In this document: positions 1-64,000 of the stretch, piece by piece | Numbering within the stretch: the stretch's first letter is position 1 | How the letters are laid out: the number at the start of each line of letters is the position of its first letter | Source: Terriglobales bacterium | GTDB lineage: Bacteria > Acidobacteriota > Terriglobia > Terriglobales > Acidobacteriaceae | Length of the DNA stretch: 64,000 nt | Reading direction: 5' to 3' | NCBI GenBank assembly: GCA_036558645.1 | Contig: DATBFG010000016.1 | Span: 21,537 to 85,536, forward strand | Position numbers and translations under genes: made by a program | Notes under the pieces: model-generated | What the model saw: the letters and a program-made list of their open reading frames with translations, nothing else | What the model was told of the DNA's origin: nothing | Database searches by the model: none

Positions 1-498
1 ATCGCGATTGGGCAAGATGTACTCGATGTCCTAGGCGCGGGCGATTTCATGCTTCGCAACTATCGCAGCCAGGTAGCCCGCGAGCCTTATGTGAACTTGT
101 TCATCGCTTACTTCCCTTCGCAGCGTACCGGAGACACGATTCATTCGCCGAAGAACTGTCTGCCCGGAGCCGGATGGCGACCCTTGGAGTCGAGCCGAAT
201 CAATCTCGAACTGCCCGGTCATGAACCGTTCCAGGTGAACCGGTACATAATCGCTAAGGGCCCGGATCGACAACTGGTGCTCTACTGGTACCTGGCACAC
301 GATCGCGCCATCGCCAGCGAGTACTGGGCGAAGTATTACCTTGTGGCAGATTCGATCAGACTTCATCGCAGCGACGGATCTCTGATCCGGGTTACTACGC
401 CTTTACAGAGCGACGAAGAGATCGACGTCGCCCAGCAGCGGCTCATCTCGCTCTCCAGTGGAGCTGTGCCCGTGCTGAACCAATACGTCCCTCGTTAA
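1..498 (+). CDS. epsI: EpsI-family exosortase-associated protein, 3' part. The ORF is open to the left window edge and could be the EpsI domain of an exosortase-EpsI fusion.
   Basis: Frame 1 has no stop from nt 1. The translation contains IHSPKNCLPGAGW, the H-x-P-x-x-C-L-P-G-x-G-W core I associate with EpsI. A PEP-CTERM-type TPR lipoprotein gene follows directly. Confidence 0.7.
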   Translation: MAIGQDVLDVLGAGDFMLRNYRSQVAREPYVNLFIAYFPSQRTGDTIHSPKNCLPGAGWRPLESSRINLELPGHEPFQVNRYIIAKGPDRQLVLYWYLAHDRAIASEYWAKYYLVADSIRLHRSDGSLIRVTTPLQSDEEIDVAQQRLISLSSGAVPVLNQYVPR

Positions 499-605
499 TC
501 GTGACGCAAGTAACTTTTTGGGGCGTGACAATTAAAGTACTTTGGCGCAGTTGACATGTGATGGGAATCAGCAGGCTCAGTCACAATAATGGATGGAGAT
601 ATCGA

Positions 606-2909
606 ATGAGGCATCGTAGCACTTCTTTTTTCTTAATCCTGGCGCTCGGACTGCTGTCGTTCTTAACGATTGGCTGTAACCGCAGTCCCGAAATCCGCAA
701 GCAGAAATATCTCGAAAGCGGGCAGCGCTATTTCGAGAAGGGCAAGTACCGCGAGGCAGCTATTCAGTTCGGCAACGCCATTCAAGTTGATTCCCACTTT
801 GCCGAAGCGCATTACCAACTCGCGCAGACACAACTTAAGCTGCAGCAGTGGTCGAGCGCGTATCGCGAACTGGGCCGCACGCTTGAACTGCAGCCTGACA
901 ATTACGCAGCGCATATTGACATTGCCAACCTGCTGATTTCAGGCGGCCAATTCAAAGCAGCGCAGGAGCATCTCGACCTCCTGCTGTCGAAGCAGCCGAA
1001 TGAATCGAAAGTACACGTCGCGGTTGCGAATCTGCTCTCCGCGCAAGGCAATACTGACGGTGCCATTCAGGAAATCCAGAAAGCTATTGGTCTCGATCCA
1101 AACCGATCCGAATCCTATGCCGACCTGGCTCTGTTGCAAATGCGCAACAACCAACCTGATCAGGCCGAGGCTAATTTCAAGAAAGCGATCGATCTGAACT
1201 CAAAATCTGTACATCCCCTGTTGTCGGTTGGGGCTTTCTATCAATCACGAGGACGATTTCCTGAGGCGGAACAGGAATACAAGCACGCGATCAGCAGCGA
1301 TCCAAAGAATGTCGAGGCTCGTGGCGCTCTTGCCCGGCTTTATATCGTGCAAGGACGGAGGAACGACGCGGAAGAGTTTCTGAAGCAAACCAAGAAGGAT
1401 CTCAGCGACGACTCTGTGGCTTATCGAATGCTGGGAGACTACTTTTTCGCCATCGGCGATCTCGACAAGGCTACCGCCGAGTATGCTTCGCTTAATAACG
1501 ACCATCCCAAGGACATGCTGGTAAAGAAAAATTACATCCAGCTTCTCATTCTCAAGCAGCGTCCGGACGAGGCAAGCAAGCTGGTGGAGGAAATCCTCAA
1601 ACAGAATGCGAACGATCCGGAAGCGCTCGTCTATAAAGGTCAGATCCAGATACGGCAGGGGCATCCTCAGCAAGCAGTGGACACGCTGCAGACAGCGCTT
1701 AAAAACACCCCTGACAACGCAGTAGCGCACTACCACCTCGGAATGGCATTTAACGACTTAGGAAATCTGGCACAGGCGCAGAGCCACTGGCGGGATGCAG
1801 TGCGTCTGAATCCCACTTTGCTCGAGGCTCAACGGGCTCTGGCTGGGGCCGCGATTCGCCAGAACGATATGACTTCACTCGAGCAGGCGGCAAGCCGGAT
1901 TGTCATGCAGCAGCCACGCTCTCCCGATGGGTATGGACTCCTCGCGCTCGCCGCAATGAATCAGAAGCAGTTTGCAAAAGCCGAAGAACAGATCAACAAA
2001 GCGATCGCGGTCGCGCCTGAGAGTGCGGTCGGATACATTCAGATGGGAAATCTGCGGTTACAGCAAAAACAGCTTCCGGCAGCGGCAAAAGCCTTTCAGC
2101 AGGCGCTGGACCATGACCAGTCGTCCTCCGATGCCCTCAGGGGATTGATGAACATCTACATCAATCAAAAACAGATTGATAAAGCAGTAACTCTGGTGAA
2201 TGCACAGATCGCAAAAGCCCCAGGCAGCAGCGCTTTTTACGATCTGCTGGGCACGATTCTCTATAACAACAAAAAGGATCTCGACGGAGCCGAGCAGGCG
2301 TTCAAGAAATCCGCCGAACTGGACAAGAACAATGCGGACGCTCTCGTGAAACTTGGCCAGGTGCAGATTGCCAAGGGTGCGGTTGATCAGGCACTTGCCA
2401 CCTATCAGAATTCGGTGAAGGACAATCCGCGCGACGCGAGCTTTTATATTCTGATGGGTGAGCTCTACGAGTCGAGGCGGGAGTGGGACAACGCGAAGCA
2501 AGCCTATCAAAAAGCACTTGAGATTCTTCCCGACAATCCATTGGCCTCGAATAATCTGGCTTATGTGATGCTGGAATCAGGGGGCAACGTGGACGTGGCG
2601 CTCTCGCTGGCGCAGGTCGGCCGCCGCGGTATGCCTGATTCTCCGAATGCGGCGGACACACTTGGCTGGGTGTTCTATCAGAAGGGTTCCTATAAAGCAG
2701 CGATCGATCTATTCCAAGAAGCCATAAAGCTGGGCGAAAAGAACAAGTTGGCGGACGATGCCACGATGCATTACCACCTCGGGCTCGCCTATCAGAAGGA
2801 CAACCAGCCGGAGTTGGCGAAGCAACATCTTGAACGTGTTCTGAAAATTAATCCAAATTATTCCGGGGCCGCGGACGTAAAGAAGGCGCTCGCACAGCTG
2901 CAGTCGTAG
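606..2909 (+). CDS. prsT: PEP-CTERM-system-type TPR-repeat lipoprotein (PrsT-like)
   Basis: About 768 aa consisting almost entirely of TPR repeats. The signal peptide MRHRSTSFFLILALGLLSFLTIGC has a lipobox. GGAG lies 7 nt upstream of the ATG at 606. The gene sits immediately downstream of epsI. The ORF track's longer start (558) would add a non-signal-like extension. Confidence 0.65.
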   Translation: MRHRSTSFFLILALGLLSFLTIGCNRSPEIRKQKYLESGQRYFEKGKYREAAIQFGNAIQVDSHFAEAHYQLAQTQLKLQQWSSAYRELGRTLELQPDNYAAHIDIANLLISGGQFKAAQEHLDLLLSKQPNESKVHVAVANLLSAQGNTDGAIQEIQKAIGLDPNRSESYADLALLQMRNNQPDQAEANFKKAIDLNSKSVHPLLSVGAFYQSRGRFPEAEQEYKHAISSDPKNVEARGALARLYIVQGRRNDAEEFLKQTKKDLSDDSVAYRMLGDYFFAIGDLDKATAEYASLNNDHPKDMLVKKNYIQLLILKQRPDEASKLVEEILKQNANDPEALVYKGQIQIRQGHPQQAVDTLQTALKNTPDNAVAHYHLGMAFNDLGNLAQAQSHWRDAVRLNPTLLEAQRALAGAAIRQNDMTSLEQAASRIVMQQPRSPDGYGLLALAAMNQKQFAKAEEQINKAIAVAPESAVGYIQMGNLRLQQKQLPAAAKAFQQALDHDQSSSDALRGLMNIYINQKQIDKAVTLVNAQIAKAPGSSAFYDLLGTILYNNKKDLDGAEQAFKKSAELDKNNADALVKLGQVQIAKGAVDQALATYQNSVKDNPRDASFYILMGELYESRREWDNAKQAYQKALEILPDNPLASNNLAYVMLESGGNVDVALSLAQVGRRGMPDSPNAADTLGWVFYQKGSYKAAIDLFQEAIKLGEKNKLADDATMHYHLGLAYQKDNQPELAKQHLERVLKINPNYSGAADVKKALAQLQS

Positions 2910-2931
2910 GTGTCACAGGATGCGATTGATG

Positions 2932-5900
2932 TTATTCGTCTCCCGCAGCTTTTTCCGTATTTGCCCAATGATCTCGCATTTTCTCGGCAAATTCGGGTTG
3001 TATTGGCTGGAGGCCGGACTGTTTCAAGTTTAGATTTAAGGCAGGGATGTCCTTCGCCTTTAGCGCCTGCCACTTCGTCAACTGCTGATTCAGAGCGCCG
3101 CTCACCAGCCCAAACATCACCGACGCCTGCGCCGTCGGGGCAGTATCTGCGCCATCCACGGAAGACAACAAGTCTTTCAGGGCAAGATTTAGACCGATCA
3201 GGCTGCGACCATTGGGCGAACCGAGATATCGGCCACCTGGGTCTCCCCCTTCCAGTTCGGCAGCCTTCTCATCGAGAGCCTTGATCGCAGCTTCAGGTCG
3301 CGAGGGATTGTGCAGATTACCCAACTCGGTGCGAATTGAGTGAACTTCCTGAAGAGCGTCGTAATCCTGCTGCATGGCAGCCACAATCTTTGACTCGAGT
3401 TCAAACTGCCGCTCTAACTCCGCTTGCGTGGCCTTCACACGCGGATCCATCTTGATCTCCAGCGGCTGCGAATAGGTCCTGCCATTAACAGAGAGCTTCA
3501 CCACATACTTACCAGGAAGGACCGCCTGACCCAGCGGGTATCTAGGCGTGTCGCGGTAAATGGCGGAGATTGGAAATTCTTTTTCGATCGACCGAGGAGG
3601 CGGATACCGCAGATTCCAGACGAACCGATGCATCCCAGCTGCCGCTGATAGAGTTTGGATGGGCCTGATCCAGTAAGTCGGGATGTTGATTTCATCCGGA
3701 TCGACGACTTCGGCCTGATCAGTGCTGGAGAAGCGACGTACAAGCTTCCCGGCAGCGTCAAATACCTCGAGCGTAACCGCACCATTCGCGGCGGATTGCA
3801 GGTAGTAGTCAATCATGGCGCCGTCGGGAGGATTCTGTCCCGCTGGCTCTTCTGGTGGCAATGGTGTGTCGGTATTGTTGTTGCGACGTACTCGATAGGT
3901 CAGTTGCGGCGCATAAAGATATTCTGTGGCGACCGCAATCTTGGAATCCAGCTGCCGTAAAGGCGTTATGTTGTCGAGAATCCAGAATGATCGCCCGTGC
4001 GTTCCGACTACCACGTCGTCTTGATGGATGACCAGGTCGCGAACCGAACTGGCGGGAAGATTCAATCGCAGTGACTGCCAATGATCTCCCTCGTCGAGGG
4101 AGAAATAGACACTACGCTCCGTTCCAGCGAACAACAGGCCTTTACGAACCGGATCTTCTCGAACAGCGTTGACCGGTTCATCTTCGGGCAGCCCAGTCAC
4201 AATCTTTTGCCAGGTCTTGCCTGCGTCATGGGTACGATAGATATGAGGACGGAGATCATCGAGGCGAAAGCGGTTGACGGCCGCATATACTGTCGATGTG
4301 TCGAAGTGTGACGCGTCCATCTGTGCGAGTTTGCTCCATGGCGTCAACTCCGAAGGCGTCACATTCTGCCAGTTCTTACCACCGTCGCGGGTGACTTGTA
4401 TTTGGCCGTCATCGGTGCCAGCCCAAATGAGATTGACATCCTTTGGAGATGGAGCGAGAGAATAAATTACCCCACGGTGCTTCCCTTTCATAGGATCCGA
4501 ATCGGCGAATGCACCGAGGCTTGCCGGCGTGCCAGGGTCTTCTCGCGTCAAATCAGGGCTGATGATCTCCCAACTTTTCCCGCCAGTCGTGGTCTTGAAG
4601 AGCACGTTAGATCCGAGATAGAGAATGTGCGAATCTACGGGAGAAAAAATCAGTGGCGCCGTACGGTTGAAGCGAAACTGGCCGGTGCGTAACACGAAAG
4701 GCGAAACATCTTCTGTCTGGCCGGTCGTGCGATCGAATCGGCTCACTTTTCCGCCATAGATGATGTTGGGATTCAGCGGATCTGGGGCGACATAGCCATA
4801 TTCTTCTACCCCTACAGGTAGCCAATCCCGAAATGTGATGCTGCCGAAATCACTGCGGCTTGCAGTCCCGGCACTTCCGCTCTCCTGCTGCCCTCCATAA
4901 ACCCAGTAGGGAAACTGATTGTCGGTGATCACGTGATAGAACTGTGCCGTCGGCTGGTTGTACCAGGAACTCCAGGACTGGCCACCATTCACGCTGATCG
5001 TTGCGCCTTGATCGACTGCCATGGCAATGATCTGTGGATTTTCCGGGTTGATCCAGATGGTATGGTAGTCATCGCCTCCCGGCGCCCCCTTAATGGCAGT
5101 AAATGTGCGCCCTGCGTTGCTGGAACGGTAGGTAGAAATATTGGCAACATAGATTGTGTTCTTGTCTTTTGGATCAACTCTGACACACGCGAAGTCGTCG
5201 CCACGCCCCCAGATTCGCTCGTCCGAATTCACCCGTTCCCAACTTTCTCCGGCGTTATCGGAACGATAGAGGCCGCTGGTAGCACGGGAGTCGACCAAGG
5301 CGTAGATGCGTTGTCCATCAGAGGGCGCCACGCCAATTCCAATCCGTCCCAAGCCATCGGACCAGGTTGGCAGCCCCTTTGTGAGTTGACGCCACGTGGC
5401 ACCGCCATCGGTCGACTTGTAGAGTCCGCTGCCCGCGGCGCTATACGCGCCGCCGGTGGTCCACGGCGGACGACGAGAAGACCACATGTCGGCGTACAGG
5501 ACCTGTGGATTAGAGGGATCGAATGCGAGATCGATCGCCCCGGTATTCTCGTCCTTATAGAGGACTTTCTCCCAGTGCGCGCCACCATCCAAAGAGCGGA
5601 AAACACCTCTTTCGACGTTAGGACCATAAGGATGGCCAAGCACGGCAACAAAGACGCGGCTTGGATTGTCGGGATCGATCAGTATCGAACCAATCTGTTG
5701 ACCATCGCGCAATCCGAGGTGCGTCCAGGTATGGCCCCCATCCGTGGACTTATAGATTCCGTCTCCGACGGAAAGGTCAGGCCGACGAAGGCCCTCGCCA
5801 CTGCCTACGTAAATCACGTCTGGATTCGACGGCGCGATGGCCAGTGCGCCAATCGACCCGGTGGGCTGGTCATCAAAAATGGGCTGCCAGGTCCGTCCAT

Positions 5901-6126
5901 AGTCTGTTGTGCGCCATACTCCGCCATTGTTCGGGGCCATGTAAAAAACGTTGGGCTGGGATGGGATACCGCTGATAGCCACCGTGCGACCGGCGCGAAA
6001 AGGGCCAATCGAACGCCAGCGCATCTCCTGGAATAGATTAGGGTTGAATTCTTGCCCGCCGCAGGCAAGGCCAGCCAAAACTGAGCTGCCAAGAACCGCC
6101 CAATGAAACCATCGAGCCAGACGCAT
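2932..6126 (-). CDS. Secreted BNR/Asp-box repeat beta-propeller protein (sortilin/VPS10-like, 'BNR repeat glycosyl hydrolase' type)
   Basis: At least 11 Asp-box-like motifs (TTDYGRTW, STDGGHTW, SLDGGAHW, STDGGATW, TRDGGKNW, THDAGKTW and others). Signal peptide MRLARWFHWAVLGSSVLAGLACGG. GGAGG lies upstream of the ATG at 6126. Confidence 0.75.
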   Translation of the reverse strand: MRLARWFHWAVLGSSVLAGLACGGQEFNPNLFQEMRWRSIGPFRAGRTVAISGIPSQPNVFYMAPNNGGVWRTTDYGRTWQPIFDDQPTGSIGALAIAPSNPDVIYVGSGEGLRRPDLSVGDGIYKSTDGGHTWTHLGLRDGQQIGSILIDPDNPSRVFVAVLGHPYGPNVERGVFRSLDGGAHWEKVLYKDENTGAIDLAFDPSNPQVLYADMWSSRRPPWTTGGAYSAAGSGLYKSTDGGATWRQLTKGLPTWSDGLGRIGIGVAPSDGQRIYALVDSRATSGLYRSDNAGESWERVNSDERIWGRGDDFACVRVDPKDKNTIYVANISTYRSSNAGRTFTAIKGAPGGDDYHTIWINPENPQIIAMAVDQGATISVNGGQSWSSWYNQPTAQFYHVITDNQFPYWVYGGQQESGSAGTASRSDFGSITFRDWLPVGVEEYGYVAPDPLNPNIIYGGKVSRFDRTTGQTEDVSPFVLRTGQFRFNRTAPLIFSPVDSHILYLGSNVLFKTTTGGKSWEIISPDLTREDPGTPASLGAFADSDPMKGKHRGVIYSLAPSPKDVNLIWAGTDDGQIQVTRDGGKNWQNVTPSELTPWSKLAQMDASHFDTSTVYAAVNRFRLDDLRPHIYRTHDAGKTWQKIVTGLPEDEPVNAVREDPVRKGLLFAGTERSVYFSLDEGDHWQSLRLNLPASSVRDLVIHQDDVVVGTHGRSFWILDNITPLRQLDSKIAVATEYLYAPQLTYRVRRNNNTDTPLPPEEPAGQNPPDGAMIDYYLQSAANGAVTLEVFDAAGKLVRRFSSTDQAEVVDPDEINIPTYWIRPIQTLSAAAGMHRFVWNLRYPPPRSIEKEFPISAIYRDTPRYPLGQAVLPGKYVVKLSVNGRTYSQPLEIKMDPRVKATQAELERQFELESKIVAAMQQDYDALQEVHSIRTELGNLHNPSRPEAAIKALDEKAAELEGGDPGGRYLGSPNGRSLIGLNLALKDLLSSVDGADTAPTAQASVMFGLVSGALNQQLTKWQALKAKDIPALNLNLKQSGLQPIQPEFAEKMRDHWANTEKAAGDE

Positions 6127-6353
6127 GCATACCTCCAGGAGGAGGTAAGGATAAACCAATGATGTCACGCCGGCCGCACGGCTTGTTCTGATTTCAGAAC
6201 AAAAATCATTTTCTTGCGGAAAAGATCGACTCTGCGGGTAGCGTGCTTCTTCCTTCCCCCATGCGATTACCAAAAGAGGTGAGAATGCGGGATCGTGTGC
6301 TCACAACCGTAAAAGGAAATTTCAGCGGACATACTCAGATGAGGAGAGATCTG

Positions 6354-6569
6354 ATGAAAATTCGCGAGATTTTGGTGGAACTGAGGGAGCGAAAACGATC
6401 GTTAAACCGGGCCATTGCTGCGTTGGAGGCCCTTGAGCACGAGTCTCGTGTAGGACGCAGGCGCCGAGGGAAGAGGGCGACAGAGAAGTTCGAGGACAAG
6501 ACAACTGAGGCCTTGAACGGAACCACTGGTGTGTTGATTCCGTTCTCACGAGGCCGTCGTCAAAAATAA
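6354..6569 (+). CDS. Small hypothetical protein (71 aa) with an N-terminal heptad/coiled-coil-like segment and an Arg/Lys-rich tail
   Basis: GAGGAG lies 7 nt upstream of the ATG at 6354. The pattern ILVELRERKRSLNRAIAALEALE is shared with the convergent neighbour. The longer ORF from 6243 has no SD and overlaps the upstream gene's promoter region. Confidence 0.45.
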   Translation: MKIREILVELRERKRSLNRAIAALEALEHESRVGRRRRGKRATEKFEDKTTEALNGTTGVLIPFSRGRRQK

Positions 6570-6589
6570 CCCCACACACTCTATGGGAG

Positions 6590-6835
6590 TTATGCCGCCC
6601 GTCTTTGCTGCTTGGCCTTCCACTTGGCCCAGCGAGCACGCTGGGCATCAGCGATCCGTTTGCGCGCCGCCGCCGACATGAAGCGGCGCTTGGGTGTTCC
6701 GGCACGGTAGCCATTGACTCCGCTCTTTCCCAATCCTTGCAGGGCAGAAATCGCGGCATCAATGCGACCCAGTTCACCTTCGACTGTTTTCCGTTGAGCC
6801 TGCAGCTGGCCCAAGATTTGAGACATACTTTTCAT
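6590..6835 (-). CDS. Small hypothetical protein (81 aa) with a coiled-coil-like N-terminus and a basic C-terminus (RKRIADAQRARWAKWKAKQQRR)
   Basis: GAGGGGGA SD-like sequence about 8 nt upstream of the ATG at 6835. The amino-acid composition is clean compared with the overlapping 151-aa ORF in another frame. Confidence 0.55.
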   Translation of the reverse strand: MKSMSQILGQLQAQRKTVEGELGRIDAAISALQGLGKSGVNGYRAGTPKRRFMSAAARKRIADAQRARWAKWKAKQQRRAA

Positions 6836-7484
6836 TTTTGAATCCCCCTCAATTTGTGTTGATTGTAACGGCCGTCGCCCGGGAAGTAACGGGGGTTACG
6901 CCCAAGGCAAGCACCTTTACAACTTACATATGAAGAACTCCGGTTGGCTACTACATGAACTCGGCCACAGCTTCTTGCGAATAACTCAGACTGCTGTTGC
7001 CGGTAGCTATGATCTCAAAAAATAGCCTTTCCTTCAAAGTAAAGATTTTGTCTTAATGAACAAATCTTTACTAAATCACCGATTTCCATCCGACGAACTC
7101 GGTCTAGAGTCGCTCCGAAAACTGCACGCGGCCAGATTTCGGCTCACAGCTTGGGATTTGTGAGTTCCGTTCTGGGATAATTTGCCGTGCAGCACGCGGC
7201 AGTCTCTCTAAGTCTGTTCATCAGATCCACGATAAAGACTATGAGATCGCTAGTAGCCTGTCATCTGTCAAAGTGAGAAAGTGACACAAGACTAGAAGGT
7301 GTTCTCACATCGAAAATTGAGTGTCAGTAGGATCATCCGATGACTTTTTCAAATCAGGGACGCGACAACGCGATATGGTCCAGGAAGTACGAAGACAGGC
7401 GACTCAACAAGTGCAAAGTTTCTGCACACCTGGTGCAAAGACCATGACCCGCAGTTATGTCTCCGCGAAATGAATCACCCTTAC

Positions 7485-7517
7485 GCAAAAACCCCGCTCA
7501 TTCAATCGAGCGGGGTG
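7485..7517 (-). terminator. Rho-independent terminator of the phosphoesterase gene
   Basis: A 9-bp perfect stem (accccgctc / gagcggggt, 7491-7499 and 7508-7516) is followed on the minus strand by TTTTTG. It lies about 25 nt after the stop at 7542. Confidence 0.7.
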
Positions 7518-7541
7518 CGATCGGATCCGGACTTAACGAGC

Positions 7542-9479
7542 TTATTTGGGACTAAAGTTGAACAAGTCGGTGAGATCGCTGATGGCCGGACTGTTGGTGG
7601 GCACATAGGGGTTTGCACCCACGATAGGATTTGGCATATTGTCGCGGCTGCGACCGGATACCGGCGCCAATCCCCAATTCTTTTCAATGAATTTCAGAAT
7701 TGAAGCGTGATCGGAGTAGCTGTGTGAAACGGCTCCGCCCGTCGAGTAGGGAGAAACAACGATAAGCGGAATGCGAGTTCCATCGCCAAAGAAGTCGAGA
7801 GGTTGGATGTATCCGGAGTCCCAGTATCCGCCTCCTTCATCCACGGTAATGAAGATCGCCGTTGTGGCCCAGAGCGAAGGATTCGCCTGAAGCTGGTCGA
7901 TAATCTTTTTTGTGAAGGCCTCAAAGAGGTTGAACTTCGAGGAGTCCGGATGGCCGTCGAGGAACCCGGACGGTTTTACATATGACACAGCCGGGAGCGC
8001 GCCAGTGCTGATGTCGTTGTAGAAGTCGGTGACATCCTTCAGGTGTTCCTGCCGTTGAGCCGCGTCGGCCATAATAGAGGTCTCGTACTGGGCGAAGTTG
8101 CAGATATCGCAATAGCGATTCCATGGGTTCTGGTAGTTGGGATCTTGCAGGTAGAGGTTCCAGTGCTCGCCGTAGTACTTCCACGAAATATTGGCAGTGT
8201 TGAGCGAGTCCGCAATCGTGGGAACGGTTGAGGGTGGAATGACAAACTCGCCCGTGTTAACGGAGCCATCACCGAAGTATCCCGGAGCATAGTTGTTAAG
8301 CAGATAGTAGGCTCCGCGAGCGCAGTTTGGATTCGGCTTGTAAGCCAGTGTGTTGAGATACGAAACGATTTCCCTTACGCCGGGTTGGCCCCGATCCGAA
8401 CAGTTGCTGTACGTGCCTCCACTGTAGCCATCCTGCGTGTACCAATTGTTGGTTCCGGGCATGGGATCAGGATTTTCGATCTGGTTGCTGGAGGGAGTGG
8501 CGACGTTGCCCTGCCCGTCGCTGTAATAGATGGCATCGCCGGAACCAAGCATGAAGCTGTTTGCGCCAGTTCCACCGGCGAAAGGCTGATGGTAGTTGTC
8601 TGAAATCGCGTAGGTCTGCGCGAGTGTGTTGAAGTACGGCATGTCGCCTTGCTGCACGTTGTAGAAGCCCATGGCGATGGATCCCTCAAGAGTCGTTTCC
8701 CAATTGAAGGGACTTGGTCGCGGAGCCCCGTTCGACCCTGCTCCGACCGAAACCTCGACATAAGGAAACAAATCGGACAGGCAACCACTCGGATTGTTGG
8801 GGGTAGCGTTCTTCACGCTGCAGTCTTGCTGTTGCCACATCTGATAGAAGCGATGCACGGGACTACCCGCGTAATCGTCATAGCTTAGAGTGGGCGTCAG
8901 TTGGTAGGGACCATTCCTGAGATTGAAGACGTTCTTTACACGAGTATCGACAGCGCCGAATGGCATGCCAGTGGCGCCGGTCAACAGCAGGCCATAGTCG
9001 CCAGATTCCAGGCCCGGTTCCGCATCCAGGGCTGCCGTTAAGCTCTGAAAGGGCGCAGGATTCGTGTCGCTCGGATTTATGGGCGAGAACTGCACATTGG
9101 TCGGCGGCAGTTTCGCCCACGGAGCTTTGAATTGTGGACTGAGTTGGAACTGCTGGGTAATGTTGGCGTGATACTGCGTTGCAAGGTTGAAGTTCGGTCC
9201 GGGCGTTCCGTCCGCATTGACGATCCCTTTTGACAGCAGGTTGTCGACAGTTTGGCCGGCTGGCGGGACATAGGTCGCAAACAGGTGATCGAATGTGCGA
9301 TTCTCGCCTATGATTACTATGACATGTTGGATGGGCGTGGTGGTCAAGGCGTCCCGCGGCTTCACCGGTTGAGCCGCAAGTGCGGAAGGATCCGCCAGAT
9401 TAGCCATCATTGAAAGCAGAGTTGTTGCCAGGCCGAGGTGCCGCCCGGTCGTGCGAAGAATGCTTGAAACCTTCATCAT
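7542..9479 (-). CDS. Phosphoesterase-family protein (non-haemolytic phospholipase C / AcpA acid phosphatase family), secreted
   Basis: The N-terminal motif VIIGENRTFDHLFATY and the C-terminal motif DHASILKFIEKNWGL are typical of the Pfam Phosphoesterase family. GGAGGAAAG lies just upstream of the ATGATG at 9479. A signal-like N-terminus is present. Confidence 0.85.
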   Translation of the reverse strand: MMKVSSILRTTGRHLGLATTLLSMMANLADPSALAAQPVKPRDALTTTPIQHVIVIIGENRTFDHLFATYVPPAGQTVDNLLSKGIVNADGTPGPNFNLATQYHANITQQFQLSPQFKAPWAKLPPTNVQFSPINPSDTNPAPFQSLTAALDAEPGLESGDYGLLLTGATGMPFGAVDTRVKNVFNLRNGPYQLTPTLSYDDYAGSPVHRFYQMWQQQDCSVKNATPNNPSGCLSDLFPYVEVSVGAGSNGAPRPSPFNWETTLEGSIAMGFYNVQQGDMPYFNTLAQTYAISDNYHQPFAGGTGANSFMLGSGDAIYYSDGQGNVATPSSNQIENPDPMPGTNNWYTQDGYSGGTYSNCSDRGQPGVREIVSYLNTLAYKPNPNCARGAYYLLNNYAPGYFGDGSVNTGEFVIPPSTVPTIADSLNTANISWKYYGEHWNLYLQDPNYQNPWNRYCDICNFAQYETSIMADAAQRQEHLKDVTDFYNDISTGALPAVSYVKPSGFLDGHPDSSKFNLFEAFTKKIIDQLQANPSLWATTAIFITVDEGGGYWDSGYIQPLDFFGDGTRIPLIVVSPYSTGGAVSHSYSDHASILKFIEKNWGLAPVSGRSRDNMPNPIVGANPYVPTNSPAISDLTDLFNFSPK

Positions 9480-9698
9480 CTTTCCTCCAAATGAATTGTT
9501 CGCATTTCGCCCCAAGCATTCGTTTCAGGTTGGGCGGCTTTGATTAATTCAAGGTGAATCGAACGTAAATGAGAGATGAAAGTTTGGTGACAGAGTTGTC
9601 GAATCTGTGCAAAACGGGTCGGGTTTCTGCGGATTATCTAAGTGGAACGCCTCAACCAGATCTGGATAACTATAGCTTTCCGAATGTCTGTATGCGGG

Positions 9699-10403
9699 TT
9701 ACGACAGGTGAATGCCCAGCAACTGCAGGGTCGCGGTTCCGGTTATCCCACCATCCAGCGTGATCTCAATCGTGAAGTCATAAGGATGGTCTTGCGGCGC
9801 GGCGTGAAACTTGGCTGTGGCAGGTAAGTAAGCATCAATTTTGTCCTGGTCGATGCAGAACGGAACGGGACTTGTATTTGTGCATGGAATATCGCTAATG
9901 CCCTCCAGAGCAACGCAATTGGAGCCGCAGAAAACGGTCGTCTTGTTGTCCTCCATGCCATCGCCCGTCTGTCCAGGAAGATCGGCGAAGTGCGGCCAGT
10001 TGTTGTTCGTGGTCGCTCCATAAACTGTACCCGAGATCACGACTTTTACATGCTGCCCTGCGGTGACATTCCAAAGCTTCTTTGATCCCACAAGAATCGT
10101 GTGATGGCCATTGGGATCCATGCTCATTTTGATATTAGCGCCGTTCGTTCCGAGCGCATCGCATATGGTGGAAGGAGTGCTGGTACACGAGTACGACGTC
10201 CAATGCATATAAGCGGGCGGTTGTGCACAAGTCGTTCCCAGGTAGCCTGCAACGGTTCCGTCAGCACAGGGTGCAATGGCGCCGGAATCCATGATGGGCG
10301 GCTCTGTAGATTGTCCGCCTCCGCCGCAGCCGGCCAGCACCACTAAAAAGGCGAGGCCAACCATGAGCGAGCATATCGCGAATCGATGAGGGGTCGTTCG
10401 CAT
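9699..10403 (-). CDS. Cys-rich lipoprotein of unknown function
   Basis: Signal peptide MRTTPHRFAICSLMVGLAFLVVLAGC with a lipobox. The mature part has 8 Cys. I recognise no family. Confidence 0.6.
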   Translation of the reverse strand: MRTTPHRFAICSLMVGLAFLVVLAGCGGGGQSTEPPIMDSGAIAPCADGTVAGYLGTTCAQPPAYMHWTSYSCTSTPSTICDALGTNGANIKMSMDPNGHHTILVGSKKLWNVTAGQHVKVVISGTVYGATTNNNWPHFADLPGQTGDGMEDNKTTVFCGSNCVALEGISDIPCTNTSPVPFCIDQDKIDAYLPATAKFHAAPQDHPYDFTIEITLDGGITGTATLQLLGIHLS

Positions 10404-10713
10404 GCCCTGAACGTACTCCTTCAACAAACGATGTACGAGAGCACAGATGTACAGGCCAGGGGACGCCCAGTTTCATGACCAAAAGTAAGAGTTACTTTGA
10501 ACAGATCATTGGACCTTAGAGACACAAGTTGTCCTTTGTAATCAGCACAGAACGTGACAATCGCCCCTGGCGCACGTCTTAAGGCAGGCTAAATGACTAG
10601 TGCCGACGTGAAACCTTGACTCCGGCGTGCGCTTGTGACAAGCTTTCCGCCGCTTTAGTACGTCATCAAAGACGGAGTCTTCCCCTAGCTGAATCCTTTG
10701 CTTTCCCCCTGAG

Positions 10714-13700
10714 GTGTGTTGGGTGCGTTGCGCTTTCGGTTTCTTCCTTGCGGGTCTCACTGTTTTCGCTTCTTTTGCTCACGGACAGAGTTCGCCTGCC
10801 GTTCTACCTTCATTGCCCGCTGGCGCAAGTCTGACTTTGAGCGACCTCGCAATCTCCTCAAACGCGGAACAGAATGTCAGTCTCGTTCAGGACAACTCAG
10901 GTATCAACCTACAAACGAATTCCGGAAAAGCGGACATCGACGTTATCCAACACATTGTTTTCATCGTTAAGGAAAACCGCACATTCGACAACATGTTCGG
11001 TGCAATGAAACTGACCAGACCCGACGTGAATGGGGCCACGACCGGCCTTCTATCAACGGGACAGGTGATCCAATTAGGGCGATCCCCTGATGCCCTTCCG
11101 AGAGACCTCGGCCACTCATGGTGGGACACTTTGACTTCCATGGACTACGGCAGGATGGACGGATTTGATCTGGTCCAGGAAAACCCGGTTCAGTGCAGCA
11201 TCGAAGGCGATCTACTCTGCTTTACACAGTATCAGCAGGAAGACATTCCTAGTTACTGGACACTCGCCACGTACTTCACACTCGCCGACAACATGTTCAG
11301 TTCAATGCATGCGCCGAGTGTTCCTAACCACGCTTTTACCGTAGCAGCGCAGGCCGGCAACATGATGTCTGAGACCCATAATCCTCTCGACCCAACAGAT
11401 CGCCCCGCGGCTTGCGCGGACGCCGGACCTGGGGCAACGGTAAGAGTTCTGGACTCCCGCGGCAATGTTGAGGAAGTCTTCCCCTGCTTCGACTTTCTGA
11501 CCGTAGGAGACACACTGAACAATGCGGGTATCAGTTGGAGAACGTATGCACCAAAAGGATTCGGATGGAACGGCTTTGTCTCCGTAAATCACATCCGCAA
11601 TACAAACCAGTGGGCGATCCATAATGTCAACGACAGCATTGTCGACAACGTGTTTGCTCGCGATGCCGCTGCTGGCAATCTTCCAGCGGTGACGTGGTTA
11701 GTCAGCGAGGGCGGCTTCTCTGACCATCCGCCGTGGAGCATCTGCGAGGGCGAAAACTGGTTAGTCAGACAGATCAGCGCAGTAATGAACGGGCCGTTAT
11801 GGAATTCGACTGCCATCTTCCTGACTTGGGATGACTTTGGTGGATTTTACGATCATGTATCCACGCCGATGGTGGATGCCTTTGGATTGGCGCCGCGCGT
11901 GCCATTGATTGTCATTTCCCCATATGCAAAGCCTGGCTATGTCTCACACACACCTTATGAGTTCGCATCGGTGTTGAAGTTCATCGAGAAGCGCTTTGGG
12001 TTGCCACCTACCAATCAACTTCCTATTCATGATGCGGACCCGAGTCTAAGCGATCTGGAGGACGCTTTCGATTTCAATCAGAGCCCCCTGCCGCCTCCGT
12101 CAAATTTCGCGGAGAGACAATGTTCGCCGGTCTCGACGGCGTCGCTGAAATTTCCTCCAGCAAATGTCGGGCAAAATGGTGCAAACCGGACGGTCACAAT
12201 TGGAAATTATGACATCGCGAAACCACTCACGATCTCTTCTGTGGTTTCGAGTGGCGATTTCAGCGTGGTCAACCAAGGATGCACGCAGCTGCCTCCGAAT
12301 AGAGGACGGCCTTTTACTTGCAACTTGCTCGTTACTTTTACACCAACTGCGCTCGGGACGCGTGGTGGAAGCATCACCATCACCGACAACAATCCCACGA
12401 GCCCTCAAGTCGTGAGCCTTTCCGGGATCGGCAGTAGTCTTTCTCTGTCTCCCAGTCTATTGACCTTTGGAACTCAAGTCGTTGGCACGACTAGTTCAAG
12501 ATTACTCGCACAGCTCACCAACAACGGTTCCGGTGCCGTCACGATAAGTAGCATAGCTGGAAATTCTGCTGACTATAAGGTGAATACAAACTGTCCCAGG
12601 CCCGGAACATTGGGGCCTGGCCAATCCTGTAACCTAGGAGCCACGTTCACCCCTACAGCCGCAGGGACTCGCTATGGAACCGTCACGGTCGTGAGCAACG
12701 ATCCCGCCAGCCCTACGGTGTTGGGGCTTACTGGAATTGGAACTCAGTTGACAATTTCACCTACGAATCTAAATTTTCCTGCTCAGCCCGTTGGTACAAC
12801 GAGTTCGCCACAAACGCTGACCTTTACAAATGAAGGTTCGAATCCAGTGACTGTGAGTAAGGTCGTAATCTACTCGAGCCTGATACCGCCTGTAGGTCCC
12901 CGTGTCTTGCTAAATGAGCCCAGCCCCGAGTTCGCACAAAGCAACGATTGCGGCAGCACGATTGCAGCTGGAGCGAATTGTACGTTTCAAGTAACTTTCG
13001 CGCCCAACACAATTGGAGCACGAGGTGCTGAACTCATCATGACCGACAGTGACGCTGATAGTCCGCACGTCGTCCTGCTCGATGGAGCCGGCACTCGGGC
13101 CTTGTCAAATGCCGTACCCTCGATTGGCCAGCCCTTGGTACCAACAGCTGTTGCTCCCGGTTCACCAGGGTTTATGTTGTCCGTGAGTGGTCTGAACTTT
13201 CTACAAGGTGCTGTGGTTCAGTGGAACGGAACTGCGCTGCCCACCACATTTGTAAATAGCGATCGGCTTTCGGCGATGGTTCCCGCGGCGAATCTCACCT
13301 CGGCGCAGACGGCCAACATCAGCATTACGAATTCTGTCCCGGGAGGCCCTACATCGAACGTGTTGCCATTTCATGTTGTCGCTCCCGTCGCGCATGACAC
13401 ATTTGTCAGGTCTGATATTCCAGTCGGTAAAAATCCCAAGTGGATCTCCGTTGCGGACTTCAATTCAGACGGAAAGCTCGATTTAGCTGTCGCCAACTTC
13501 GGTGACAGCACGGTATCGATTCTGCTGGGAAACGGCGATGCTACTTTCAGCCTTAAATCCACCGTGCCGGTTGGAACTGGGCCGACCACGATCACAGTGG
13601 GAGACTTCGATAACGACGGTAGACTCGATCTCGCCGTCGGCAATCAGAAGAGAAATGATGTATCCATTCTTAGAGGGTTCGGAGACGGGACTTTCGTCGC

Positions 13701-14427
13701 CAAGCCTCGATTTCAGAGCGTGCAGCCAACATGGATCGCTACAACGGATTTTGATCAGAATGGAACGCTGGATCTCGGCGTTGCAAATAACGTCAGTCCC
13801 TCGGTTTCAGTATGGTTGGGCAACGGGGACGATACGTTTTATCAGATGTCGACCCCGCCTGTCGGCCGCCCAGGCCCAGTCTCGCTCTGCACAGCGGACT
13901 TCAATAGCGATGGGACACCGGATTTTGCAGAACTCAATAGAACCGACAAGTCCGTCTCTATCGCGCTGGGAGTTGGCGATGGAACTTTCACCGCTGCTTC
14001 TCAAAGACCTGCAACGGGCTCAGAACCAGCGGCAATGATTGCCGCAGATCTCAATGGTGACGGCAAGGCCGACATTGCGCTGGTCAACAAAAATGATAAT
14101 TCTGTGGAAATTCTGCTTGGCTTGGGAGATGGAACGTTCCTGCCGAATCCAAGTCTTGCTACGGCGGCTGGACCTGCGTCACTCTCAGTTGGCGACGTCA
14201 ATGGAGATGGCAACATCGATCTCGTAACAGTCAATCAGACGGCGAATAGTGTCTCCGTATTTCTTAGCGACGGAGATGGGACGTTCCAGGCAAAGCGGGA
14301 TGTTTTGGTAGGTAGAGGGCCAACCTCTGTAGGAGCGGGAGATTTCAACCAGGACGGCACACTTGATTTCGTAGTCACAAACGGCAGCGCCAATACAATC
14401 TCGATTCTGTCGCAGATTGCGCGCTGA
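10714..14427 (+). CDS. Multidomain secreted protein: phosphoesterase (PLC/AcpA-family) domain, about 4 Ig-like 'choice-of-anchor D/HYDIN-like' modules, an IPT/TIG-like module and about 7 FG-GAP/VCBS repeats
   Basis: [17 protein letters not shown] and [18 protein letters not shown] mark the phosphoesterase domain. The blocks ...[14 protein letters not shown]...N.P.SP.V..L.G.G are repeated 4 times. FG-GAP/VCBS repeats such as [30 protein letters not shown] and [14 protein letters not shown] follow. Signal peptide present. The start is GTG at 10714, or GTG at 10723 with GAGG 8 nt upstream. Confidence 0.85.
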
Positions 14428-14494
14428 TGGGCGAGGATTGAGTTCAACTCTTTCTGAAAATTGCGCAACTAATACCCACCTAGTTTCGCCCACA

Positions 14495-15430
14495 CTACTG
14501 CCGTGCAACGCCTCCAACGCTGGCATACCAGTCGTAGGTTTCCTGTAGTGCTTGTTCCAACGAGTAGCGACATGTAAATCCGGTCGCGCGCAGGCGACTC
14601 ACATCATAGGCGCGGAACAGGGCACCATTCGGCATGCTGGCATCCCAAGTCACACGCTCCTCCATGCCAGTATGGTTAGCAAGGATGTCAACCACATCTC
14701 GTATCCTTCGCGAAACGCCGCTGGCCAAATTAATCGGACCCGTCACGTGATCCATGATCGTGTATAGGGCGCGTACTGTGTCTTTAATGTATAGAAAATC
14801 ACGATAGGCTGACCCGTCACCCCACACGGTAACACTGGTCTTATTCTTTTTCGCGTCGTAGAACTTTTTCACCAGCGACGGAATGACGTGTCCTGTTTCG
14901 GTGTTGAAACGATCATGCGAGCCGAAAAGATTGGTACTGAAGACAAAGGCATAGGGCATTCCGTAACTGTTCTCGTACGTTTGTAGCTGCGCTAGCATCC
15001 CGCGCTTGGCCTGAGCGTAGCCGTACTCTGAAAAGTGCGGCGGTCCCTTCCAGACGTCCTCTTCAGAAAGTGTCACCCCTGCTTCTATGTCTGGATACAC
15101 GGCGATGCTGCCCATGGCTACAACTTTCTTGACCGCGAACTGGTAACACGCATCAATCACATGCGTGTTGATGAGTGTATTTTTCAAGTAGGCTTCACCC
15201 TGGTTTTGCATGATTCCCACAATTCCGCGCACGAATCCGGCCATGTGGAAGACGTAATCGGGTGAATTTTGGGAATAGTAATCCTGGACAGCTTTTCGGT
15301 CCGTGAGGTCACATTCCGACGAAGTGGGGGTCAGGACGCGGGTAAAGCCATGCGACAACAAGTAGTCCTTGAGATGAATGCCCGCGAGGCCAGTACCACC
15401 CGTGATCAAAATCGTGTCATTGCCATTCAT
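14495..15430 (-). CDS. fcl: GDP-L-fucose synthase-like NAD(P)-dependent epimerase/reductase (GDP-4-keto-6-deoxymannose-processing enzyme)
   Basis: Extended-SDR fold with ILITGGTGLAG and YGYAQAK (YxxxK). About 311 aa from the internal ATG at 15430. Same strand and locus as gmd. The exact product (fucose versus another 6-deoxyhexose) is not determinable from sequence. Confidence 0.6.
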   Translation of the reverse strand: MNGNDTILITGGTGLAGIHLKDYLLSHGFTRVLTPTSSECDLTDRKAVQDYYSQNSPDYVFHMAGFVRGIVGIMQNQGEAYLKNTLINTHVIDACYQFAVKKVVAMGSIAVYPDIEAGVTLSEEDVWKGPPHFSEYGYAQAKRGMLAQLQTYENSYGMPYAFVFSTNLFGSHDRFNTETGHVIPSLVKKFYDAKKNKTSVTVWGDGSAYRDFLYIKDTVRALYTIMDHVTGPINLASGVSRRIRDVVDILANHTGMEERVTWDASMPNGALFRAYDVSRLRATGFTCRYSLEQALQETYDWYASVGGVARQ

Positions 15431-15539
15431 GCTCAACGAATCCTTCGCCTGAGATGGTGGTTGAGAGGCTTGTAAATACTTGCGTGATTTCCGTACAAAA
15501 GCCACCGAGGTGTTAGCGCTGTGGACTTGTTCAATCGTC

Positions 15540-16331
15540 TCAATCGAACTTTTTCAGCCCGACCAGCTCTAGCCCGACATTCCATACGAAGATGGGACCA
15601 CACACCAAGTAGCGCCGCCACAAACGCCTGGGCTCGTGGACCAAGCGATAAAGCCATTCGAACCCATTCTCCTGCATCCAGACCGGTGCCTGCTTAAGCT
15701 TGCCAGTATGGAAATCGAAAGCAGCGCCGACTCCTATCATGACTGGAACAGTAAGGCGGTTGCGGAATTCATACATGAACTGGTCTTGTCTGGGAGTTCC
15801 AAGCCCTACCCAAACAATGTCTGGAGCCGCCGACTCAATCGCGCGGGCAAGTATCTGTTTCTCCGATTCGGGCAACGGCCAGACTGCTAATGGGTAAGTA
15901 CCGGCAACGCGCGTTCCGTATTTTCTTTCGCATGTGACCGCTAGCTCTTCCGAAGCCCGGTGGCCATAAAAGAAGTGCCTATATTTCGCTCCGGTCTCAC
16001 GAAGGAGAGTACCCATGACCTCAGGCCCGTATGCCCGCCGGTGAGCGTTCTTAAAACCATGAATGCGTGCCAGCCATTTCATGGGCATGCCATCCATATT
16101 TTTCAAGTCTGCAGCATTGATGATCTCGCGGAGTTTCGGGTCTTTCATCGCCTCGATCATCCCATGCATTCCCATCTGGATGATGTAGCGGGAACAGTCA
16201 CGCTCTTGAATCCAATGATCAATTACCTGCAGGATTTCCGGAATCTGTAGCGGGCTGACGCTCATTCCCAAAACACGAAAAGTTGGGAGAGTTACTTCAC
16301 CCGATTTCGGTATCACGATGCGGCACGCCAT
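15540..16331 (-). CDS. WecB/TagA/CpsF-family (GT26) glycosyltransferase
   Basis: DIVWVGLGTPRQDQFM and VMIGVGAAFDFHTG match the GT26 core. GGAGAGGGA lies immediately upstream of the ATG at 16331. Confidence 0.8.
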   Translation of the reverse strand: MACRIVIPKSGEVTLPTFRVLGMSVSPLQIPEILQVIDHWIQERDCSRYIIQMGMHGMIEAMKDPKLREIINAADLKNMDGMPMKWLARIHGFKNAHRRAYGPEVMGTLLRETGAKYRHFFYGHRASEELAVTCERKYGTRVAGTYPLAVWPLPESEKQILARAIESAAPDIVWVGLGTPRQDQFMYEFRNRLTVPVMIGVGAAFDFHTGKLKQAPVWMQENGFEWLYRLVHEPRRLWRRYLVCGPIFVWNVGLELVGLKKFD

Positions 16332-16555
16332 TCCCTCTCCGGATCTCCGCTCGGAGGTACACATGATTGATTTCGTTAGAACACAGTAAGAGGATTCGCA
16401 CTTTCTGCAAGAACCTTGCAATCAAGATTTTCCAGCGGTGGTTGGGTCCGGGTGTTGGCTCTAGCCTCAGTCAGTTGCGGATGACGCTTCCTTTAAGTCA
16501 AGTGCTTGACCAGTGCTCTATGCTGACTAGCAATTACGGTCTGTCCCTCCTATGC

Positions 16556-17602
16556 CTAGCCAGCTAAAACACCCTGAACAGTTTCACCAACCTTTGCCGC
16601 GTTGAGTTCACGCCGGGCTAAGTCGAGGTCCGTGTTCACCATTTCAATCACAAGGTCTTTCCATGAACTCTTGTGCCGCCACCCCAGCACCTCACGAGCT
16701 TTGGAGCAATCCCCCATCAAAAGTTCCACGTCAGATGGGCGGAACAACGCCGGGTTGATCTTTACCCAATCACGATAGTCCAATCCGACATGCTTAAAGG
16801 CAACGTCGCAAACTTCGCGGATCGAGTGATTCTCGCCGGTCGAAACAACAAAGTCGTCCGGCTTCGGTTGCTGAAGCATCAGCCACATGGCCTCCATGTA
16901 GTCGGAGGCGTGTCCAATATCGCGAAGAGTCTCTATATTTCCCAGCTGAAGTTCCTTCGCTAGGCCCAGCTTGATCCTTGCGACATGAGAAGTAATCTTT
17001 CGGGAGACGAACTCCGGTCCACGGCGCGGAGATTCATGATCGAACAGGATGGCGCTGCTGATAAATAGATTGTAAGCCTCGCGATAATGCCGGCAGAGAT
17101 GGAAACAAGCTACCTTTGAGACTCCATAAGGTGAGCGTGGATGGAAGGGAGTGCTCTCATTTTGAGGACTCGACTGCACTTTCCCGTACATTTCGCTCGA
17201 TCCGGCAAAGCAGAATTTGCATCCCGGAGCAAACTGTTTCAGTGCGGCTAAAAGCTCGTGCGTACCCTGAAGGTTGATACGCATCGTGGAGAACTCATCC
17301 TGAAAAGAGACACCGACAGAGCTCTGAGCCGCCAGGTGATAGCACTCGTTGGGCTGCACGTCTTGCAGAAGTTTGCAGAGGCTAGCGTAACTTTCCAGTG
17401 AAGCTACGTGAAGGTGGAGGTCCGGCAGGAGATGGCGGATTCGCCAGACTCTATGTTCAGGAAGCTCGACTGCAACACGCCGCACCATGCCGTGGACTTC
17501 GTAGCCCTTGGATAGAAGCAGTTCGGCCAGATATGAGCCATCCTGTCCGGTTATACCAATTACCAGAGCGCGGGGTTTCACTTCTCCTCCCTGTTGAAGC
17601 AC
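16556..17602 (-). CDS. gmd: GDP-mannose 4,6-dehydratase
   Basis: ALVIGITGQDGSYLAELLLSKGYEVHGMVRR, PRSPYGVSK, LFDHESPRRG and DYMEAMWLMLQQPKPDDFVVSTGE are near-diagnostic for Gmd. The start is GTG at 17602, or GTG at 17581, which is preceded by GGGAGGAGAA. Confidence 0.9.
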   Translation of the reverse strand: MLQQGGEVKPRALVIGITGQDGSYLAELLLSKGYEVHGMVRRVAVELPEHRVWRIRHLLPDLHLHVASLESYASLCKLLQDVQPNECYHLAAQSSVGVSFQDEFSTMRINLQGTHELLAALKQFAPGCKFCFAGSSEMYGKVQSSPQNESTPFHPRSPYGVSKVACFHLCRHYREAYNLFISSAILFDHESPRRGPEFVSRKITSHVARIKLGLAKELQLGNIETLRDIGHASDYMEAMWLMLQQPKPDDFVVSTGENHSIREVCDVAFKHVGLDYRDWVKINPALFRPSDVELLMGDCSKAREVLGWRHKSSWKDLVIEMVNTDLDLARRELNAAKVGETVQGVLAG

Positions 17603-17880
17603 TTGCTAACCAAAACAAAATGTAACCAGGACTACATGAATGCGCCTAAGAAAACTGCCTCGAAAAGCGGCACGATTGTATACCGATATTCGTCCCAAAA
17701 AAACGGTGAAAAAGTTTTCATCCTCCGCATTTTGTGTCGCGTTGACTGTTACCGCTGATTTAGCGGCGGTTCGCGTTGCAAATCGTATAATCTCGTGATA
17801 TCTAACGGTGGTCGACTGGCCTGAAAGTAGTCCATTCCTCTGGCCTGGCAGCCTAGAGCGATAAAACCGGGAGCAGTGAA

Positions 17881-18711
17881 ATGATGTCGCCGTTGCGCAG
17901 GCTTCGCCACCGGATCATGGTAAGCACACCGGCACGGGTCCCTCTGATTTGGCTTCGCCACCGCGGCCTTGACGACGCTGATGCAATCATCGCCTCTTAT
18001 CCCCGTTCGGGTAACACGTGGTTGCGGTTCATGTTGGCCGAACTCTTCAGCGGCCACCCGACTGACTTCGAGAACATAGATCGGATCGTTCCGGAAATGG
18101 GCCTGCAGGTTCATGCGCAAGGAGTTCTGCCGAATCAGGGGAGGCTGATAAAGAGTCACGAGTGTTACCGAACGCAATACAAACGTGCTGTATACCTGGT
18201 GCGCGATATCCGTGATGTGGCGCTTTCCAATTATTCGCGGGAATGTTCGGTGGGGGCACACTTCATGACCTTTGATGAGTATCTGCCACTTTTTTTGGAA
18301 GGCACGACCAGTGGGTTTGGTTCATGGCAACGGCATGTGAGGAGTTGGATCCGAAGTCCGCTCAACGAACGTGGAGCAATGATCATAGTCCGGTTCGAAG
18401 ATATACGGCGAGACCCGGTATACGAACTCTCCCGTATTTTGACTTTTCTGGGATTCCATCATGCAGCATCAGAAATCAACAGTGCGGTCAACAGTAATTC
18501 CCTTGAGAGCATGCGGCGCAAGGAAGATAGCGCAACGAAGGTGCCTGCCGGGAACCACAGCGAGGCGGGAAGATTCGTTCGGACCGGCTCGGTTGGTGGA
18601 TGGAAGAACAAACTGAACGCCGAGCACCTGCAACTGATTGATGAATATGCGGGCGGAGTGCTGAATGAAATGGGATATCCAACCGCACTTGAAGTCCAGC
18701 GTGTGAGCTGA
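17881..18711 (+). CDS. PAPS-dependent-type sulfotransferase
   Basis: 5'-PSB-like YPRSGNTWL and 3'-PB-like VRDIRDVALS motifs. GGAG lies 7 nt upstream of the ATG. Confidence 0.8.
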   Translation: MMSPLRRLRHRIMVSTPARVPLIWLRHRGLDDADAIIASYPRSGNTWLRFMLAELFSGHPTDFENIDRIVPEMGLQVHAQGVLPNQGRLIKSHECYRTQYKRAVYLVRDIRDVALSNYSRECSVGAHFMTFDEYLPLFLEGTTSGFGSWQRHVRSWIRSPLNERGAMIIVRFEDIRRDPVYELSRILTFLGFHHAASEINSAVNSNSLESMRRKEDSATKVPAGNHSEAGRFVRTGSVGGWKNKLNAEHLQLIDEYAGGVLNEMGYPTALEVQRVS

Positions 18712-18760
18712 CGATTGCAACAAACCATTTAGTTTCTTCTGGAGTTCTGGCACGCCCTAA

Positions 18761-19951
18761 TCAGAAATTCGCTGCTCGCTCAACAGTCTCTTCTGAATCT
18801 GCAACTTTAACCTTTCCCTTTCGGTTAAAGACATCTTCGTAAACGTCGAGAAGTTGCCGGGCAGACTCAATCCAAGAAAATTTCTGAACCTGTTGATAAC
18901 CGGCCTCTTTCAATTTGTTTCTCAGCGGTTGATCGAGTAGAACTCGGTGCAACGCTCGCATAATCTCAAACACATTTTCTGGATTCACCAGGACAGCCGC
19001 GTTACCCACAACTTCCGGCAACGAAGACAGATTCGAGGTGACTACGGGAGTGCCGTGCGCCATAGCCTCAAGTGGCTGCAGCCCGAAGCCCTCGTATAGG
19101 CTGGGAAAGACAAAAACCTTGGCCAGATCGTAAAAAATCCGCAGCACATCTACCGGCACGAACCCCAGGAATCGCACGTCGTTCTGCACTCCGCTGCGGA
19201 TGACGGTACGGCGGAGATCGGGGTGCTTTGACAGCTCGTCTCCGATGATGATGAGTTTTAGATCCTGGTATTTACCGGCTTTTTCCAACTCGCTCTTCAG
19301 AGCAGAGAAAGCCTCAATAATGCGCACCAGATTCTTGTGTGGACTAATGCTACCGGCGTACAAGAGGAACGGATAATTTACCAGGTAACGTTCTGCGATA
19401 AACTGCCGGTCGTTCTGCGTGGTATGCCCACGCAAGAATCGTTCATCAATTGCGTTGTGAATGACCTCGATGTGCTCCCCGGGCAGCTTAAACAGCTTTT
19501 CCACCTCGCCCTTGGTGAAGCGAGACACTGCGAGTACGCGCGCTGCCTTACGCAACACGCGACATGTCAAGAAATACTGAGTTAGGCGTTTGGGCCGGGA
19601 TCGTTGATGTGCCCGATCCATGTGCTCGAGAACATCATGCGCTGTGAGTACATAGGGACAAGGCAGGTTGCGTGGCAGCCAGTATAGATGCGGAATATGC
19701 AGCAGGTCACAATCCAGCCGCTTTAGGATCGACCGGCACCCGACGAATCCCTTGAAAGTCGTATCGGGCTCGACAAGAGTAATCGCCTTGAAATTCGCCG
19801 GCAGCGGGCCGAACTCCTGCAATTTGAGAGGAGATCCGATGAGAACAAAGCTATTGGACTGATCGACTTGGGCCAGTGCGCGCACGATGTTGCGCGTGTA
19901 AGTGCCGATTCCGAATCCTGTGCTACCGCGAATGTCGAGCGCAATCTTCAC
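18761..19951 (-). CDS. Glycosyltransferase family 4 (GT-B, retaining type)
   Basis: C-terminal EGFGLQPLEAMAHGTPVVTS (E-x7-E motif). About 396 aa. GTG start. Confidence 0.85.
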   Translation of the reverse strand: MKIALDIRGSTGFGIGTYTRNIVRALAQVDQSNSFVLIGSPLKLQEFGPLPANFKAITLVEPDTTFKGFVGCRSILKRLDCDLLHIPHLYWLPRNLPCPYVLTAHDVLEHMDRAHQRSRPKRLTQYFLTCRVLRKAARVLAVSRFTKGEVEKLFKLPGEHIEVIHNAIDERFLRGHTTQNDRQFIAERYLVNYPFLLYAGSISPHKNLVRIIEAFSALKSELEKAGKYQDLKLIIIGDELSKHPDLRRTVIRSGVQNDVRFLGFVPVDVLRIFYDLAKVFVFPSLYEGFGLQPLEAMAHGTPVVTSNLSSLPEVVGNAAVLVNPENVFEIMRALHRVLLDQPLRNKLKEAGYQQVQKFSWIESARQLLDVYEDVFNRKGKVKVADSEETVERAANF

Positions 19952-19975
19952 GAGACCGCCCCGTCCGGTTCGAGA

Positions 19976-20728
19976 TCACAGCTTGGTGTTCTCAAGATAA
20001 TGCTTCATTGTGCCGTCTCGGTCCACTAAATACGTGCCGGGTGGAGCAGGAGAGTCCGATGAAGAGATGAGCCGGTCCACGACTTGAGCGACGGCCACGG
20101 GCTCTACATAAGATGAGAAGTCAAAGCCGGCCGGGCGGCGACGCCTAATACCATTGGTAATCAACTGAAATGTGGGGATCAGCTGATAGACCCGCAATTG
20201 GTCACGGGGATGTTCCTCGGCGATGGCGCGCAACAGGGCATGCAGTCCAGCCTTGGACGCGGCGTATGCTGCCCTGCCCGCCCCAGGCAGTACAGCCACA
20301 TCGGACGACAGGTTAACGATGATGCCGGGAGGGTCGGAAAGCAGGTTCTGCAACAACTGCGAGACAAGTATGCAGTGCCCGACACAGTTGGTTCCGATGA
20401 CTTGTTGCCACTCCCGGGCGGAAGTGTTAGCCGCCGGATGTCTTTGATCCGCTCCGTAATCCACCGCACACAATACGACGGCTCGGAACACCATCGTCTG
20501 CAACGTTGCCGCACATTTTTCTATATCGGAAATGTTCGACAGGTCCAATCGATGCCAACCAATGTTATTGAGTTCTGATGGTGATTCTCCTGCGGGCTCT
20601 GGCCTTGTACGGGAGACGCCGACAACACAGTGACCGCTCTGGACCAGGGCGCGTGCAACTGCCCTTCCGATACCATGCGATGCGCCGGTAACTAGCACGC
20701 GGCTAGCAGTACGCGACAGGTTTTCCAA
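19976..20728 (-). CDS. Short-chain dehydrogenase/reductase (SDR)
   Basis: VLVTGASHGIGRAV (TGxxxGxG) and YAASKAGL (YxxxK). The TTG start at 20728 overlaps the upstream stop by 26 nt. The alternative GTG at 20698 would leave only 3 residues before the TG motif. Confidence 0.85.
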   Translation of the reverse strand: MENLSRTASRVLVTGASHGIGRAVARALVQSGHCVVGVSRTRPEPAGESPSELNNIGWHRLDLSNISDIEKCAATLQTMVFRAVVLCAVDYGADQRHPAANTSAREWQQVIGTNCVGHCILVSQLLQNLLSDPPGIIVNLSSDVAVLPGAGRAAYAASKAGLHALLRAIAEEHPRDQLRVYQLIPTFQLITNGIRRRRPAGFDFSSYVEPVAVAQVVDRLISSSDSPAPPGTYLVDRDGTMKHYLENTKL

Positions 20729-21860
20729 GGTTGTCTCGCGAAAAGTCGACGATTGCCTTCACGAACTTCATGCCGTGCCGTCTCTGGTTGCAAAGCATGT
20801 TGGTCACAGCTTCTGGCAATTGCTCCAGCGTGAGGAAGCAATGTGGAAGGTGGCTCTTTGAAACCGCCCCGCTAGAAAGTACTTGAATCGCATCGAGAAT
20901 GTGCCTTTTCGCCGTTCCCCGGTGACCGAGAAGAAACATCGACTTGTTTGTGACACGGTCAGAAATCGTCGTCGCTGGGCTGAAATTAGTACCACAGCTA
21001 TTCTTCCAGCGAACCTGATCGAGGTTCACCTCAGGAATTCGACCTTCTTTGTATTCAGTCGGGAATCCCGCCATCAAATCAATCGTCGCACCGTCCGGGA
21101 GGACGTCCAACAACAAGCGCAGTCCCTCAGGAGCTTCAGCGCGAGAGGAACACAAAATAGCCGCGGTAAGTCGACTGGCTAGCGAGTGCTCGCGAATTGT
21201 GTCCTGCAGATTGGTTGTGCTGCAGATGAACACATTCGCCGGCCAATTTGAGAAGGCACTGAGCCACTCCGCATGTTCTTCTGAACCCGCCACCAGGAGC
21301 ACCGGTGTCGTCATGAATCGGGACCATGCTACAGCTGCCAGGATGCCAATCGTTCCGGAACCCCTTATCAGCAGTCCCGAACCGGCTGAGTTTCGGCGCA
21401 AAAGTTCCAGGCTGTACAACACTGATCCCAAAGGTTCAGCGAGAACTAGCTCTGTGTCTTCGAGCGTACATCCGTCTGGACAACGAACCAGCAATTCTCC
21501 AGTGTCGGCTTCGTTCGCGTTCAACCAGAACCACTCCCGAAGCACACCATCGGAACTGTGGCCGATTACGACACCGGGACGGATACGATGGACAGGATTA
21601 ATGACCACGCGAGTACCGACTGGGATAGGCCAGCCTTCAGGAGCTTGAGCAATCTTGCCGACGCCCTCATGACCAAGGATTTCAGCCTGAACGGCTCGCT
21701 TGCCGGAAAGCATGGCAAGATCTGTCCCGCAAATGCCCACCGATGACATTCGGATCAGGACGTTAGAGTCCTCGATGGATTGGCTCTTGTGCTTCCTTAC
21801 CGCAAGACTGTTATCAGGGGTTAGGCGTGACAGAACTCTATGCTCTGGCACGTTAAGCAC
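20703..21860 (-). CDS. Medium-chain (Zn-type) alcohol/polyol dehydrogenase-like protein without an obvious structural-Zn Cys loop
   Basis: GICGTDL...ILGHEGVGKI and the Rossmann motif GSGTIG. I place the start at GTG 21860, which overlaps the upstream stop in GTGCTTAA. The 453-aa ORF-track version would overlap the upstream gene by about 210 nt. Confidence 0.75.
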   Translation of the reverse strand: MLNVPEHRVLSRLTPDNSLAVRKHKSQSIEDSNVLIRMSSVGICGTDLAMLSGKRAVQAEILGHEGVGKIAQAPEGWPIPVGTRVVINPVHRIRPGVVIGHSSDGVLREWFWLNANEADTGELLVRCPDGCTLEDTELVLAEPLGSVLYSLELLRRNSAGSGLLIRGSGTIGILAAVAWSRFMTTPVLLVAGSEEHAEWLSAFSNWPANVFICSTTNLQDTIREHSLASRLTAAILCSSRAEAPEGLRLLLDVLPDGATIDLMAGFPTEYKEGRIPEVNLDQVRWKNSCGTNFSPATTISDRVTNKSMFLLGHRGTAKRHILDAIQVLSSGAVSKSHLPHCFLTLEQLPEAVTNMLCNQRRHGMKFVKAIVDFSRDNLGKPVAYC

Positions 21861-24153
21861 TCTGCGCAACCTCAAGCGTCTTTCCACCTGACCAAGCCCA
21901 GATGAATCCAAGTGCTTTCTCAAGGTCGGGCTGACTGACCTCATCGATAAATCTCGATTCCCCGATGCCGGATAGCACTGGCATTCGGAGATAGCCTCCG
22001 CGATGCCGTTTCGCTTCGCGCACACCTCGTAGCAACATTTCGATCGACATTCCAGGCCGAACAATCGGCAATCCTAGAACATGCTGGGTAAGGAGGATTT
22101 CTTCTGCATCAGATCGGTCGAGGATGCCAAGCACTACGGCCAGGGCGGTTGCGAAAGCCATGTCCAGGGCGACAGCTTCTCCGTGCTCCAGGTCCGGCAA
22201 TTCGAACTCGAATATAGGACTGAAGGTATGTCCATAATCGGGAAGGCGCGTGAGCGTCCGCTCAAACAAATTTGGAGCCAGTTCAAGTAGCATCGCCTTG
22301 ATCGATCTTCGTATGAGTTCCAGTCCCTTTGCATTCTGGAGCTTTGTACGGATGAGTAAGGGGGCATTTTCTTGAATGAGCCGGAAAAGCTCGCCGTCGG
22401 CTACCAGACCAATCTTCAACGACTCAGACAAGCCATTGCGTATCTGTCGCTCTGAGAGTGTCGAGAGAAAGTCGGGATCTATCACCACCGCAAATGGAGG
22501 GCAAAAGGTCCCGAGCCGGCTCTTGCTATAGCGAAAGTTCACGGCATTCTTAACGCCAATCCCAGCGTCGATGGCGCCGACGAGGGTAGTGGGTATTTTT
22601 AGACACGGTATCCCGCGCCGAAAGAGGTTGGCCGAAAAACCAACGATGTCGAGCGTAATTCCACCGCCCGCTGCGACGATGAGATCTTGGCGCCTTCGTA
22701 CACCCAGCATGTCGAAATGAGAAGCTACTTCGGCAATCGCTCCCAGATCCTTCTCCTTCTCGGAGGCTCGGAGAATGATGGTTTCGACCTGCCGACCCGG
22801 TCCTGCCAGTACTCGTTGCAGACGCTCGCCATAGATGTCGTCTACGGCGAAATCAGAAACCAGAATGATCCGCTCGAAGGGCTCGAGAAGATCCTGCGGA
22901 AAAACACCGTTGCGGCAGATGCCCGGCGATAAGTGGATGGGATAGTCGATCGAGTGCTCGCGCGATACTCTGAATGGAAAATCTGACGTAAGAGTCTCGC
23001 AGCGGTGGAGATTTGGCACCTCGCGCGCAACAGACGCCGCGCCGATCAGGCCCGCATCATCCGAAATCGGCCCAAGTATCACCCGATCCGCCCAGAAAGA
23101 ATCCGTCTCAGACTCTAGCGGGTAATACCCTAACTCACACAGATTCTCGATCACTGACTCCAAATAGGCATCGCGAAGGAAAAAGCACACGCCCCCGGTG
23201 AGAATCAGTTTGTCGAGTTCGGGGTCCAGCATAAAATGCCACTTGGCCGCCTCGGCGATCGGCTGCGTGATTGCTCTGAGGACGGTCTTCGACAACGAAT
23301 CGCCCTTGGCCAGACCGTCCGCTAACCTATCGAGGGAAACATCCGGATCTTCCCCTTTACTCAATACTGAAGCCGCGAACTTAGAGGGAAAAACATCTGG
23401 CAGCTGCTTCAAGACATTCTTGATCCCTTCGCCGGAAGCGAATGCGCTCAAGTGATTCGTGCCTCCACAATCGCATTTCAGCGAAAGTGGCTGTCCGTCG
23501 ATCAAAAAATTGATGGGGTGATGGCCTATCTCACCCTGAACTCCGAGTTCGGCATCAACCGGAACGTGCGGAACTGAGCAATTCAACGTTCGAGATGCAA
23601 TTCCGGTACTAACAGTGATGAGTGAAAGGCGGCGAGCATGCCGCATATCTGGAAGCAACGAGTGGGCTATCAACGAGGCAGTTACGTCGTTCACGATCGC
23701 CACCTGAGCACCCGGTAAACGCTCCTTGATGGCCCGTTTCAGGTCGAAGCAAGCGGAGTTATCGCCGAGAATGGGTCCAGACCCGAGAATCACACCAGTA
23801 TGAGCGTTCATGGCCGCGCCCATCGAAATGGCGATAGCTGGTGGCTGCCTGATCGAAAAGGATTGCGCGGTGCCTGCAATGTAGTCAGCAATCCGGCCTA
23901 GAACTTCGGTGGCGGAGGCGCCCGGCATGGACCTGTGATTTATCGACGGAATTCGTTGTAGCGAGGTCAACCGTCCTTCGCGCGTGAGCAGGGCACTTCG
24001 AAAGGACGTTCCCCCAATGTCAAACGTGGCCACGGCGTTGCCATGACCGAGAGCAACAGGAAACTGTTCCATAGTTGTTCTATGGGGAGACCCAGCCAGA
24101 GGACTGCGCACGATGCGACTCACCAAGACGACGCTGATCTTGGGAGCGAACAT
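21853..24153 (-). CDS. Fusion protein: N-terminal ROK-family sugar kinase and C-terminal 3-dehydroquinate-synthase-like sugar-phosphate cyclase
   Basis: N-terminal half: FDIGGTSFR, NDVTA and GEIGHHP...CDCGGTNHL (ROK Zn motif). C-terminal half: AAGGGITLDIVGFSANLFRRGIPCLKIPTTLVGAIDAGIGVKNAVNF, SESLKIGLV, YGHTFSPIFE and HGEAVALDM (DHQS-like). The domain junction is near nt 22970. The start is ATG at 24153 or ATG at 24072; neither has a clear SD. Confidence 0.8.
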   Translation of the reverse strand: MFAPKISVVLVSRIVRSPLAGSPHRTTMEQFPVALGHGNAVATFDIGGTSFRSALLTREGRLTSLQRIPSINHRSMPGASATEVLGRIADYIAGTAQSFSIRQPPAIAISMGAAMNAHTGVILGSGPILGDNSACFDLKRAIKERLPGAQVAIVNDVTASLIAHSLLPDMRHARRLSLITVSTGIASRTLNCSVPHVPVDAELGVQGEIGHHPINFLIDGQPLSLKCDCGGTNHLSAFASGEGIKNVLKQLPDVFPSKFAASVLSKGEDPDVSLDRLADGLAKGDSLSKTVLRAITQPIAEAAKWHFMLDPELDKLILTGGVCFFLRDAYLESVIENLCELGYYPLESETDSFWADRVILGPISDDAGLIGAASVAREVPNLHRCETLTSDFPFRVSREHSIDYPIHLSPGICRNGVFPQDLLEPFERIILVSDFAVDDIYGERLQRVLAGPGRQVETIILRASEKEKDLGAIAEVASHFDMLGVRRRQDLIVAAGGGITLDIVGFSANLFRRGIPCLKIPTTLVGAIDAGIGVKNAVNFRYSKSRLGTFCPPFAVVIDPDFLSTLSERQIRNGLSESLKIGLVADGELFRLIQENAPLLIRTKLQNAKGLELIRRSIKAMLLELAPNLFERTLTRLPDYGHTFSPIFEFELPDLEHGEAVALDMAFATALAVVLGILDRSDAEEILLTQHVLGLPIVRPGMSIEMLLRGVREAKRHRGGYLRMPVLSGIGESRFIDEVSQPDLEKALGFIWAWSGGKTLEVAQSA

Positions 24154-24435
24154 CGATCAACACACAGGGTGAGACGCGGTTCGGGGGCGGGTTCCCCGAT
24201 TCGGGCCGTAATTTTATGTCGGTCTATTACCAATTGCAACCTAAAATCATTTTTTCTCTCAGATATGTTTCCCATCGTGCGTAAACGTTCTTCGTGTTGC
24301 GGCAATATCTTTGTAGCTCCTTTTATCGGAGTAACTTCAGCAAACATTCTTCGCGTTCTTGGGTATGGGAAGACGACAACCTCGTAAATAAAGCACTTGG
24401 TGATATAGATCGACAGATTGGATCGCTGTCGTCGA

Positions 24436-24451
24436 CGTCGCTCGAGCGACG
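24436..24451. promoter_or_regulatory. 16-bp perfect palindrome CGTCGCTCGAGCGACG in the divergent intergenic region; candidate operator
   Basis: Read directly from the sequence. It lies between the cyclitol-like operon (minus strand) and the yqaA-like gene (plus strand). Confidence 0.3.
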
Positions 24452-24621
24452 AGGTCTATCTCTTAAATGGGGTGTTCGTTAATTCCCTGCCACTGCAACG
24501 AAATCATGGGTCGTTTCTAGAATCTAGCAGCGAGCATTCAGGAGTGAATGGTTCATAGTCTGTTAAACTACGAACTTGGTATCTTATTTCTTAGCCTGCT
24601 CTTAAAGTAGAGTTCCCCGTC

Positions 24622-25248
24622 TTGGAGACCCTCAAGCATCTTCTTATTCGCTATACCGCCTTTGTCTGGGGTGTCCTTAAGCCACTGGGATCATGGGCCG
24701 TTTTTGCCATCGCGGGCATCGACTCGGCATTTTTCGGGCTGCCTCTCGATCCCGTAGTCGCTAGTTACGTTTATGCGGACAATTCGCGGTTCTTCCTCTA
24801 CGCAGTGATGGCAGCTGCTGGCTCTGCCGTCGGATGCATCATTCTTTATGTGATCGGCTACAAAGGCGGCGAAGTCCTATTGGCCCGGCGCATGTCCGAA
24901 GCAAAGTTCAACAGGATACGCAGTTCTTTCGACCGGCATGAGTTCTGGGCACTCATGTTTCCGGCGATGATGCCGCCGCCCTTCCCATTCAAAGTTTTTG
25001 TGCTCGCGGCAGCCATATTCGAGATGAATTTCGGACACTTTCTGCTAGCCATTTTCGTGGGACGTTTCGTCCGCTTTCTCCTTCTATCTCTGTTGGTTCT
25101 GCAGTTCGGTCCGCAGGTTGTTGCACTTTCCTCCGAAATGGTTTTAAGCCATTGGATTGTGGTACTTACTGTTGTCGTCGCAATCGGACTCTTGGGGGGA
25201 GGGATCTGGTATCGCTCGCGCCGAAAGAAGGCCATCCAGGCGGGCTGA
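24622..25248 (+). CDS. YqaA/DedA-like (VTT/SNARE-associated domain) inner-membrane protein
   Basis: Multiple TM segments. The motif GLPLDPVV...AAAGSAVGCIILYVIGYKGG is typical of this family. TTG start with no SD, so the start is uncertain. Confidence 0.6.
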   Translation: METLKHLLIRYTAFVWGVLKPLGSWAVFAIAGIDSAFFGLPLDPVVASYVYADNSRFFLYAVMAAAGSAVGCIILYVIGYKGGEVLLARRMSEAKFNRIRSSFDRHEFWALMFPAMMPPPFPFKVFVLAAAIFEMNFGHFLLAIFVGRFVRFLLLSLLVLQFGPQVVALSSEMVLSHWIVVLTVVVAIGLLGGGIWYRSRRKKAIQAG

Positions 25249-25316
25249 AGAATTTGACCTTTGAGTCGTCTTCCGGAGGTTGGGAGGAGATTTTCCCCTC
25301 CATTAGCCCAAACTCC

Positions 25317-28199
25317 TCAGAACGCTACGATCCGGGCGGTGAACTGCACCTGGCGAGTACTGCCGAAGTGATTGGTATCGGGAGCATACAGCGCTTGCCC
25401 AGCGCTGAAGATCGGCGTTGAAGAAGTTCCGTAGAGGTTGATCGCATCGGGACCGAAGTTGCGGTTTCCCGCACCAGTCACGTTGAAGACGTCAAGGAAG
25501 AGATCCAGGTGGTGCCCCTCGCCTGGTAGAGTGAAGTCCTTCACAAAACGGATATCCAGATTATAGAAAGCGGGCTGCCGCAAGCTGTTCCTCTTGGCTA
25601 CCGTTCCACCCAGCAGCGCCCGCTCGTTGAAATCGTTTGCGTCATTCTGAAGGTCGAATCCGATTACGGGAGTGTAGGGTGCACCCGATCGCGCCACGAA
25701 TACCGGGTTGCACTTGAATCCGAGCGGCAAGTTGATCACACCGCTCAGGTTAAAGTTGTGCCGGATATCGAGCGAGGAATATCCACGCTCAAGAGCCAAG
25801 TTGAACGGGTCGAGAGCAGCTTCACGAGCAAAGGGGCCGGTGTTGGAGTCGTCGTCGTTGGCACTCGACAATGTGTAATTCGCAACCAGCTGTGAACGGT
25901 GAGGAAGTTGAAGATTCGCCGTTAGCAACAGCGCGTTGTATGAAGAGTGAGCCGAGGACTGATTCTCAAGCAAGCGCCCGATACTCGGATCAGAACGCAT
26001 CCCGGGAAAAATTGGCAGTCCGCCGACGCTGGATGATGGCCGGTTCAGGTTGACATCAAGCCGACGTTGCAAATCCCAGGTGCTGTTGCGTAAGAAACCT
26101 GCGGAAACCGACAGCATCTTGCTGAATTGCTGCTCAACATTCGCGGATGCCTGGGAGGAACGAGGGTTACGAAAGTCGGGAGAGATGCCGAACACTGCCG
26201 CCGCAGGCGTGGTCAAGCCTGCGGGCGGAGCCGCCAAAGGCTGTGCGATAAGACCCGGGATCGAGACCAGGGGCAGAATCTGTGGATCGAAATAGCTGTC
26301 GGCAACAACGTTGTTCAATCCATTGTCCGTGATAACGCGCTGGAAAATTGTGGCCGGGGTAGCTGCGGCATAAAGTCCGGACGAAAGGCGAACCACCGTT
26401 TTCGACGCTGGGTTCCAGGCGAGGCCAAGGCGTGGTTGCCATTGGTTGAGATCGTTAGAAATGTGAGTTGTTAAGGGGATGACCGGATTGGGATTCACAG
26501 GCTGCGGATTCCACTGCCCCTGCCAGCGCAAGCCGCCGCTCAAGGTCAAAGCTTTGGTGACAGGAAACTTTCCGATGATGTAGAAGCCGAGTTCCCGTAC
26601 CGAATCGTCGAACTTGGAGTCTCCCACCAGGAACGTCTGTTGATAGCGGCGAGGCAGGTTCGCGACGTAATCCGCAAGGGAGTCAAAGTCGAAGCGGCCG
26701 TTCAAATTGGCTTCGTGCTCCTCGCGCACGGGATTGAACGCGAACAATGCGCCCAGTTGGATCAGGACATTCCCATGGTTAATGGCGAGATCGTCTCCCA
26801 ACTCACGCCGTTCGGATTTGTAGGTCTGAGGACTAAGACTGTTGCCGCCAAGCCTACCGAAGCCGTTGATGACAATCTCGGGCGAAATCACGTTCGAGCG
26901 TACATCGCGCAGGTCGCTTGCCCACTGCGCCACAAATTGATTCACCATCGTAGGACTTAACAGTGTCGTGAGATTGCCGCGGCCCCAAAGGCTATGGCCG
27001 ACCAGTGAATTGCTGTTGCTCTCCGAGGCGTCGGTTCGCGTTGAACCGAACGTAAGATCTGTTGCATGGATGCGGTTGTAGTCGAACTCGAGATTCAGGG
27101 TATTCTGTGAATTCAGTATGACCTCTGTTCTTCCAAAAATGGCTGTCGGGTTGCTATGCCCGACAACCTGGTGTTCGCGATTTCTCAGTGATTGGGGAAC
27201 TGCCACGCCGGGAGCTTGTGGCTGAAACTGCGTCCAATACGGGATGTGTAGGAAATCCTGCTCCGCTCCCAGGTAATAGAAGATGCGATCCTTCCTAATC
27301 GGCCCTCCGAAAGACCCCCCGAACTCGTTCTGCAGGTTATCCAACGAGTGATCGAAGGTATCTCGCGAAGATAGCGCCGACGGGCGTCCTATGTAAAAGC
27401 CCTCGCCGTGGAACTTGTTACTGCCCGCCTTGGTGACAACATTCACAAATCCAGCGTTGGTGTTCCCGGTTTCCGCACCGGCACCGGACTGCACGATTTG
27501 AAACTCGCGCACGGCGGTCTGCGGAAAGAAAAGGGCACTGTCGTTGCCGCCGCGCTCTCCGCCATGCAGGGGATCAACGAAATCGAACCCATCGACCGCG
27601 AACTTGACGGCTGTGGGGCGCTGTCCGGCGATCGACAAGCCACCGTTTACGAGAACAGACGCCGCTGCGAGTTGGCCGAACTCGGTGAAATCGCGATCGC
27701 GATTCGGAAGATAAGTAACAGTTAGCCCAGCAAGAAAGTTACTCACCTCCGGGTCCTGTTTGTTTATTGCCGGTGGCAGAGTGTTGCCCTCGGCCGTAGG
27801 ACCGGTAGCAGTCACCTTCACCTGCTCGGAAGCGCCCGCAACTTGAAGCGGAATCGTGAGGCGAACTTCGCTGCCAACATTGACAGAAACTCGCGGGAGC
27901 TTCTTGGGCTTGAATCCGGGCGATTCGACTTCAACGGTGTAGACTCCCGCCGGAAGAAACACGGTACTGAATGTTCCGTTGTCCGCGCTCTCCAGCCTAC
28001 GTGTCGTTGAAAAGTCGTTGCTTCGGATTGTGACCTTGGACCGAGGAATCACTTTCCCATGCGGATCGGTTACCGTTCCACTGATCGATCCGCGAGCGGC
28101 GGACTGGGCCCACGCGAATGAGCAGGAAAGAGTCATGCAAGCAAACAGCAAGGGGACGAAACCGGGGAGACAGATTGCTAGCTTCGTCCTCATGAACAT
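25317..28199 (-). CDS. TonB-dependent-receptor-like outer-membrane barrel with an N-terminal CarboxypepD_reg domain
   Basis: Signal peptide, then GSISGTVTDPHGKVIPRSKVTI...GVYTVEVESPGFKP (carboxypeptidase-regulatory-like fold), then a long beta-rich region. The C-terminus ...QVQFTARIVAF ends in an aromatic residue (OMP beta-signal). Confidence 0.8.
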   Translation of the reverse strand: MFMRTKLAICLPGFVPLLFACMTLSCSFAWAQSAARGSISGTVTDPHGKVIPRSKVTIRSNDFSTTRRLESADNGTFSTVFLPAGVYTVEVESPGFKPKKLPRVSVNVGSEVRLTIPLQVAGASEQVKVTATGPTAEGNTLPPAINKQDPEVSNFLAGLTVTYLPNRDRDFTEFGQLAAASVLVNGGLSIAGQRPTAVKFAVDGFDFVDPLHGGERGGNDSALFFPQTAVREFQIVQSGAGAETGNTNAGFVNVVTKAGSNKFHGEGFYIGRPSALSSRDTFDHSLDNLQNEFGGSFGGPIRKDRIFYYLGAEQDFLHIPYWTQFQPQAPGVAVPQSLRNREHQVVGHSNPTAIFGRTEVILNSQNTLNLEFDYNRIHATDLTFGSTRTDASESNSNSLVGHSLWGRGNLTTLLSPTMVNQFVAQWASDLRDVRSNVISPEIVINGFGRLGGNSLSPQTYKSERRELGDDLAINHGNVLIQLGALFAFNPVREEHEANLNGRFDFDSLADYVANLPRRYQQTFLVGDSKFDDSVRELGFYIIGKFPVTKALTLSGGLRWQGQWNPQPVNPNPVIPLTTHISNDLNQWQPRLGLAWNPASKTVVRLSSGLYAAATPATIFQRVITDNGLNNVVADSYFDPQILPLVSIPGLIAQPLAAPPAGLTTPAAAVFGISPDFRNPRSSQASANVEQQFSKMLSVSAGFLRNSTWDLQRRLDVNLNRPSSSVGGLPIFPGMRSDPSIGRLLENQSSAHSSYNALLLTANLQLPHRSQLVANYTLSSANDDDSNTGPFAREAALDPFNLALERGYSSLDIRHNFNLSGVINLPLGFKCNPVFVARSGAPYTPVIGFDLQNDANDFNERALLGGTVAKRNSLRQPAFYNLDIRFVKDFTLPGEGHHLDLFLDVFNVTGAGNRNFGPDAINLYGTSSTPIFSAGQALYAPDTNHFGSTRQVQFTARIVAF

Positions 28200-28241
28200 A
28201 GTCGTAGGGCTAAGGAGGCCGGGCGCACCGGCCTCTCATGG

Positions 28242-31200
28242 TTAGAACGACAACTTTGCGGAGAACTGGAACGACCGCGCAGGAAGCTGTGCGGTGATTC
28301 CTGTGAGCTCGTCCCCGAATCCTTCTTGCGGAGTATTGCCGTTCCCCCACAGGCCGTTGTAGTTGACGACATTGCGGTGGTTGAAGACGTTGAACGATTC
28401 GGCTCGGAGCAGCAGCTGGACACGCTCGGTTCCCAGCGAGAAGGGCCTCTCGATGAACGGGGATACGTCATAGATCGCGTTGCCGCGGCCGATGTTGCGT
28501 CCGAGCAGCGCTCCGTTCACGACCGGGCGATCGGTGGTTGCGCCGGGATCTCCGCTGTTGTTGCTGCCAGTGGTCACGTTGAAGGGCAGCCCAGAGGCGA
28601 ATGTGGCGACTCCGCCGAAGCTGATCTTCAGCGGAAAGACATAGACGCCGCTGACCACGAAGCGATGACGCTGGTCGAAAATGGCGTTTCCGAGTTCGAC
28701 ATTCTTTCCGGTGAAGTTGGGATTATTGGGGTTCTGCCCTGGCACGTCAGGGTCAACCGTATCGAGAGCATGCGACCAGGTGTAGCTGGCAAGCACCGAG
28801 AACCGCCGGCTGAAACGATGGTTCAGGTTGACATCCAGGGCGTTATAGTATGCGGCGCCGTTATTCACGTCGGTGGTGATTACGGCATATGGCGGCGGGT
28901 TTGTGTTGCTGGCATCGCAAACCGCGCCATTTTGGTTGTACCAATATACCCAGAATGGGCGAGAACAATTGGCAAGTTTGGGATCGACGATCGAGTTCCC
29001 CACCCGGGTTGGCGCCGGGGAATCCAAATCGAGCGGCCGGTTGATCTTGATGGTGTGCGACCCAACGTAGTCGAGACTGAGAACCCAATCGGATCCCAGC
29101 TGACGCTCAAATCCCACGGTCCACTGCTCTGTGTACGGATTGAGCAGCGCGTCGGGATATCCCTTCAGGACCGAAGTTGGAAAGAACTGGTTGTAGAAAG
29201 CAGCGTCACCGGGACGAATGTAAAGTGTGCGTAGTGGCGCCTGTGCGCCCGCAGGAAATGCAGGCAATGGTGCATCGGCGACCGTGCTGGGAAATCCAAC
29301 CTGGCCAGGAGTTGCAGTGTAGTTGAACACGCCAGTAGGTCCGGTCAGAGCGTAGTTGGCAGCAGCATTGTCGACAATCTGCGAGTAGTAAAGACCAAAG
29401 CTGCCACGAAGCACAGTTTTTTGATCGCCGTGAAGGTTGTAGACGAAACCTACACGAGGAGAGAAGTTCTTGTTTGCGTCGGTAAAGGTCTGCCGTTCAT
29501 AACGCAGGCCGAGATTCACCGTCAGATCAGGCCGCAATTTGAAGTCGTCCTGGGCGAACAAAGACCATAGCGTGTCATCCACGGTGTACGTTCCGTTGCC
29601 ATAGCTCTGCGTGTAGCTCGCGACATTGTTGATGTCGCCGATGTAGGCAGGGCTTTCGCAAAAAGCAACCGATGCCACGCAGGTGTTATAAGTGAACGAT
29701 CCCAGAAAGATCGGACCGCCGAACTCTTTGCTGTCTCCGCCGTTGTGGGCATGAATAACGTCGCCACCGAATTTCAACGTGTGACGTCCGTGCACCCAGG
29801 CAAGAGTGTCATTGAACTCATATTGATGGTTGAGCAGCAGAGCCGATTGCGATGTCCCGCTGGTGAAGCGTCCCTCAGTCGTGGGAACAATGTATTGGGT
29901 GCTGAAAATTACCGGATCGAATTGAGTGATTGGCGATCCCAACTGGAATTGCCCGCGGAAGTTGTTCAGCAAGGTTGGACTGAGTACCGCCGTCTCTCCG
30001 AGTGTGGCGGTGTAGGTACGGCGCTTGAATGTGCGCGCTACCGTGGGAAGGTTGTTTCCGCCCACGGCGCCGTTGGGATTCGTATCAAAAAAGCTGTCGG
30101 CGCTGGCGCGGAAGAATAGGTTGTTCTTGTCATTGATCTCGTGATCAATTCGCGCGTCTCCGAGCCAACCGCGATAATGGCCGGTAAAGGTTCCAAGGGC
30201 CAGAGGCGACGTTACCGGTGATGCCCGATTCTGCCAGCTGTATTCACCCGACAGGAAGAAGTGGGTCTTATCTCCGAAAAGCGGCCCAGAAAATGTTGCC
30301 GCGGCTTGAGTCAGCTCATCGCTCAAGATTTGATTGCCACTTGTCGCCGTGTCAAAGGTAAATCCTGAAAGGGTAGCTCCCAGTTCCCTCGGCCGCCATA
30401 GGGCAAACAAGCTGCCATGGTAGTCGTTGGTGCCGGTCCGCGTGACAATGTTTACAACGCTCCCCGCGCTTCTGCCATACTCCGCCGAGAACGGGTTGCT
30501 TAACACCGTCATTTCGTCCACCGCGTCGAGTTGAATATTGGTAAAGATCGTTTGGCGTCCCCAAGCGTCGCTGGAATTGGCGCCATCCACTTCGAACCAC
30601 GCCTGGCGGCGTCCGGTTCCGTTGGTTGTAAACAGGTTCTGATTCACGAAGATGTCGCCTTGGCTAATGGCCGGACGATTCGCGGAATTCAACAACGGAA
30701 GATAGGTGATCCGTCGGTTCAGTAACGGCATATCCTGAATCTGCTTGGGATTGAGCCAATCCCCAACCTGAGGCTCGTCGGTCCTTACTTCGCCACCCAC
30801 ACCGGTGACTGTAATCTCAGTTTTTTGAGTAGCAGCATTCAGTTGCAACCGAAAATTCGCGTTACTTCCGCCGATAAGCTCGATGTTCTCAAGCTTGCCA
30901 TCCTGAAAACCGCTTTTTTGCGAGGTGATTTCGTAGGATCCGCTGGGTAATCCGCTGAGAACGAACCTGCCAGAAGAATCGGTCTGAGTTTTGCGCTCTA
31001 CTGCGGTTTTGTTGCTTCGAATAATGATCTCAACGCCAGGTACCGCAGCCTGCGTTTGATCGAACACTTGGCCGGTAAGGTTAATTGTGTCAGGTGTTTG
31101 GGCCCGCAGGAAGCTAGGCGGAAAACACACGCAAAGTGCGAGAACGAATAGCACACCCAGATTTCTATTTTTCAAGGTAATTGTCTCAATACAGGAAGTA

Positions 31201-31244
31201 GAAGTAGCAGCAACCTGCAGGAACGGAGTATCAGATAGCCCCAA
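28242..31244 (-). CDS. TonB-dependent-receptor-like outer-membrane barrel with an N-terminal CarboxypepD_reg domain
   Basis: LTGQVFDQTQAAVPGVEIII...GSYEITSQKSGFQ, a plug-like PLLNRRITYL, and the C-terminus SFQFSAKLSF. The start is uncertain: TTG at 31244 or TTG at 31175. Confidence 0.8.
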   Translation of the reverse strand: MGLSDTPFLQVAATSTSCIETITLKNRNLGVLFVLALCVCFPPSFLRAQTPDTINLTGQVFDQTQAAVPGVEIIIRSNKTAVERKTQTDSSGRFVLSGLPSGSYEITSQKSGFQDGKLENIELIGGSNANFRLQLNAATQKTEITVTGVGGEVRTDEPQVGDWLNPKQIQDMPLLNRRITYLPLLNSANRPAISQGDIFVNQNLFTTNGTGRRQAWFEVDGANSSDAWGRQTIFTNIQLDAVDEMTVLSNPFSAEYGRSAGSVVNIVTRTGTNDYHGSLFALWRPRELGATLSGFTFDTATSGNQILSDELTQAAATFSGPLFGDKTHFFLSGEYSWQNRASPVTSPLALGTFTGHYRGWLGDARIDHEINDKNNLFFRASADSFFDTNPNGAVGGNNLPTVARTFKRRTYTATLGETAVLSPTLLNNFRGQFQLGSPITQFDPVIFSTQYIVPTTEGRFTSGTSQSALLLNHQYEFNDTLAWVHGRHTLKFGGDVIHAHNGGDSKEFGGPIFLGSFTYNTCVASVAFCESPAYIGDINNVASYTQSYGNGTYTVDDTLWSLFAQDDFKLRPDLTVNLGLRYERQTFTDANKNFSPRVGFVYNLHGDQKTVLRGSFGLYYSQIVDNAAANYALTGPTGVFNYTATPGQVGFPSTVADAPLPAFPAGAQAPLRTLYIRPGDAAFYNQFFPTSVLKGYPDALLNPYTEQWTVGFERQLGSDWVLSLDYVGSHTIKINRPLDLDSPAPTRVGNSIVDPKLANCSRPFWVYWYNQNGAVCDASNTNPPPYAVITTDVNNGAAYYNALDVNLNHRFSRRFSVLASYTWSHALDTVDPDVPGQNPNNPNFTGKNVELGNAIFDQRHRFVVSGVYVFPLKISFGGVATFASGLPFNVTTGSNNSGDPGATTDRPVVNGALLGRNIGRGNAIYDVSPFIERPFSLGTERVQLLLRAESFNVFNHRNVVNYNGLWGNGNTPQEGFGDELTGITAQLPARSFQFSAKLSF

Positions 31245-31455
31245 CTCTTACTACCACAGCTAGTACTATACCTTTACAAAATTATATAAATCGTAAGTCT
31301 TTGGTATGGGAGACGAAAGTGTGGCACGGATCATGACTCGCGAATTGCGATTTCGATCGCGATTGTGGGGCAGCATCCGATCGGTTTTCCGAATTCTCAC
31401 AGCAATAACCAGATTTCGTCCGTTCCAGAGGGAGAATCAGGCTAAAGATAGATGT

Positions 31456-33627
31456 TTACTTCTTCTCTTTTTTTGTTTGCGGCGCCATCACTTTTCCTCG
31501 CAACACGGTGATCGACGCTTTTGGCAAGGTGTACGTGGATTCGAGTGTCGCACTTAGGGTCAACTTCACTGGCGGTCCGTTCGGTTCGGCGTACCCCCAT
31601 TTGTCGTCGGGATGCCATTGGTATTGCTCGCTGCCGAAGCTGACAACATTAACGATCCCCGCAAATGAGCTTTTGACGCCCGACTTCTGATCTTCGAATG
31701 CAATCTTAACGACGTGCGAATTTTCCTGGTCTTTATTAATCAGCATGACGGACCACTGGCCGTCCGGCCGAGCCAGCGGGTACGCCGTGACAAGCACATG
31801 GCCAGCAGGATCGGTTACATCGCTCTTCGCTCCGAAAACACGATGTTCACCGGTGCCTGGCTGAATCCATTCCAGGTTCATGAGCTGGCTGGCGAAGAAT
31901 TGTGAGGTTGGCTGCTGGATCTCAAAGTTAAGGTTGACGGTGAATAATGCGAAGGTACCCATCGATCCATTGCAGCCATGGTATGAGCCCACCGGTAGGT
32001 AATGAAAATAGTAGAGTCCGTCTCCGCCGGCTGAGAAAAACGATCCGACAAAATCCGCGAGCCACAGTCCGCCGAAGACATCAACGAACGATTGGCCCGT
32101 ATTCCAGGCGACATTCACTTCCGTGATAAACATGGGCATGTCCGCCGGAACTCCGTCTTCGCGCCAGACATCGAGAATGTGACTGATCAGAGTTGGTTCG
32201 TCGTACAAGCTGCTCCACTGAATTTTGCAAGGTTCGTACGGATAATGTTCGAACGACACGAACGAGAGATCCGCCATGCGACCGTGAGCCTTCAAGTAGT
32301 CGATGAATCGTCCGAGCCATGAGGTCTTGCCTTGAGCATCGGGCCAAGTCTGAATGTCTTCGTTCACACCTTCGAAAACAGGTCCGCCAAGTTTCAGGTT
32401 GGGATCCACTCGATGCAGAGCGGTGGCCCACTGCAAGTAGAGCGCACCGTAGTCCTCAGGAAGCATGTACTGGCCGTCCGGTTCCTCCCCCATTTCTATA
32501 TAAGAGATGGGATAGCCGCGAGCCTTTAGGTAGGAGATCTGCGCAGCGGAGTCCTCGGGCGTGGCATAGAGCATGGCCACCGGGATCATCGCAGGAAGCC
32601 CACGAGTGTACCCGCTTGTGTAAAAGAGGTCTAACCCAACCTGATCGCGCTTGTCGTTGATGTCTGTGGGTTCGTGCCAGGGATCGATCGAGGAGCAAAG
32701 GGTTGCGGTCTGGTCCGGATCCGGAGTATGGCGGACGAGGTCGTGCAACTTTCCATCCGGCGAGACGGTGCCAGCGTAGAGTTCTCGAATGGCGTAGCCT
32801 ACGCAATTTCGACGATCGCTGCTGCCGTGACTGTCGCAGGTATTGGACGATTCCGTCATCCATATTCTTATGTAGCGAATTTGCATCGGTGAGACCGAAA
32901 GGTTGAGTACAACCGTACCGCCCTCAGCTTCGTTAACCACGCCGCCCGGAAACGTAACCCAGGCACCCTTAGTCGGTTGTTTGATCGGATCTTCGCCGGT
33001 CCAATATTGGACGATGTAATGAGTGGCATACGGCTCGCCCCAGGCAATTCGAATTGCGTTCAATGCATGGGGGTTGGCGAAATCCACCGTGACCCATTGC
33101 GGGTATGCCGAGTCTTCTTCGCCGGTAAACAACTTGGTGAGGTACGGATTGCTCTTCCAGTACGTATTCATGTCGCCGTCGGTGAGTCGGGAAAATCCGG
33201 TTTCCACGCCATCATTGCGAGTGAAGCCCCGATGAGGAAGAAAATAACCGAAGGAGTGTCGAATCGGTTCGGCAGGAGTTGCGCTGCCTACGAAGTAGCC
33301 TTTGCCTGACGAGTCGCTCCAGGTACCTTGTCCATTCCAGTGCCAGGCCTCGACATGTAACTCAGTATTCTGCCGATAGCTGACCGTTTGCCATCCAGCG
33401 GTCAACACTTTCTGCATGACCGCGTCAGTGAAGAGCTTGTCGGTAGAAACAGTGTTAATGCGATCGATGCCCGCACCCATAGCTTGAGTGGGTATGAACT
33501 TGTTGAGAACGTGGTCTGAAGTGGTGTCTATAGAAATAGTCTGGGCCACGCCACTGCCCGAAATCCCAATCGTCAGGGCAACGCTCGAATGAAACAACAC
33601 TTTTCGGATTCTCGCGATAGCGTACAA
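31456..33627 (-). CDS. Secreted F5/8 type C (discoidin) domain protein with a clan GH-A-like (beta/alpha)8 glycoside-hydrolase-like C-terminal part
   Basis: RLTDGDMNTYWKSNP...VTVDFANPHALNAIRIAWGEPYATHYIVQYW marks the discoidin domain. Candidate catalytic motifs are IEMGEEPDG and MFITEVNVAW, an assignment by analogy only. The TTG start at 33627 has GGAGG 6 nt upstream. Signal peptide present. Confidence 0.65.
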   Translation of the reverse strand: MYAIARIRKVLFHSSVALTIGISGSGVAQTISIDTTSDHVLNKFIPTQAMGAGIDRINTVSTDKLFTDAVMQKVLTAGWQTVSYRQNTELHVEAWHWNGQGTWSDSSGKGYFVGSATPAEPIRHSFGYFLPHRGFTRNDGVETGFSRLTDGDMNTYWKSNPYLTKLFTGEEDSAYPQWVTVDFANPHALNAIRIAWGEPYATHYIVQYWTGEDPIKQPTKGAWVTFPGGVVNEAEGGTVVLNLSVSPMQIRYIRIWMTESSNTCDSHGSSDRRNCVGYAIRELYAGTVSPDGKLHDLVRHTPDPDQTATLCSSIDPWHEPTDINDKRDQVGLDLFYTSGYTRGLPAMIPVAMLYATPEDSAAQISYLKARGYPISYIEMGEEPDGQYMLPEDYGALYLQWATALHRVDPNLKLGGPVFEGVNEDIQTWPDAQGKTSWLGRFIDYLKAHGRMADLSFVSFEHYPYEPCKIQWSSLYDEPTLISHILDVWREDGVPADMPMFITEVNVAWNTGQSFVDVFGGLWLADFVGSFFSAGGDGLYYFHYLPVGSYHGCNGSMGTFALFTVNLNFEIQQPTSQFFASQLMNLEWIQPGTGEHRVFGAKSDVTDPAGHVLVTAYPLARPDGQWSVMLINKDQENSHVVKIAFEDQKSGVKSSFAGIVNVVSFGSEQYQWHPDDKWGYAEPNGPPVKLTLSATLESTYTLPKASITVLRGKVMAPQTKKEKK

Positions 33628-33696
33628 GGCTTACCTCCGAACGACGGGAGAAGACAGGGAGAGACCGAATGCGCTGCAGCATTCGATCTCCCGGCG

Positions 33697-36600
33697 TTAG
33701 AAATAGAATTTCAATGCGAGCTGCACTTCACGTGGGCTGTTACACGTGCTGGTAATAACTCCAAAACTCCCCTGCTCGATGCCAGATCCTGTAAAGCGCA
33801 CACTCGTGTCTGGCCCGCAGAATTGTGGATGGTTAAAGGCGTTGAATGCCTCGGCGCGAAATTCGAGTCGCGCCCCCTCACGGATGCTGGACAGCGAAAA
33901 CTGTTTAAAGAGCGACATGGTCGCGTTCTTAATGCCAGGCTGCCGAATGTACGAAAGAGCACGCGACGCGTTGCCTAATGTGAAGTCGGCAGGTTCTCGA
34001 ATCACCTGATCGGAATTGGCGAAGTACTGATCGACGAAATTGGAGCCAGTATTGCGCTCCAGAAATCCGCTCAGATTGGGACGCCGTCCTCCATAGGTTG
34101 GAATGGCAGCGCCGCTGTCGAGCGTAAGCTGAATCGGTCGTCCGCTACTGAAGCTTAGCGTGCCATTCAATTGCCAACCGCCAATGATGGCGTTCACCAC
34201 CGAGTTCGCATTGTTGGCGATCTTACGTCCTCGTCCGATCGGAAGATCGTAGACATAGCTGAATTGCAGGACGTGCGGTATGTCAAACTGCGATACGGAT
34301 CGCTCCAGATCTCTGCGGTTCGGATCTTGCAAACTGGAGTTCCCGCCGAGCCATGTCACGCTGTCGTCCGTCGCTGAAGCGTCGTCGATAGACTTGGCCC
34401 AGGTGTAAGTAACCAGAAACTGCAGGCCGTTGGCATACTCCCTTTCCGCCCGTAGCTGGAACGCGTGATAGATCGAACTCGCGACGGGGAATGTGTCTCC
34501 CTGCAGGGATGTGTACTGCGGGTATGGCAGTAATAACTGGAATGCCTGGACTTCGCTTGCCGAGAGCGGGCTCAGGGGATCGGTGATGATTCCAAAGAAA
34601 GGATTGGGAACTGTGTTTTCAAGTGAAGCGATCACCGACGTGGGCTGTCTTTCGATGCTGATGGGCAGGTGGTTCAGTTCGCTGGCGCCTGTGTAGTAGA
34701 GGTGAGTTCCTTTCTTCCCCACGTAACTCGCATCAACAATAACTTTGGCCGGGAACTGCTTTTCGAAGCCGAAGGTCCAGGTCTGCTCGTATGGCGTATC
34801 CGTGATGCTCTTTACGTTGCCGCCTCCGCCAAAACCTATATCATTCAACGCACCGAGCGAATTACCTGGGGGGAGTAGCGGTCCTGTACCGGGGAACGGG
34901 TCGCTGAGTCTCGCGAACGGACGCACCTGGTCAGCAGGATTCACTGTCACCCATTCCGTCAGTTGGTCGTAGCCCTTGTAGGTGTTGATGGGCCCTGTTC
35001 CAGCCGCACCCGCGCGAGTCGTGGAATAAAAGATGCCGTAGCCACCGCGAAACACAAAGTCTTTTTTGAGCTGGTATGCGAAGCCGATACGGGGTTGGAT
35101 ATCTGACCAATCAATTCCGAAGTTGTACCGATTGTTCGGGTTCGCGAAAACCTCCGCACCCAACAGCGGTCGAGTTACATCGAGCCCAGTAAGAGGATCG
35201 GTATAGGTAATGCTGCCTCCGTTCAAGGGATTGGTCGCATTCAAATCAATCCAATTCTGGCGGTTGTAGCGTTCGGTTCGCGGTAACGTGACGTCGTACC
35301 GAAGTCCAAGGTTAAGTGTGAGATTAGGCGTCACTCGCCAGTTGTCCTGAACGAAGCCGCCAAACTGAAAGTTCTGCGTGCTGACCGCATTCGGCACTTC
35401 GTAGGGACAGAAGTCAAAACAACCATCAGGACTTCCGACTCCCATCATGAAGCTAGCCATGGGATCGCCACCAGAATCCCGAAACTCGGAGGAGCCGTTG
35501 TAATCGAAATTGAACTCTCCAGCCGGCCAGCCAGGCTGGGTGAAGTTGATACGGTGCATCCTGAACTCGCCGCCAAATTTCCATTCATGAGAGCCCCGGA
35601 GCCAGCTGACTGTGCCCACCACGTGATGCGTATCCTGGCCTTGTCGCAAGATGCTGAAGGTCTGCGTGCCTATGTTCGCGTCGGCCGGCGCGAAATAGTC
35701 AGCTAGCAAAATATTCGGGAACTGCGGAAATCCTGATCGCAGCATGTACGACGGCAGCCCAAGCTGCGAACTGGGATCGATGTCCGGAAAGTCACCCTGA
35801 ATGCCATGCTGGAAATCAAACCCACGCGTGTAACCGTAAGAAACGTTCATCACCACGGTGGGGCTGAACGTATAAGTCTCGTTGATTGCGAACAGGTGAC
35901 GGCTGAAGTCATACGGGCCCGCCGTGCATGGATCGGCTTCGTTTCCGTAACAATTGAAGCCATGCGAATTTCCCCATTCATGCGAATACTTTCCGCTGAG
36001 AAGACTCTTGTCACTGAAACGGTGATCGATCTTGATATCGAACTTGTTGTCAGAATTTTCGTTGATGCCTGAAGCAAACCAGTTCAGCAAGCGACCATCC
36101 GAATCGACCGCGTTCGATGTGGGAAGAGGAAAGAATTGCATCATTGCTGATGCGACAGGATCGATTAGATTTCCGATCACCCCCGGAGTCGCGGTTCCCT
36201 GGCTCGCATAAGTGGACAGATTGTTGAATGGAATAAAGGCTGTGCGGTGAAAACCGTTAATCTCTTCACTGTCATCGAAGAACGCGTTTGGATCGAATGG
36301 ATCCCAGAGCTGCCCGTTACCGTCGGGAGCGGTGCATCTTCCGTTCACGTCAAAGCTCGCACCGCGCAAGGTACAAAGTTCACCAAAGTCACCCGCGCGC
36401 TCTGCTGTGCTCGGTACGCCGGCGCTGCCGGAAGCAAAACTGTGCGTTCGTGTTCCATCGTAATCGAAGAAAAAGAAGGTCTTGTTCTTGAAGATCGGGC
36501 CGCCGAATGTCCCGCCAAAATTGTTCTGGCGGAGCGGCTGTTTGGGTTCGCCGTTGCGGTTCGCAAACCAGTCATTCGCGTCCAAAACATCATTGCGCAG

Positions 36601-37455
36601 AAATTCATACAGGCTTCCGTGAAACTGGTTCGTGCCCGAGCGAGTGACCACATTTACGACGTTCGCCCCGCTAAATCCGAATTCTGCGCTGAAATTGGAT
36701 TGTTGAACCTTGAACTCCTCGACCGATTCGACCGAAGGCGTGTAGGTTGCCGATAGGATTCCGCTGTTCTGCTCGAAATTCGAGGTCGAAACACCGTCAA
36801 TGATGACATCGGCGGTGGAATTCCGGCTCCCGTTGGAAATGAAGTTAGTTGCCGTACAACCGACACACTGGTTGTCAGCAATCGTTACGCCCGGCGCCAG
36901 GAAGGCCAAGTCAAACACTTGCCGGCCGATAAGCGGCAAATCATTAATAAACCTTCGATCTACGACCTGTCCGGTCACCGCATCCTGGGTCTGAAGTTCA
37001 ACTGCAGCCGCTTTGACCTCAACCGATTCGTTGACTGCACCGACCTGCAGGGCAAAGTCGACCGACACATTTTCGTTTACTGAAACCGTCACGTCGTCTC
37101 TGCGCTGCGCCCGGAAGCCCATCATCTCTACGCTTACCCGGTACTTCCCCGGAGGGAGTTGACGGATGAGGTATTTCCCGCTTTCGTCGGAGGTACCGCT
37201 GAAGTCGAACCCCTTCTCTTGGTCAGTAGCGGTTACCTTCGCGCCACGGACCGCAGCTCCGGACTGGTCCGTGACTGTACCGGCCACTGATCCCGTATAG
37301 AGCTGTGCCCTTAGAGGAGACGTGATGCACAGAACTAGGCCGAGGAGAAAGGCTAGCGCGATTCTGAAGGGAGAAGCGCGGTAAACAGCTCTCTTAATGG
37401 ATGCCAAGCCGTAGGTGAGGCGATCTGGAAGACAGTAGATTCCAATCTTGCGCAT
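33697..37455 (-). CDS. TonB-dependent-receptor-like outer-membrane barrel with an N-terminal CarboxypepD_reg domain
   Basis: GSVAGTVTDQSGAAVRGAKVTA...GKYRVSVEMMGFRA, a plug-like DLPLIGRQVFDLAFLAPGV, and the C-terminus VQLALKFYF. AAGGAG lies 6 nt upstream of the ATG at 37455. Confidence 0.85.
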   Translation of the reverse strand: MRKIGIYCLPDRLTYGLASIKRAVYRASPFRIALAFLLGLVLCITSPLRAQLYTGSVAGTVTDQSGAAVRGAKVTATDQEKGFDFSGTSDESGKYLIRQLPPGKYRVSVEMMGFRAQRRDDVTVSVNENVSVDFALQVGAVNESVEVKAAAVELQTQDAVTGQVVDRRFINDLPLIGRQVFDLAFLAPGVTIADNQCVGCTATNFISNGSRNSTADVIIDGVSTSNFEQNSGILSATYTPSVESVEEFKVQQSNFSAEFGFSGANVVNVVTRSGTNQFHGSLYEFLRNDVLDANDWFANRNGEPKQPLRQNNFGGTFGGPIFKNKTFFFFDYDGTRTHSFASGSAGVPSTAERAGDFGELCTLRGASFDVNGRCTAPDGNGQLWDPFDPNAFFDDSEEINGFHRTAFIPFNNLSTYASQGTATPGVIGNLIDPVASAMMQFFPLPTSNAVDSDGRLLNWFASGINENSDNKFDIKIDHRFSDKSLLSGKYSHEWGNSHGFNCYGNEADPCTAGPYDFSRHLFAINETYTFSPTVVMNVSYGYTRGFDFQHGIQGDFPDIDPSSQLGLPSYMLRSGFPQFPNILLADYFAPADANIGTQTFSILRQGQDTHHVVGTVSWLRGSHEWKFGGEFRMHRINFTQPGWPAGEFNFDYNGSSEFRDSGGDPMASFMMGVGSPDGCFDFCPYEVPNAVSTQNFQFGGFVQDNWRVTPNLTLNLGLRYDVTLPRTERYNRQNWIDLNATNPLNGGSITYTDPLTGLDVTRPLLGAEVFANPNNRYNFGIDWSDIQPRIGFAYQLKKDFVFRGGYGIFYSTTRAGAAGTGPINTYKGYDQLTEWVTVNPADQVRPFARLSDPFPGTGPLLPPGNSLGALNDIGFGGGGNVKSITDTPYEQTWTFGFEKQFPAKVIVDASYVGKKGTHLYYTGASELNHLPISIERQPTSVIASLENTVPNPFFGIITDPLSPLSASEVQAFQLLLPYPQYTSLQGDTFPVASSIYHAFQLRAEREYANGLQFLVTYTWAKSIDDASATDDSVTWLGGNSSLQDPNRRDLERSVSQFDIPHVLQFSYVYDLPIGRGRKIANNANSVVNAIIGGWQLNGTLSFSSGRPIQLTLDSGAAIPTYGGRRPNLSGFLERNTGSNFVDQYFANSDQVIREPADFTLGNASRALSYIRQPGIKNATMSLFKQFSLSSIREGARLEFRAEAFNAFNHPQFCGPDTSVRFTGSGIEQGSFGVITSTCNSPREVQLALKFYF

Positions 37456-37735
37456 TGCAAACTCCTTCTCTTCTGACGACCCGAGCTGATCCTGCAAAGA
37501 GTTGGTATTGCTGCTGCGTCGCTCAAATACCGAACACGACCTAGTGAAAGCTTTTAATAAACCGTGTTATTGAGCACTTCAAGGTTTATGTCAAGGAAAA
37601 TGTTCTGCTTCTCATCTGGTGAAACAACACCCTCTTGACGTTAAACAGTAGTCCGTGGCTCGTCAAAGGTCGTGTCCGAAATCCGCTTACATTGCAGTCA
37701 TCCCGCAACCGATTTAGCATGACCCTGGATCCCAA

Positions 37736-38824
37736 ATGTATGTCCCAGCAGGCACTCCGCAGGTGCGGCATCGGCATCTTCAAATCCGGCGCCTAACCTG
37801 CGTCTTAGCTCTCGCTTTCGCACTCGAGCCCGTACTGCAATCCTGGGGGCAAACATCTCCCACGCAAGTTCAAGTGTTCATCCAACGAGGACAGGCGGCT
37901 TTGGAAGCAGGGCAATTTCAGCAGGCAGTCGGCAACTTTGAACAGGCAAAGCAGTTTGCGCCGGAGAATCTTGAGGCGAATCGAGGATTGCTCCTAAGCT
38001 ATCTCCAGGCAGGAAAAGTCGCCGAGGCCGTCACACTCGGCGAATGGGCGATCACTCGCTGGCCCCAGGACGCCGATCTGCAGCATTGGCTCGGTTTGGC
38101 ATATTTCAAGACTGGACACAATACTGAAGCTCTGAACCTGCTGCGTGGGGCCGAGAAAATAAATGGAAAAGGATTCGGTGTTCACTTCGATATTGCGCTT
38201 GTTCTTCTTGCCCAGGAGCAATACGCTCCAGCCGCCGAGGAACTGGAAGCGGCACTAAAATTCGACCCTTCCGATGCTCTGGCGCACGTGCTTCTAGGCC
38301 GTGCCTATCAGAACACGAATCGAACCGTGCAGGCTGTTGCCGAGTTTCAGACTGCCCTACGACTTGATTCCAAGGTTAACCTTGGCCACTATCATCTGGG
38401 TTTTGCCTATGCCAGCCTGGGAAAGAATGAAGAGGCTAGTACCGAATACCGGAAACAATTGGCTGCGACTCCCGACAATCCGCAGGTTCTCTACCAGTTC
38501 GGACACTGTCTCCTTGAAATTGGAGATAACAAAACTGCTGCCGTGCATCTGCAAAGAGCCACAGAAATCAATCCACAAAATGCAGATGCCTTCTACGATC
38601 TCGGGAAAGCCTTGTTACTCGAGGGAAGCATCGAACCTGCGATCACTGCTCTTCAGCACTCGATAGAGCTCAAACCTACTGATCCCAGCCCTCATTACCA
38701 ATTGGCTCGTGCCCTCGACAAGGCTGGCAAGAGTGACGAGGCTAAGCTCGAACGTCAACGTTTTGCGGAATTGAAGAAGTCTCAACCTCAATCCGGAGGA
38801 ATGGCCACCGGCCGCGTCCAGTGA
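37736..38824 (+). CDS. Secreted TPR-repeat protein
   Basis: TPR repeats run throughout. The N-terminus is signal-like. The stop overlaps the start of the next gene. Confidence 0.75.
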   Translation: MYVPAGTPQVRHRHLQIRRLTCVLALAFALEPVLQSWGQTSPTQVQVFIQRGQAALEAGQFQQAVGNFEQAKQFAPENLEANRGLLLSYLQAGKVAEAVTLGEWAITRWPQDADLQHWLGLAYFKTGHNTEALNLLRGAEKINGKGFGVHFDIALVLLAQEQYAPAAEELEAALKFDPSDALAHVLLGRAYQNTNRTVQAVAEFQTALRLDSKVNLGHYHLGFAYASLGKNEEASTEYRKQLAATPDNPQVLYQFGHCLLEIGDNKTAAVHLQRATEINPQNADAFYDLGKALLLEGSIEPAITALQHSIELKPTDPSPHYQLARALDKAGKSDEAKLERQRFAELKKSQPQSGGMATGRVQ

Positions 38825-40614
38825 TGCCAATGCTCCGGTCCGCGTATTTGGTCCTCACCGCTACCTTGCTCATTGCTGCGTCGGCATCAGCGCAAGTGAC
38901 GCCAAAACGGCCAACTGCAACAAAGACCGCTGCTGAAGTGGCGCGCTTCACCGATGTCACTCGCGCTGCGGGGATTGACTTCCATCTGACCTGTGGAACC
39001 GTCGACAAGCAATACATCATGGACTCCATGTGCGGAGGCATTGCCGTGTTTGACTTCGACAACGACGGTTGGATGGACATCTACCTCGTCGATGGATCTA
39101 CCATCGCCGACGTCAAGGCGGGCAAGTGTCATCCCGGCAAACTCTACCGCAATACTCACGACGGAAAATTCGCCGACGTCACGGCGAAGGCAGGTCTCAA
39201 ACATTGTGGCTGGGGATTTGGTGTTGCGGTTGGCGACTATGACAACGACGGATGGGAAGATCTCTACGTAACCTACCTTGATGGTGGCGCTCTCTACCAC
39301 AACAACCACGATGGAACTTTTACTGATGTCACCCGGAACTCAGGAGCAATCAATGCCGGACGTTGGGGAACAAGCGTTGCGTTCGGCGACAACGATAATG
39401 ATGGCAACCTAGACCTTTACATCGCGAATTACGTAGACATCGACCTTGATCACTTGCCTGAATTCGGGAAAGGCCCATTCTGTACCTATCGTGGTATTGC
39501 GGTTTCTTGCGGTCCCCGCGGACTCATCGGAGCACGCGATCGGCTCTATCACAACAATGGCAACAGCACATTCACGGATGTATCGGACCAATTAGGCATC
39601 GACCCTGGTGCCTTCTACGGCCTCGGAGTGCTATGGCTCGACTACGACGTGGATGGGTGCCTTGATTTATATGTCGCTGACGACTCTTCCCCGAGTCTGC
39701 TCTACCATAACGACTGCAAGGGTGGGTTCAAGGAAGTGGGCGCCGAAACCGGGGTCGCCTACAGCTCGGACGGCCGCGAGCAGGCTGGTATGGGGATCGA
39801 TTCCGCCGACTACGATCGTGATGGATGGCCAGACATTCTTAAGACCAATTTCTCCGACGATTCCAACAACCTTTATCGCAACGATCACAATGGCGAGTTC
39901 ACCGACATGGCGGGTCCGGCAAACATCGGGCCTGTAAGCATTCCTTTCCTCGGTTTTGGCGCTAAGTTTTTCGATTTCGACAACGATGGCTGGCCGGATA
40001 TTTGGATTTCGAATGGTCACGTCAATCCTCAAGTCGAAGGACACTCTTTTGGCGTTACCTATGCCGAAAGACCCTTCCTGTTCCACAACCTGGGCACCGG
40101 TAAGTTCGCAGAAATTGGCCAGTCATCCGGAACGGCTTTGAGCCGACGCGTCGTCGGACGTGGTGCTACAGTGGCAGATTTTTGGAACCGCGGGCGCCAG
40201 GATGTTCTGATGAGCGTGCTCGACGGCTCACCGGTGCTATTACGGAATGAAACCGCGACGACCGGGCATTGGCTGCGCATCAAGACAGTGGGAACGGCCT
40301 CAAATCGCGACGGATATGGAGCAAGAATTGAGATCAAGGTCGGAGGAGCTACCCAAACTGCTCTCGTCCGTAGTAATAGCAGCTTCGAATCTGCAAGCGA
40401 TCCCCGGACCTATTTCGGACTCGGCACCTCGACAAAAGTAGACTCCATTGTCGTTCGCTGGCCTTCGGGGAAGGTGGATAATGTAGATGTAGAACCGGCT
40501 GACCAAGAGCTGGTCATCGAGGAAGGGCGTGGAGTTGTGGCGCGCCACGCTGCCATTACACCCCCGCGCACGCCGAGCAAGAGGCCTGTCAACTCTTCTA
40601 AATCTAGTCCCTAA
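38821..40614 (+). CDS. CRTAC1-family protein (FG-GAP/VCBS repeats plus an ASPIC/UnbV C-terminal domain)
   Basis: Repeated FDFDNDGWMDIYLV, GDYDNDGWEDLYV and DYDRDGWPDIL motifs. C-terminal RDGYGARIEIKVGG...VDSIVVRWPSGK (UnbV_ASPIC-like). The GTG/ATG start at 38821/38824 overlaps the TPR gene's TGA. Confidence 0.85.
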   Translation: MMPMLRSAYLVLTATLLIAASASAQVTPKRPTATKTAAEVARFTDVTRAAGIDFHLTCGTVDKQYIMDSMCGGIAVFDFDNDGWMDIYLVDGSTIADVKAGKCHPGKLYRNTHDGKFADVTAKAGLKHCGWGFGVAVGDYDNDGWEDLYVTYLDGGALYHNNHDGTFTDVTRNSGAINAGRWGTSVAFGDNDNDGNLDLYIANYVDIDLDHLPEFGKGPFCTYRGIAVSCGPRGLIGARDRLYHNNGNSTFTDVSDQLGIDPGAFYGLGVLWLDYDVDGCLDLYVADDSSPSLLYHNDCKGGFKEVGAETGVAYSSDGREQAGMGIDSADYDRDGWPDILKTNFSDDSNNLYRNDHNGEFTDMAGPANIGPVSIPFLGFGAKFFDFDNDGWPDIWISNGHVNPQVEGHSFGVTYAERPFLFHNLGTGKFAEIGQSSGTALSRRVVGRGATVADFWNRGRQDVLMSVLDGSPVLLRNETATTGHWLRIKTVGTASNRDGYGARIEIKVGGATQTALVRSNSSFESASDPRTYFGLGTSTKVDSIVVRWPSGKVDNVDVEPADQELVIEEGRGVVARHAAITPPRTPSKRPVNSSKSSP

Positions 40615-40875
40615 ACGGGACAAATTCACAACGAGCTGTGCTCAGTCTCGTTGACAGGGGCCCAAATCTTCCAAATTCTGAAGTCACATCTGTCAAGTTC
40701 TACTGTTAGTCATAGCAGGTCATACACAATGCAGTGTAAACCCTTGATGTAGTTGCCCTAACACTTTGGAGCCCCACGTGCGCCTAACTCCTCGATACTT
40801 GCCGGACACGTTGCCGGGTTTCGTGTCCACCTAACGAAGCGTGTTCTGGTTCACTTGAGAAATCAGCAAGATAGC

Positions 40876-40904
40876 TTGACAGTGTGCGCTACGAAGAGCA
40901 CAAT
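40876..40904 (+). promoter_or_regulatory. Candidate sigma70-type promoter (TTGACA-17 nt-CACAAT)
   Basis: The hexamers and spacing were read from the sequence. The site lies about 120 nt upstream of the ATG at 41025. The -10 element is weak. Confidence 0.3.
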
Positions 40905-40934
40905 GCTCCGCATTTCACATGGAGACAACGATTT

Positions 40935-40961
40935 AGCTCACAACCGCTAGTGAGCTTTTTG
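40935..40961 (+). terminator. Terminator-like hairpin with a T-tract inside the 5' leader of the receptor gene
   Basis: A 7-bp stem (agctcac / gtgagct) with an 8-nt loop is followed by TTTTTGTG. It lies between the candidate promoter and the ATG. Confidence 0.35.
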
Positions 40962-41024
40962 TGCGTGTGGGGTTGTGGTGCGGTTCGTGGAAATGACATT
41001 TCACAGCAATGAGAGGGTAGCTCG

Positions 41025-44000
41025 ATGAAGAAGCTGCAGTTTTGCCTAGTGTTGTTATCCTTTCTGGTACTGGCCTTGGGCGCCGTCGCTCAGGTACAAA
41101 ACGGCCAGTTTACCGGTATCGTGACCGACCCGTCGGGCGCGGCCATCGCCAATGCCAAGGTGACGGTCACAAATGAAGGAACCAACCTTTCCGTAACGAC
41201 TACGACAAATCAGACGGGTAATTTTACGGCCAATCAACTCCCGGTCGGCAGCTACAAGATCACTGTCGAGGCCCCCGGATTCAAGACCGCCAGCAGCACT
41301 AAACTGGAATTAAACGCCGGCACCATTCAACATGCCGACTTCAAGCTGCAGGTTGGACAAACCCAAGAAGTCGTCGAGGTGAGTGGCGAAGTTCAACAGG
41401 TCAACACCGAGGATTCGAAACTTGCCACAACCGTAACCTCCACACAAGTGGAGAACCTTCCCCTCAACGGACGCAACATTTTCGACCTGATTCAGATGTC
41501 GCCGGGTGCGGTCAACGTGCGTGGTGTCGTATCTGAAAACGGCGCGAATACCGTGGTCAACGGTCTCCGTGAAAACTTCAATGGATTTCTGGTCAACGGC
41601 GCTTCGAACAAAGGCCTTAGCGGCGGAGCTGTAAACCAACCAGTAGAAGATACAGTTCAAGAATTCCAGCAGCTGACCTTGAACATGTCCGCCCAGTATG
41701 GCAATAGCGCTGGCTCGGTGACGAACCTTGTGACCAAGAGCGGCACCAATAGCTTCCATGGAAGCGGCTGGTGGTTCAACCGCAACGATGTTTTTGATGC
41801 CAATAGCTTCTATCTGAATCACGCCGATGTAGATCGACAGGCCCTGCGGTTCAACCAGTACGGCGGCACCTTCGGTGGTCCGATCATCAAGGACAAGCTG
41901 TTTTTCTTCTTGTCGTATCAGCAAGACAGCTTTCGCGAGTCCGCCCCGCCGACGACAGTGACAGCCGAATCTCCTGAATGGCGTCAGGCGGTTATCTCGG
42001 CTCTGCCCAACTCGACCGCGGCGTTGCTATACGGCAACTTCGTGCCTACTTCTCCGTCGACCGGCACAGCAGCGGTCCTGCCTTCTGATCTGACTGGATA
42101 CTTGTGCGCGGATGGGAACGGCGCACTGTTCGCCAGCCGGATGCAGTCAGTCCTTGGGGTTACCGCGCAGGACCAAGCGAATGCCGCGGCTGCGGGCTGC
42201 GCAACTCCGATGCCGCTTACGGCAGGCACTTTCAATCGTTCTTCTCCATTCGAGATCAACACGATCGCGATCAACGGTTCACAAAATCAGAACTACACAA
42301 ATTCGGGTAACCTCTTCAATGGATGGGAAGGTTCCGCCCGCGTCGATTACAACGCAACTTCCAAAGACCGCTTGATGGTGCAGTTGAACTGGAATCGTCT
42401 GAATGACAGTTTCGGTTTCCCGAACACCACCAGCAACAGCAACGGACGCGGTGCTGGATTCCGTAATCCTGCGATCCAGAAATCGCCGAACGGGCAAATC
42501 AGCTACATCCACACGTTCAGCCCAACGATTCTGAACGAGTTCCGCGCTGGATACTTGGGCAACCTCGGACCGGACGTGGGTGCGGCTCTTCCCGGTGTGC
42601 CGGACATCCGCTTTGACGACGGCTCGATGGGATTCGGTTCGTATGCTGGGTACCCGCAAACCTTCCACGAAAACATCTACACCTATTCAGACATGGTCTC
42701 GATCTCGCACGGAAAGCACAATCTGAAGATCGGTGCGGACTTCCGTCGCAATATCGAGAACAGCGAATTCAACGTCGCGCGCTCGTCGTACTACTTCTTT
42801 GATCCTGTGTACTTCGCTGCCGATGCTCCTTACACTCAAACGGCTGGCGTCGACCCCGGAATCATCGATGGGGTACCTGCGCACCTGGCTAGCAACTTCC
42901 GCCACTGGCGCAACCTGGAAATGGGTGCGTACTTCCAGGATGACTGGAAAGTTACCCGTAACCTCACCCTAAACTTGGGTATGCGTTATGACCTATACAA
43001 GAGGCACACGGAACTGGATAACAAGGTAACGACGTTCATCAAGGGCCCTGGAGACAACTTCATCGACAGTTTGGTTTCAGGTTCCGGCCAGATCAAGAAT
43101 GCGAACGTGCCGGCCGGAGCAGCGGGGTGCACGACTCCGACGCAGATCGCTCAGGCACAGCTTGCTGGCGTTTGCGGACCGGGCGGTTTCACCACTGCCG
43201 ATTCTCTGGGTGCTGGAGACCATAACAATTTCGGACCACGAGTTGGCTTCGCCTGGGATATGTTCGGTAATGCGAAGACGTCCCTGCGCGGCGGATTCGG
43301 AGTGTCGTACGAAGGTACTCTCTACAATCCTCTCTCCAACTCACGTTGGAACCTGCCGTACTACTCATTCAACTCAGCCAGCAATTTCCTTGTGGGCGAC
43401 GTGAACACTGTGGTTTACGGGCCTTACACCGGAAATTGCACGTTTGGTGGAACTTGCGTACCCGACCCTCTGGCGGCCCCCTCATTTACGGGGACCGCGA
43501 CGAACCCGAATCAAGGAACCGGGGCCCAAGCTACCGGCAATCTTTCCGGTTGGGACGCTAATAACCCGAACCTGGCAATCTTGACTGGCATCGTGTTTCC
43601 AGAAGGAATTCGCGATCCATATGTCTACAACTACTTCTTGGGAGTACAGCACGAAATTATGCCCAAGTTAGTGGTTGAGGCTAACTACGTTGGAACGACC
43701 GGTCACAAGCTGTTCCGCGCTGAGAACGTGAACCGAATGCCTGGCGAGCGCCTGCCCGAAGGGCTCTGTGCTACCGACAACTTCGGACGACGGTTGTGCA
43801 GTCAGGAGGATGCGACTTTGAATCCTGCAGCGCGCCTGAACCCGAACTTCGGAACGTTGCGCGTATGGCAAAACACCGTCAACTCAAACTACAATGCCTT
43901 GCAGCTCTCGCTGAAGAAGCAAGCTAGCCATGGCATCACCTTCAATGCTAACTACACTTGGAGTCACGCGATTGATGAAGGGTCGACTTGGCACAGTGGT

Positions 44001-44765
44001 GCGACCAGTTCGAACGGCGCCGGCGCCGGTGAAGGCTACACTACCGACGTAACGCTGCCTGGAATCGACCGCGGCAACTCCATCTTTGACATACGGCAGC
44101 GCTTGGTCCTGAACTACGTGTGGGTATTGCCGTGGTACCAGAACCAGCAAGGTGTGATCGGACACATCCTGGGTGGATGGCAGTACAACGGCATCTTCTC
44201 CTGGCAATCCGGCGCACACTGGGAGCCTTGGACCTTCACGAACGGCGGCGATCCGGTCGGCAGCATTGTGAATGGCTCGGGTGGCGCTTGCACCCAGGGC
44301 GACATCGATGCTCACAACTGTTTCAACACCGGTGGTGACTTCAACCTCGACGGCGTGCGCAATGACAGGCCGAATTCGAGCATTACCAACTTCGATCCGA
44401 GCCACGATCAGTGGGCGGATGGTTGGGGTCAAGGCTTCGTGTTCAACCCTAACAACGGACCGAGCAGCGCAAATGGGGTATTTAGCTCTCCATGCCTCGC
44501 TTGCGTTGGCAACCTGGGCCGCAATACGTTCGTCGGACCCGGCTACGTCTCTTGGGAAACGTCTCTGTTCAAGAACATCAAGGTTACAGAGCGCGTGAAC
44601 TTGCAGTTGCGTGCGGAAGCATTCAATGTGCTGAACCACACCAACTTCCAGCTTCCTGGAGCCGGCGGAGCCACCAACATGCGGACCAACTCTGGATCCT
44701 TCGGCCAAGCGGGTGGAACCTTCAACCCACGCAACATGCAGTTTGGCTTGAAGATATCCTTCTAG
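41025..44765 (+). CDS. TonB-dependent-receptor-like outer-membrane barrel with an N-terminal CarboxypepD_reg domain
   Basis: Signal peptide MKKLQFCLVLLSFLVLALGAVAQ, then GQFTGIVTDPSGAAIANAKVTV...GSYKITVEAPGFKT, a plug-like ENLPLNGRNIFDLIQMSPGA, and the C-terminus MQFGLKISF. Confidence 0.9.
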   Translation: MKKLQFCLVLLSFLVLALGAVAQVQNGQFTGIVTDPSGAAIANAKVTVTNEGTNLSVTTTTNQTGNFTANQLPVGSYKITVEAPGFKTASSTKLELNAGTIQHADFKLQVGQTQEVVEVSGEVQQVNTEDSKLATTVTSTQVENLPLNGRNIFDLIQMSPGAVNVRGVVSENGANTVVNGLRENFNGFLVNGASNKGLSGGAVNQPVEDTVQEFQQLTLNMSAQYGNSAGSVTNLVTKSGTNSFHGSGWWFNRNDVFDANSFYLNHADVDRQALRFNQYGGTFGGPIIKDKLFFFLSYQQDSFRESAPPTTVTAESPEWRQAVISALPNSTAALLYGNFVPTSPSTGTAAVLPSDLTGYLCADGNGALFASRMQSVLGVTAQDQANAAAAGCATPMPLTAGTFNRSSPFEINTIAINGSQNQNYTNSGNLFNGWEGSARVDYNATSKDRLMVQLNWNRLNDSFGFPNTTSNSNGRGAGFRNPAIQKSPNGQISYIHTFSPTILNEFRAGYLGNLGPDVGAALPGVPDIRFDDGSMGFGSYAGYPQTFHENIYTYSDMVSISHGKHNLKIGADFRRNIENSEFNVARSSYYFFDPVYFAADAPYTQTAGVDPGIIDGVPAHLASNFRHWRNLEMGAYFQDDWKVTRNLTLNLGMRYDLYKRHTELDNKVTTFIKGPGDNFIDSLVSGSGQIKNANVPAGAAGCTTPTQIAQAQLAGVCGPGGFTTADSLGAGDHNNFGPRVGFAWDMFGNAKTSLRGGFGVSYEGTLYNPLSNSRWNLPYYSFNSASNFLVGDVNTVVYGPYTGNCTFGGTCVPDPLAAPSFTGTATNPNQGTGAQATGNLSGWDANNPNLAILTGIVFPEGIRDPYVYNYFLGVQHEIMPKLVVEANYVGTTGHKLFRAENVNRMPGERLPEGLCATDNFGRRLCSQEDATLNPAARLNPNFGTLRVWQNTVNSNYNALQLSLKKQASHGITFNANYTWSHAIDEGSTWHSGATSSNGAGAGEGYTTDVTLPGIDRGNSIFDIRQRLVLNYVWVLPWYQNQQGVIGHILGGWQYNGIFSWQSGAHWEPWTFTNGGDPVGSIVNGSGGACTQGDIDAHNCFNTGGDFNLDGVRNDRPNSSITNFDPSHDQWADGWGQGFVFNPNNGPSSANGVFSSPCLACVGNLGRNTFVGPGYVSWETSLFKNIKVTERVNLQLRAEAFNVLNHTNFQLPGAGGATNMRTNSGSFGQAGGTFNPRNMQFGLKISF

Positions 44766-44781
44766 ACTAGCTTCTTTCTTG

Positions 44782-44824
44782 ACAGGGTCTGCTTATTTCA
44801 AGTAAGCAGACCCTGTTACTTTTG
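44782..44824 (+). terminator. Rho-independent terminator
   Basis: A 14-bp perfect stem (acagggtctgctta / taagcagaccctgt) with a 7-nt loop is followed by TACTTTT. It starts 17 nt after the stop at 44765. Confidence 0.85.
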
Positions 44825-44833
44825 GTGGCCACC

Positions 44834-45853
44834 ATGCTCGGGCCTCGTAAACTGCTGTATCGTCTCTTGCCCTTACCCCTGCTTCTAGCCTACTTTGCCA
44901 TCCCCACGCTCACGCATGCTCAAGAACAAGGCAGCATCGTGGGACAAATCCGCATATCACCCGGGTCTCTTCCTTCGCACCCAATTATGGTCACGGTGGA
45001 GACGCGCGGAGCAGTAGTAAATAGTGCTTATACCGATAATGAAGGGCGGTTTGGCGTCAATGGGCTTCCTGGGAACATCTACCACGTTGTAATCAATGAG
45101 GACGAATATCAACCAATACGAGAGACAGTGAACCTGAATCCGGGAGTGAATCCCCTCCAGATTCTGACCATCTTCCTGGTCCCTCGCCAGACAGATAAGA
45201 AGACATCAGAAGCATCCGCCAGCGGCGGCAACCCGAATCTGGTGGACCTCTCAGAGTACACAAAGAAAGCTCCACCAAAGGCGCGCAAGGAGTTCGATGC
45301 CGGCGTTAAAGCTGACCAACACAACAAGGTCGATGATGCAATCAAGCACTATCAGAATGCGATTGCCATCGCCCCTGACTTTTATCCTGCCCGCAACAAC
45401 CTTGGGAGTGCCCTTTTAGGTAAACAGGATTACCCTTCCGCCCAGCAGCAGTTTGAAGCAGCGGTCAAGATCAATCCCTCTGACGCTTCCGCCTATTTCA
45501 ATCTCGGCAATCTCTTTCTGCTTAGCAAGCAATATGACCAAGGCAAGTCATGGGTGGAGCGGGGTCTCAGCCGACAGCCCGATTCCGCCTTTGGACACTT
45601 CATTCAGGGTTCGCTGTTCACGGTTACCGGACAACTGAAAGAGGCTGAAGTGGCCCTCCGGCGGTGCCTGGAACTCGATCCCATCATGGCCAAGGCACAC
45701 CTTGCACTTGTCAATCTTTATCTGCGCGAGCAGCGCAAGCAGGAAGCCGTCGCCGAGTTGAAGACTTTTGTAAAAGGATTCCCGGAGGACCCCCAGGCGG
45801 ATCATGCCCGGGATTTGTTGCGAAAGCTGGGAGGTACGGACGAAGCCCGATGA
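44834..45853 (+). CDS. Secreted CarboxypepD_reg-like domain + TPR-repeat protein
   Basis: GSIVGQIRISPG...NEGRFGVNGLPGNIYHVVINEDEYQP, then TPR repeats. I prefer the ATG at 44834 because the upstream TTG/GTG candidates lie inside the terminator tail. Confidence 0.75.
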   Translation: MLGPRKLLYRLLPLPLLLAYFAIPTLTHAQEQGSIVGQIRISPGSLPSHPIMVTVETRGAVVNSAYTDNEGRFGVNGLPGNIYHVVINEDEYQPIRETVNLNPGVNPLQILTIFLVPRQTDKKTSEASASGGNPNLVDLSEYTKKAPPKARKEFDAGVKADQHNKVDDAIKHYQNAIAIAPDFYPARNNLGSALLGKQDYPSAQQQFEAAVKINPSDASAYFNLGNLFLLSKQYDQGKSWVERGLSRQPDSAFGHFIQGSLFTVTGQLKEAEVALRRCLELDPIMAKAHLALVNLYLREQRKQEAVAELKTFVKGFPEDPQADHARDLLRKLGGTDEAR

Positions 45854-45865
45854 ACGCCAGACGCA

Positions 45866-47968
45866 TCACGGCGTCTGCGGCCTAAGCTCGCACATCTTTT
45901 CGTCAAGCCGGCACGCCTCTGCATATTCCTTTTTAGCCTCCGCAGCCTTTCCCATCCTCTGGTAGGCGAAACCGAGATTAAGATGGACTTCGGCGCGATT
46001 CGGATCACCTGTTAGCGCCTGTTGATAAGCCTGCACTGCCTTTGCCAGTTGACCTGTCCGGCTGTAAGCGATTCCCAGAAAGTTAAACAACATCGGTTCG
46101 CGCAAACCAAGTTCCACTGCTTTATCCAGGTGACGAATCGCCTCGGCAAAGTTCTGATCCTGAAAATGCAGCATGCCTAGATCACGCCGAATCGGCGCAA
46201 AATTCGGTTGGATCGCGATTGCTTTTTCATAATCCGCAACCGCAGCCTTCCTGTCGCCCTTCTTAGCATCGATGTACCCTAACTCGTACCACGCCCGATA
46301 ATTCTGTGAATTCAGTTGCAGTGCCTTATTGGCCCACTGTTTTGCTTCGTCGAGCTTGTTGCTGAACATCAACGCACGCGCGAGCGCAGTCATGGCCTGA
46401 TCAAAGTTCGGGTTCAGCTCCAGACATTTACGAAGGTCCTGCGCCGCAGCATCCCAGTTCTGCTCAGTTAAGGCCGCCTCACCGCGCAAGAACGGAATGA
46501 TGTACATCTTGGGATCTCGTTCTTCGACCTTCGCCAGCAAGGCTCGACCCGTCGCGTTTTTGCCTGCATGAAACGCATCGGTGGCCTCAAGCACAGTATT
46601 GAATTCCCAGAGCTTGGATTTCGGATCAGGCAATCCCGCAGCAAGTGCGTCCGGCGAAACTGGAGAGCGATACGCCACATAACCTAGGGCGCCTAATTTT
46701 TCCAAGGCGTCTGGGTTAACGTTCCCTACCGCATTGCTGGAGGGCCTGAAGGGATTGGTTTTCATTAATTGCTGCATGCGATCTTTCAAGACCGCGGCAG
46801 CAGCCGGCTGTTGCGCGAGCAGGTTGTTCGTTTCTCCGGGATCGGCGCTCACGTCATAGAGCTCAGCCTCGGGAGCATCGATATAGTGATACCGGCTTGT
46901 CTGCAAACCATGCAGCGGACTCCATCCATAGGAGCTGAACGTGTAGAAAGTCTCGCTGTATGCCGCATCCGCTTTCTCCGCCTGTTCTCCCAATAGGCCC
47001 GGTGAATGAAATTGCTTGCTGATCTCATCCTGTAACCCAGCCAAGGACAGTAGCGTTGGGGCCACCGCGACCGTCTCCACGGGACGAGCAGTCCGCCCCG
47101 GCTTCAGACCAGCTTTCACCGGGGGCTTCACAATCAGCGGAATGTGGACTGTCGAGTTGTAGATGAAATATCCATGCTCTTTTTCGCCGTGGTCCCCAAG
47201 CGATTCGCCATGATCGCTAAGAAAGACAATCGCGCTGCTGTCGTACAACTTGTTGGTCTTGAGCCATCCGATCAGGCGCCCGATTTCGTGATCCGCATAA
47301 GCAATTTCGCCGTCATAGAGATGACCGGCATATTGCGTGTGATATGGCTCTGGAGGGTCGTACGCGCTGTGTGGGTCGTATAAGTGAAGCCAGAAGAAAA
47401 ACGGGCGCTTCGGATTCCGGGTTAGCCACTTCAACGCGTGGTCTACACTCTCTGTCGCCTTGCGATCGACCAACCCCAGGTCGCGGTTCTTGAATTGCTC
47501 GGGGGAAAACGCGTCGTCGTAGAAATCGAAGCCGCGGGCTAGGCCCCAACTCTTATCTAGCACAAAGGCACTCACCACTGCGCCGGTGCTGTATCCGTTA
47601 CGTTTGAATGCTTGCGCCACTGAGCGAAAGCGCGGATCTAAGGGTTGTCCCGTAAAATCCTGCACGCCATTTTGAAAAGGATAGGTTCCCGTAAGAATGA
47701 CCGCGTGTGAAGGCCAAGTGAGCGGGACCTGCGAAATGGCTCGATCAAACACGATGCCATCATGCGCTAGGGCGTCCAGAGTTGTCGTCTGGATGTCCTT
47801 GTATCCGTTATACCCCATGTGATCGGCGCGAACCGTGTCGAGCGTGATGAGAATCACATTCGTCGGAAGCACTCGCTTGGCCGGCACTTTCTTGACCGGC
47901 GAAGTCTGTGCCCCGGCCGCCAGGACAGCTGCCAGCCACAGTGCCAGATTAATGATGGATTGTTTCAT
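45866..47968 (-). CDS. Sulfatase-fold (alkaline-phosphatase superfamily) hydrolase/transferase + C-terminal TPR domain; Thr replaces the FGly Cys
   Basis: NVILITLDTVRADH and SQVPLTWPSHAVILTG, where sulfatases have C-x-P-S-R; also SDHGESLGDHGE. TPR repeats at the C-terminus. Signal peptide present. Confidence 0.85.
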   Translation of the reverse strand: MKQSIINLALWLAAVLAAGAQTSPVKKVPAKRVLPTNVILITLDTVRADHMGYNGYKDIQTTTLDALAHDGIVFDRAISQVPLTWPSHAVILTGTYPFQNGVQDFTGQPLDPRFRSVAQAFKRNGYSTGAVVSAFVLDKSWGLARGFDFYDDAFSPEQFKNRDLGLVDRKATESVDHALKWLTRNPKRPFFFWLHLYDPHSAYDPPEPYHTQYAGHLYDGEIAYADHEIGRLIGWLKTNKLYDSSAIVFLSDHGESLGDHGEKEHGYFIYNSTVHIPLIVKPPVKAGLKPGRTARPVETVAVAPTLLSLAGLQDEISKQFHSPGLLGEQAEKADAAYSETFYTFSSYGWSPLHGLQTSRYHYIDAPEAELYDVSADPGETNNLLAQQPAAAAVLKDRMQQLMKTNPFRPSSNAVGNVNPDALEKLGALGYVAYRSPVSPDALAAGLPDPKSKLWEFNTVLEATDAFHAGKNATGRALLAKVEERDPKMYIIPFLRGEAALTEQNWDAAAQDLRKCLELNPNFDQAMTALARALMFSNKLDEAKQWANKALQLNSQNYRAWYELGYIDAKKGDRKAAVADYEKAIAIQPNFAPIRRDLGMLHFQDQNFAEAIRHLDKAVELGLREPMLFNFLGIAYSRTGQLAKAVQAYQQALTGDPNRAEVHLNLGFAYQRMGKAAEAKKEYAEACRLDEKMCELRPQTP

Positions 47969-47983
47969 CCTGATCAGTGGGAT

Positions 47984-49930
47984 CTATTGTGGACCTATTT
48001 GTTGTGCCTTGCGCATCTCTTCGGCGGCTTCATCGGTCAATCCCTTTTGCGCCAAAGCCTTCGCGAGTGCCGCATGATTCCCCGGATCGGAAGGTGCGAG
48101 CTCCGCCGCCTGTCGCAAGTGAATCACAGCCTCATCAGTCTGCCCTTGATAGAGGAGTACCTCTCCCAAGGCGCGGTGCGCCTCTACATATTCAGGATAG
48201 ATGGCGATTGCCTGGCGGAATGCTGCCACGCTTTCCGGCAGCATTTGTTTCTTCAGGTATGCGGCTCCAAGGTTAAAGGCAGCAGAAAAATTGGTTGCAT
48301 CCAACTCCAGTGCCCGCTTCAGGGTTGCAATGGCTTGGTCGAAGTCTCCAGTTCTACCATATGCGAGACCCAGGTAAAAAACTGCCAGCGTGTAATCTGG
48401 ACTCAACTTCAATACGCGCTGGAACTCGCTCACGGCGTCGGGAAATTGCCGCATGCGGTAGTAGTTCAGTCCGAGCAAATAATGCACCGAAACCGACTCA
48501 GGCTCCGTCCTCAGCGCGGTTTTCAGCTTTTCCGTCGACTCCGCGTATTGCCCATGCTGGCTTTCCGCCATCGCGTCAGAGACTAGTTCGTAGACTTGGA
48601 TTCGATCTTTGGGATCGGCAAGCGTGCGATCGGTGATGGTGGGGTCTGATCCACCGCCGGAAAACCCGGCGTAGCCCAGCGACTTCAATCGCTCCATCAG
48701 GGCTGGATCCAGACCCGTCTTCACTGCCAACTCTTCTCCCGCGCCATATTGCCGGATCAGCGCTGCGAGTTTGGAACGCATTTCTTCCGCCACGGCTTTC
48801 TTCTGCGAAAACAGATTTAGAGTCTCGCCGGGGTCCTTTGCCAGGTCATACAGTTCAGGCTTGGGCGCGTCTATGAAATGAAAGTTGTCTGTTTCGACGC
48901 TGCGCAGTTCACTCCAATTGAAATGCAGACGAGGAAGAAACGTTTCCGCATAGAGTCCGCGAGGTTCCTTATTGTTGCTTTCAATGAACGGAAGAAGGTT
49001 TTGGCCTTGCACCTGCTTTGGAACTTCGATTTTGAGCTCCTGCAGGACAGTCGGCATCAAGTCCGCCAAATTGACTAATTGCGTCATGGTCTTGCCCGTG
49101 CCAGATGCGGGCAAATGGATAATCAGCGGCACATGCAGTGTCGCGTTATAGATAAAGAACCCGTGAGTTTTCTCACCGTGCTCGCCCAGGCTTTCACCGT
49201 GATCACCACTCAAGACGATCATTGAGTTCTTGTACAAACCCTTTTGCTTGAGAAAGTCGATTAGTCGCGCGACCTGCGAGTCCGCAAACGCAATTTCGCC
49301 GTCATAGGGCCGATCCTTGTACTCCGTGTCATAGGGGGCGGGCGGACGATAAGGATAATGCGGATCGTAAAGATGCATCCAAAGCAGAAACTTCTTTTGA
49401 TAATTCTTTCCTAGCCAATCGAGCGCGAGGTCGGCGACGACATTTGCCGGACGCTCCATCTCTTCCAGGTTGGATTCCTGCAGCCGGCTGAAATCGAAGT
49501 GATCGTAATAGAAATCAAACCCATGATTCAGGCCAAAGCGCGAGTCTAGAACCGCTGAACCAACAATTGCGGCGGTGGCATATCCATGATCCTTCAACAC
49601 AGAGGCCAGCGTTGGTTGGCTAGGATTCAGTTTGTTGGCGGCGAAGTCGTGCATGCCACTTAGCATCGGATACGTCCCGGTAAAAATTCCGGTATGAGAT
49701 GGCAGCGTTACCGGCACAGCCGTATAGGCGCGCTCGAATCGAGCGCTATCAGAGGCAAGCGCATCTATGGCTGGCGTATGGATCTGTTTGTAGCCATAGC
49801 ATCCCAGGTGATCAGCGCGCAGAGTGTCAATAGTGATGACCACTACGTTGATCGGAACCCCTGAAGAAGTGGACCCTGCCGCCAACGTACTGGCGATCAG
49901 CAGCCAAACAAACCACCGGAAGAATGCCAT
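47984..49930 (-). CDS. Sulfatase-fold hydrolase/transferase + C-terminal TPR domain (paralog 2)
   Basis: VVVITIDTLRADH, AVPVTLPSHTGIFTG, SGDHGESLGEHGE and a TPR C-terminus. The stop lies 15 nt from the start of paralog 1. Confidence 0.85.
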   Translation of the reverse strand: MAFFRWFVWLLIASTLAAGSTSSGVPINVVVITIDTLRADHLGCYGYKQIHTPAIDALASDSARFERAYTAVPVTLPSHTGIFTGTYPMLSGMHDFAANKLNPSQPTLASVLKDHGYATAAIVGSAVLDSRFGLNHGFDFYYDHFDFSRLQESNLEEMERPANVVADLALDWLGKNYQKKFLLWMHLYDPHYPYRPPAPYDTEYKDRPYDGEIAFADSQVARLIDFLKQKGLYKNSMIVLSGDHGESLGEHGEKTHGFFIYNATLHVPLIIHLPASGTGKTMTQLVNLADLMPTVLQELKIEVPKQVQGQNLLPFIESNNKEPRGLYAETFLPRLHFNWSELRSVETDNFHFIDAPKPELYDLAKDPGETLNLFSQKKAVAEEMRSKLAALIRQYGAGEELAVKTGLDPALMERLKSLGYAGFSGGGSDPTITDRTLADPKDRIQVYELVSDAMAESQHGQYAESTEKLKTALRTEPESVSVHYLLGLNYYRMRQFPDAVSEFQRVLKLSPDYTLAVFYLGLAYGRTGDFDQAIATLKRALELDATNFSAAFNLGAAYLKKQMLPESVAAFRQAIAIYPEYVEAHRALGEVLLYQGQTDEAVIHLRQAAELAPSDPGNHAALAKALAQKGLTDEAAEEMRKAQQIGPQ

Positions 49931-50007
49931 GAGATGCCACGATTATAGCGCAGCTGAAACCCGCCATTTTGCGGGAGAAGCTAGTGTTTATGCTAGTCTG
50001 AGGTGAC

Positions 50008-51894
50008 ATGAGGTTTATCCAGGTACTTATCCGACTATCCGTCGCCGCGCTGTTTGTGTTGCCTTCGACTGCTCAGCAGAAGAAGCCCGCCGCGCCATCT
50101 AAAAAGCCTCTTTCGCCGGACGTATTCCTGATCACGATCGATACTCTGCGGGCAGATCATGTGCACTCGTACGGCGACAACCAGATCGAGACTCCCGCGC
50201 TCGATGCTCTGGCCGCGGACGGCATACGCTTTTCCCATGCCTATACGCCTAGTCCGATTACGAACACGTCGCACACAACCATACTCACTGGACTTTTGCC
50301 CAGCTCCCACGGCGTCACTGATTTCGGGATTCCGCTCGCAGACTCTCATCCAACCTGGGCGGAATTGTTGAAGACGAAGGGTTACCATACTGCTGCCTTC
50401 ATTGGCGCGGTGATTCTCGATAGCAGCAGCTTAGCTCCAGGCCTGAATCGAGGCTTCGATTTCTACGATAACTTTCCCGAGCATTCTCAAACCAAGGAAC
50501 GCTGGGGACGCGTCGAGCGGCGGGGAGCGGAAGTCGTACAGCATGCGGAGAAGTGGCTGAGCGCGCATCCCGCCGGGCCACACTTTATTTGGATTCACCT
50601 ATACGATCCGCACGACCCCTATGAGCCCCCTGCGCCATTTTCCGAAAAATACAAGGATCGCCTTTATGACGGCGAGATTGCTTATGCCGATTCAGTACTG
50701 GGAAGCTTCGTCGCTTATCTGACCAAACAAGGTTGGTACGACAATTCAGTGATCGTCGTCACCGGAGATCACGGGGAAGGATTGGGGGAGCATCAGGAAG
50801 AGACGCATGGCATCTTCCTCTACGACTCGACCCTGCATGTCCCGATGATAATGAAGATGCCTCGAGCCACGTCTGCACCTAAGGTGATTGATGCTCAGGT
50901 CCGCACGATCGACATCCTCCCCACGGTCCTCGATCTTACGCGTGTGACAATTCCTGATTCCCTCGACGGAAAATCGCTGAAGCCCTTGATTTCGGGCACC
51001 GACTCAGCAGATCGGGTGGCGATTGGCCAAACGGACTATCCTCTTCGCTTCGGATGGGCGCCTTTACGTTCCGTTCGCTCCGAGGGTTTCAAGTTCATTA
51101 AGGGGCCCAAGCCTGAGTTTTATAACCTCAACGCAGATGCCGCGGAACTCAAGAATATCTACGATCCACAAAATGGGTCGCTGATCAAGCTGAGGGATTC
51201 CCTAGCGGCAATCAACGATCCGACGGTTGCTTCCGGTGATTCGCTGCCCGACCCCAAAGACCACATTGTGGAGCAGAACCTGCTCCATACCGCAATGATG
51301 GCCACTGACGACAACCGGCCCGCGGATGCTCGAGCGGCACTTGAGAAAGTTCTGCAGCTTGATCCGAAATCTCCTACCGCATTGCGACAACTGGGCGAAT
51401 TAGAGATGAGTGCCGGTAACTATGTGAAGGCTGCTGAGTATTTGAAGCGTGCTCGCGACGTGCGGCCCGACGACGCAACCGCTGCGTATTACGAAGGCGA
51501 GGCCCGAGAGAAGTCCGGCGATTTAGCGGGTGCCCGAGATGCCCTGGAAGCAAGCCTCAAACTCCTGCCTGGCCAGCTTCCGGCCCGAGTTCTGTTGGGT
51601 CAGGTTTATCTTTCTTTGAAGGATGCAAGAGCTGCGGAAGATCAGTTCGAGGCCGCGTTGCTGGTGGACGCAAAGAATACCGATGCAAGTCTTGGCCTGG
51701 CCAAAGCACAGATCGCGCTCGGCAGCTTCACCGACGCTCTCTCTGTCCTCGAGCCGCTATCCCAGGCTGAAGGCAAGAACCCGGCTGTCTTTGAACTTCT
51801 GGCGCAAGCCTACAAGGGTGCTGGAAGGGATGCAGATGCTCAGAAAGCAGAGACCACAGCGCAATCTCAGCGGGCCGGCCAGAAACCACAGTGA
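50008..51894 (+). CDS. Sulfatase-fold hydrolase/transferase + C-terminal TPR domain (paralog 3)
   Basis: VFLITIDTLRADH, PSPITNTSHTTILTG, TGDHGEGLGEHQE and a TPR C-terminus. GAGG lies upstream of the ATG. Confidence 0.85.
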   Translation: MRFIQVLIRLSVAALFVLPSTAQQKKPAAPSKKPLSPDVFLITIDTLRADHVHSYGDNQIETPALDALAADGIRFSHAYTPSPITNTSHTTILTGLLPSSHGVTDFGIPLADSHPTWAELLKTKGYHTAAFIGAVILDSSSLAPGLNRGFDFYDNFPEHSQTKERWGRVERRGAEVVQHAEKWLSAHPAGPHFIWIHLYDPHDPYEPPAPFSEKYKDRLYDGEIAYADSVLGSFVAYLTKQGWYDNSVIVVTGDHGEGLGEHQEETHGIFLYDSTLHVPMIMKMPRATSAPKVIDAQVRTIDILPTVLDLTRVTIPDSLDGKSLKPLISGTDSADRVAIGQTDYPLRFGWAPLRSVRSEGFKFIKGPKPEFYNLNADAAELKNIYDPQNGSLIKLRDSLAAINDPTVASGDSLPDPKDHIVEQNLLHTAMMATDDNRPADARAALEKVLQLDPKSPTALRQLGELEMSAGNYVKAAEYLKRARDVRPDDATAAYYEGEAREKSGDLAGARDALEASLKLLPGQLPARVLLGQVYLSLKDARAAEDQFEAALLVDAKNTDASLGLAKAQIALGSFTDALSVLEPLSQAEGKNPAVFELLAQAYKGAGRDADAQKAETTAQSQRAGQKPQ

Positions 51895-52410
51895 TCAGCG
51901 CTTGCGCCCGGCCTTGGCGATTCGCTCGACTTGCTGAATGTGATTGAGATCGTGCCCCGCCACCATCTCGACGATCCGTCCGATGGACTCTTGCCCTCGC
52001 TCCTCATGCATGCCGTAGTTATCCCATAACTCTTTTGAAACGGTTTTCAATAGGGTGAGATTGTTCTCTCGCAACAGGCGAAAAGTATTGAGAGCCCCCT
52101 TGGGATCGCGCCTGCCGTACTTGAATGTCGCAGCCCAGGCGTTCTGATCGTAAGCCTGTATCGGCGCGCCGTTCGAACACAGAATCTGTCGCAAACGCCA
52201 GCTGATCACAAGTTCCGTATCCGCCAGATGTGCGAGTATTTCAGCGATCGACCATTTATCCACTTCAGGACGCTTTCCTAACCGTTTGCGATCCATTCGC
52301 GCGATGAGTCCCGCCAGTTTCTTAGGAGTAGAGCGCTGGACTGCCAGCGGCTTTTTACCTTCCACGTGTCCAAGAATGCGTTGGGTATACTGCTGGGCTG
52401 TTTCGGGCAT
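51895..52410 (-). CDS. DinB-family (DinB_2-like) protein
   Basis: WSIAEILAHLADTELV and HDLNHIQQVERI match the four-helix DinB His motifs. GAGGAA lies upstream of the ATG at 52410. Confidence 0.7.
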   Translation of the reverse strand: MPETAQQYTQRILGHVEGKKPLAVQRSTPKKLAGLIARMDRKRLGKRPEVDKWSIAEILAHLADTELVISWRLRQILCSNGAPIQAYDQNAWAATFKYGRRDPKGALNTFRLLRENNLTLLKTVSKELWDNYGMHEERGQESIGRIVEMVAGHDLNHIQQVERIAKAGRKR

Positions 52411-52605
52411 TTCAGGATTCCTCGGTGGTGAATTATATGATGTGGCTTGCAGCCATCGCCAGAGTTGCTCGCAGCATCCAACCGATACAGCAACTATTTG
52501 ATATGTCATCCTCTGAAACTTGTGCCGCTTTCAAGTTGAGGGATAGAATCGCCGTCCGCCATATTCATGGGATCTGTGAACACTGCAGTACACAAGGAGG
52601 ATTTT

Positions 52606-52956
52606 GTGCTCGGAAAGCGCTTCAGAGTTCTTTCTTTCCTGCTGCTCACGATCGGTACACTCTTGCTGGCGGGGTGCCCTCAACGAACCAGCATCGGGAA
52701 GATCAACAGCGATCCCGGTCGCTATGTTGGCAAAGAAGTGGCAATTGCTGGCCACGTCACAAATTCTTTCGGTGCGTTGGGTACAGGCGTTTTTGAGGTG
52801 GATGACGGCACAGGACGCATGTGGGTTTACAGCCAGAATTATGGAGTGCCGGGCAATGGCGCTAAAGTCGGCGTAGTAGGCACGCTCCAACAAGGATTCA
52901 GTCTCGGTGGACGAACCTTCGCCACGATTCTGCGGGAAACTGAACGTCGCCACTAA
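52606..52956 (+). CDS. Small lipoprotein, OB-fold-like (BOF/YgiW-like guess)
   Basis: AAGGAGGA lies 5 nt upstream of the GTG at 52606. The signal peptide has the lipobox LLLAGC. The pattern GKEVAIAGHV...FEVDDGTGRMWV...AKVGVVGTL resembles OB-fold lipoproteins; that family assignment is inference. Confidence 0.55.
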   Translation: MLGKRFRVLSFLLLTIGTLLLAGCPQRTSIGKINSDPGRYVGKEVAIAGHVTNSFGALGTGVFEVDDGTGRMWVYSQNYGVPGNGAKVGVVGTLQQGFSLGGRTFATILRETERRH

Positions 52957-52975
52957 CCCAGGAGAATTATGGAAT

Positions 52976-53006
52976 ATGAGGATCGGCACAGTCCGCCGAT
53001 CCTCAT
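52976..53006. terminator. Strong hairpin between convergent genes (possible bidirectional terminator)
   Basis: A 12-bp perfect stem (atgaggatcggc / gccgatcctcat) with a 7-nt loop. There is no clear T-tract on either side. Confidence 0.45.
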
Positions 53007-53020
53007 GCCTGTTCGCACTT

Positions 53021-53977
53021 CTAGTACGACATCACGGTGACGGTGTTGTCGGCCTGGTTCACCACATAAATTCTGCGTGTCACGCCATTCACCGCAACAG
53101 CAACCGGGGTGTGGCCGACTGCCTTACTGCCTCCGACATTAGGAATGTTGCCGTTGATCACTTTTATTCGATTACTTCCCGAGTCGGCTTCGACGGCCTT
53201 CTGAGTACTCGGCACCGAAGCGACGCCATGGGCCTTGTTCAGTCCAGTCACCTGGCCGATGATAGTGTTGGAAGCTCCGTCGATCGAATAGAGTCCTGTC
53301 ACATCATCCGTCAGGTACAGGCGATTGTGATTCTGATCGACGGCTGCGTAATTCATCGAGACGCCGGTGGTCGGAATCGTAGTTAGCAGCGTATTGTTTG
53401 TCGCATCGATCACGTAAACAGATCCCGCGGAGCAGCCCTTTGTTCCGACGTAGACGCGTTCGGTCAATGTATTCACCGTTACGCCAAACGGCGAACAGCT
53501 CAGATTGAGATTAGTTAAAACCTTTTTTCTTGCGCCGTCGATGATTGTGAGAAATGTGGAGCTGTCATTCCCTATGTAGACACGATTCAAGTGCGGATGC
53601 ACGGCGATCCGGCACTCGCCGGTGCCGGCAGGCAGGGTCTTGAGTAAGGCGAATGTGTTCCCATCGAACACTTCGGCAAAAATGTTCCCTGATGCATCTG
53701 ATTCGCACACCCATACCTCGTTTTTCACCGCATTGATTGCGATGTCCGTAGGAGGATTTGTAGTGTTCATCACTCCCAGAATCTGGTCACTGATGCCATC
53801 GATGACGGAAACCGTACGATCTGTTTTGTTGGAGACAAAAAACCGATTGTTCTTGGAGTTCACCACCACGCCTGTGGGCTTCTGGCCGACCGTTACGGTG
53901 TCGATGATTGTTTGCGAAAACAGCTCAGCACTCAAGCAGAGCAAAACCGCCGCCATAGCGTAGACCCAACACTTCAT
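53021..53977 (-). CDS. YVTN-family beta-propeller repeat protein, secreted
   Basis: Repeated units of about 40 aa (...P.GVVVN...NRFFVSN..D.TVSVIDG...). Signal peptide present. AGGAG lies 5 nt upstream of the ATG. Confidence 0.75.
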   Translation of the reverse strand: MKCWVYAMAAVLLCLSAELFSQTIIDTVTVGQKPTGVVVNSKNNRFFVSNKTDRTVSVIDGISDQILGVMNTTNPPTDIAINAVKNEVWVCESDASGNIFAEVFDGNTFALLKTLPAGTGECRIAVHPHLNRVYIGNDSSTFLTIIDGARKKVLTNLNLSCSPFGVTVNTLTERVYVGTKGCSAGSVYVIDATNNTLLTTIPTTGVSMNYAAVDQNHNRLYLTDDVTGLYSIDGASNTIIGQVTGLNKAHGVASVPSTQKAVEADSGSNRIKVINGNIPNVGGSKAVGHTPVAVAVNGVTRRIYVVNQADNTVTVMSY

Positions 53978-54077
53978 ATTCTCTCCTGTATCAAACCCGT
54001 AACCCGAGAGACATTAGACATCTACGATTGTGATCTTGCCAGCGGTAGGAGGAACGGAGCCAAAAGACTCCATCACT

Positions 54078-54095
54078 TTGGTCAATGCTGACCAA
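54078..54095. promoter_or_regulatory. Inverted repeat TTGGTCA-N4-TGACCAA; candidate operator
   Basis: Read from the sequence. It lies in the 390-bp divergent region between the YVTN gene and the multicopper oxidase gene. Confidence 0.3.
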
Positions 54096-54153
54096 TTTCA
54101 GCCCAACGCCTACAAAACTTTACGCAAATTCAATGAAAACTCATCATTAACGG

Positions 54154-54182
54154 TTGACTCCGCATCGCCAGCCACCTAAGAT
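54154..54182 (+). promoter_or_regulatory. Candidate sigma70-type promoter (TTGACT-17 nt-TAAGAT)
   Basis: The hexamers and spacing were read from the sequence. The site lies about 185 nt upstream of the multicopper oxidase ATG. Confidence 0.3.
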
Positions 54183-54367
54183 TCAGCTAGCCGTTGTAGG
54201 TCATTCGTTCACCTCCCCAGGGCATTTAAGATCAGCTTTTTACAACACTCTGGGAGTGAAATCTGTAGTCACTTCGTCCCAAACCTGCTCCATCTAACTG
54301 CGTGAATTTTCAAGAGGCCACAATTCAACTTGGCGACACATCTCGCCTGAATTCTTGGAGTTCAGAC

Positions 54368-55936
54368 ATGCGACCTGCTCTCAAATTTCTGCTGTGGATA
54401 TCAGTCTTCGGGCTGCTGATTCTTCCCGCCACGGCGCAGTTGTCCCAGTGTCCGGCGCGACCCGGCGCCGGTAGTGTGGTAGCAGAGCCTCCGGCTTATG
54501 CCAGTGAAAACGGAGTCGTACACGCCAATATCACGGTGCGTAGCACGGTCGATCCGGACGGTAACGTTCGCTACTGCTTTGTGTCACCGATCGGTGAAGC
54601 GCCGACAATTCGCGCCAATCCCGGTGATCAGGTTGACATTCAGCTCACCAATAGGATTACCGCAACCGCTGCCGGCGTGCACTCGCATCCAATGCCGGTT
54701 AGCAACCCGTGTTCCGGCCGGACCATGTCGGTGACATCCACTAACCTACACTTCCACGGTCTGAATATTTCGCCTAAATGCCATGAGGACGATGTGCTGC
54801 GTACGGTGGTCAACAATACCGATCCGCCATTCCTCTACCGATTCCGCATTCCCGAGAATGAGCCACCGGGAGTCTACTGGTATCACCCGCACATGCACAG
54901 CTTGACCATGCCTCAAATCATGGGCGGAGCATCTGGGGCGATCATTGTAGAAGGAATTGAGCAGATCAAACCTGAAGTGATTGGTCTGCAGCAACGAGTG
55001 TTCATCATCCGCGACCAATTAATCGCCGCTGGAGGCGGTGGTGGTGACAACGACCTCAGCAGCCTTAGCCTCAATTTTGTGCCTGCGACCTACCCGAATA
55101 CGCTTCCACCTCAAATCAACATGGCGCCCGGAGAGAAGCAGTTCTGGCGCGTGCTGAACGCCGCTGGCGAGCACTTCATGAATTTGCAGCTTTGGATCGA
55201 TGGAGTGGCTGAAGATCTTCAGGTGATCTCGCTGGATGGAACGCCGCAGAAGCGGAACGTCGTGCAGAAGACCATTACGATCCCCCCGTCGGGACGCGCG
55301 GAATTCATCGTGACCGGACCTGAGCTCGGCCACAGCGCCCAGTTCATCACGAACGGTATTTTCAGCGGAATCGATGGCGACCCGAACCCGAAACAAATCA
55401 TTGCTTTCGTGAATCCGACGGGAACGTCGCAGCCTCATACTCAGGTTGCGAGTGCAAAGCTGGAGGGTGCTCGTCGTTTTTCGGATCTTGAAAACCGGAA
55501 AGCGGTGGTCCAGCGCAGCCTCTACTTCTCGGAAGATTTGACCGATCAAAATAATCCGAAGTTTTTCCTTACCGTTGATGGCCAGACTCCAAAGCTATTC
55601 GATCCCAGCGATCCTCCGGCTATCGTAACGACTCAAGGTGCAGTCGAAGAGTGGACGATTGAAAATCGATCAGGCGAGATCCACGCCTTCCATATGCATC
55701 AAATCCACTTCGTCGTGGAAGACGTGAATGGCCAACCTGTCAAGGAAAAGAAGATTCAGGATACGGTCGTCGTCCAGCCCTGGGACAAGGTCAGTTCGAC
55801 ATATCCGAGCGTTAAGCTTCTGATGGACTTCCGTTATCCCGAAAACGTTGGAACTTTCGTCTATCACTGCCACATTCTTGATCACGAAGACGGCGGCATG
55901 ATGGCGAAGATTCAGGTGAATCCGGCCCCCAAATAG
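54368..55936 (+). CDS. Multicopper oxidase (three-domain laccase/CueO-like)
   Basis: All four Cu-binding motifs are present: HFHGL, WYHPHMH, HAFHMHQIHF and HCHILDHEDGGMM. Signal peptide MRPALKFLLWISVFGLLILPATAQ. Confidence 0.9.
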   Translation: MRPALKFLLWISVFGLLILPATAQLSQCPARPGAGSVVAEPPAYASENGVVHANITVRSTVDPDGNVRYCFVSPIGEAPTIRANPGDQVDIQLTNRITATAAGVHSHPMPVSNPCSGRTMSVTSTNLHFHGLNISPKCHEDDVLRTVVNNTDPPFLYRFRIPENEPPGVYWYHPHMHSLTMPQIMGGASGAIIVEGIEQIKPEVIGLQQRVFIIRDQLIAAGGGGGDNDLSSLSLNFVPATYPNTLPPQINMAPGEKQFWRVLNAAGEHFMNLQLWIDGVAEDLQVISLDGTPQKRNVVQKTITIPPSGRAEFIVTGPELGHSAQFITNGIFSGIDGDPNPKQIIAFVNPTGTSQPHTQVASAKLEGARRFSDLENRKAVVQRSLYFSEDLTDQNNPKFFLTVDGQTPKLFDPSDPPAIVTTQGAVEEWTIENRSGEIHAFHMHQIHFVVEDVNGQPVKEKKIQDTVVVQPWDKVSSTYPSVKLLMDFRYPENVGTFVYHCHILDHEDGGMMAKIQVNPAPK

Positions 55937-55968
55937 TCGGGCGTCGGACTCCATTCACTCTTGGTGGG

Positions 55969-56011
55969 AACCCTCCCGCACTCCATCCGGAGCGGGGAGG
56001 GTTTATTTTTT
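55969..56011 (+). terminator. Rho-independent terminator
   Basis: A GC-rich stem (aaccctccc...gggagggtt, with one bulge) is followed by TTTATTTTTT, about 33 nt after the stop. Confidence 0.8.
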
Positions 56012-56139
56012 CCGGTTGCAATGCTTCGCGAAGCTGTTGGCCGCTAAGAGCCTTCCTTCTCTTGACCATAGCCGCTAATCAACATACAGTTCCAACCTAC
56101 GGTGGCGCCTAGTAGATCCCCCACCACAGGAGACCCTTG

Positions 56140-57534
56140 ATGCGTGTTTGTATGTCCTGCCCCCTGTTGACTTTTGCGTTCGCCCTTGCCCTATCCGGTT
56201 CCGCTTTAGCGGCTACTCCAAAAAATGTGAATGCCAGCAAAACTCACGGCGCTGAAGCCGAGACTGCAATCGCCGTAAACCACGCCAATACTCAGCAAAT
56301 TACTGCGGTTTCAAACCTTAATTCAGGTGTCGGTCTCTACCATGGATGGACGACAGACGGTGGCCAGACCTGGAATCATGATGTCATTGCCGACGGAGAC
56401 AATCTTGGACGCGCCTGCTGCGACGCGCAGTTGGCTGCGGATGATTTCGGCAACATCTTCATGACGTATCTGGACAGCAATATCAACGTACGCATGGCAG
56501 TTTCTACTAACGGTGGTGCCTCCTTTACGCCGCTACAGTTTCTCTCCCCGCGAAGCAGGGCTGTACCGCACTTTGCTTATAAAAGCCTTGCAGCCGCCGG
56601 CAAAGCGGTGGGCGGAGATCAACCGTCGATCGCAGCCGGCGCGGGTAGCGTTTGGATCAGCTGGACTGGTTCAAGTGGGATCATTCAGACCTCAGGCGCA
56701 GCGGTTACGGGGCTCGGCCAGGTCGGCGCCTTCAGCGTTGCAAAGAATCTGCCCGGACCGAACAACAGTGGAGATTACGGAGACACCTCCATCGGTCCGA
56801 GTGGCGAGGTCTTTGTTGTGTATCAGAATCCGACCGGAGGGCAGGGACCTTCTACGGTTTACGGTTCGCTCGACCCGGACGGACTTGGCCCTCAAGGCTT
56901 CGGCACACCCAAGGCCATCCAGACCACCAATGTTGGTGGATTTGATTACATTCCGGCGCAATCCGGGCGCTCGATCGACGTAGAAGCCGGGCTCGCGTGG
57001 GATCGTACTGGCGGCCCACATAATGGACGTCTCTACTTCATCTATGTTTCCGAGGAGCCCCAAGAGAGCAATGATACAGACGTCAATTTGCGCTTTTCGG
57101 ACGATAAAGGCGCTACTTGGAGTCCGTCGGTACGAGTGAACGACGATACAACCTCGACCAGCCAGTTCAATCCCCGAATCTCGCTTGATCCCACCAGCGG
57201 CAACATCGCCGTCGCCTGGTATGACGCTCGCAACGATAAAGGAGATCATGGTCCCGGAGACACCAACGGCGTACCCAACGATGATACGACTGTTTACGCA
57301 ACCATCAGCCGGGATGGCGGAGCAACCTTCTTGCCCAACCGGAGAATCTCCGCTGGGGCTTCCAACGACAACCGGGCTCAGAGCGGAGTCGATTACGGCG
57401 ACTACAGCGGTTTCAACTACTACGGGGGAAATTTTTACTTTGCAGCCGCCGACAACTCCAACTCCACGGGTGACAATCCCGACGGCAAGCTGAGCACCTT
57501 TGATGTGTACGTGGCGCCGGTAAAGGCACAATAA
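56140..57534 (+). CDS. Secreted BNR/Asp-box repeat (sialidase-like beta-propeller) protein
   Basis: Asp-boxes TTDGGQTW, STNGGASF, SDDKGATWS and SRDGGATF. Signal peptide present. AGGAG lies upstream of the ATG at 56140. Confidence 0.75.
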   Translation: MRVCMSCPLLTFAFALALSGSALAATPKNVNASKTHGAEAETAIAVNHANTQQITAVSNLNSGVGLYHGWTTDGGQTWNHDVIADGDNLGRACCDAQLAADDFGNIFMTYLDSNINVRMAVSTNGGASFTPLQFLSPRSRAVPHFAYKSLAAAGKAVGGDQPSIAAGAGSVWISWTGSSGIIQTSGAAVTGLGQVGAFSVAKNLPGPNNSGDYGDTSIGPSGEVFVVYQNPTGGQGPSTVYGSLDPDGLGPQGFGTPKAIQTTNVGGFDYIPAQSGRSIDVEAGLAWDRTGGPHNGRLYFIYVSEEPQESNDTDVNLRFSDDKGATWSPSVRVNDDTTSTSQFNPRISLDPTSGNIAVAWYDARNDKGDHGPGDTNGVPNDDTTVYATISRDGGATFLPNRRISAGASNDNRAQSGVDYGDYSGFNYYGGNFYFAAADNSNSTGDNPDGKLSTFDVYVAPVKAQ

Positions 57535-57558
57535 ACCGATTGCGACTCAGGTTAACGG

Positions 57559-57589
57559 GAGACGCGGCTCGCCGCATCTCTTTTCTTTG
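57559..57589 (+). terminator. Rho-independent terminator (stem with one mismatch)
   Basis: The stem gagacgcg / cgcatctc is followed by TTTTCTTTG, 25 nt after the stop. Confidence 0.55.
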
Positions 57590-57611
57590 CAGCAGCTTTC
57601 TTTGCAGCAGC
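57582..57611 (+). repeat. Perfect tandem duplication, 2 x 15 nt (TTTCTTTGCAGCAGC)
   Basis: Read directly from the sequence. Copy 1 overlaps the terminator T-tract. The repeat lies about 240 nt upstream of the response-regulator start. Confidence 0.8.
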
Positions 57612-57851
57612 CTGTAGCGGCCCGTGGACAAGAGGATATCGCCCGAGACCGTTCTCTAAATCTCCCATCTCCCACAGCTACCCCCACCTGATTTCATCTG
57701 ACTTTAACTTTACGGTCATATTGCCGTAACGAAACTCAGACATATTCCTCGCCAAACGACATTCGCGGTGGGGTGGTGGGACGAACTCCTGCTCCGCACA
57801 GTTGCGATTCGCCGACAAAGTGTTGCCCCAGCGGCGCTTAACCAGAGAACT

Positions 57852-58607
57852 ATGGACCTGATCTTTCTTGTTGAAAGCGACCTTGAGCTTTGCCGGACTC
57901 TGAGTACCTCCTTGGGGCAGGCGCAGTACTCGGTGAACACGTTCTTCACAACAACGGACGTGATCCGCGAAGCCGAATACCTGCGCCCGGCACTCATTAT
58001 TATTGACATAGCGTTACGCTCCGGCAACGGGCTTGAACTCTGCCGCCGCATCCGCCGCAATTCTTTTTTATCCAAAACTCCGCTGATTCTATTGACCTAT
58101 CGATCAAGCGAAAGCGATCGCATCACGGGCTTCGATGCTGGAGCCGACGATTGCATCGCCAAGCCGCTGGCCAACGGAGAATTCCTTGCACGCGTTCAGG
58201 CAGTCTTACGCCGCTATGCGCCGCCTTTTCGCGCATCCTGGGATCCGTCGAAGGACGGCGTCATCCAACTTGGCGAGATTGAGATTGACAGCCTCGCGAT
58301 GCGTTTGTCGGTCCGAGGCACAGATGTAGGTGCCACTACCCTGGAGTTTCGGCTTATCCACCATCTTGCGCGTCACCAAGGCCGGGTCTTTACTCGTGAC
58401 GAATTGCTTGACGCAGTTTGGGGAAATACAGAATTCGTCACGCCACGCAGCGTCGACACTTGCGTGCGCCGCATCCGCAAGAAGATGGAAGTAGGAAACG
58501 GAAGCGCCTTTCAGTTGAAGACGGTGCGCGGGGTCGGCTACCGTCTCGATGCTCCTGGCGCCGCTTACTCCCATGACCGGAATGACTCCAGTTCTGGCGG
58601 TTATTGA
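57852..58607 (+). CDS. OmpR/PhoB-family response regulator (receiver + winged-helix)
   Basis: Receiver residues are present (ESD, IIIDI, LLT, AKP). The C-terminal LEFRLIHHLARHQGRVFTRDELLDAVWG...RSVDTCVRRIRKK is a Trans_reg_C-like domain. I prefer the ATG at 57852 to the ORF-track start at 57768. Confidence 0.85.
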   Translation: MDLIFLVESDLELCRTLSTSLGQAQYSVNTFFTTTDVIREAEYLRPALIIIDIALRSGNGLELCRRIRRNSFLSKTPLILLTYRSSESDRITGFDAGADDCIAKPLANGEFLARVQAVLRRYAPPFRASWDPSKDGVIQLGEIEIDSLAMRLSVRGTDVGATTLEFRLIHHLARHQGRVFTRDELLDAVWGNTEFVTPRSVDTCVRRIRKKMEVGNGSAFQLKTVRGVGYRLDAPGAAYSHDRNDSSSGGY

Positions 58608-59617
58608 CTCGCTGCGGCGCTCGATCCCTGCGTCGGTAATTCGCGAACTTGGTTCTTGATCCAGTCTAATTCCCTGCCGCTTTGTATAAGCGCATTGAAG
58701 TCCTCAACTGTCGGATAGATCACAACTGTTCCAGCTTGCGGAACGGCTGCCCGCAACTTCTCCTTCGCCGACTTCGGCGTGTTTGTCTCGAAAATCGCAT
58801 CCTGCAGGCGAAATTTTCTGGCTTGGATTTTCGGCAGCCAGTCGATGGGCTCGAGTCCCGCAACTTTCCTCAGGAACTCCGGCTTTACGAAGTCGGCACG
58901 CTCATCTTCCGGAATGATCGGCGAGTCTTTCATCCATGCAGGCCAATCTCCCCAGGGATCGAGCGCATCCAGCACCTTTATGCGCGGCTCCACAGCCGAT
59001 GTAAGAATCCCGATGCTTGCTCCCGAACCTTGGCTGAACATCCCAACGCGATCCGTATCGAGATCACTCCGCTTGTCTAGGTAGTCCAACACCATTTGTA
59101 CATCGTGAGCGGAAGTCGTGAGACACTCCTGCAGCTCGCTGATGAACCATTCCTTCATGGGTCGATCGTGATAGCGATGGCCTGTGAGCGCTGAGAGAAA
59201 CCCCACGGCAGCAAAACCATCTTTGGTCACGGAACGCTGGAAGTTCTCATCCTTGAAGCGGTCGGTCTCCGAAGGAAATCCGTAGAGATAGAGGATCACG
59301 GGTGGCTTTGTCACTCCCTTCGGTTTGAGCACATAAACATCGACCGGATCACCGAAACGCCACTGCAACTGGACCAATTCCTCCGTGTACTGTTCGTGAT
59401 CATTTTTGAAGCCGACGAGCGGCGGAGCCGGCATGAGCTTGCTGCCGCGTAACGATGGTGACGTCAAGTCCTCGATCGCCCCTTTGAATCGAGTGTCGGC
59501 AGGATCAGCAATCGGCGGCGATGCCGGATTCAGTTGGGCATGACTTTCACCCAGCAGGACCAGCGGAATCCCTAAGACCCATATTTTGAAGATAGCTCGT
59601 AAGAAATGTGCCTGCAT
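58601..59617 (-). CDS. Secreted alpha/beta-hydrolase-fold protein
   Basis: Signal peptide MQAHFLRAIFKIWVLGIPLVLLGESHAQ. GASIG forms a G-x-S-x-G nucleophile-elbow candidate. Lengths and spacing fit a dienelactone-hydrolase/esterase-like fold; the family is not resolved. Confidence 0.55.
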   Translation of the reverse strand: MQAHFLRAIFKIWVLGIPLVLLGESHAQLNPASPPIADPADTRFKGAIEDLTSPSLRGSKLMPAPPLVGFKNDHEQYTEELVQLQWRFGDPVDVYVLKPKGVTKPPVILYLYGFPSETDRFKDENFQRSVTKDGFAAVGFLSALTGHRYHDRPMKEWFISELQECLTTSAHDVQMVLDYLDKRSDLDTDRVGMFSQGSGASIGILTSAVEPRIKVLDALDPWGDWPAWMKDSPIIPEDERADFVKPEFLRKVAGLEPIDWLPKIQARKFRLQDAIFETNTPKSAKEKLRAAVPQAGTVVIYPTVEDFNALIQSGRELDWIKNQVRELPTQGSSAAASQ

Positions 59618-59709
59618 TCTACTCCCCGTTATCGAGTCAAAGCACACAGCAATGGGGCGAATCGCTTTCGCGGTCCGCCCCACTCTGTTGCGTCTGGCTG
59701 TAAATCAAA

Positions 59710-61452
59710 CTACGGGACAAGCACGCAAGCTGAACCAGGGAACGTCTGGGCCAGCTTGGTGGTTGTGTCGGATGTGATGGACTGCCCACTGCTGTGAAGG
59801 ACGCAACCACCCATGTCGCCTCCCTTGTCGCCCGCACCAGCGATATTTGTTGGCGGTACACCTGACTGTGTGTAGTGCGATCGCAGCAGCTTCAAGCCCG
59901 GATCTGCAGGATTGCCATTTACTGCGAGTGCAGGAATGAAATCCGGCACTGTGGTGACGTTGTACTTTTGTGAGCCAAGCACCAGGTTACGGACGTCCGG
60001 CAAAGGCGCACCGTTAGTGACTACACGCAGGACCGACCATGCCCGATACTGTCCGTTGCGAACGTTCGGGAACGACAGGTTGCCGCTCCAGATCTTGTTC
60101 TCAGCGCATGGAAAGTCAGCAGCGCAGGCAGCCGGCAGATTCGCAGCGCCAGGTAGCATACCCGCCGTCGTGGGTTGACCAGGATCCAGCGTCGTTCCGT
60201 ATTTGTGGAAAATCGGATCGATACCATTCAGCTGTAAATAACCGTATGCGGCATTGTTGGCGATGGTGCTTACGTTTCCATAGCTGAAGAACGCATAACC
60301 AATGCCATCATGGCCGTTATTAACGTTTGAGTTCAACACCGACTTGACTTCTTCGCCGGTGCCGATCGCACGGTAGCGGTTGCCTCCAGCCGTGCAAGGC
60401 TTCGCCGCCAGCGGATTCATCGCAGCGACACCAGTTTCCTGGCTCTTGCCGGAGACATCGGGATAACGGAACACGCTTGCCTCGGTCGTGTTCATCGTTC
60501 CGGAAAGCGGCTCGCGCAGGTATGCTTCGATCACGCCAGCCGGTGCGCCAAACACACTCGCATCGCAGTTTGCCCCAGAGAACACAGTCTGAACTTGACT
60601 ATCCGTAGCGTTGGTGACTGATGCCAGCGCACCTGTTCGGTTGGTGATAAACACGATAGGCGAGGCGCCTACCGAGATGGTTGACGCGACAGGAATGGTT
60701 GTATTCGTGAACGGATCCCTTCCTAGAATGGCAAAGGCGACGTTATTTGCCGAAGCCGTGCTTGCGGGATATCCGCTGAGAATCGCGCTACCCACAAGGT
60801 TGGCCAGCGGACTCGCAAAGGTTGGGCATACGCCGGAGGCATTCCCGCCATATCCCAAGCCCTTCAAACTATCCGTTCCCCCGCCGAGCGTCGAGTTGGA
60901 GCGGCACTGTGCGAACAAGGCGTCCTCGGGACGAATGTCCGTAGCAGCGGTATTAACTTGCACCCCGGCGGTGAACAGGGCCTGTACGGCTGCTGGAGGA
61001 AGAGTATCGGAAGTGCTGTCGCCCCAAAGCTTGCTGCTGATCTGGTTACCGGCAGCAGGAAAGGTCGCTACGTTGATGTTGCAGTGTGGCTGCGCGAAAT
61101 AGCAGCGATTTCCGACTACCGAGTCAACCTTGATGTACGCCCACACATTGGGGCCTGCGCTGCTATCCCACACGATCCAGACAGCGCCGGTGTCAGTGAC
61201 GTTGGATCCGCCCTTTGATGGCGGCCGGGTATCGGTCAGATTGAAGTTCGAACCGCTGGTGTAGTGGAAACATGGTGCGGTTCCACCAGTGACACACGCA
61301 TTGTTGTTGTATGCCGCCAATGCCATCGATTGCCACATGGCGGACGAGCCTGAGATCACTACTTTTGCAGCGGCCGCCGCGTGCGCAACCGGCGCAAGGA
61401 CCACGCTCACGGCCAACAGCAGCACCGCGAACATTATTGTCAAGCGGGACAT
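59710..61452 (-). CDS. Secreted Cys-rich protein with PstS-like (PBP_like_2) periplasmic-binding-fold signatures
   Basis: Signal peptide, then KVVISGSSAM, LREPLSGTMNTTE and GIGYAFFSY, which resemble the PstS-family motifs (GSS..., R..SGT, GY..(F/Y)). Large insertions and 12 Cys. The family call is tentative. Confidence 0.4.
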   Translation of the reverse strand: MSRLTIMFAVLLLAVSVVLAPVAHAAAAAKVVISGSSAMWQSMALAAYNNNACVTGGTAPCFHYTSGSNFNLTDTRPPSKGGSNVTDTGAVWIVWDSSAGPNVWAYIKVDSVVGNRCYFAQPHCNINVATFPAAGNQISSKLWGDSTSDTLPPAAVQALFTAGVQVNTAATDIRPEDALFAQCRSNSTLGGGTDSLKGLGYGGNASGVCPTFASPLANLVGSAILSGYPASTASANNVAFAILGRDPFTNTTIPVASTISVGASPIVFITNRTGALASVTNATDSQVQTVFSGANCDASVFGAPAGVIEAYLREPLSGTMNTTEASVFRYPDVSGKSQETGVAAMNPLAAKPCTAGGNRYRAIGTGEEVKSVLNSNVNNGHDGIGYAFFSYGNVSTIANNAAYGYLQLNGIDPIFHKYGTTLDPGQPTTAGMLPGAANLPAACAADFPCAENKIWSGNLSFPNVRNGQYRAWSVLRVVTNGAPLPDVRNLVLGSQKYNVTTVPDFIPALAVNGNPADPGLKLLRSHYTQSGVPPTNIAGAGDKGGDMGGCVLHSSGQSITSDTTTKLAQTFPGSACVLVP

Positions 61453-61834
61453 AGGTGTTCCTTTCTAGGTTTAAGTGGAAACACACGAGCAGCCTCGCAC
61501 TGCCCGTAGGACTTCAATTCTTGCTGGCCCACGCCTCACTGTCCGGAGGGTGAGAGATCTTCTGTCACCCAGCGCGAATCAGGCGACACACTTTCACCGA
61601 ACCAAACTTCTTAAGTTTTCGGCGGGTGGATACTAGCGGATTAGCAGTGTCTACCTCGTGACCGTTGTGTTAAAAGTCTGCGAATTCCTGAGTACCTGAA
61701 CCTGATTTAGCGCAGCCTTTCACAAGACCGCCAAACTTTCTTTTCACAGTTCTTTAACACTACAGCCACAAACGACCTGTAGAATCCGACGCGTTTTCAG
61801 CCTTCCAATAAAAATCAAATCCTGGAGTGTACGC

Positions 61835-64000
61835 GTGCCGTTTGTTCCTGCTAGGGGAGCTGTTCGCGGTGTATGTGTCTTCGCCTCGCTATGGCTCGCC
61901 TTGTCGATGGCGCTCGGCCAGCAAACTCCCGTAGCGAGTACCGGCGCCGTTATCAGTGGAACGGTCGCCGATCAGACCCAGGCAGTCGTGACTGGCGCAA
62001 AGGTGATGCTTAGAGATGCCGCCGGCGCTCAGCAGGAAACCGAAACAAACGACAAGGGTTCCTACACCTTTCGCAGCCTGAGGCCGGGTACTTATACCCT
62101 GACCGTGACTGCACCGAACTTTGCGGATCAGGTCCTCGATAATATCGCGGTCACGGAAGGCCTCGAACTAGCCCTCGATGTCACCTTGCTTCCGGCCAGC
62201 GCGAAGACCGAGGTCAACGTTCAGTCGAGCGGCGTCGGCCAAGTCGAAACTGAGACATCAACCGTATCGGGAACCATCACCCAGCAGGAAGTGGTCAAGA
62301 TAGGTTTGAATGGACGCAATTTCACTCAGCTAATCGCTCTCGCACCCGGCGTAAGTAACCAGACTGGCCAGGACGAAGCCAAAGTAGGAGTGGTAGGCAG
62401 CGTCAAGTACAGCGTCAATGGGGGACGAGTCGAATACAACACGTTCGAAGTCGACGGAACCGACGTACTCAACACCGGACTGAATGGCGCAGCCAGCACG
62501 CTGATGGTTTATCCCAGCCTCGACGCGATTCAGGAGGTAAAGGTCCTAACATCGAACTATGGAGCTCAGTACGGGCGTACGGCTTCAGGGACAGTACAGG
62601 TCACAACTAAATCAGGGACGAATAGCTTCCACGGCAATCTCTATGAATTTATCCGCAACGAGGCGTTTAACTCGCGCAATTTCTTCGATGTGACCGATCA
62701 TGCTCCGCTCTACCGTAGACATGATTTCGGTGGAACTATCGGTGGTCCTGTATTCATTCCCGGCCTTTACAATACAAAGAAAGACAAAACATTCTTCTTC
62801 TTTTCCGAAGAATTTCGCCTGGAAAAAACTCCCACCGATTACAACCAGGCTGTACCGTCATTGAAAGAACGCGGCCTAATCATGACCGCTGACGGAGTCC
62901 GTCAAAATCTCAGCCAACCTAACTCTGATGGACTGGTCTATCAGATATTCGATTTCAGCGATGTCTGTCCAATCCCAGGCACTGCGGACGCGGCTGCATT
63001 TGATCGGCAAAAGTTTCCAGATTGTCCTTCGCAGGACAGCGGCACCAAGCGCCTTCGCCCGTTCCCGAATAACCAACTGCTAGTGCCACAGGTCAATGGC
63101 GTGGCTTCTCCTTACGGCGTCGACAAGAATGCCCTGGCAATTCTCAATGCGAACCTGATTCCCATGCCCAATTCGCCTTTTGGGTGCAATTACCATTTGC
63201 CACTATTCGGCCCTTTCCAGGTTGATCCCGCGGATCCGAACCATTGTTACGATGCCGCCGTCTCGCCATCCACTTACTGGCGTGAAGAGTTGTTTCGTAT
63301 TGACCACAACATCTCGCCGGCGCTAAAGGCTTCTTTCCGGTATATCCATGACGCATGGGACACGACTGTACTCACGCCACAATGGGGCTTCGTTCGCAAT
63401 ACGTTCCCAAGCATTCAGAACCGCTTCGTCGGCCCCGGAACCAGTCTGGTAGCTCGTTTAACACAAACGATTTCTCCCTCCTTGGTGAATGATCTCGTTC
63501 TGAGCTATGACAATTCGACCATCACTCTGGTGAACCAGAATGGACCAGGCAACGCGCAGTTCCAACGAGATCCGTCTATTGATCAACCGCTCGTTGTGGA
63601 CCCGAATAATCCGGGGCAGTGCAATCCAGCGATCAGCATCGATCCGGTCAGTGGCATCCCGCAGTGTGGAATTGGTTATCTCTTGAATAATGGATTCGGC
63701 GGCAAGATGCCTGGAATTCAGTTTCTTGGCACGAATGCCGCTTACGGCGGACGAGGCTTCGCGGTCGATCCTTCCTACATGCCATGGAGTCACACCAACC
63801 CCACTTACGCAATTCGTGATGATGTCGGCAAACAGATTGGCAAACACACACTGACCTTTGGCGGTCAATTCATTGTCGCCCAGCGAAACCAGACGAATAA
63901 TGCAATTGGCGCGGCGTCTGGCGACCTTCAAGGTTTGTTGACGTTTGAAAATCTGGCGCACAGTACTGGAAACGCCTTTGCCGATTTCTTAGTTCAGAAG
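61835..64000 (+). CDS. TonB-dependent-receptor-like outer-membrane barrel with an N-terminal CarboxypepD_reg domain, 5' part (runs off the right edge; absent from the ORF track)
   Basis: My own translation from GTG 61835 (GGAG 7 nt upstream) gives VPFVPARGAVRGVCVFASLWLALSMALGQ..., then GAVISGTVADQTQAVVTGAKVML...GTYTLTVTAPNFAD, then GLNGRNFTQLIALAPGV and KSGTNSFHGNLYEFIRNEAFNSRNFFD. The frame appears open to nt 64000 (722 codons). Confidence 0.8.
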   Translation, partial: MPFVPARGAVRGVCVFASLWLALSMALGQQTPVASTGAVISGTVADQTQAVVTGAKVMLRDAAGAQQETETNDKGSYTFRSLRPGTYTLTVTAPNFADQVLDNIAVTEGLELALDVTLLPASAKTEVNVQSSGVGQVETETSTVSGTITQQEVVKIGLNGRNFTQLIALAPGVSNQTGQDEAKVGVVGSVKYSVNGGRVEYNTFEVDGTDVLNTGLNGAASTLMVYPSLDAIQEVKVLTSNYGAQYGRTASGTVQVTTKSGTNSFHGNLYEFIRNEAFNSRNFFDVTDHAPLYRRHDFGGTIGGPVFIPGLYNTKKDKTFFFFSEEFRLEKTPTDYNQAVPSLKERGLIMTADGVRQNLSQPNSDGLVYQIFDFSDVCPIPGTADAAAFDRQKFPDCPSQDSGTKRLRPFPNNQLLVPQVNGVASPYGVDKNALAILNANLIPMPNSPFGCNYHLPLFGPFQVDPADPNHCYDAAVSPSTYWREELFRIDHNISPALKASFRYIHDAWDTTVLTPQWGFVRNTFPSIQNRFVGPGTSLVARLTQTISPSLVNDLVLSYDNSTITLVNQNGPGNAQFQRDPSIDQPLVVDPNNPGQCNPAISIDPVSGIPQCGIGYLLNNGFGGKMPGIQFLGTNAAYGGRGFAVDPSYMPWSHTNPTYAIRDDVGKQIGKHTLTFGGQFIVAQRNQTNNAIGAASGDLQGLLTFENLAHSTGNAFADFLVQK

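Follow-up and report, generated by a model that had tools for sequence, protein, structure and literature searches.

The 64-kb window, i.e. the whole stretch of DNA analyzed here, derives from a Terriglobales MAG (the region's NCBI proteins are HEY7095825-31) and carries four close-packed genes on the minus strand, encoding a ROK kinase fused to a DHQS-like cyclase (21853..24153), an AcbL-like zinc-type MDR enzyme (20703..21860, gene call of 385 aa), a classical AcbN-like SDR (19976..20728), and a GT4 glycosyltransferase (18761..19951) that is the last operon gene in this lineage. The longest ORF of the fusion encodes 766 aa, but the conserved start is the ATG at 24072 (M28), used in the NCBI call and shared by all relatives, from which the protein has 739 aa. 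The fusion and MDR genes overlap by 8 nt and the MDR and SDR genes by 26 nt, with a gap of 24 nt between SDR and GT4, and these ORF coordinates confirm the tight packing described in the first-pass annotation. The cyclitol operon has a predicted, conserved sigma-70-like promoter, TTGCAA-17-TAAAAT, at 24211..24239 on the minus strand, after which the leader contains a short GCCC..GGG hairpin. This motif was the sole nearly invariant block in an upstream alignment of 10 loci, with a degenerate -35 element in one of them (L005), and was matched by a strict regular expression in 18 of 40 relatives.

Pfam placed a ROK domain (residues 44-378, E 8.6e-19) and the domains DHQ_synthase (459-572, E 4e-30) and DHQS_C (574-715, E 2.5e-19) in one protein, with the kinase occupying approximately residues 40-380 and the cyclase approximately 400-766, which upholds the architecture first proposed. 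The fused architecture is shared by about 100 protein clusters and is therefore real rather than an assembly artefact. Within the ROK domain the ATP motif DxGGT and the zinc motif CxCGG..H were invariant, and no HTH domain was present. Identity of this domain was 33-38% with kinases of cyclase-ROK-MDR-SDR cassettes and 26-28% with the ValC-type kinases of valA-valB-valC-type loci.

Several lines of evidence indicate that the cyclase domain belongs with the 2-epi-5-epi-valiolone synthases (EEVS). Its best PDB sequence match was ValA/EEVS (4P53) at 265 bits, as compared with 171 for DDGS, 143 for DHQS, and 96 for DOIS, and ValA was also the best Foldseek match (E 1.9e-36, target-normalised TM-score 0.95) of an AF2 model of the fusion with a pLDDT of 88.6. 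At ValA positions 267/281/360 all 48 Terriglobales sequences had the EEVS residues L/D/H, whereas DDGS has E/A/T and DHQS has V/N/V. The score against the AroB equivalog TIGR01357 was 206.9 bits, below the cutoff of 305. The cyclase is thus not AroB and is most likely EEVS-type, as had been supposed, a class to be read here as including 2-epi-valiolone synthase (EVS) since the references comprised ValA/EEVS, DDGS, DHQS, and DOIS. The cyclases of Terriglobales branch deeply as a clade, with 42% identity to ValA, a value near the 40.6% between DDGS and ValA, and their placement in a neighbor-joining tree was not robust.

The MDR protein matched ADH_N only in Pfam (E 2.6e-10), but its catalytic zinc residues were invariant, and across phyla Cys44, His64-Glu65, Glu142, GxGxxG, and a family-specific GHRGT motif were all retained. 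Its gene follows the fusion or the ROK gene in every cassette examined. Many orthologues are annotated by JGI as "2-epi-valiolone-7-phosphate 1-reductase", presumably the step that KEGG assigns to AcbL. The SDR is generic by sequence (adh_short E 3e-30, with TGxxxGIG and YxxxK motifs), and its gene follows the MDR gene in 25 of 25 Terriglobales loci as well as in the Agrobacterium, Streptomyces, Serratia, and Saccharibacteria cassettes. By analogy with AcbL and AcbN (PMC7081202), the MDR enzyme is predicted to be a cyclitol-7-phosphate dehydratase yielding a valienone-7-P-type product, and the SDR to be an NADPH-dependent enone reductase yielding a valienol-7-P-type cyclitol. The roles of AcbM, AcbL, and AcbN have been defined experimentally (PMC7081202, PMC9200736) and fit the cassette.

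The fusion, MDR, and SDR genes occurred together in all 25 evaluable non-redundant Terriglobales-type loci and the set of cyclase, ROK, MDR, and SDR recurs across phyla, so that the arrangement is far beyond chance. The ROK-MDR-SDR order with a cyclase was found in Streptomyces, in Nocardia, in Serratia, Saccharibacteria, and Ideonella MAGs, and on an Agrobacterium vitis plasmid and a Streptomyces clavuligerus megaplasmid. Such pathways had at first been described as actinomycete pathways, but A. vitis, Ideonella, and Terriglobales carry the cassettes too, and that restriction does not hold. Conservation of all four genes, which the first-pass annotation proposed to check in relatives, proved to be complete for fusion, MDR, and SDR and only partial for GT4, which stands at the same place in L147 (80% identity) and L148 (84%), the two closest relatives. 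The unit of fusion, MDR, SDR, GT4, and a convergent sulfotransferase gene is retained in relatives in which identity of the fusion is only 70-72%.

The early module of acarbose biosynthesis in Actinoplanes sp. SE50/110, AcbC-AcbM-AcbO-AcbL-AcbN, leads to valienol 7-phosphate (PMC7081202, PMC9200736). Shared with the window are four enzyme families, the EEVS-type sedoheptulose 7-phosphate cyclase, the ROK kinase, the MDR zinc enzyme, and the classical SDR, together with the gene order kinase-MDR-SDR, which we take to mirror acbM-acbL-acbN. The equation of this locus with the acarbose set in the first-pass annotation consequently stands for the four families but not for the 2-epimerase AcbO, also needed there and missing here. 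The window differs further in that kinase and cyclase are fused, in its lack of AcbU/AcbJ/AcbR activation to GDP-valienol, of aminosugar genes, and of AcbI/AcbS transferases, in a cyclase with only 42% identity to ValA-type EEVS, in an acidobacterial host, and in its partners, which are GT26, GT4, GDP-mannose-modifying enzymes, and a sulfotransferase. Validamycin biosynthesis, with the EEVS ValA, the ROK-type C7-cyclitol kinase ValC, the VOC epimerase ValD, the reductase ValN, and the nucleotidyltransferase ValB, provides the best cyclase match and likewise uses a ROK kinase for a C7-cyclitol; however, valA-valB-valC-type loci place the nucleotidyltransferase between cyclase and kinase, unlike the window, which also lacks the VOC epimerase, aminotransferase, and pseudo-GT. 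Burkholderia leaf symbionts have an S-cluster for streptol glucoside and a K-cluster for kirkamide (bioRxiv 10.1101/2022.09.27.509721; PMC8599487), and these, compared by description rather than by sequence, resemble the window as EEVS- and ROK-based cyclitol clusters in a Gram-negative, with streptol glucoside as a known example of a cyclitol glycoside that is not aminated. They differ in having a HAD hydrolase, aminotransferases, and unfused proteins. The cassettes of A. vitis (pRvVAR031a) and of the S. clavuligerus megaplasmid have the same core genes and order as the window, and ROK-cyclase fusions, several of them of the window's type, occur in Streptomyces, Nocardia, Ideonella, and Saccharibacteria MAGs. 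These distant cassettes have 27-44% identity to the window and various accessory genes (sugar-phosphate isomerase with MFS transporter; aminotransferase, HAD, and VOC; NUDIX; or PGM/PMM), and they are themselves uncharacterised.

The genes flanking the operon are of a glycan type. A PAPS-type sulfotransferase (17881..18711, plus strand; Sulfotransfer_1 E 7.8e-33; PAPS-binding motifs YPRSGNTW and RDxRD) is convergent with GT4; an orthologue of 67% identity holds the same position in L147 and none was found in the other 16 well-flanked loci, and the gene is specific to the window's sub-lineage. Beyond it on the minus strand lie genes for a GDP-mannose 4,6-dehydratase-like enzyme (16556..17602, called start 17581; GDP_Man_Dehyd E 1.7e-110), named GMD by PGAP with a TIGR01472 score of 362.8 bits against a cutoff of 415, for a GT26 of the WecG/TagA/CpsF family (15540..16421, called start 16331; Glyco_tran_WecG E 2e-49), and for an Fcl-like extended-SDR epimerase/reductase (14495..15505, called start 15430). 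The Fcl-like protein had its best PDB match in E. coli GDP-fucose synthetase (158 bits) and keeps Ser/Tyr/Lys and His179, but Cys109 is replaced by Ala, the Cys being absent from its orthologues also and Ala present in nearly all. With 193 bits against the NF047922 cutoff of 500, it was rejected as a canonical GDP-L-fucose synthase, and while the neighboring GT26, sulfotransferase, and GDP_Man_Dehyd genes were correctly recognized at the outset, the term GDP-fucose genes was too strong.

At least one glycosyltransferase was present within 10 kb of the cassette in 16 of 16 well-flanked loci. Commoner partners than GT4 are GT26 (orthologues of 56-73% identity within 10 kb in 13 of 16, in several arrangements), the atypical Fcl-like enzyme (66-76% identity, 14 of 16), and GDP-mannose 3,5-epimerase (GME; 14 of 16). 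GMD was not adjacent to the cassette in other lineages, where the epimerase was found instead; the window's lineage has GMD and the sulfotransferase in its place. At least six different gene orders were seen for the glycosylation genes near the cassette, an indication that clustering itself is under selection. The acceptors for which GT26 enzymes are known, however, are lipid-linked rather than small molecules, which counts against the glycosylation reading.

The GT4 protein (Glyco_transf_4 and Glycos_transf_1, E 7e-36) had as best PDB matches MshA, GlgM, and sucrose-phosphate synthase, all at only about 60 bits. MshA, the D-inositol-3-phosphate N-acetylglucosaminyltransferase of mycothiol biosynthesis, was the highest at 62 bits, mostly over the donor-binding C-terminal domain, and like the other top matches, GlgM and sucrose-phosphate synthase, it uses a small phosphorylated acceptor. 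The analogy with MshA drawn initially is nevertheless unsupported at the acceptor-binding residues, since those we take to bind phosphate in MshA (Tyr110, Thr134, Arg154) are not conserved, and the NCBIfam MshA model gave 78.5 bits against a cutoff of 462.5. About 11 other loci carry a GT4 of an orthologous clade upstream of the fusion gene. GT4 orthologues are also much more numerous than the fusion, and with 71-73% identity they stood beside SHMT without the cassette in three of three sampled long contigs, a housekeeping context (alanine racemase...SHMT-GT4) at equal similarity. For this reason GT4, and possibly other glycan genes, may serve another pathway, and GT4 is a candidate for cyclitol glycosylation yet not dedicated to the cassette.

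These patterns are best explained by a cluster that likely makes a C7-cyclitol (carbasugar) that is both unsaturated and phosphorylated, of the same type as valienol-7-phosphate, and that is then probably glycosylated. The EEVS-type C-terminal domain would cyclise sedoheptulose 7-phosphate to 2-epi-5-epi-valiolone with NAD+ and Zn2+/Co2+ and loss of phosphate, and the fused N-terminal kinase would re-phosphorylate C-7, like AcbM, with hand-over of the intermediate possibly favoured by the presence of both enzymes in one polypeptide. The AcbL-like MDR enzyme would then dehydrate the product to a valienone-7-P-type enone, the ketone of which would be reduced by the AcbN-like SDR with NADPH to a valienol-7-P-type cyclitol. 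Since no 2-epimerase of the AcbO, ValD, or CetB type is encoded, the 2-epi (manno-like) configuration may be retained. These four predicted steps are backed by homology, by the residues of the active sites, and by a very strong linkage of the genes. Gene clustering is the basis for a further proposed step, in which GT4 and/or GT26 would join the cyclitol to a sugar derived from GDP-mannose, through GMD and the Fcl-like enzyme here and through GDP-mannose 3,5-epimerase and the Fcl-like enzyme in most relatives, with sulfate added by the sulfotransferase in this lineage. This would give either a cyclitol glycoside that is not aminated or a surface glycan that bears the cyclitol. The 64-kb window contained no second DHQS-like gene, no HAD or other phosphatase, no VOC epimerase or other 2-epimerase, and no 1-kinase, phosphomutase, or nucleotidyltransferase, and the lack of genes for turning a cyclitol-7-P into a glycosyl donor or acceptor weighs against this reading.

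An alternative explanation could be that the cyclitol remains free or is simply dephosphorylated, serving for instance as a compatible solute, a signal, or a glycosidase inhibitor akin to valienol or streptol, and that the glycan genes form an independent envelope-glycan pathway nearby. This would account for the cassette-free GT4 orthologues beside SHMT, for a GT4 that is 80-84% identical to its nearest relatives as compared with 70-72% for the fusion, a housekeeping-like pattern, for the lack in the window of the activation genes nucleotidyltransferase and mutase, and for the differing neighbors of distant cassettes (in A. vitis an MFS transporter and an isomerase, in others NUDIX or PGM). 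Against it stand a glycosyltransferase within 10 kb at every well-flanked locus, the persistence of WecG, the Fcl-like enzyme, and GME with the cassette across at least six gene orders at 60-70% protein identity, a GT4 gene close-packed translationally 24 nt behind the SDR in three lineages, and an Ideonella cassette situated amid three extended-SDR sugar-nucleotide-type enzymes, and we regard it as rather unlikely.

A very improbable possibility is that the operon supplies the opening steps of a conventional antibiotic pathway to a C7N-aminocyclitol (like that of acarbose, validamycin, pyralomicin, or kirkamide), with aminotransferase, nucleotidyltransferase, and pseudoglycosyltransferase elsewhere in the genome. 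The enzyme set does equal AcbC/M/L/N (PMC7081202), and a Bryocella (Acidobacteriaceae) MAG has a genuinely validamycin-like cluster that encodes a nucleotidyltransferase resembling ValB and a VOC protein resembling ValD, so such pathways can exist in the phylum. However, the 64-kb window contained no aminotransferase or nucleotidyltransferase, as first noted, nor any trehalose-6-P-synthase-like pseudo-GT or resistance/export gene; the same genes were absent from the annotated flanks of Terriglobales relatives, and it is GDP-sugar enzymes and GT26/GT4 that are conserved as partners instead. Least probable by far is that the DHQS-like domain is a shikimate 3-dehydroquinate synthase, or a DDGS for a gadusol/mycosporine sunscreen precursor, as its DHQS fold and generic database names ("3-dehydroquinate synthetase") might suggest. 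The AroB score, the wide lead of ValA over DHQS and DDGS, and EEVS-type residues (DHQS having N at 281) effectively refute this identity by sequence, and the partners O-methyltransferase, ATP-grasp, and MT-Ox are absent, with ROK kinase, MDR, and SDR as obligate partners instead.

The observation made in the first-pass annotation is therefore confirmed and its interpretation supported, with the corrections given above, and the product is most likely a glycosylated, here possibly sulfated, non-aminated C7-cyclitol. This operon of a soil acidobacterium most likely converts a pentose-phosphate sugar into a phosphorylated C7 pseudosugar of the acarbose type, and because it is surrounded by sugar-decorating rather than antibiotic genes, it probably leads to a glycoside or surface glycan not described before.

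The present analysis supports a C7-cyclitol cassette in the window, in which the ROK-cyclase fusion, the MDR and the SDR probably make a cyclitol of the valienol-7-phosphate type. Four minus-strand ORFs lie where the first-pass annotation placed them, and Pfam confirmed every one of its domain assignments. The fusion (21853-24153, minus strand; 766 aa as an ORF) is followed by the MDR (20703-21860, minus strand, as called on identical public contigs, with the longest ORF extending to 22064; Pfam ADH_N only), the SDR (19976-20728, minus strand; adh_short) and the GT4 glycosyltransferase (18761-19951, minus strand; Glyco_transf_4 and Glycos_transf_1); at the first two junctions the genes overlap by 8 nt and 26 nt, respectively, and 24 nt separate the SDR from the GT4. 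Next to these are a sulfotransferase on the plus strand (17881-18711; Sulfotransfer_1) and, on the minus strand, a GMD-like gene (16556-17602; GDP_Man_Dehyd), a GT26 of the WecG type (15540-16421; Glyco_tran_WecG) and an Fcl-like extended SDR of epimerase/reductase type (14495-15505). The locus proteins are identical to proteins of a Terriglobales MAG, where PGAP gives them generic names only.

The cyclase domain carries PF01761 and PF24621, the N- and C-terminal domains of DHQS, and has Lys, Asn, Glu and His at the metal and substrate positions aligned with ValA, DDGS and DHQS, invariant in 48 of 48 sequences. Against all PDB sequences, phmmer gave 265 bits for ValA (4P53), 171 for DDGS (5TPR), at most 143 for DHQSs and 96 for DOIS. 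With an AlphaFold2 model of the fusion (54-sequence alignment, pLDDT 88.6, pTM 0.70), Foldseek returned ValA as the best structural match (E 1.9e-36, target-normalised TM-score 0.95, compared with 0.84 for DDGS). Three positions that reportedly discriminate EEVS from DDGS (Kean et al. 2014; Osborn et al. 2017) are ValA Leu267, Asp281 and His360. They map onto the 4P53 chain with one common 6-residue offset, and the window shares the Leu, Asp and His with 47-48 of the 48 Terriglobales sequences, as against Glu, Ala and Thr in AvDDGS and Val, Asn and Val in a DHQS. An alternative identity as AroB, the 3-dehydroquinate synthase, was rejected on scores below both equivalog cutoffs (206.9 bits vs 305 for TIGR01357, 196 vs 333 for NF004852) and on Asp in place of the DHQS Asn at the ValA-281 position. 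Identity with ValA is 42%, essentially no higher than the 40.6% between ValA and DDGS, indicating a deep clade. A neighbour-joining tree of 126 cyclase domains, anchored by three references only (ValA, AvDDGS and one DHQS), placed the Terriglobales clade near the base with DDGS within the remainder, but this topology is not trusted because of long branches, a single outgroup and a distance method, and identity rests instead on the pairwise scores and residues. As judged from sequence and predicted fold, the domain is an EEVS-type sedoheptulose-7-phosphate cyclase, a label that does not separate an EEVS from an EVS product.

The fusion is genuine and belongs to a family of such proteins. Pfam ROK, DHQ_synthase and DHQS_C fall in the single 766-aa protein, bearing out the proposed two-part architecture, and the same arrangement occurs in about 100 clusters at 90% identity, most of them from Terriglobales with 59-73% identity. 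A second tier of fusions with 32-40% identity includes one from an Ideonella MAG together with DNA-level matches in Streptomyces, Nocardia, a Streptosporangiaceae MAG and a Saccharibacteria MAG. In the ROK domain the DxGGT, ExGH and CxCGG..H motifs are invariant and no DNA-binding domain was found, so it looks like a kinase, and joined to this cyclase it looks like a cyclitol 7-kinase resembling AcbM. No publication was found describing a ROK-EEVS fusion, or EEVS or aminocyclitol clusters, in Acidobacteria; only the unrelated ebo/EboD cluster surfaced.

A promoter, TTGCAA-17-TAnAAT at 24239-24211 (minus strand), is the only nearly invariant block in a 10-locus upstream alignment, in which locus L005, one of the fetched relatives, has a degenerate -35 element; a strict regular expression recovered it in 18 of 40 relatives. 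This supports ATG 24072 as the true start of the fusion and shows that the cyclitol operon is a transcription unit in its own right. After the promoter comes a short GCCC-N4-5-GGG hairpin; both fall within 24190-24239 (minus strand), where the fusion gene's leader of roughly 130 nt starts, and both are common to many relatives. Rfam matched nothing in the window, and a generic promoter and terminator scan of the window gave no enrichment over shuffles; only the promoter conserved in relatives was retained.

The MDR has Cys44, His64-Glu65 and Glu142 (the zinc site) and GxGxxG, all invariant across phyla, as well as a GHRGT motif peculiar to the family and conserved Arg and Lys residues, candidates for phosphate binding. 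Many of its orthologues are named 2-epi-valiolone-7-phosphate 1-reductase by JGI, after the step that KEGG assigns to AcbL. An AcbL-like MDR and an AcbN-like SDR come after the kinase in all 25 evaluable loci. In acarbose biosynthesis AcbC makes 2-epi-5-epi-valiolone, the ROK-type AcbM phosphorylates C-7, AcbO epimerises C-2, the MDR AcbL dehydrates the product to valienone-7-phosphate and the SDR AcbN reduces this to valienol-7-phosphate (PMC7081202, PMC9200736). The Terriglobales cassette shares these families of cyclase, ROK kinase, MDR and SDR, and the kinase-MDR-SDR order, but has no candidate for the AcbO-type 2-epimerase. A domain-level search of the window for a 2-epimerase (AcbO, or VOC-type ValD/CetB) found no VOC/glyoxalase or sugar-phosphate isomerase/epimerase domain, and none was present among the ORF families recurring beside the cassette. 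Further recurrent ORF families, among which an epimerase or phosphatase might have been hidden, amounted to nothing more than antisense shadow ORFs and a membrane protein of 111 aa beside WecG. The cyclitol may therefore keep the 2-epi, manno-like configuration. Genes for a 1-kinase or mutase, phosphatase, nucleotidyltransferase, aminosugar enzyme or pseudo-glycosyltransferase were absent from the window and from the annotated flanks of Terriglobales relatives. The 64-kb window has no HAD phosphatase, VOC protein, Wzx/Wzy or second DHQS-like gene and, as the first-pass annotation said, no aminotransferase or nucleotidyltransferase.

The set of cyclase, ROK kinase, MDR and SDR also occurs in several distant lineages, so the module is widespread and portable, and its downstream chemistry varies. 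On an Agrobacterium vitis plasmid it precedes genes for a sugar-phosphate isomerase/epimerase and an MFS transporter; on the Streptomyces clavuligerus megaplasmid it is accompanied by aminotransferase, HAD and VOC genes. It is present in a Serratia MAG, amid three extended-SDR enzymes of sugar-nucleotide type in an Ideonella MAG, with a NUDIX gene in a Saccharibacteria MAG, and with a phosphomutase on a metagenome contig. The A. vitis cluster (pRvVAR031a, 503-512 kb) reads cyclase-ROK-MDR-SDR-sugar phosphate isomerase-MFS-MDR, under a LysR regulator and beside an IS21 element; it is uncharacterised, and its host, VAR03-1, is a grapevine biocontrol strain. A second, different type of C7-cyclitol cluster was seen within the Acidobacteriaceae, in an uncultured Bryocella sp. 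MAG (CAXTBJ010000026.1; locus L021, 9731-20215). Its order is EEVS (65% identity to ValA), ValB-like nucleotidyltransferase, ValC-like ROK kinase and RmlD-like reductase, followed by a two-domain glyoxalase/VOC protein (ValD-like), a GT2, a 2OG-Fe(II) oxygenase and a GT4-like gene, a validamycin-like layout with similar ones in two further fetched loci, L032 and L038.

Conservation was assessed by mapping the window proteins onto 78 genome loci and 53 metagenome loci, among which were 41 non-redundant Terriglobales-type loci, 25 of them with enough downstream sequence. MDR and then SDR directly follow the fusion in 25/25 of these, and together with the apparent EEVS-type cyclase and ROK kinase this supports the core of the earlier interpretation, a C7-cyclitol cassette. 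Co-conservation had been proposed for four genes; it stands for fusion, MDR and SDR and only in part for the GT4. The two nearest relatives of the window keep fusion-MDR-SDR-GT4, with GT4 identities of 80% (L147, which also has a convergent sulfotransferase with 67% identity) and 84% (L148); 4 of the 16 loci with at least 5 kb of upstream and at least 7 kb of downstream sequence have a window-type GT4 within their flanks.

Whether these surroundings act on the cyclitol is the point on which readings diverge. We give about even chances to the linked glycosyltransferases, GDP-sugar enzymes and, here, sulfotransferase converting the cyclitol into a non-aminated glycoside or glycan. The main rival explanation is that the glycan genes are mere neighbours of the cassette, and the GT4 itself is not dedicated to it: close GT4 homologues far outnumber those of the fusion, and in 3/3 sampled long contigs orthologues with 71-73% identity occupy a conserved housekeeping setting (alanine racemase ... 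SHMT-GT4), away from any cassette. In about 11 loci members of one GT4 clade directly precede the fusion; the window GT4 is on a different branch. Among the 16 well-flanked loci, neither GMD nor the sulfotransferase is seen (0/16 each); at least one glycosyltransferase is present in all 16, with a WecG orthologue in 13, an Fcl-like orthologue in 14, a 334-aa enzyme in 14 and another GT1-family enzyme in 2. The 334-aa enzyme clearly scores as a GDP-mannose 3,5-epimerase, or GME (259 bits to plant GME structures), and the sub-lineage of the window has GMD and sulfotransferase in place of the GME of other lineages. Around the core, the linked glycan genes show at least six different arrangements of order and orientation, an argument for selection on clustering. 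A conserved protein of roughly 111 aa, predicted to have two TM helices and lacking a Pfam match, was always found just upstream of the cassette-linked WecG GT26, in 16 Terriglobales loci (e.g. L084:7478-7813, plus strand; L005:17703-18314, minus strand); it is absent from the window.

Two specific functions suggested earlier for the neighbouring genes did not hold. The best PDB matches of the GT4 are MshA, GlgM and sucrose-phosphate synthase, at about 60 bits and mostly over the donor domain; these are GT4s with small phosphorylated acceptors. The MshA analogy, however, fails at the equivalog level (78.5 bits vs a cutoff of 462.5). The MshA residues that we take to contact the acceptor phosphate are Tyr110, Thr134 and Arg154, and at these sites the window GT4 has a gap, Asp and Gln, respectively; an MshA-type inositol-phosphate GT4 with an MshA-like acceptor site was thus rejected. 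The label of GDP-fucose genes likewise claims too much, since both enzymes fall under the equivalog cutoffs for a canonical GDP-L-fucose pathway of Gmd and Fcl: the GMD-like protein is near its cutoff (362.8 bits vs 415) and still named GMD by PGAP, and the Fcl-like protein is far below (193 vs 500). The latter keeps the Ser/Tyr/Lys triad and His179 but has Ala for Cys109 of E. coli GDP-fucose synthase, Cys109 and His179 reportedly forming an acid-base pair whose roles Lau and Tanner described in 2008. Cys109 is also absent from the orthologues in 26 loci (Ala in nearly all), which keep His179 and a G[ST]xA[MVI]YP motif. The cassette-linked Fcl-like enzymes form a distinct subfamily, and the loss of Cys109 with the low score makes the window protein an atypical member whose product sugar is uncertain.

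Other genes in the window encode TonB-type outer-membrane proteins, sulfatase-TPR proteins, FG-GAP proteins and regulators. Three neighbouring paralogues at 45866-51894 (700, 648 and 628 aa) have an N-terminal sulfatase and C-terminal TPR repeats, and in relative L084 a 904-aa sulfatase comes after the cassette. A 723-aa protein with an F5/8 type C (discoidin) domain (31456-33627, minus strand) is encoded some 7 kb upstream of the cassette, and three other loci have its orthologues (55-56% identity) about 0.9 kb (L106, L110) to 1.1 kb (L119) ahead of the fusion. Flanking the cluster at 10714-14427 (plus strand) is a very large secreted PLC-like phosphoesterase with Ig-like and FG-GAP/VCBS repeats; a similar ASH/FG-GAP protein is at the cluster flank in the complete Terriglobia chromosome OY970291.1 (L083:20064-22241). 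A DedA/VTT-domain membrane protein (24622-25248, plus strand), divergent from the cyclitol operon, is confined to contigs identical to the window; no relative had it at that position.

C7-cyclitols such as acarbose, validamycin, kirkamide, streptol and gadusol act as potent glycosidase inhibitors, as signals or as sunscreens, and their pathways are known mainly from actinomycetes, with a few Proteobacteria, cyanobacteria and animals. Terriglobales are abundant, hard-to-culture soil bacteria. The present data define a conserved Terriglobales family, represented by about 100 clusters of proteins and by 41 distinct loci, with a kinase-cyclase fusion, without the usual epimerase and amino-tailoring genes and consistently linked to GT26/GT4 and GDP-mannose-modifying enzymes. 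The fusion enzyme could serve as a compact biocatalyst for phosphorylated 2-epi-5-epi-valiolone. Should the product be a glycosylated, sulfated carbasugar or a surface glycan containing a carbasugar, both its chemistry and its ecological role would be new, possibly as glycosidase-resistant envelope sugars or as inhibitors in competition for polysaccharides. If the product is simply valienol or streptol-like, a known pathway is extended to a new phylum. A bolder and rather unlikely reading is that Terriglobales incorporate a C7 carbasugar into a glycoconjugate; with no 2-epimerase present, this carbasugar might be manno-configured. GT26 and GT4 could then build it as one unit into a lipid-linked or cell-surface glycan, or a GDP-activated pseudosugar might be processed by the co-clustered GME, GMD and Fcl-like enzymes; in the window lineage the result would be a sulfated cyclitol glycan bearing fucose or a 6-deoxyhexose. 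If true, a valienol-type carbasugar would here have its first structural, non-antibiotic role in a bacterial envelope, and carbasugar nucleotide chemistry would gain a new branch.

Follow-up and report, generated by a model that had tools for sequence, protein, structure and literature searches.

A single minus-strand open reading frame (ORF) in the 64,000-nucleotide Terriglobales stretch analysed here (the window), from a soil acidobacterium, joins two enzymes that usually occur apart, a ROK-family kinase and a sedoheptulose-7-phosphate cyclase of the EEVS type, the two domains and their active-site residues being recognisable, the fusion conserved and the associated genes linked across genomes. 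Most probably (about 0.6) the protein combines EEVS and C7-cyclitol kinase activities, catalysing the opening two reactions of an acarbose-like cyclitol-phosphate pathway.

The fusion ORF and its distribution

Counted from its first ATG, the minus-strand ORF 21853..24153 encodes 766 aa. The original prediction of one ORF carrying a ROK kinase and a complete cyclase was borne out by Pfam, which matched ROK (residues 44-378 of the 766-aa ORF), DHQ_synthase (459-572) and DHQS_C (574-715) at E-values of 1e-19 to 4e-30 and thus far beyond chance; all the motifs quoted with that prediction are present in the translation (FDIGGTSFRS, GVQGEIGHH, KCDCGGTNHLSAF, IPTTLVGAIDAGIGVKNAVNF, DYGHTFSPIFE and LEHGEAVALD). 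The true start is probably the ATG at 24072, giving a 739-aa protein with the N-terminus MEQFPVALG..., since an identical NCBI protein (P0001) is 739 aa long and Terriglobales relatives share this start point; starting at the alternative in-frame ATG (24153) would lengthen it by 27 residues. A linker of ~14 residues connects the N-terminal ROK kinase to the C-terminal half, a complete cyclase of the DHQS fold (Table 1), and the tblastn matches to ROK and EEVS are separated by a gap of only 45 nt. The AlphaFold2 model (mean pLDDT 88.6, pTM 0.71) has confident domains on either side of the linker region, where pLDDT falls to 63 in the 351-360 block.

Table 1. Coordinates of the fusion and neighbouring genes in the window, and motif residues of the 739-aa fusion protein.
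Feature	Window position	Strand	Residues (739-aa protein)	Remarks
ROK-EEVS fusion CDS	21853..24072	minus		739 aa, stop codon included
ROK kinase domain	23017..24033	minus	14-352	Pfam ROK
Inter-domain linker	22975..23016	minus	~353-366	...EVPNLHRCETLTSD...
EEVS-type sedoheptulose-7-phosphate cyclase domain	21889..22974	minus	367-728	
ROK phosphate 1 motif			D18-x-G20-G21-T22	
ROK catalytic base			N128-D129	
ROK phosphate 2 motif			T153-V-S-T-G157	
ROK GEIGH motif			G180-E-I-G-H184	
ROK zinc site			C200-x-C202-G203...H207	third Cys replaced by His
ROK adenosine motif			G293-G294	
Predicted cyclase metal ligands			E550, H615, H630	
Other key cyclase residues			D502, K508, N512; K553, N601, R609	
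MDR (zinc alcohol-dehydrogenase-like)	20703..21860	minus		385 aa; ADH_N Pfam; AcbL-like by automated annotation
Classical SDR oxidoreductase	19976..20728	minus		250 aa; TTG start; adh_short Pfam, E 3e-30
GT4 glycosyltransferase	18761..19951	minus		396 aa; Pfam Glycos_transf_1, Glyco_transf_4
WecG/TagA/CpsF-family glycosyltransferase	15540..16421	minus		Pfam, NCBIfam
GDP-fucose-synthase-like NAD epimerase/reductase	14495..15505	minus		Pfam, NCBIfam

A database search for this architecture, which had been proposed as a check, found the fusion to be real, conserved and present in multiple phyla. About 100 cluster representatives (90% identity clusters, drawn from JGI, ENA, NCBI and Logan assemblies) encode both domains in one ORF, as here, and are 59-73% identical to the window protein, and further relatives share this layout at 32-47% identity. 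In an exhaustive search, ~40 clusters at 50% identity matched colinearly over the full length; they come from Terriglobales, Streptomyces/Kitasatospora, Ideonella and metagenome-assembled genomes labelled Saccharibacteria, Gemmatimonadales and Dehalococcoidales. An unbroken two-domain translation was checked in loci of several phyla, one of them low-GC, and the single ORF was found again in hundreds of independent assemblies. The recurrence of the same ORF in independent assemblies across phyla led us to reject a frameshift or an assembly artefact. Fusions occur in both ROK/EEVS domain orders, and giant proteins such as P0305 also carry ROK, EEVS and MDR as one chain.

Active sites of the two halves

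The cyclase segments had been described as unlike AroB and as leaning towards the sedoheptulose-7-phosphate cyclase branch, and both statements held. The AroB equivalog model TIGR01357 scored 206.9 bits against a cut-off of 305, and alignment to DHQS showed that the DHQS-specific residues are not intact: N258 is replaced by Asp, G264-H265 by Ser-Pro and K338-V339 by Arg-His (6LK2 chain numbering). In a sequence search of the PDB, the best match was ValA (4P53) at 265 bits (E 9e-78, 42% identity), with DDGS at 171 bits (33%) and DHQS at no more than 143 bits (32%). Comparison of the predicted structure by Foldseek, also foreseen with the original prediction, likewise ranked 4P53 first (E 1.1e-36, TM 0.94). 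Seventeen of 19 active-site and signature positions are identical to ValA, among them D612 (ValA D281), S618-P619 (S287-P288) and H690-R691 (H360-R361), while T608 stands for R277 and R689 for K359. DHQS has Asn, Gly-His and Val-Met at the three former sites. The most telling positions between ValA and DDGS are D281 and H360, where DDGS has Ala and Thr and the window protein has the ValA-type residue at both. These signature residues are invariant or almost invariant among 51 ROK-linked cyclases (D281-type in 51/51, H360-type in 49/51). The conserved motifs E438/K441 and G469-G471 lie in the N-terminal nucleotide-binding half of the cyclase and presumably have the role familiar from the DHQS fold. 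Sequence match, fold and these residues allow the assignment to be sharpened from the sedoheptulose-7-phosphate cyclase branch to EEVS; an EVS identity is unlikely because confirmed EVS enzymes cluster with DHQS in published trees (PMC5133447).

In the kinase half, the ROK motifs were assigned by motif-wise alignment to glucokinase 2QM1 and NanK, and they are invariant in sets of relatives of n = 18, 47 and 51. DIGGT, GEIGH and the zinc motif had been named with the original prediction, and DxGGT, the catalytic Asp, GEIGH, the zinc motif and TGGV are unchanged in all 51 relatives. The ROK half belongs to a subfamily that bears the motif CxCGxxxH and stands sharply apart: in a profile search, members scored at least ~205 bits (full-length 322-452) and generic glucokinases at most 130 bits. 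The subfamily signature is CxCGGxxH plus VND(V/I)TA. In these proteins His replaces Cys as the third zinc ligand, and a Glu present after the zinc motif of sugar-specific ROK kinases has been lost. One subfamily gene examined sits immediately after an EEVS gene. Relatives of the ROK half carry the JGI automated name of EEV 7-kinase, the AcbM function.

Linked genes and the proposed pathway

The MDR gene begins at a GTG that overlaps the fusion stop codon by 8 nt (GTGCTTAA), with GAGG 9 nt upstream. Its relatives are named '2-epi-valiolone-7-phosphate 1-reductase' in JGI, and identity between the window MDR and its counterparts in actinomycete and proteobacterial clusters reaches only 22-34%. 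The start of the SDR gene overlaps the end of the MDR gene by 26 nt; the protein has the motifs TGASHGIG and YAASK, and a public 190-aa gene call of it lacks the Rossmann motif. Most unfused clusters, and the loci of Terriglobales, Ideonella and Saccharibacteria, keep an SDR gene after the MDR gene. Downstream, a gap of 24 nt separates the SDR gene from the same-strand GT4 gene, which is probably the final operon gene in this genome; by NCBIfam the protein resembles the MSMEG_0565, BshA and MshA families weakly and below threshold, and the gene adjoins the cassette in some relatives only.

Genes for WecG/TagA/CpsF-family and GDP-fucose-synthase-like proteins recur close to the cassette in Terriglobales, with homologues of 59-76% identity less than 10 kb from the fusion at loci L008-L014, L028, L029, L090 and L091; a functional tie to the cassette is possible.

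Of the 80 genomic loci recovered, essentially all carry ROK, EEVS and MDR together, arranged in one of three layouts, with the MDR gene following or adjoining the other two, and neighbour-joining trees of the three proteins give broadly the same groups. The xylose-isomerase-like TIM-barrel and HAD phosphatase genes of unfused EEVS>ROK>MDR>SDR cassettes are without a match in the fused-layout loci or the window. The proposed fused-locus pathway is without the usual epimerase and phosphatase genes, and therefore cannot simply copy the valienol-7-phosphate route.

In acarbose biosynthesis, the EEV formed by AcbC receives a phosphate at C7 from AcbM, AcbL dehydrates 5-epi-valiolone-7-phosphate and AcbN reduces valienone-7-phosphate (PMC9200736, PMC7081202). 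From homology and gene context we infer the substrates, step order, any channelling advantage and the final product of the window pathway as follows. The C-terminal EEVS-type domain, with NAD+ and Zn2+ or Co2+, would convert sedoheptulose 7-phosphate to 2-epi-5-epi-valiolone, a cyclisation that would release the substrate's phosphate. The N-terminal AcbM/ValC-type ROK kinase would then use ATP to rephosphorylate the C7 hydroxymethyl of the neutral cyclitol, so that the intermediate would remain charged and within the pathway. The translationally coupled MDR resembles AcbL, the dehydratase of a ketocyclitol phosphate, and together with the SDR, of the AcbN ketoreductase class, it would yield an unsaturated or reduced cyclitol 7-phosphate; the GT4 glycosyltransferase would close the operon. 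JGI automated orthology names and gene context suggest the link of the ROK half and the MDR to AcbM, ValC and AcbL, and enzyme class and gene position suggest, more weakly still, that of the SDR to AcbN. Channelling between the fused domains is an idea only.

It is possible, if rather unlikely, that an EEVS cyclase is fused to a kinase that acts later, on the product of the MDR or the SDR step (an enone or a reduced cyclitol), in which case the fusion would reflect co-expression and stoichiometry and not consecutive steps. The ROK-like cyclitol kinase ValC has been used to phosphorylate valienol and valienone, which are later intermediates (PMC9200736, PMC7081202), so family membership does not fix the kinase substrate, nor does the subfamily signature tell AcbM-like from ValC-like specificity. 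The step order may also differ because the fused clusters are without the epimerase-like TIM-barrel gene. However, the relatives' automated names are those of an EEV 7-kinase and not of the ValC function, and AcbL, whose function name is given to the MDR relatives, was assayed with a 7-phosphorylated substrate, which implies that phosphorylation precedes an AcbL-like step. Enzymes of consecutive steps would, in general, also be the more commonly fused.

We regard it as improbable that the cyclase forms another cyclitol, be it the one made by DDGS, the one made by EVS or some new stereoisomer, which would lead the cassette to a different class of product. Product identity among sedoheptulose-7-phosphate cyclases is reportedly set by a few residues, as Kean is said to have found in 2014; the cyclase shares only 42% identity with ValA and departs from it at two of 19 positions, and the references compared were ValA, DDGS and DHQS. 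Against this, the window protein and its relatives have the D281/H360-type residues, ValA scores 94 bits above DDGS, and the match to DHQS, with which known EVS enzymes group, is far lower. Pfam annotation also identified no mycosporine-pathway O-methyltransferase or ATP-grasp gene nearby.

The original prediction had left open whether the pairing would channel the cyclase substrate or the cyclitol product. ROK kinases usually target the primary hydroxyl of free sugars, but it is very unlikely that this one feeds the cyclase by phosphorylating free sedoheptulose or another heptose before cyclisation. Sedoheptulose 7-phosphate is a standard pentose-phosphate intermediate, and a dedicated kinase is therefore unnecessary; the altered zinc site and lost Glu of the subfamily, the EEV 7-kinase annotation of relatives and the demonstrated activity on a cyclitol of AcbM, itself highly similar to ROK proteins, all argue for phosphorylation of the cyclitol product, which is much the better supported option. 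That the protein is the shikimate-pathway 3-dehydroquinate synthase with a sugar kinase attached, or an artefact, has next to no likelihood despite the 3-dehydroquinate synthase label of the C-terminal half in Pfam and JGI: a DHQS identity is refuted by the TIGR01357 score, the replaced residues and the finding of no shikimate-pathway genes in the annotated neighbourhood, and an artefact by the recurrence of the ORF.

Comparison with known systems

AroK-AroB fusions and the eukaryotic AROM protein also place a kinase and a DHQS-fold cyclase in one chain, but there the kinase belongs to the shikimate pathway and is of the P-loop shikimate kinase type, the distinction drawn in the original prediction. 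The AroB portions alone of the NCBIfam AroK-AroB/AROM models match the fusion, far below cut-offs, and the resemblance is an architectural analogy, not family membership. DDGS (Ava_3858, PDB 5TPR) shares the fold and the metal- and phosphate-binding framework of the cyclase but differs at the two telling positions, and the fusion has no mycosporine-pathway partner genes close by.

Other parallels are unfused loci. In many Streptomyces, and in Pseudomonas silvicola, Vibrio paucivorans and Serratia, EEVS>ROK>MDR>SDR>TIM-barrel>HAD cassettes encode homologous ROK, EEVS, MDR and SDR proteins (22-44% identity to those of the window), but with the ROK/EEVS order reversed, the genes unfused and the xylose-isomerase-like TIM-barrel and HAD phosphatase added. 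Elsewhere, for instance in Nocardia and on a megaplasmid of Streptomyces clavuligerus (NZ_CP065235.1), ROK, 'sedoheptulose 7-phosphate cyclase' and MDR-like genes stand unfused in the same order as here; this cluster type also encodes an aminotransferase, a ribulose-phosphate epimerase and HAD hydrolases, pointing to an aminocyclitol product. The window protein matches such adjacent ROK/cyclase pairs over residues 9-720 at 36% identity in one alignment, and the trees of ROK, EEVS and MDR place these loci alongside several fused forms; their two genes lie ~21 nt apart. At two loci (L018 and L023), ROK and cyclase are in-frame with one stop codon between them.

ValA (validamycin, Streptomyces hygroscopicus) is the closest solved structure to the fusion cyclase, and ValC, like the fusion's kinase half, is similar to ROK family proteins; the two are separate proteins, however, and ValC acts on later intermediates. 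The acarbose cluster (SE50/110) has an S7P cyclase, ROK-type kinase, zinc MDR and SDR in the same logical order, and JGI gives AcbM and AcbL function names to relatives of the ROK half and the MDR, a comparison by enzyme class, names and gene context rather than sequence. The acarbose route also uses the epimerase AcbO, phosphatase AcbJ, kinase AcbU and nucleotidyltransferase AcbR, for none of which Pfam annotation revealed a recognisable counterpart in the window's cluster, and its enzymes are separate proteins where kinase and cyclase form one chain here. Pairing of a ROK kinase with EEVS is known from C7-cyclitol clusters, as AcbM/AcbC, ValC/ValA and in Burkholderia (PMC9200736, bioRxiv 10.1101/2022.09.27.509721); the original prediction had missed this. 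The fusion is therefore the covalent form of a known partnership and not a surprising new combination: an undescribed arrangement of a known antibiotic-type pathway, with chemistry that is not of a new kind.

Reading frame and kinase domain

The translation of the fusion gene was compared with public proteins and searched against Pfam. Counted from the first ATG, the ORF encodes 766 aa, with matches in the order ROK, DHQ_synthase and DHQS_C, and all motifs quoted in the original prediction are found in the translation. An identical protein of 739 aa is held by NCBI as 'ROK family protein [Terriglobales bacterium]' (P0001) and Terriglobales homologues begin at the same point, so the ATG at 24072 is the likely start codon; residues are numbered from it. 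The coordinates of this gene and of the other features discussed are collected in the table.

Features of the window discussed in the text (MDR and SDR, medium- and short-chain-type dehydrogenase genes of the cassette; GT4, glycosyltransferase)
Feature	Position	Strand	Remarks
Phosphoesterase-family (PF04185) large protein	7542-9515	-	
Phosphoesterase-family (PF04185) large protein	10714-14427	+	1,237 aa; fused to ASH/Cep192-type Ig-like domains and FG-GAP repeats
Cytosolic-type PAPS sulfotransferase	17881-18711	+	PF00685, E 8e-33
GT4 glycosyltransferase	18761-19951	-	
SDR	19976-20728	-	
MDR	20703-21860	-	
ROK-cyclase ORF from first ATG	21853-24153	-	766 aa
ROK-cyclase gene from likely start	21853-24072	-	739 aa
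Promoter-like site	24239-24211		upstream of the fusion gene
VTT/DedA-family membrane protein	24622-25248		divergently transcribed
Outer-membrane protein	25317-28199	-	CarboxypepD_reg and OMP beta-barrel; TonB-receptor-like
Outer-membrane protein	28242-31244	-	CarboxypepD_reg and OMP beta-barrel; TonB-receptor-like
Sulfatase with C-terminal TPR	45866-47968	-	sulfatase domain N-terminal
Sulfatase with C-terminal TPR	47984-49930	-	sulfatase domain N-terminal
Sulfatase with C-terminal TPR	50008-51894	+	sulfatase domain N-terminal

The original prediction had allowed that the fusion might be an assembly artefact joining two genes. This can be dismissed, as the same single ORF recurs in independent JGI, ENA, NCBI and Logan assemblies, in ~100 cluster representatives at 59-73% identity and in a further set at 32-47%. 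When 1.84 billion representatives were searched exhaustively with HMMER, ~40 clusters at 50% identity gave colinear full-length matches. Scanning a single genome from each species yielded 80 loci, which were sorted by reading frame and stop codons. True ROK-cyclase fusions occur in many Terriglobales, Ideonella, Kitasatospora, Streptomyces inhibens, S. aureoversilis, Saccharothrix and Terrabacter, in a Streptosporangiaceae MAG, and in MAGs labelled Saccharibacteria, Gemmatimonadales and Dehalococcoidales. Both domains were confirmed by Pfam in the uninterrupted translations of six fused loci, one of them low-GC.

Two loci, from a Streptomyces sp. (L018) and Nocardia aurea (L023), have the two domains in the same frame, separated by a single stop codon. 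Their close relatives are fused, which suggests a recent fusion or fission event, or possibly read-through or sequencing differences. Among the MAGs labelled Candidatus Saccharibacteria, one (L016) carries a complete fusion-MDR-SDR-NUDIX cassette and another (L039) an unfused version with ROK, cyclase and MDR genes in that order; such cassettes are unexpected for such reduced genomes, the taxon being assigned by the MAG label.

ROK motifs were mapped by aligning the family profile to the glucokinase 2QM1 and NanK structures. The N-terminal domain has DxGGT (D18 to T22), the catalytic Asp following an Asn (N128-D129), a phosphate-2 loop reading TVSTG, GEIGH (180-184), a variant zinc motif CxCGxxxH and the GG adenosine motif TGGV (292-295), all of which are invariant in 51 relatives. 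The domain is thus a member of the ROK family of sugar kinases (ASKHA fold), and the catalytic Asp and ATP motifs on which the original prediction had staked its kinase assignment survive careful alignment. In the zinc motif the third Cys is replaced by His, and Ser, Asn or Ala stands where sugar kinases have a Glu after that position. A ROK repressor was rejected, given that the protein has no HTH domain and just 13 residues before the first strand.

[quoted passage not shown] The window ROK domain shares its signature with proteins that JGI names EEV 7-kinase, a function name that is automated annotation and not experimental evidence; the ordinary glucokinases listed alongside them carry ENDANA and CxCGxxGCxE instead. 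One JGI-named EEV 7-kinase gene lies directly 3' of an EEVS gene and ahead of MDR and SDR genes. Subfamily members adjoin or are fused to EEVS in the 80 loci, and the window domain belongs to this subfamily.

Assignment of the cyclase domain

[quoted passage not shown] Residues G469-G471, E438/K441 and E550, H615 and H630 are invariant among relatives; the GGG and E..K motifs lie in the N-terminal half, where this fold binds the nucleotide, and presumably bind NAD. For an AlphaFold2 model based on 47 sequences, mean pLDDT was 88.6 and pTM 0.71, with pLDDT >90 across most of the cyclase domain. Every top Foldseek match is a sugar phosphate cyclase, led by the characterised EEVS ValA (4P53; E 1.1e-36, target-normalised TM 0.94) and followed by desmethyl-4-deoxygadusol synthase (DDGS) and then the DHQSs. 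The phmmer scores follow the same course, with ValA at 265 bits (E 9e-78), DDGS (5TPR) at 171, the best DHQS at 143 and DOIS at 96. By both searches the domain therefore lies nearer to EEVS, as represented by ValA, than to DDGS, DHQS or DOIS, and the leaning of the original prediction toward the sedoheptulose-7-P cyclase branch is borne out.

To compare active sites, the domain was aligned with sequences taken from the PDB matches for ValA, DDGS and DHQS, to which it is 42%, 33% and 32% identical, respectively. Common to all four are D502, K508, N512, E550, K553, E604 and the metal ligands H615 and H630. At other positions the window protein has the ValA-type residue: N601, where DHQS has Asp; D612 (ValA D281), where DHQS has N258 and DDGS A302; S618-P619 (ValA S287-P288), where DHQS has G264-H265; and H690-R691 (ValA H360-R361), where DHQS has Val-Met (V339) and DDGS has T381 at the H360 position. 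The DHQS residues N258, G264-H265 and K338-V339 are thus replaced by D, S-P and R-H, in keeping with the original prediction that the active-site segments depart from AroB. Among 51 cyclases linked to a ROK kinase, fused or not, the D281 position is Asp in all 51 and the H360 position His in 49, with Ser and Pro of S287-P288 kept in 50 and 46, so that the sites separating EEVS from DDGS and DHQS are of the EEVS type. Fourteen fingerprint positions were reportedly published by Kean et al. 2014; across 19 positions chosen in this analysis from the PDB alignments, the window protein matches ValA at 17. Two active-site fingerprint positions separate bacterial EEVS from DDGS (PMC4426668, eLife 2015). 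We take these to be ValA D281 and H360, with which the alignment is consistent.

Other cyclase identities were weighed against these data. An EVS shares the sedoheptulose-7-P cyclase branch, but confirmed EVS enzymes group with DHQS in published trees (PMC5133447) and the gap between the ValA and DHQS scores is large, so this identity appears unlikely. A DDGS was rejected because DDGS scores lower than ValA and because Asp and His stand where DDGS has Ala and Thr. A shikimate-pathway AroB was rejected on scores below the family cut-offs (TIGR01357, 206.9 bits vs 305; NF004852, 196 vs 333) and on the replaced DHQS residues. An AroK-AroB fusion was also rejected: NF010627 (121 bits vs cut-off 565) and NF010556 (88 vs 560) match through their AroB parts only (residues 428-747 and 457-737), and the N-terminus is occupied by a ROK domain rather than a P-loop shikimate kinase. 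The predicted reaction of the EEVS-type domain is the conversion of sedoheptulose 7-phosphate to 2-epi-5-epi-valiolone.

The cassette and its proposed pathway

The stop codon of the fusion gene overlaps the GTG start of the zinc-ADH-like MDR gene by 8 nt (GTGCTTAA), with GAGG located 9 nt upstream of this GTG, and the identical overlap is found in relatives at 62-67% identity. The MDR contains GICGTD, GHEGVG, AEPLG and GSGTIG, which we interpret as a GxGxxG motif for nucleotide binding and the Cys, His and Glu ligands of the catalytic zinc. Many of its relatives are named '2-epi-valiolone-7-phosphate 1-reductase' by JGI, which we believe to be the database name for AcbL of the acarbose pathway. 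A classical SDR gene follows with a 26-nt overlap, and the GT4 gene after a further 24-nt gap. PDB searches were uninformative on substrate, returning only generic relatives for the MDR (best E 1e-7) and FabG-like reductases for the SDR. The public gene calls at L001 give a shortened SDR of 190 aa, which lacks the TGxxxGxG motif, and a shortened MDR of 348 aa; full-length proteins are recovered with a TTG start for the SDR and a GTG start for the MDR, each overlapping the gene before it. A promoter and terminator scan of 17700..24700 found sites no more numerous than in shuffled sequence, and the one promoter-like site upstream of the fusion gene was given no weight.

In acarbose biosynthesis, AcbC converts sedoheptulose-7-P to 2-epi-5-epi-valiolone, which is phosphorylated at C7 by AcbM, a kinase highly similar to ROK family proteins; AcbO is the C2 epimerase, AcbL, assayed with Zn2+ and NADPH, dehydrates to valienone-7-P, and the SDR AcbN converts this to valienol-7-P (PMC9200736, PMC7081202). 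In Burkholderia EEVS clusters a ROK protein is always present (bioRxiv 10.1101/2022.09.27.509721). The most economical reading of the fusion is that a single chain would perform the AcbC and AcbM steps, with the coupled MDR and SDR handling the ketocyclitol phosphate; all biochemical steps here are predicted, likeness to AcbM, ValC, AcbL and AcbN being drawn from automated names and gene context rather than their sequences, and that of the SDR to AcbN from enzyme class and gene position only. Cyclisation would remove the phosphate and the tethered kinase would restore it at once. Such immediate re-phosphorylation is a plausible advantage because the acarbose pathway loses neutral intermediates to shunt products (PMC7081202). 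The kinase substrate could also be a later intermediate, as the ROK-like kinase ValC acts at a later stage of its pathway. The end product probably differs from valienol-7-P, given the absence of an epimerase-like gene.

When the window proteins were used in tblastn against the 80 loci, ROK, EEVS and MDR were found together in virtually all of them, and the SDR usually accompanied the three. Three layouts were seen: a fused ROK-EEVS gene followed by MDR, with or without SDR; adjacent ROK and EEVS genes followed by MDR with aminotransferase, ribulose-phosphate epimerase and HAD hydrolase genes (Streptomyces clavuligerus megaplasmid, Nocardia); and EEVS, ROK, MDR, SDR, a xylose-isomerase-like TIM barrel and HAD in that order (most Streptomyces, Pseudomonas silvicola, Vibrio paucivorans, Serratia). 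The TIM-barrel and HAD genes are absent from the fused layout among these loci. In neighbor-joining trees, the groupings of ROK, EEVS and MDR largely agree, so the three appear to move as a set; these trees are crude and serve to show similar clustering rather than to count fusion events.

Fusions also occur in the reverse order, EEVS-ROK, in proteins of 710-734 aa (P0330, P0335, P0345). In giant proteins of 1,700-5,600 aa (P0305, at L093:3001-10962, P0329, P0331, P0333 and P0417), a whole ROK-EEVS module 29-32% identical to the window protein is joined to MDR, NAD-epimerase, radical-SAM/SPASM, PHP or AAA domains. The domains of P0305 are DHQS-like, ROK, EEVS and MDR, those of P0333 are EEVS, epimerase, ROK and MDR, and P0417 (5,619 aa) is MDP3921414.1, 'ROK family protein [Candidatus Omnitrophota bacterium]'. 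These look like whole cyclitol operons joined in single polypeptides. Taken together, fusions in both domain orders and the giant polyproteins provide 'Rosetta-stone' evidence for a single functional unit made up of EEVS, the ROK kinase and the AcbL-like MDR. Other fusions of EEVS-like domains, with a sugar nucleotidyltransferase, a GFO/IDH/MocA oxidoreductase or an AMP-binding (adenylating) enzyme, were seen among P0356, P0376 and P0351.

Terriglobales surroundings and comparison with known systems

In Terriglobales, genes for a WecG/TagA-family transferase and a GDP-fucose-synthase-like reductase are repeatedly found no more than 10 kb from the cassette, and the window also has a GDP-mannose 4,6-dehydratase and the PAPS-type sulfotransferase. 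The latter two and the GT4 are not generally conserved beside the cassette. The sulfotransferase gene lies between the GT4 and dehydratase genes on the opposite strand; it had no match among the NCBIfam families, and the other Terriglobales loci lack it. A tie between the cassette and a surface glycoconjugate is possible. As a more speculative and on balance doubtful proposal, the Terriglobales cassette would make an undescribed phosphorylated C7-cyclitol (e.g., of the 2-epi series), glycosylated by the GT4, perhaps sulfated in this genome, and built into a cell-surface glycoconjugate. The GT4 would act on a cyclitol-phosphate acceptor, as MshA does, and assembly would proceed via the recurrent neighbouring WecG-family transferase and 6-deoxyhexose genes. 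An undescribed product is proposed because the cassette lacks acarbose-type epimerase-like and phosphatase genes. If true, carbasugars would be structural or ecological metabolites of a highly abundant soil bacterial group, beyond actinomycete antibiotics.

Several other features of the window were recorded. The three sulfatase-TPR paralogues are neighbours, and FG-GAP/ASH proteins related to the 1,237-aa phosphoesterase-family protein flank the cassette in other Terriglobales loci. The tandem outer-membrane protein genes lie upstream of the VTT/DedA gene, and L001 shows the same outer-membrane protein and VTT/DedA neighbours.

C7-cyclitols, among them acarbose, validamycin, gadusol, kirkamide and streptol, have value as drugs, crop protectants and signals, and they have been studied chiefly in actinomycetes, Burkholderia leaf symbionts and animals. 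The public names of the fusion proteins, 'ROK family protein' or '3-dehydroquinate synthetase/sugar kinase', would hide the probable C7-cyclitol role, and literature searches returned no described ROK-EEVS fusion and no relevant report of EEVS in Acidobacteria. A self-contained two-step enzyme could simplify the production of phosphorylated cyclitols, and the cassette offers a lead towards unknown carbasugar products in soil and peat Terriglobales. For cyclitol specialists this is a useful lead and a tidy Rosetta-stone confirmation rather than a surprise, and the current view of how these enzymes work is unchanged. The enzymes and their partnership are already known; on the literature searched, what is new is the covalent fusion, its spread across Acidobacteriota and other phyla and, in contrast to the acarbose route, a fused Terriglobales cassette that is free of epimerase-like and phosphatase genes.
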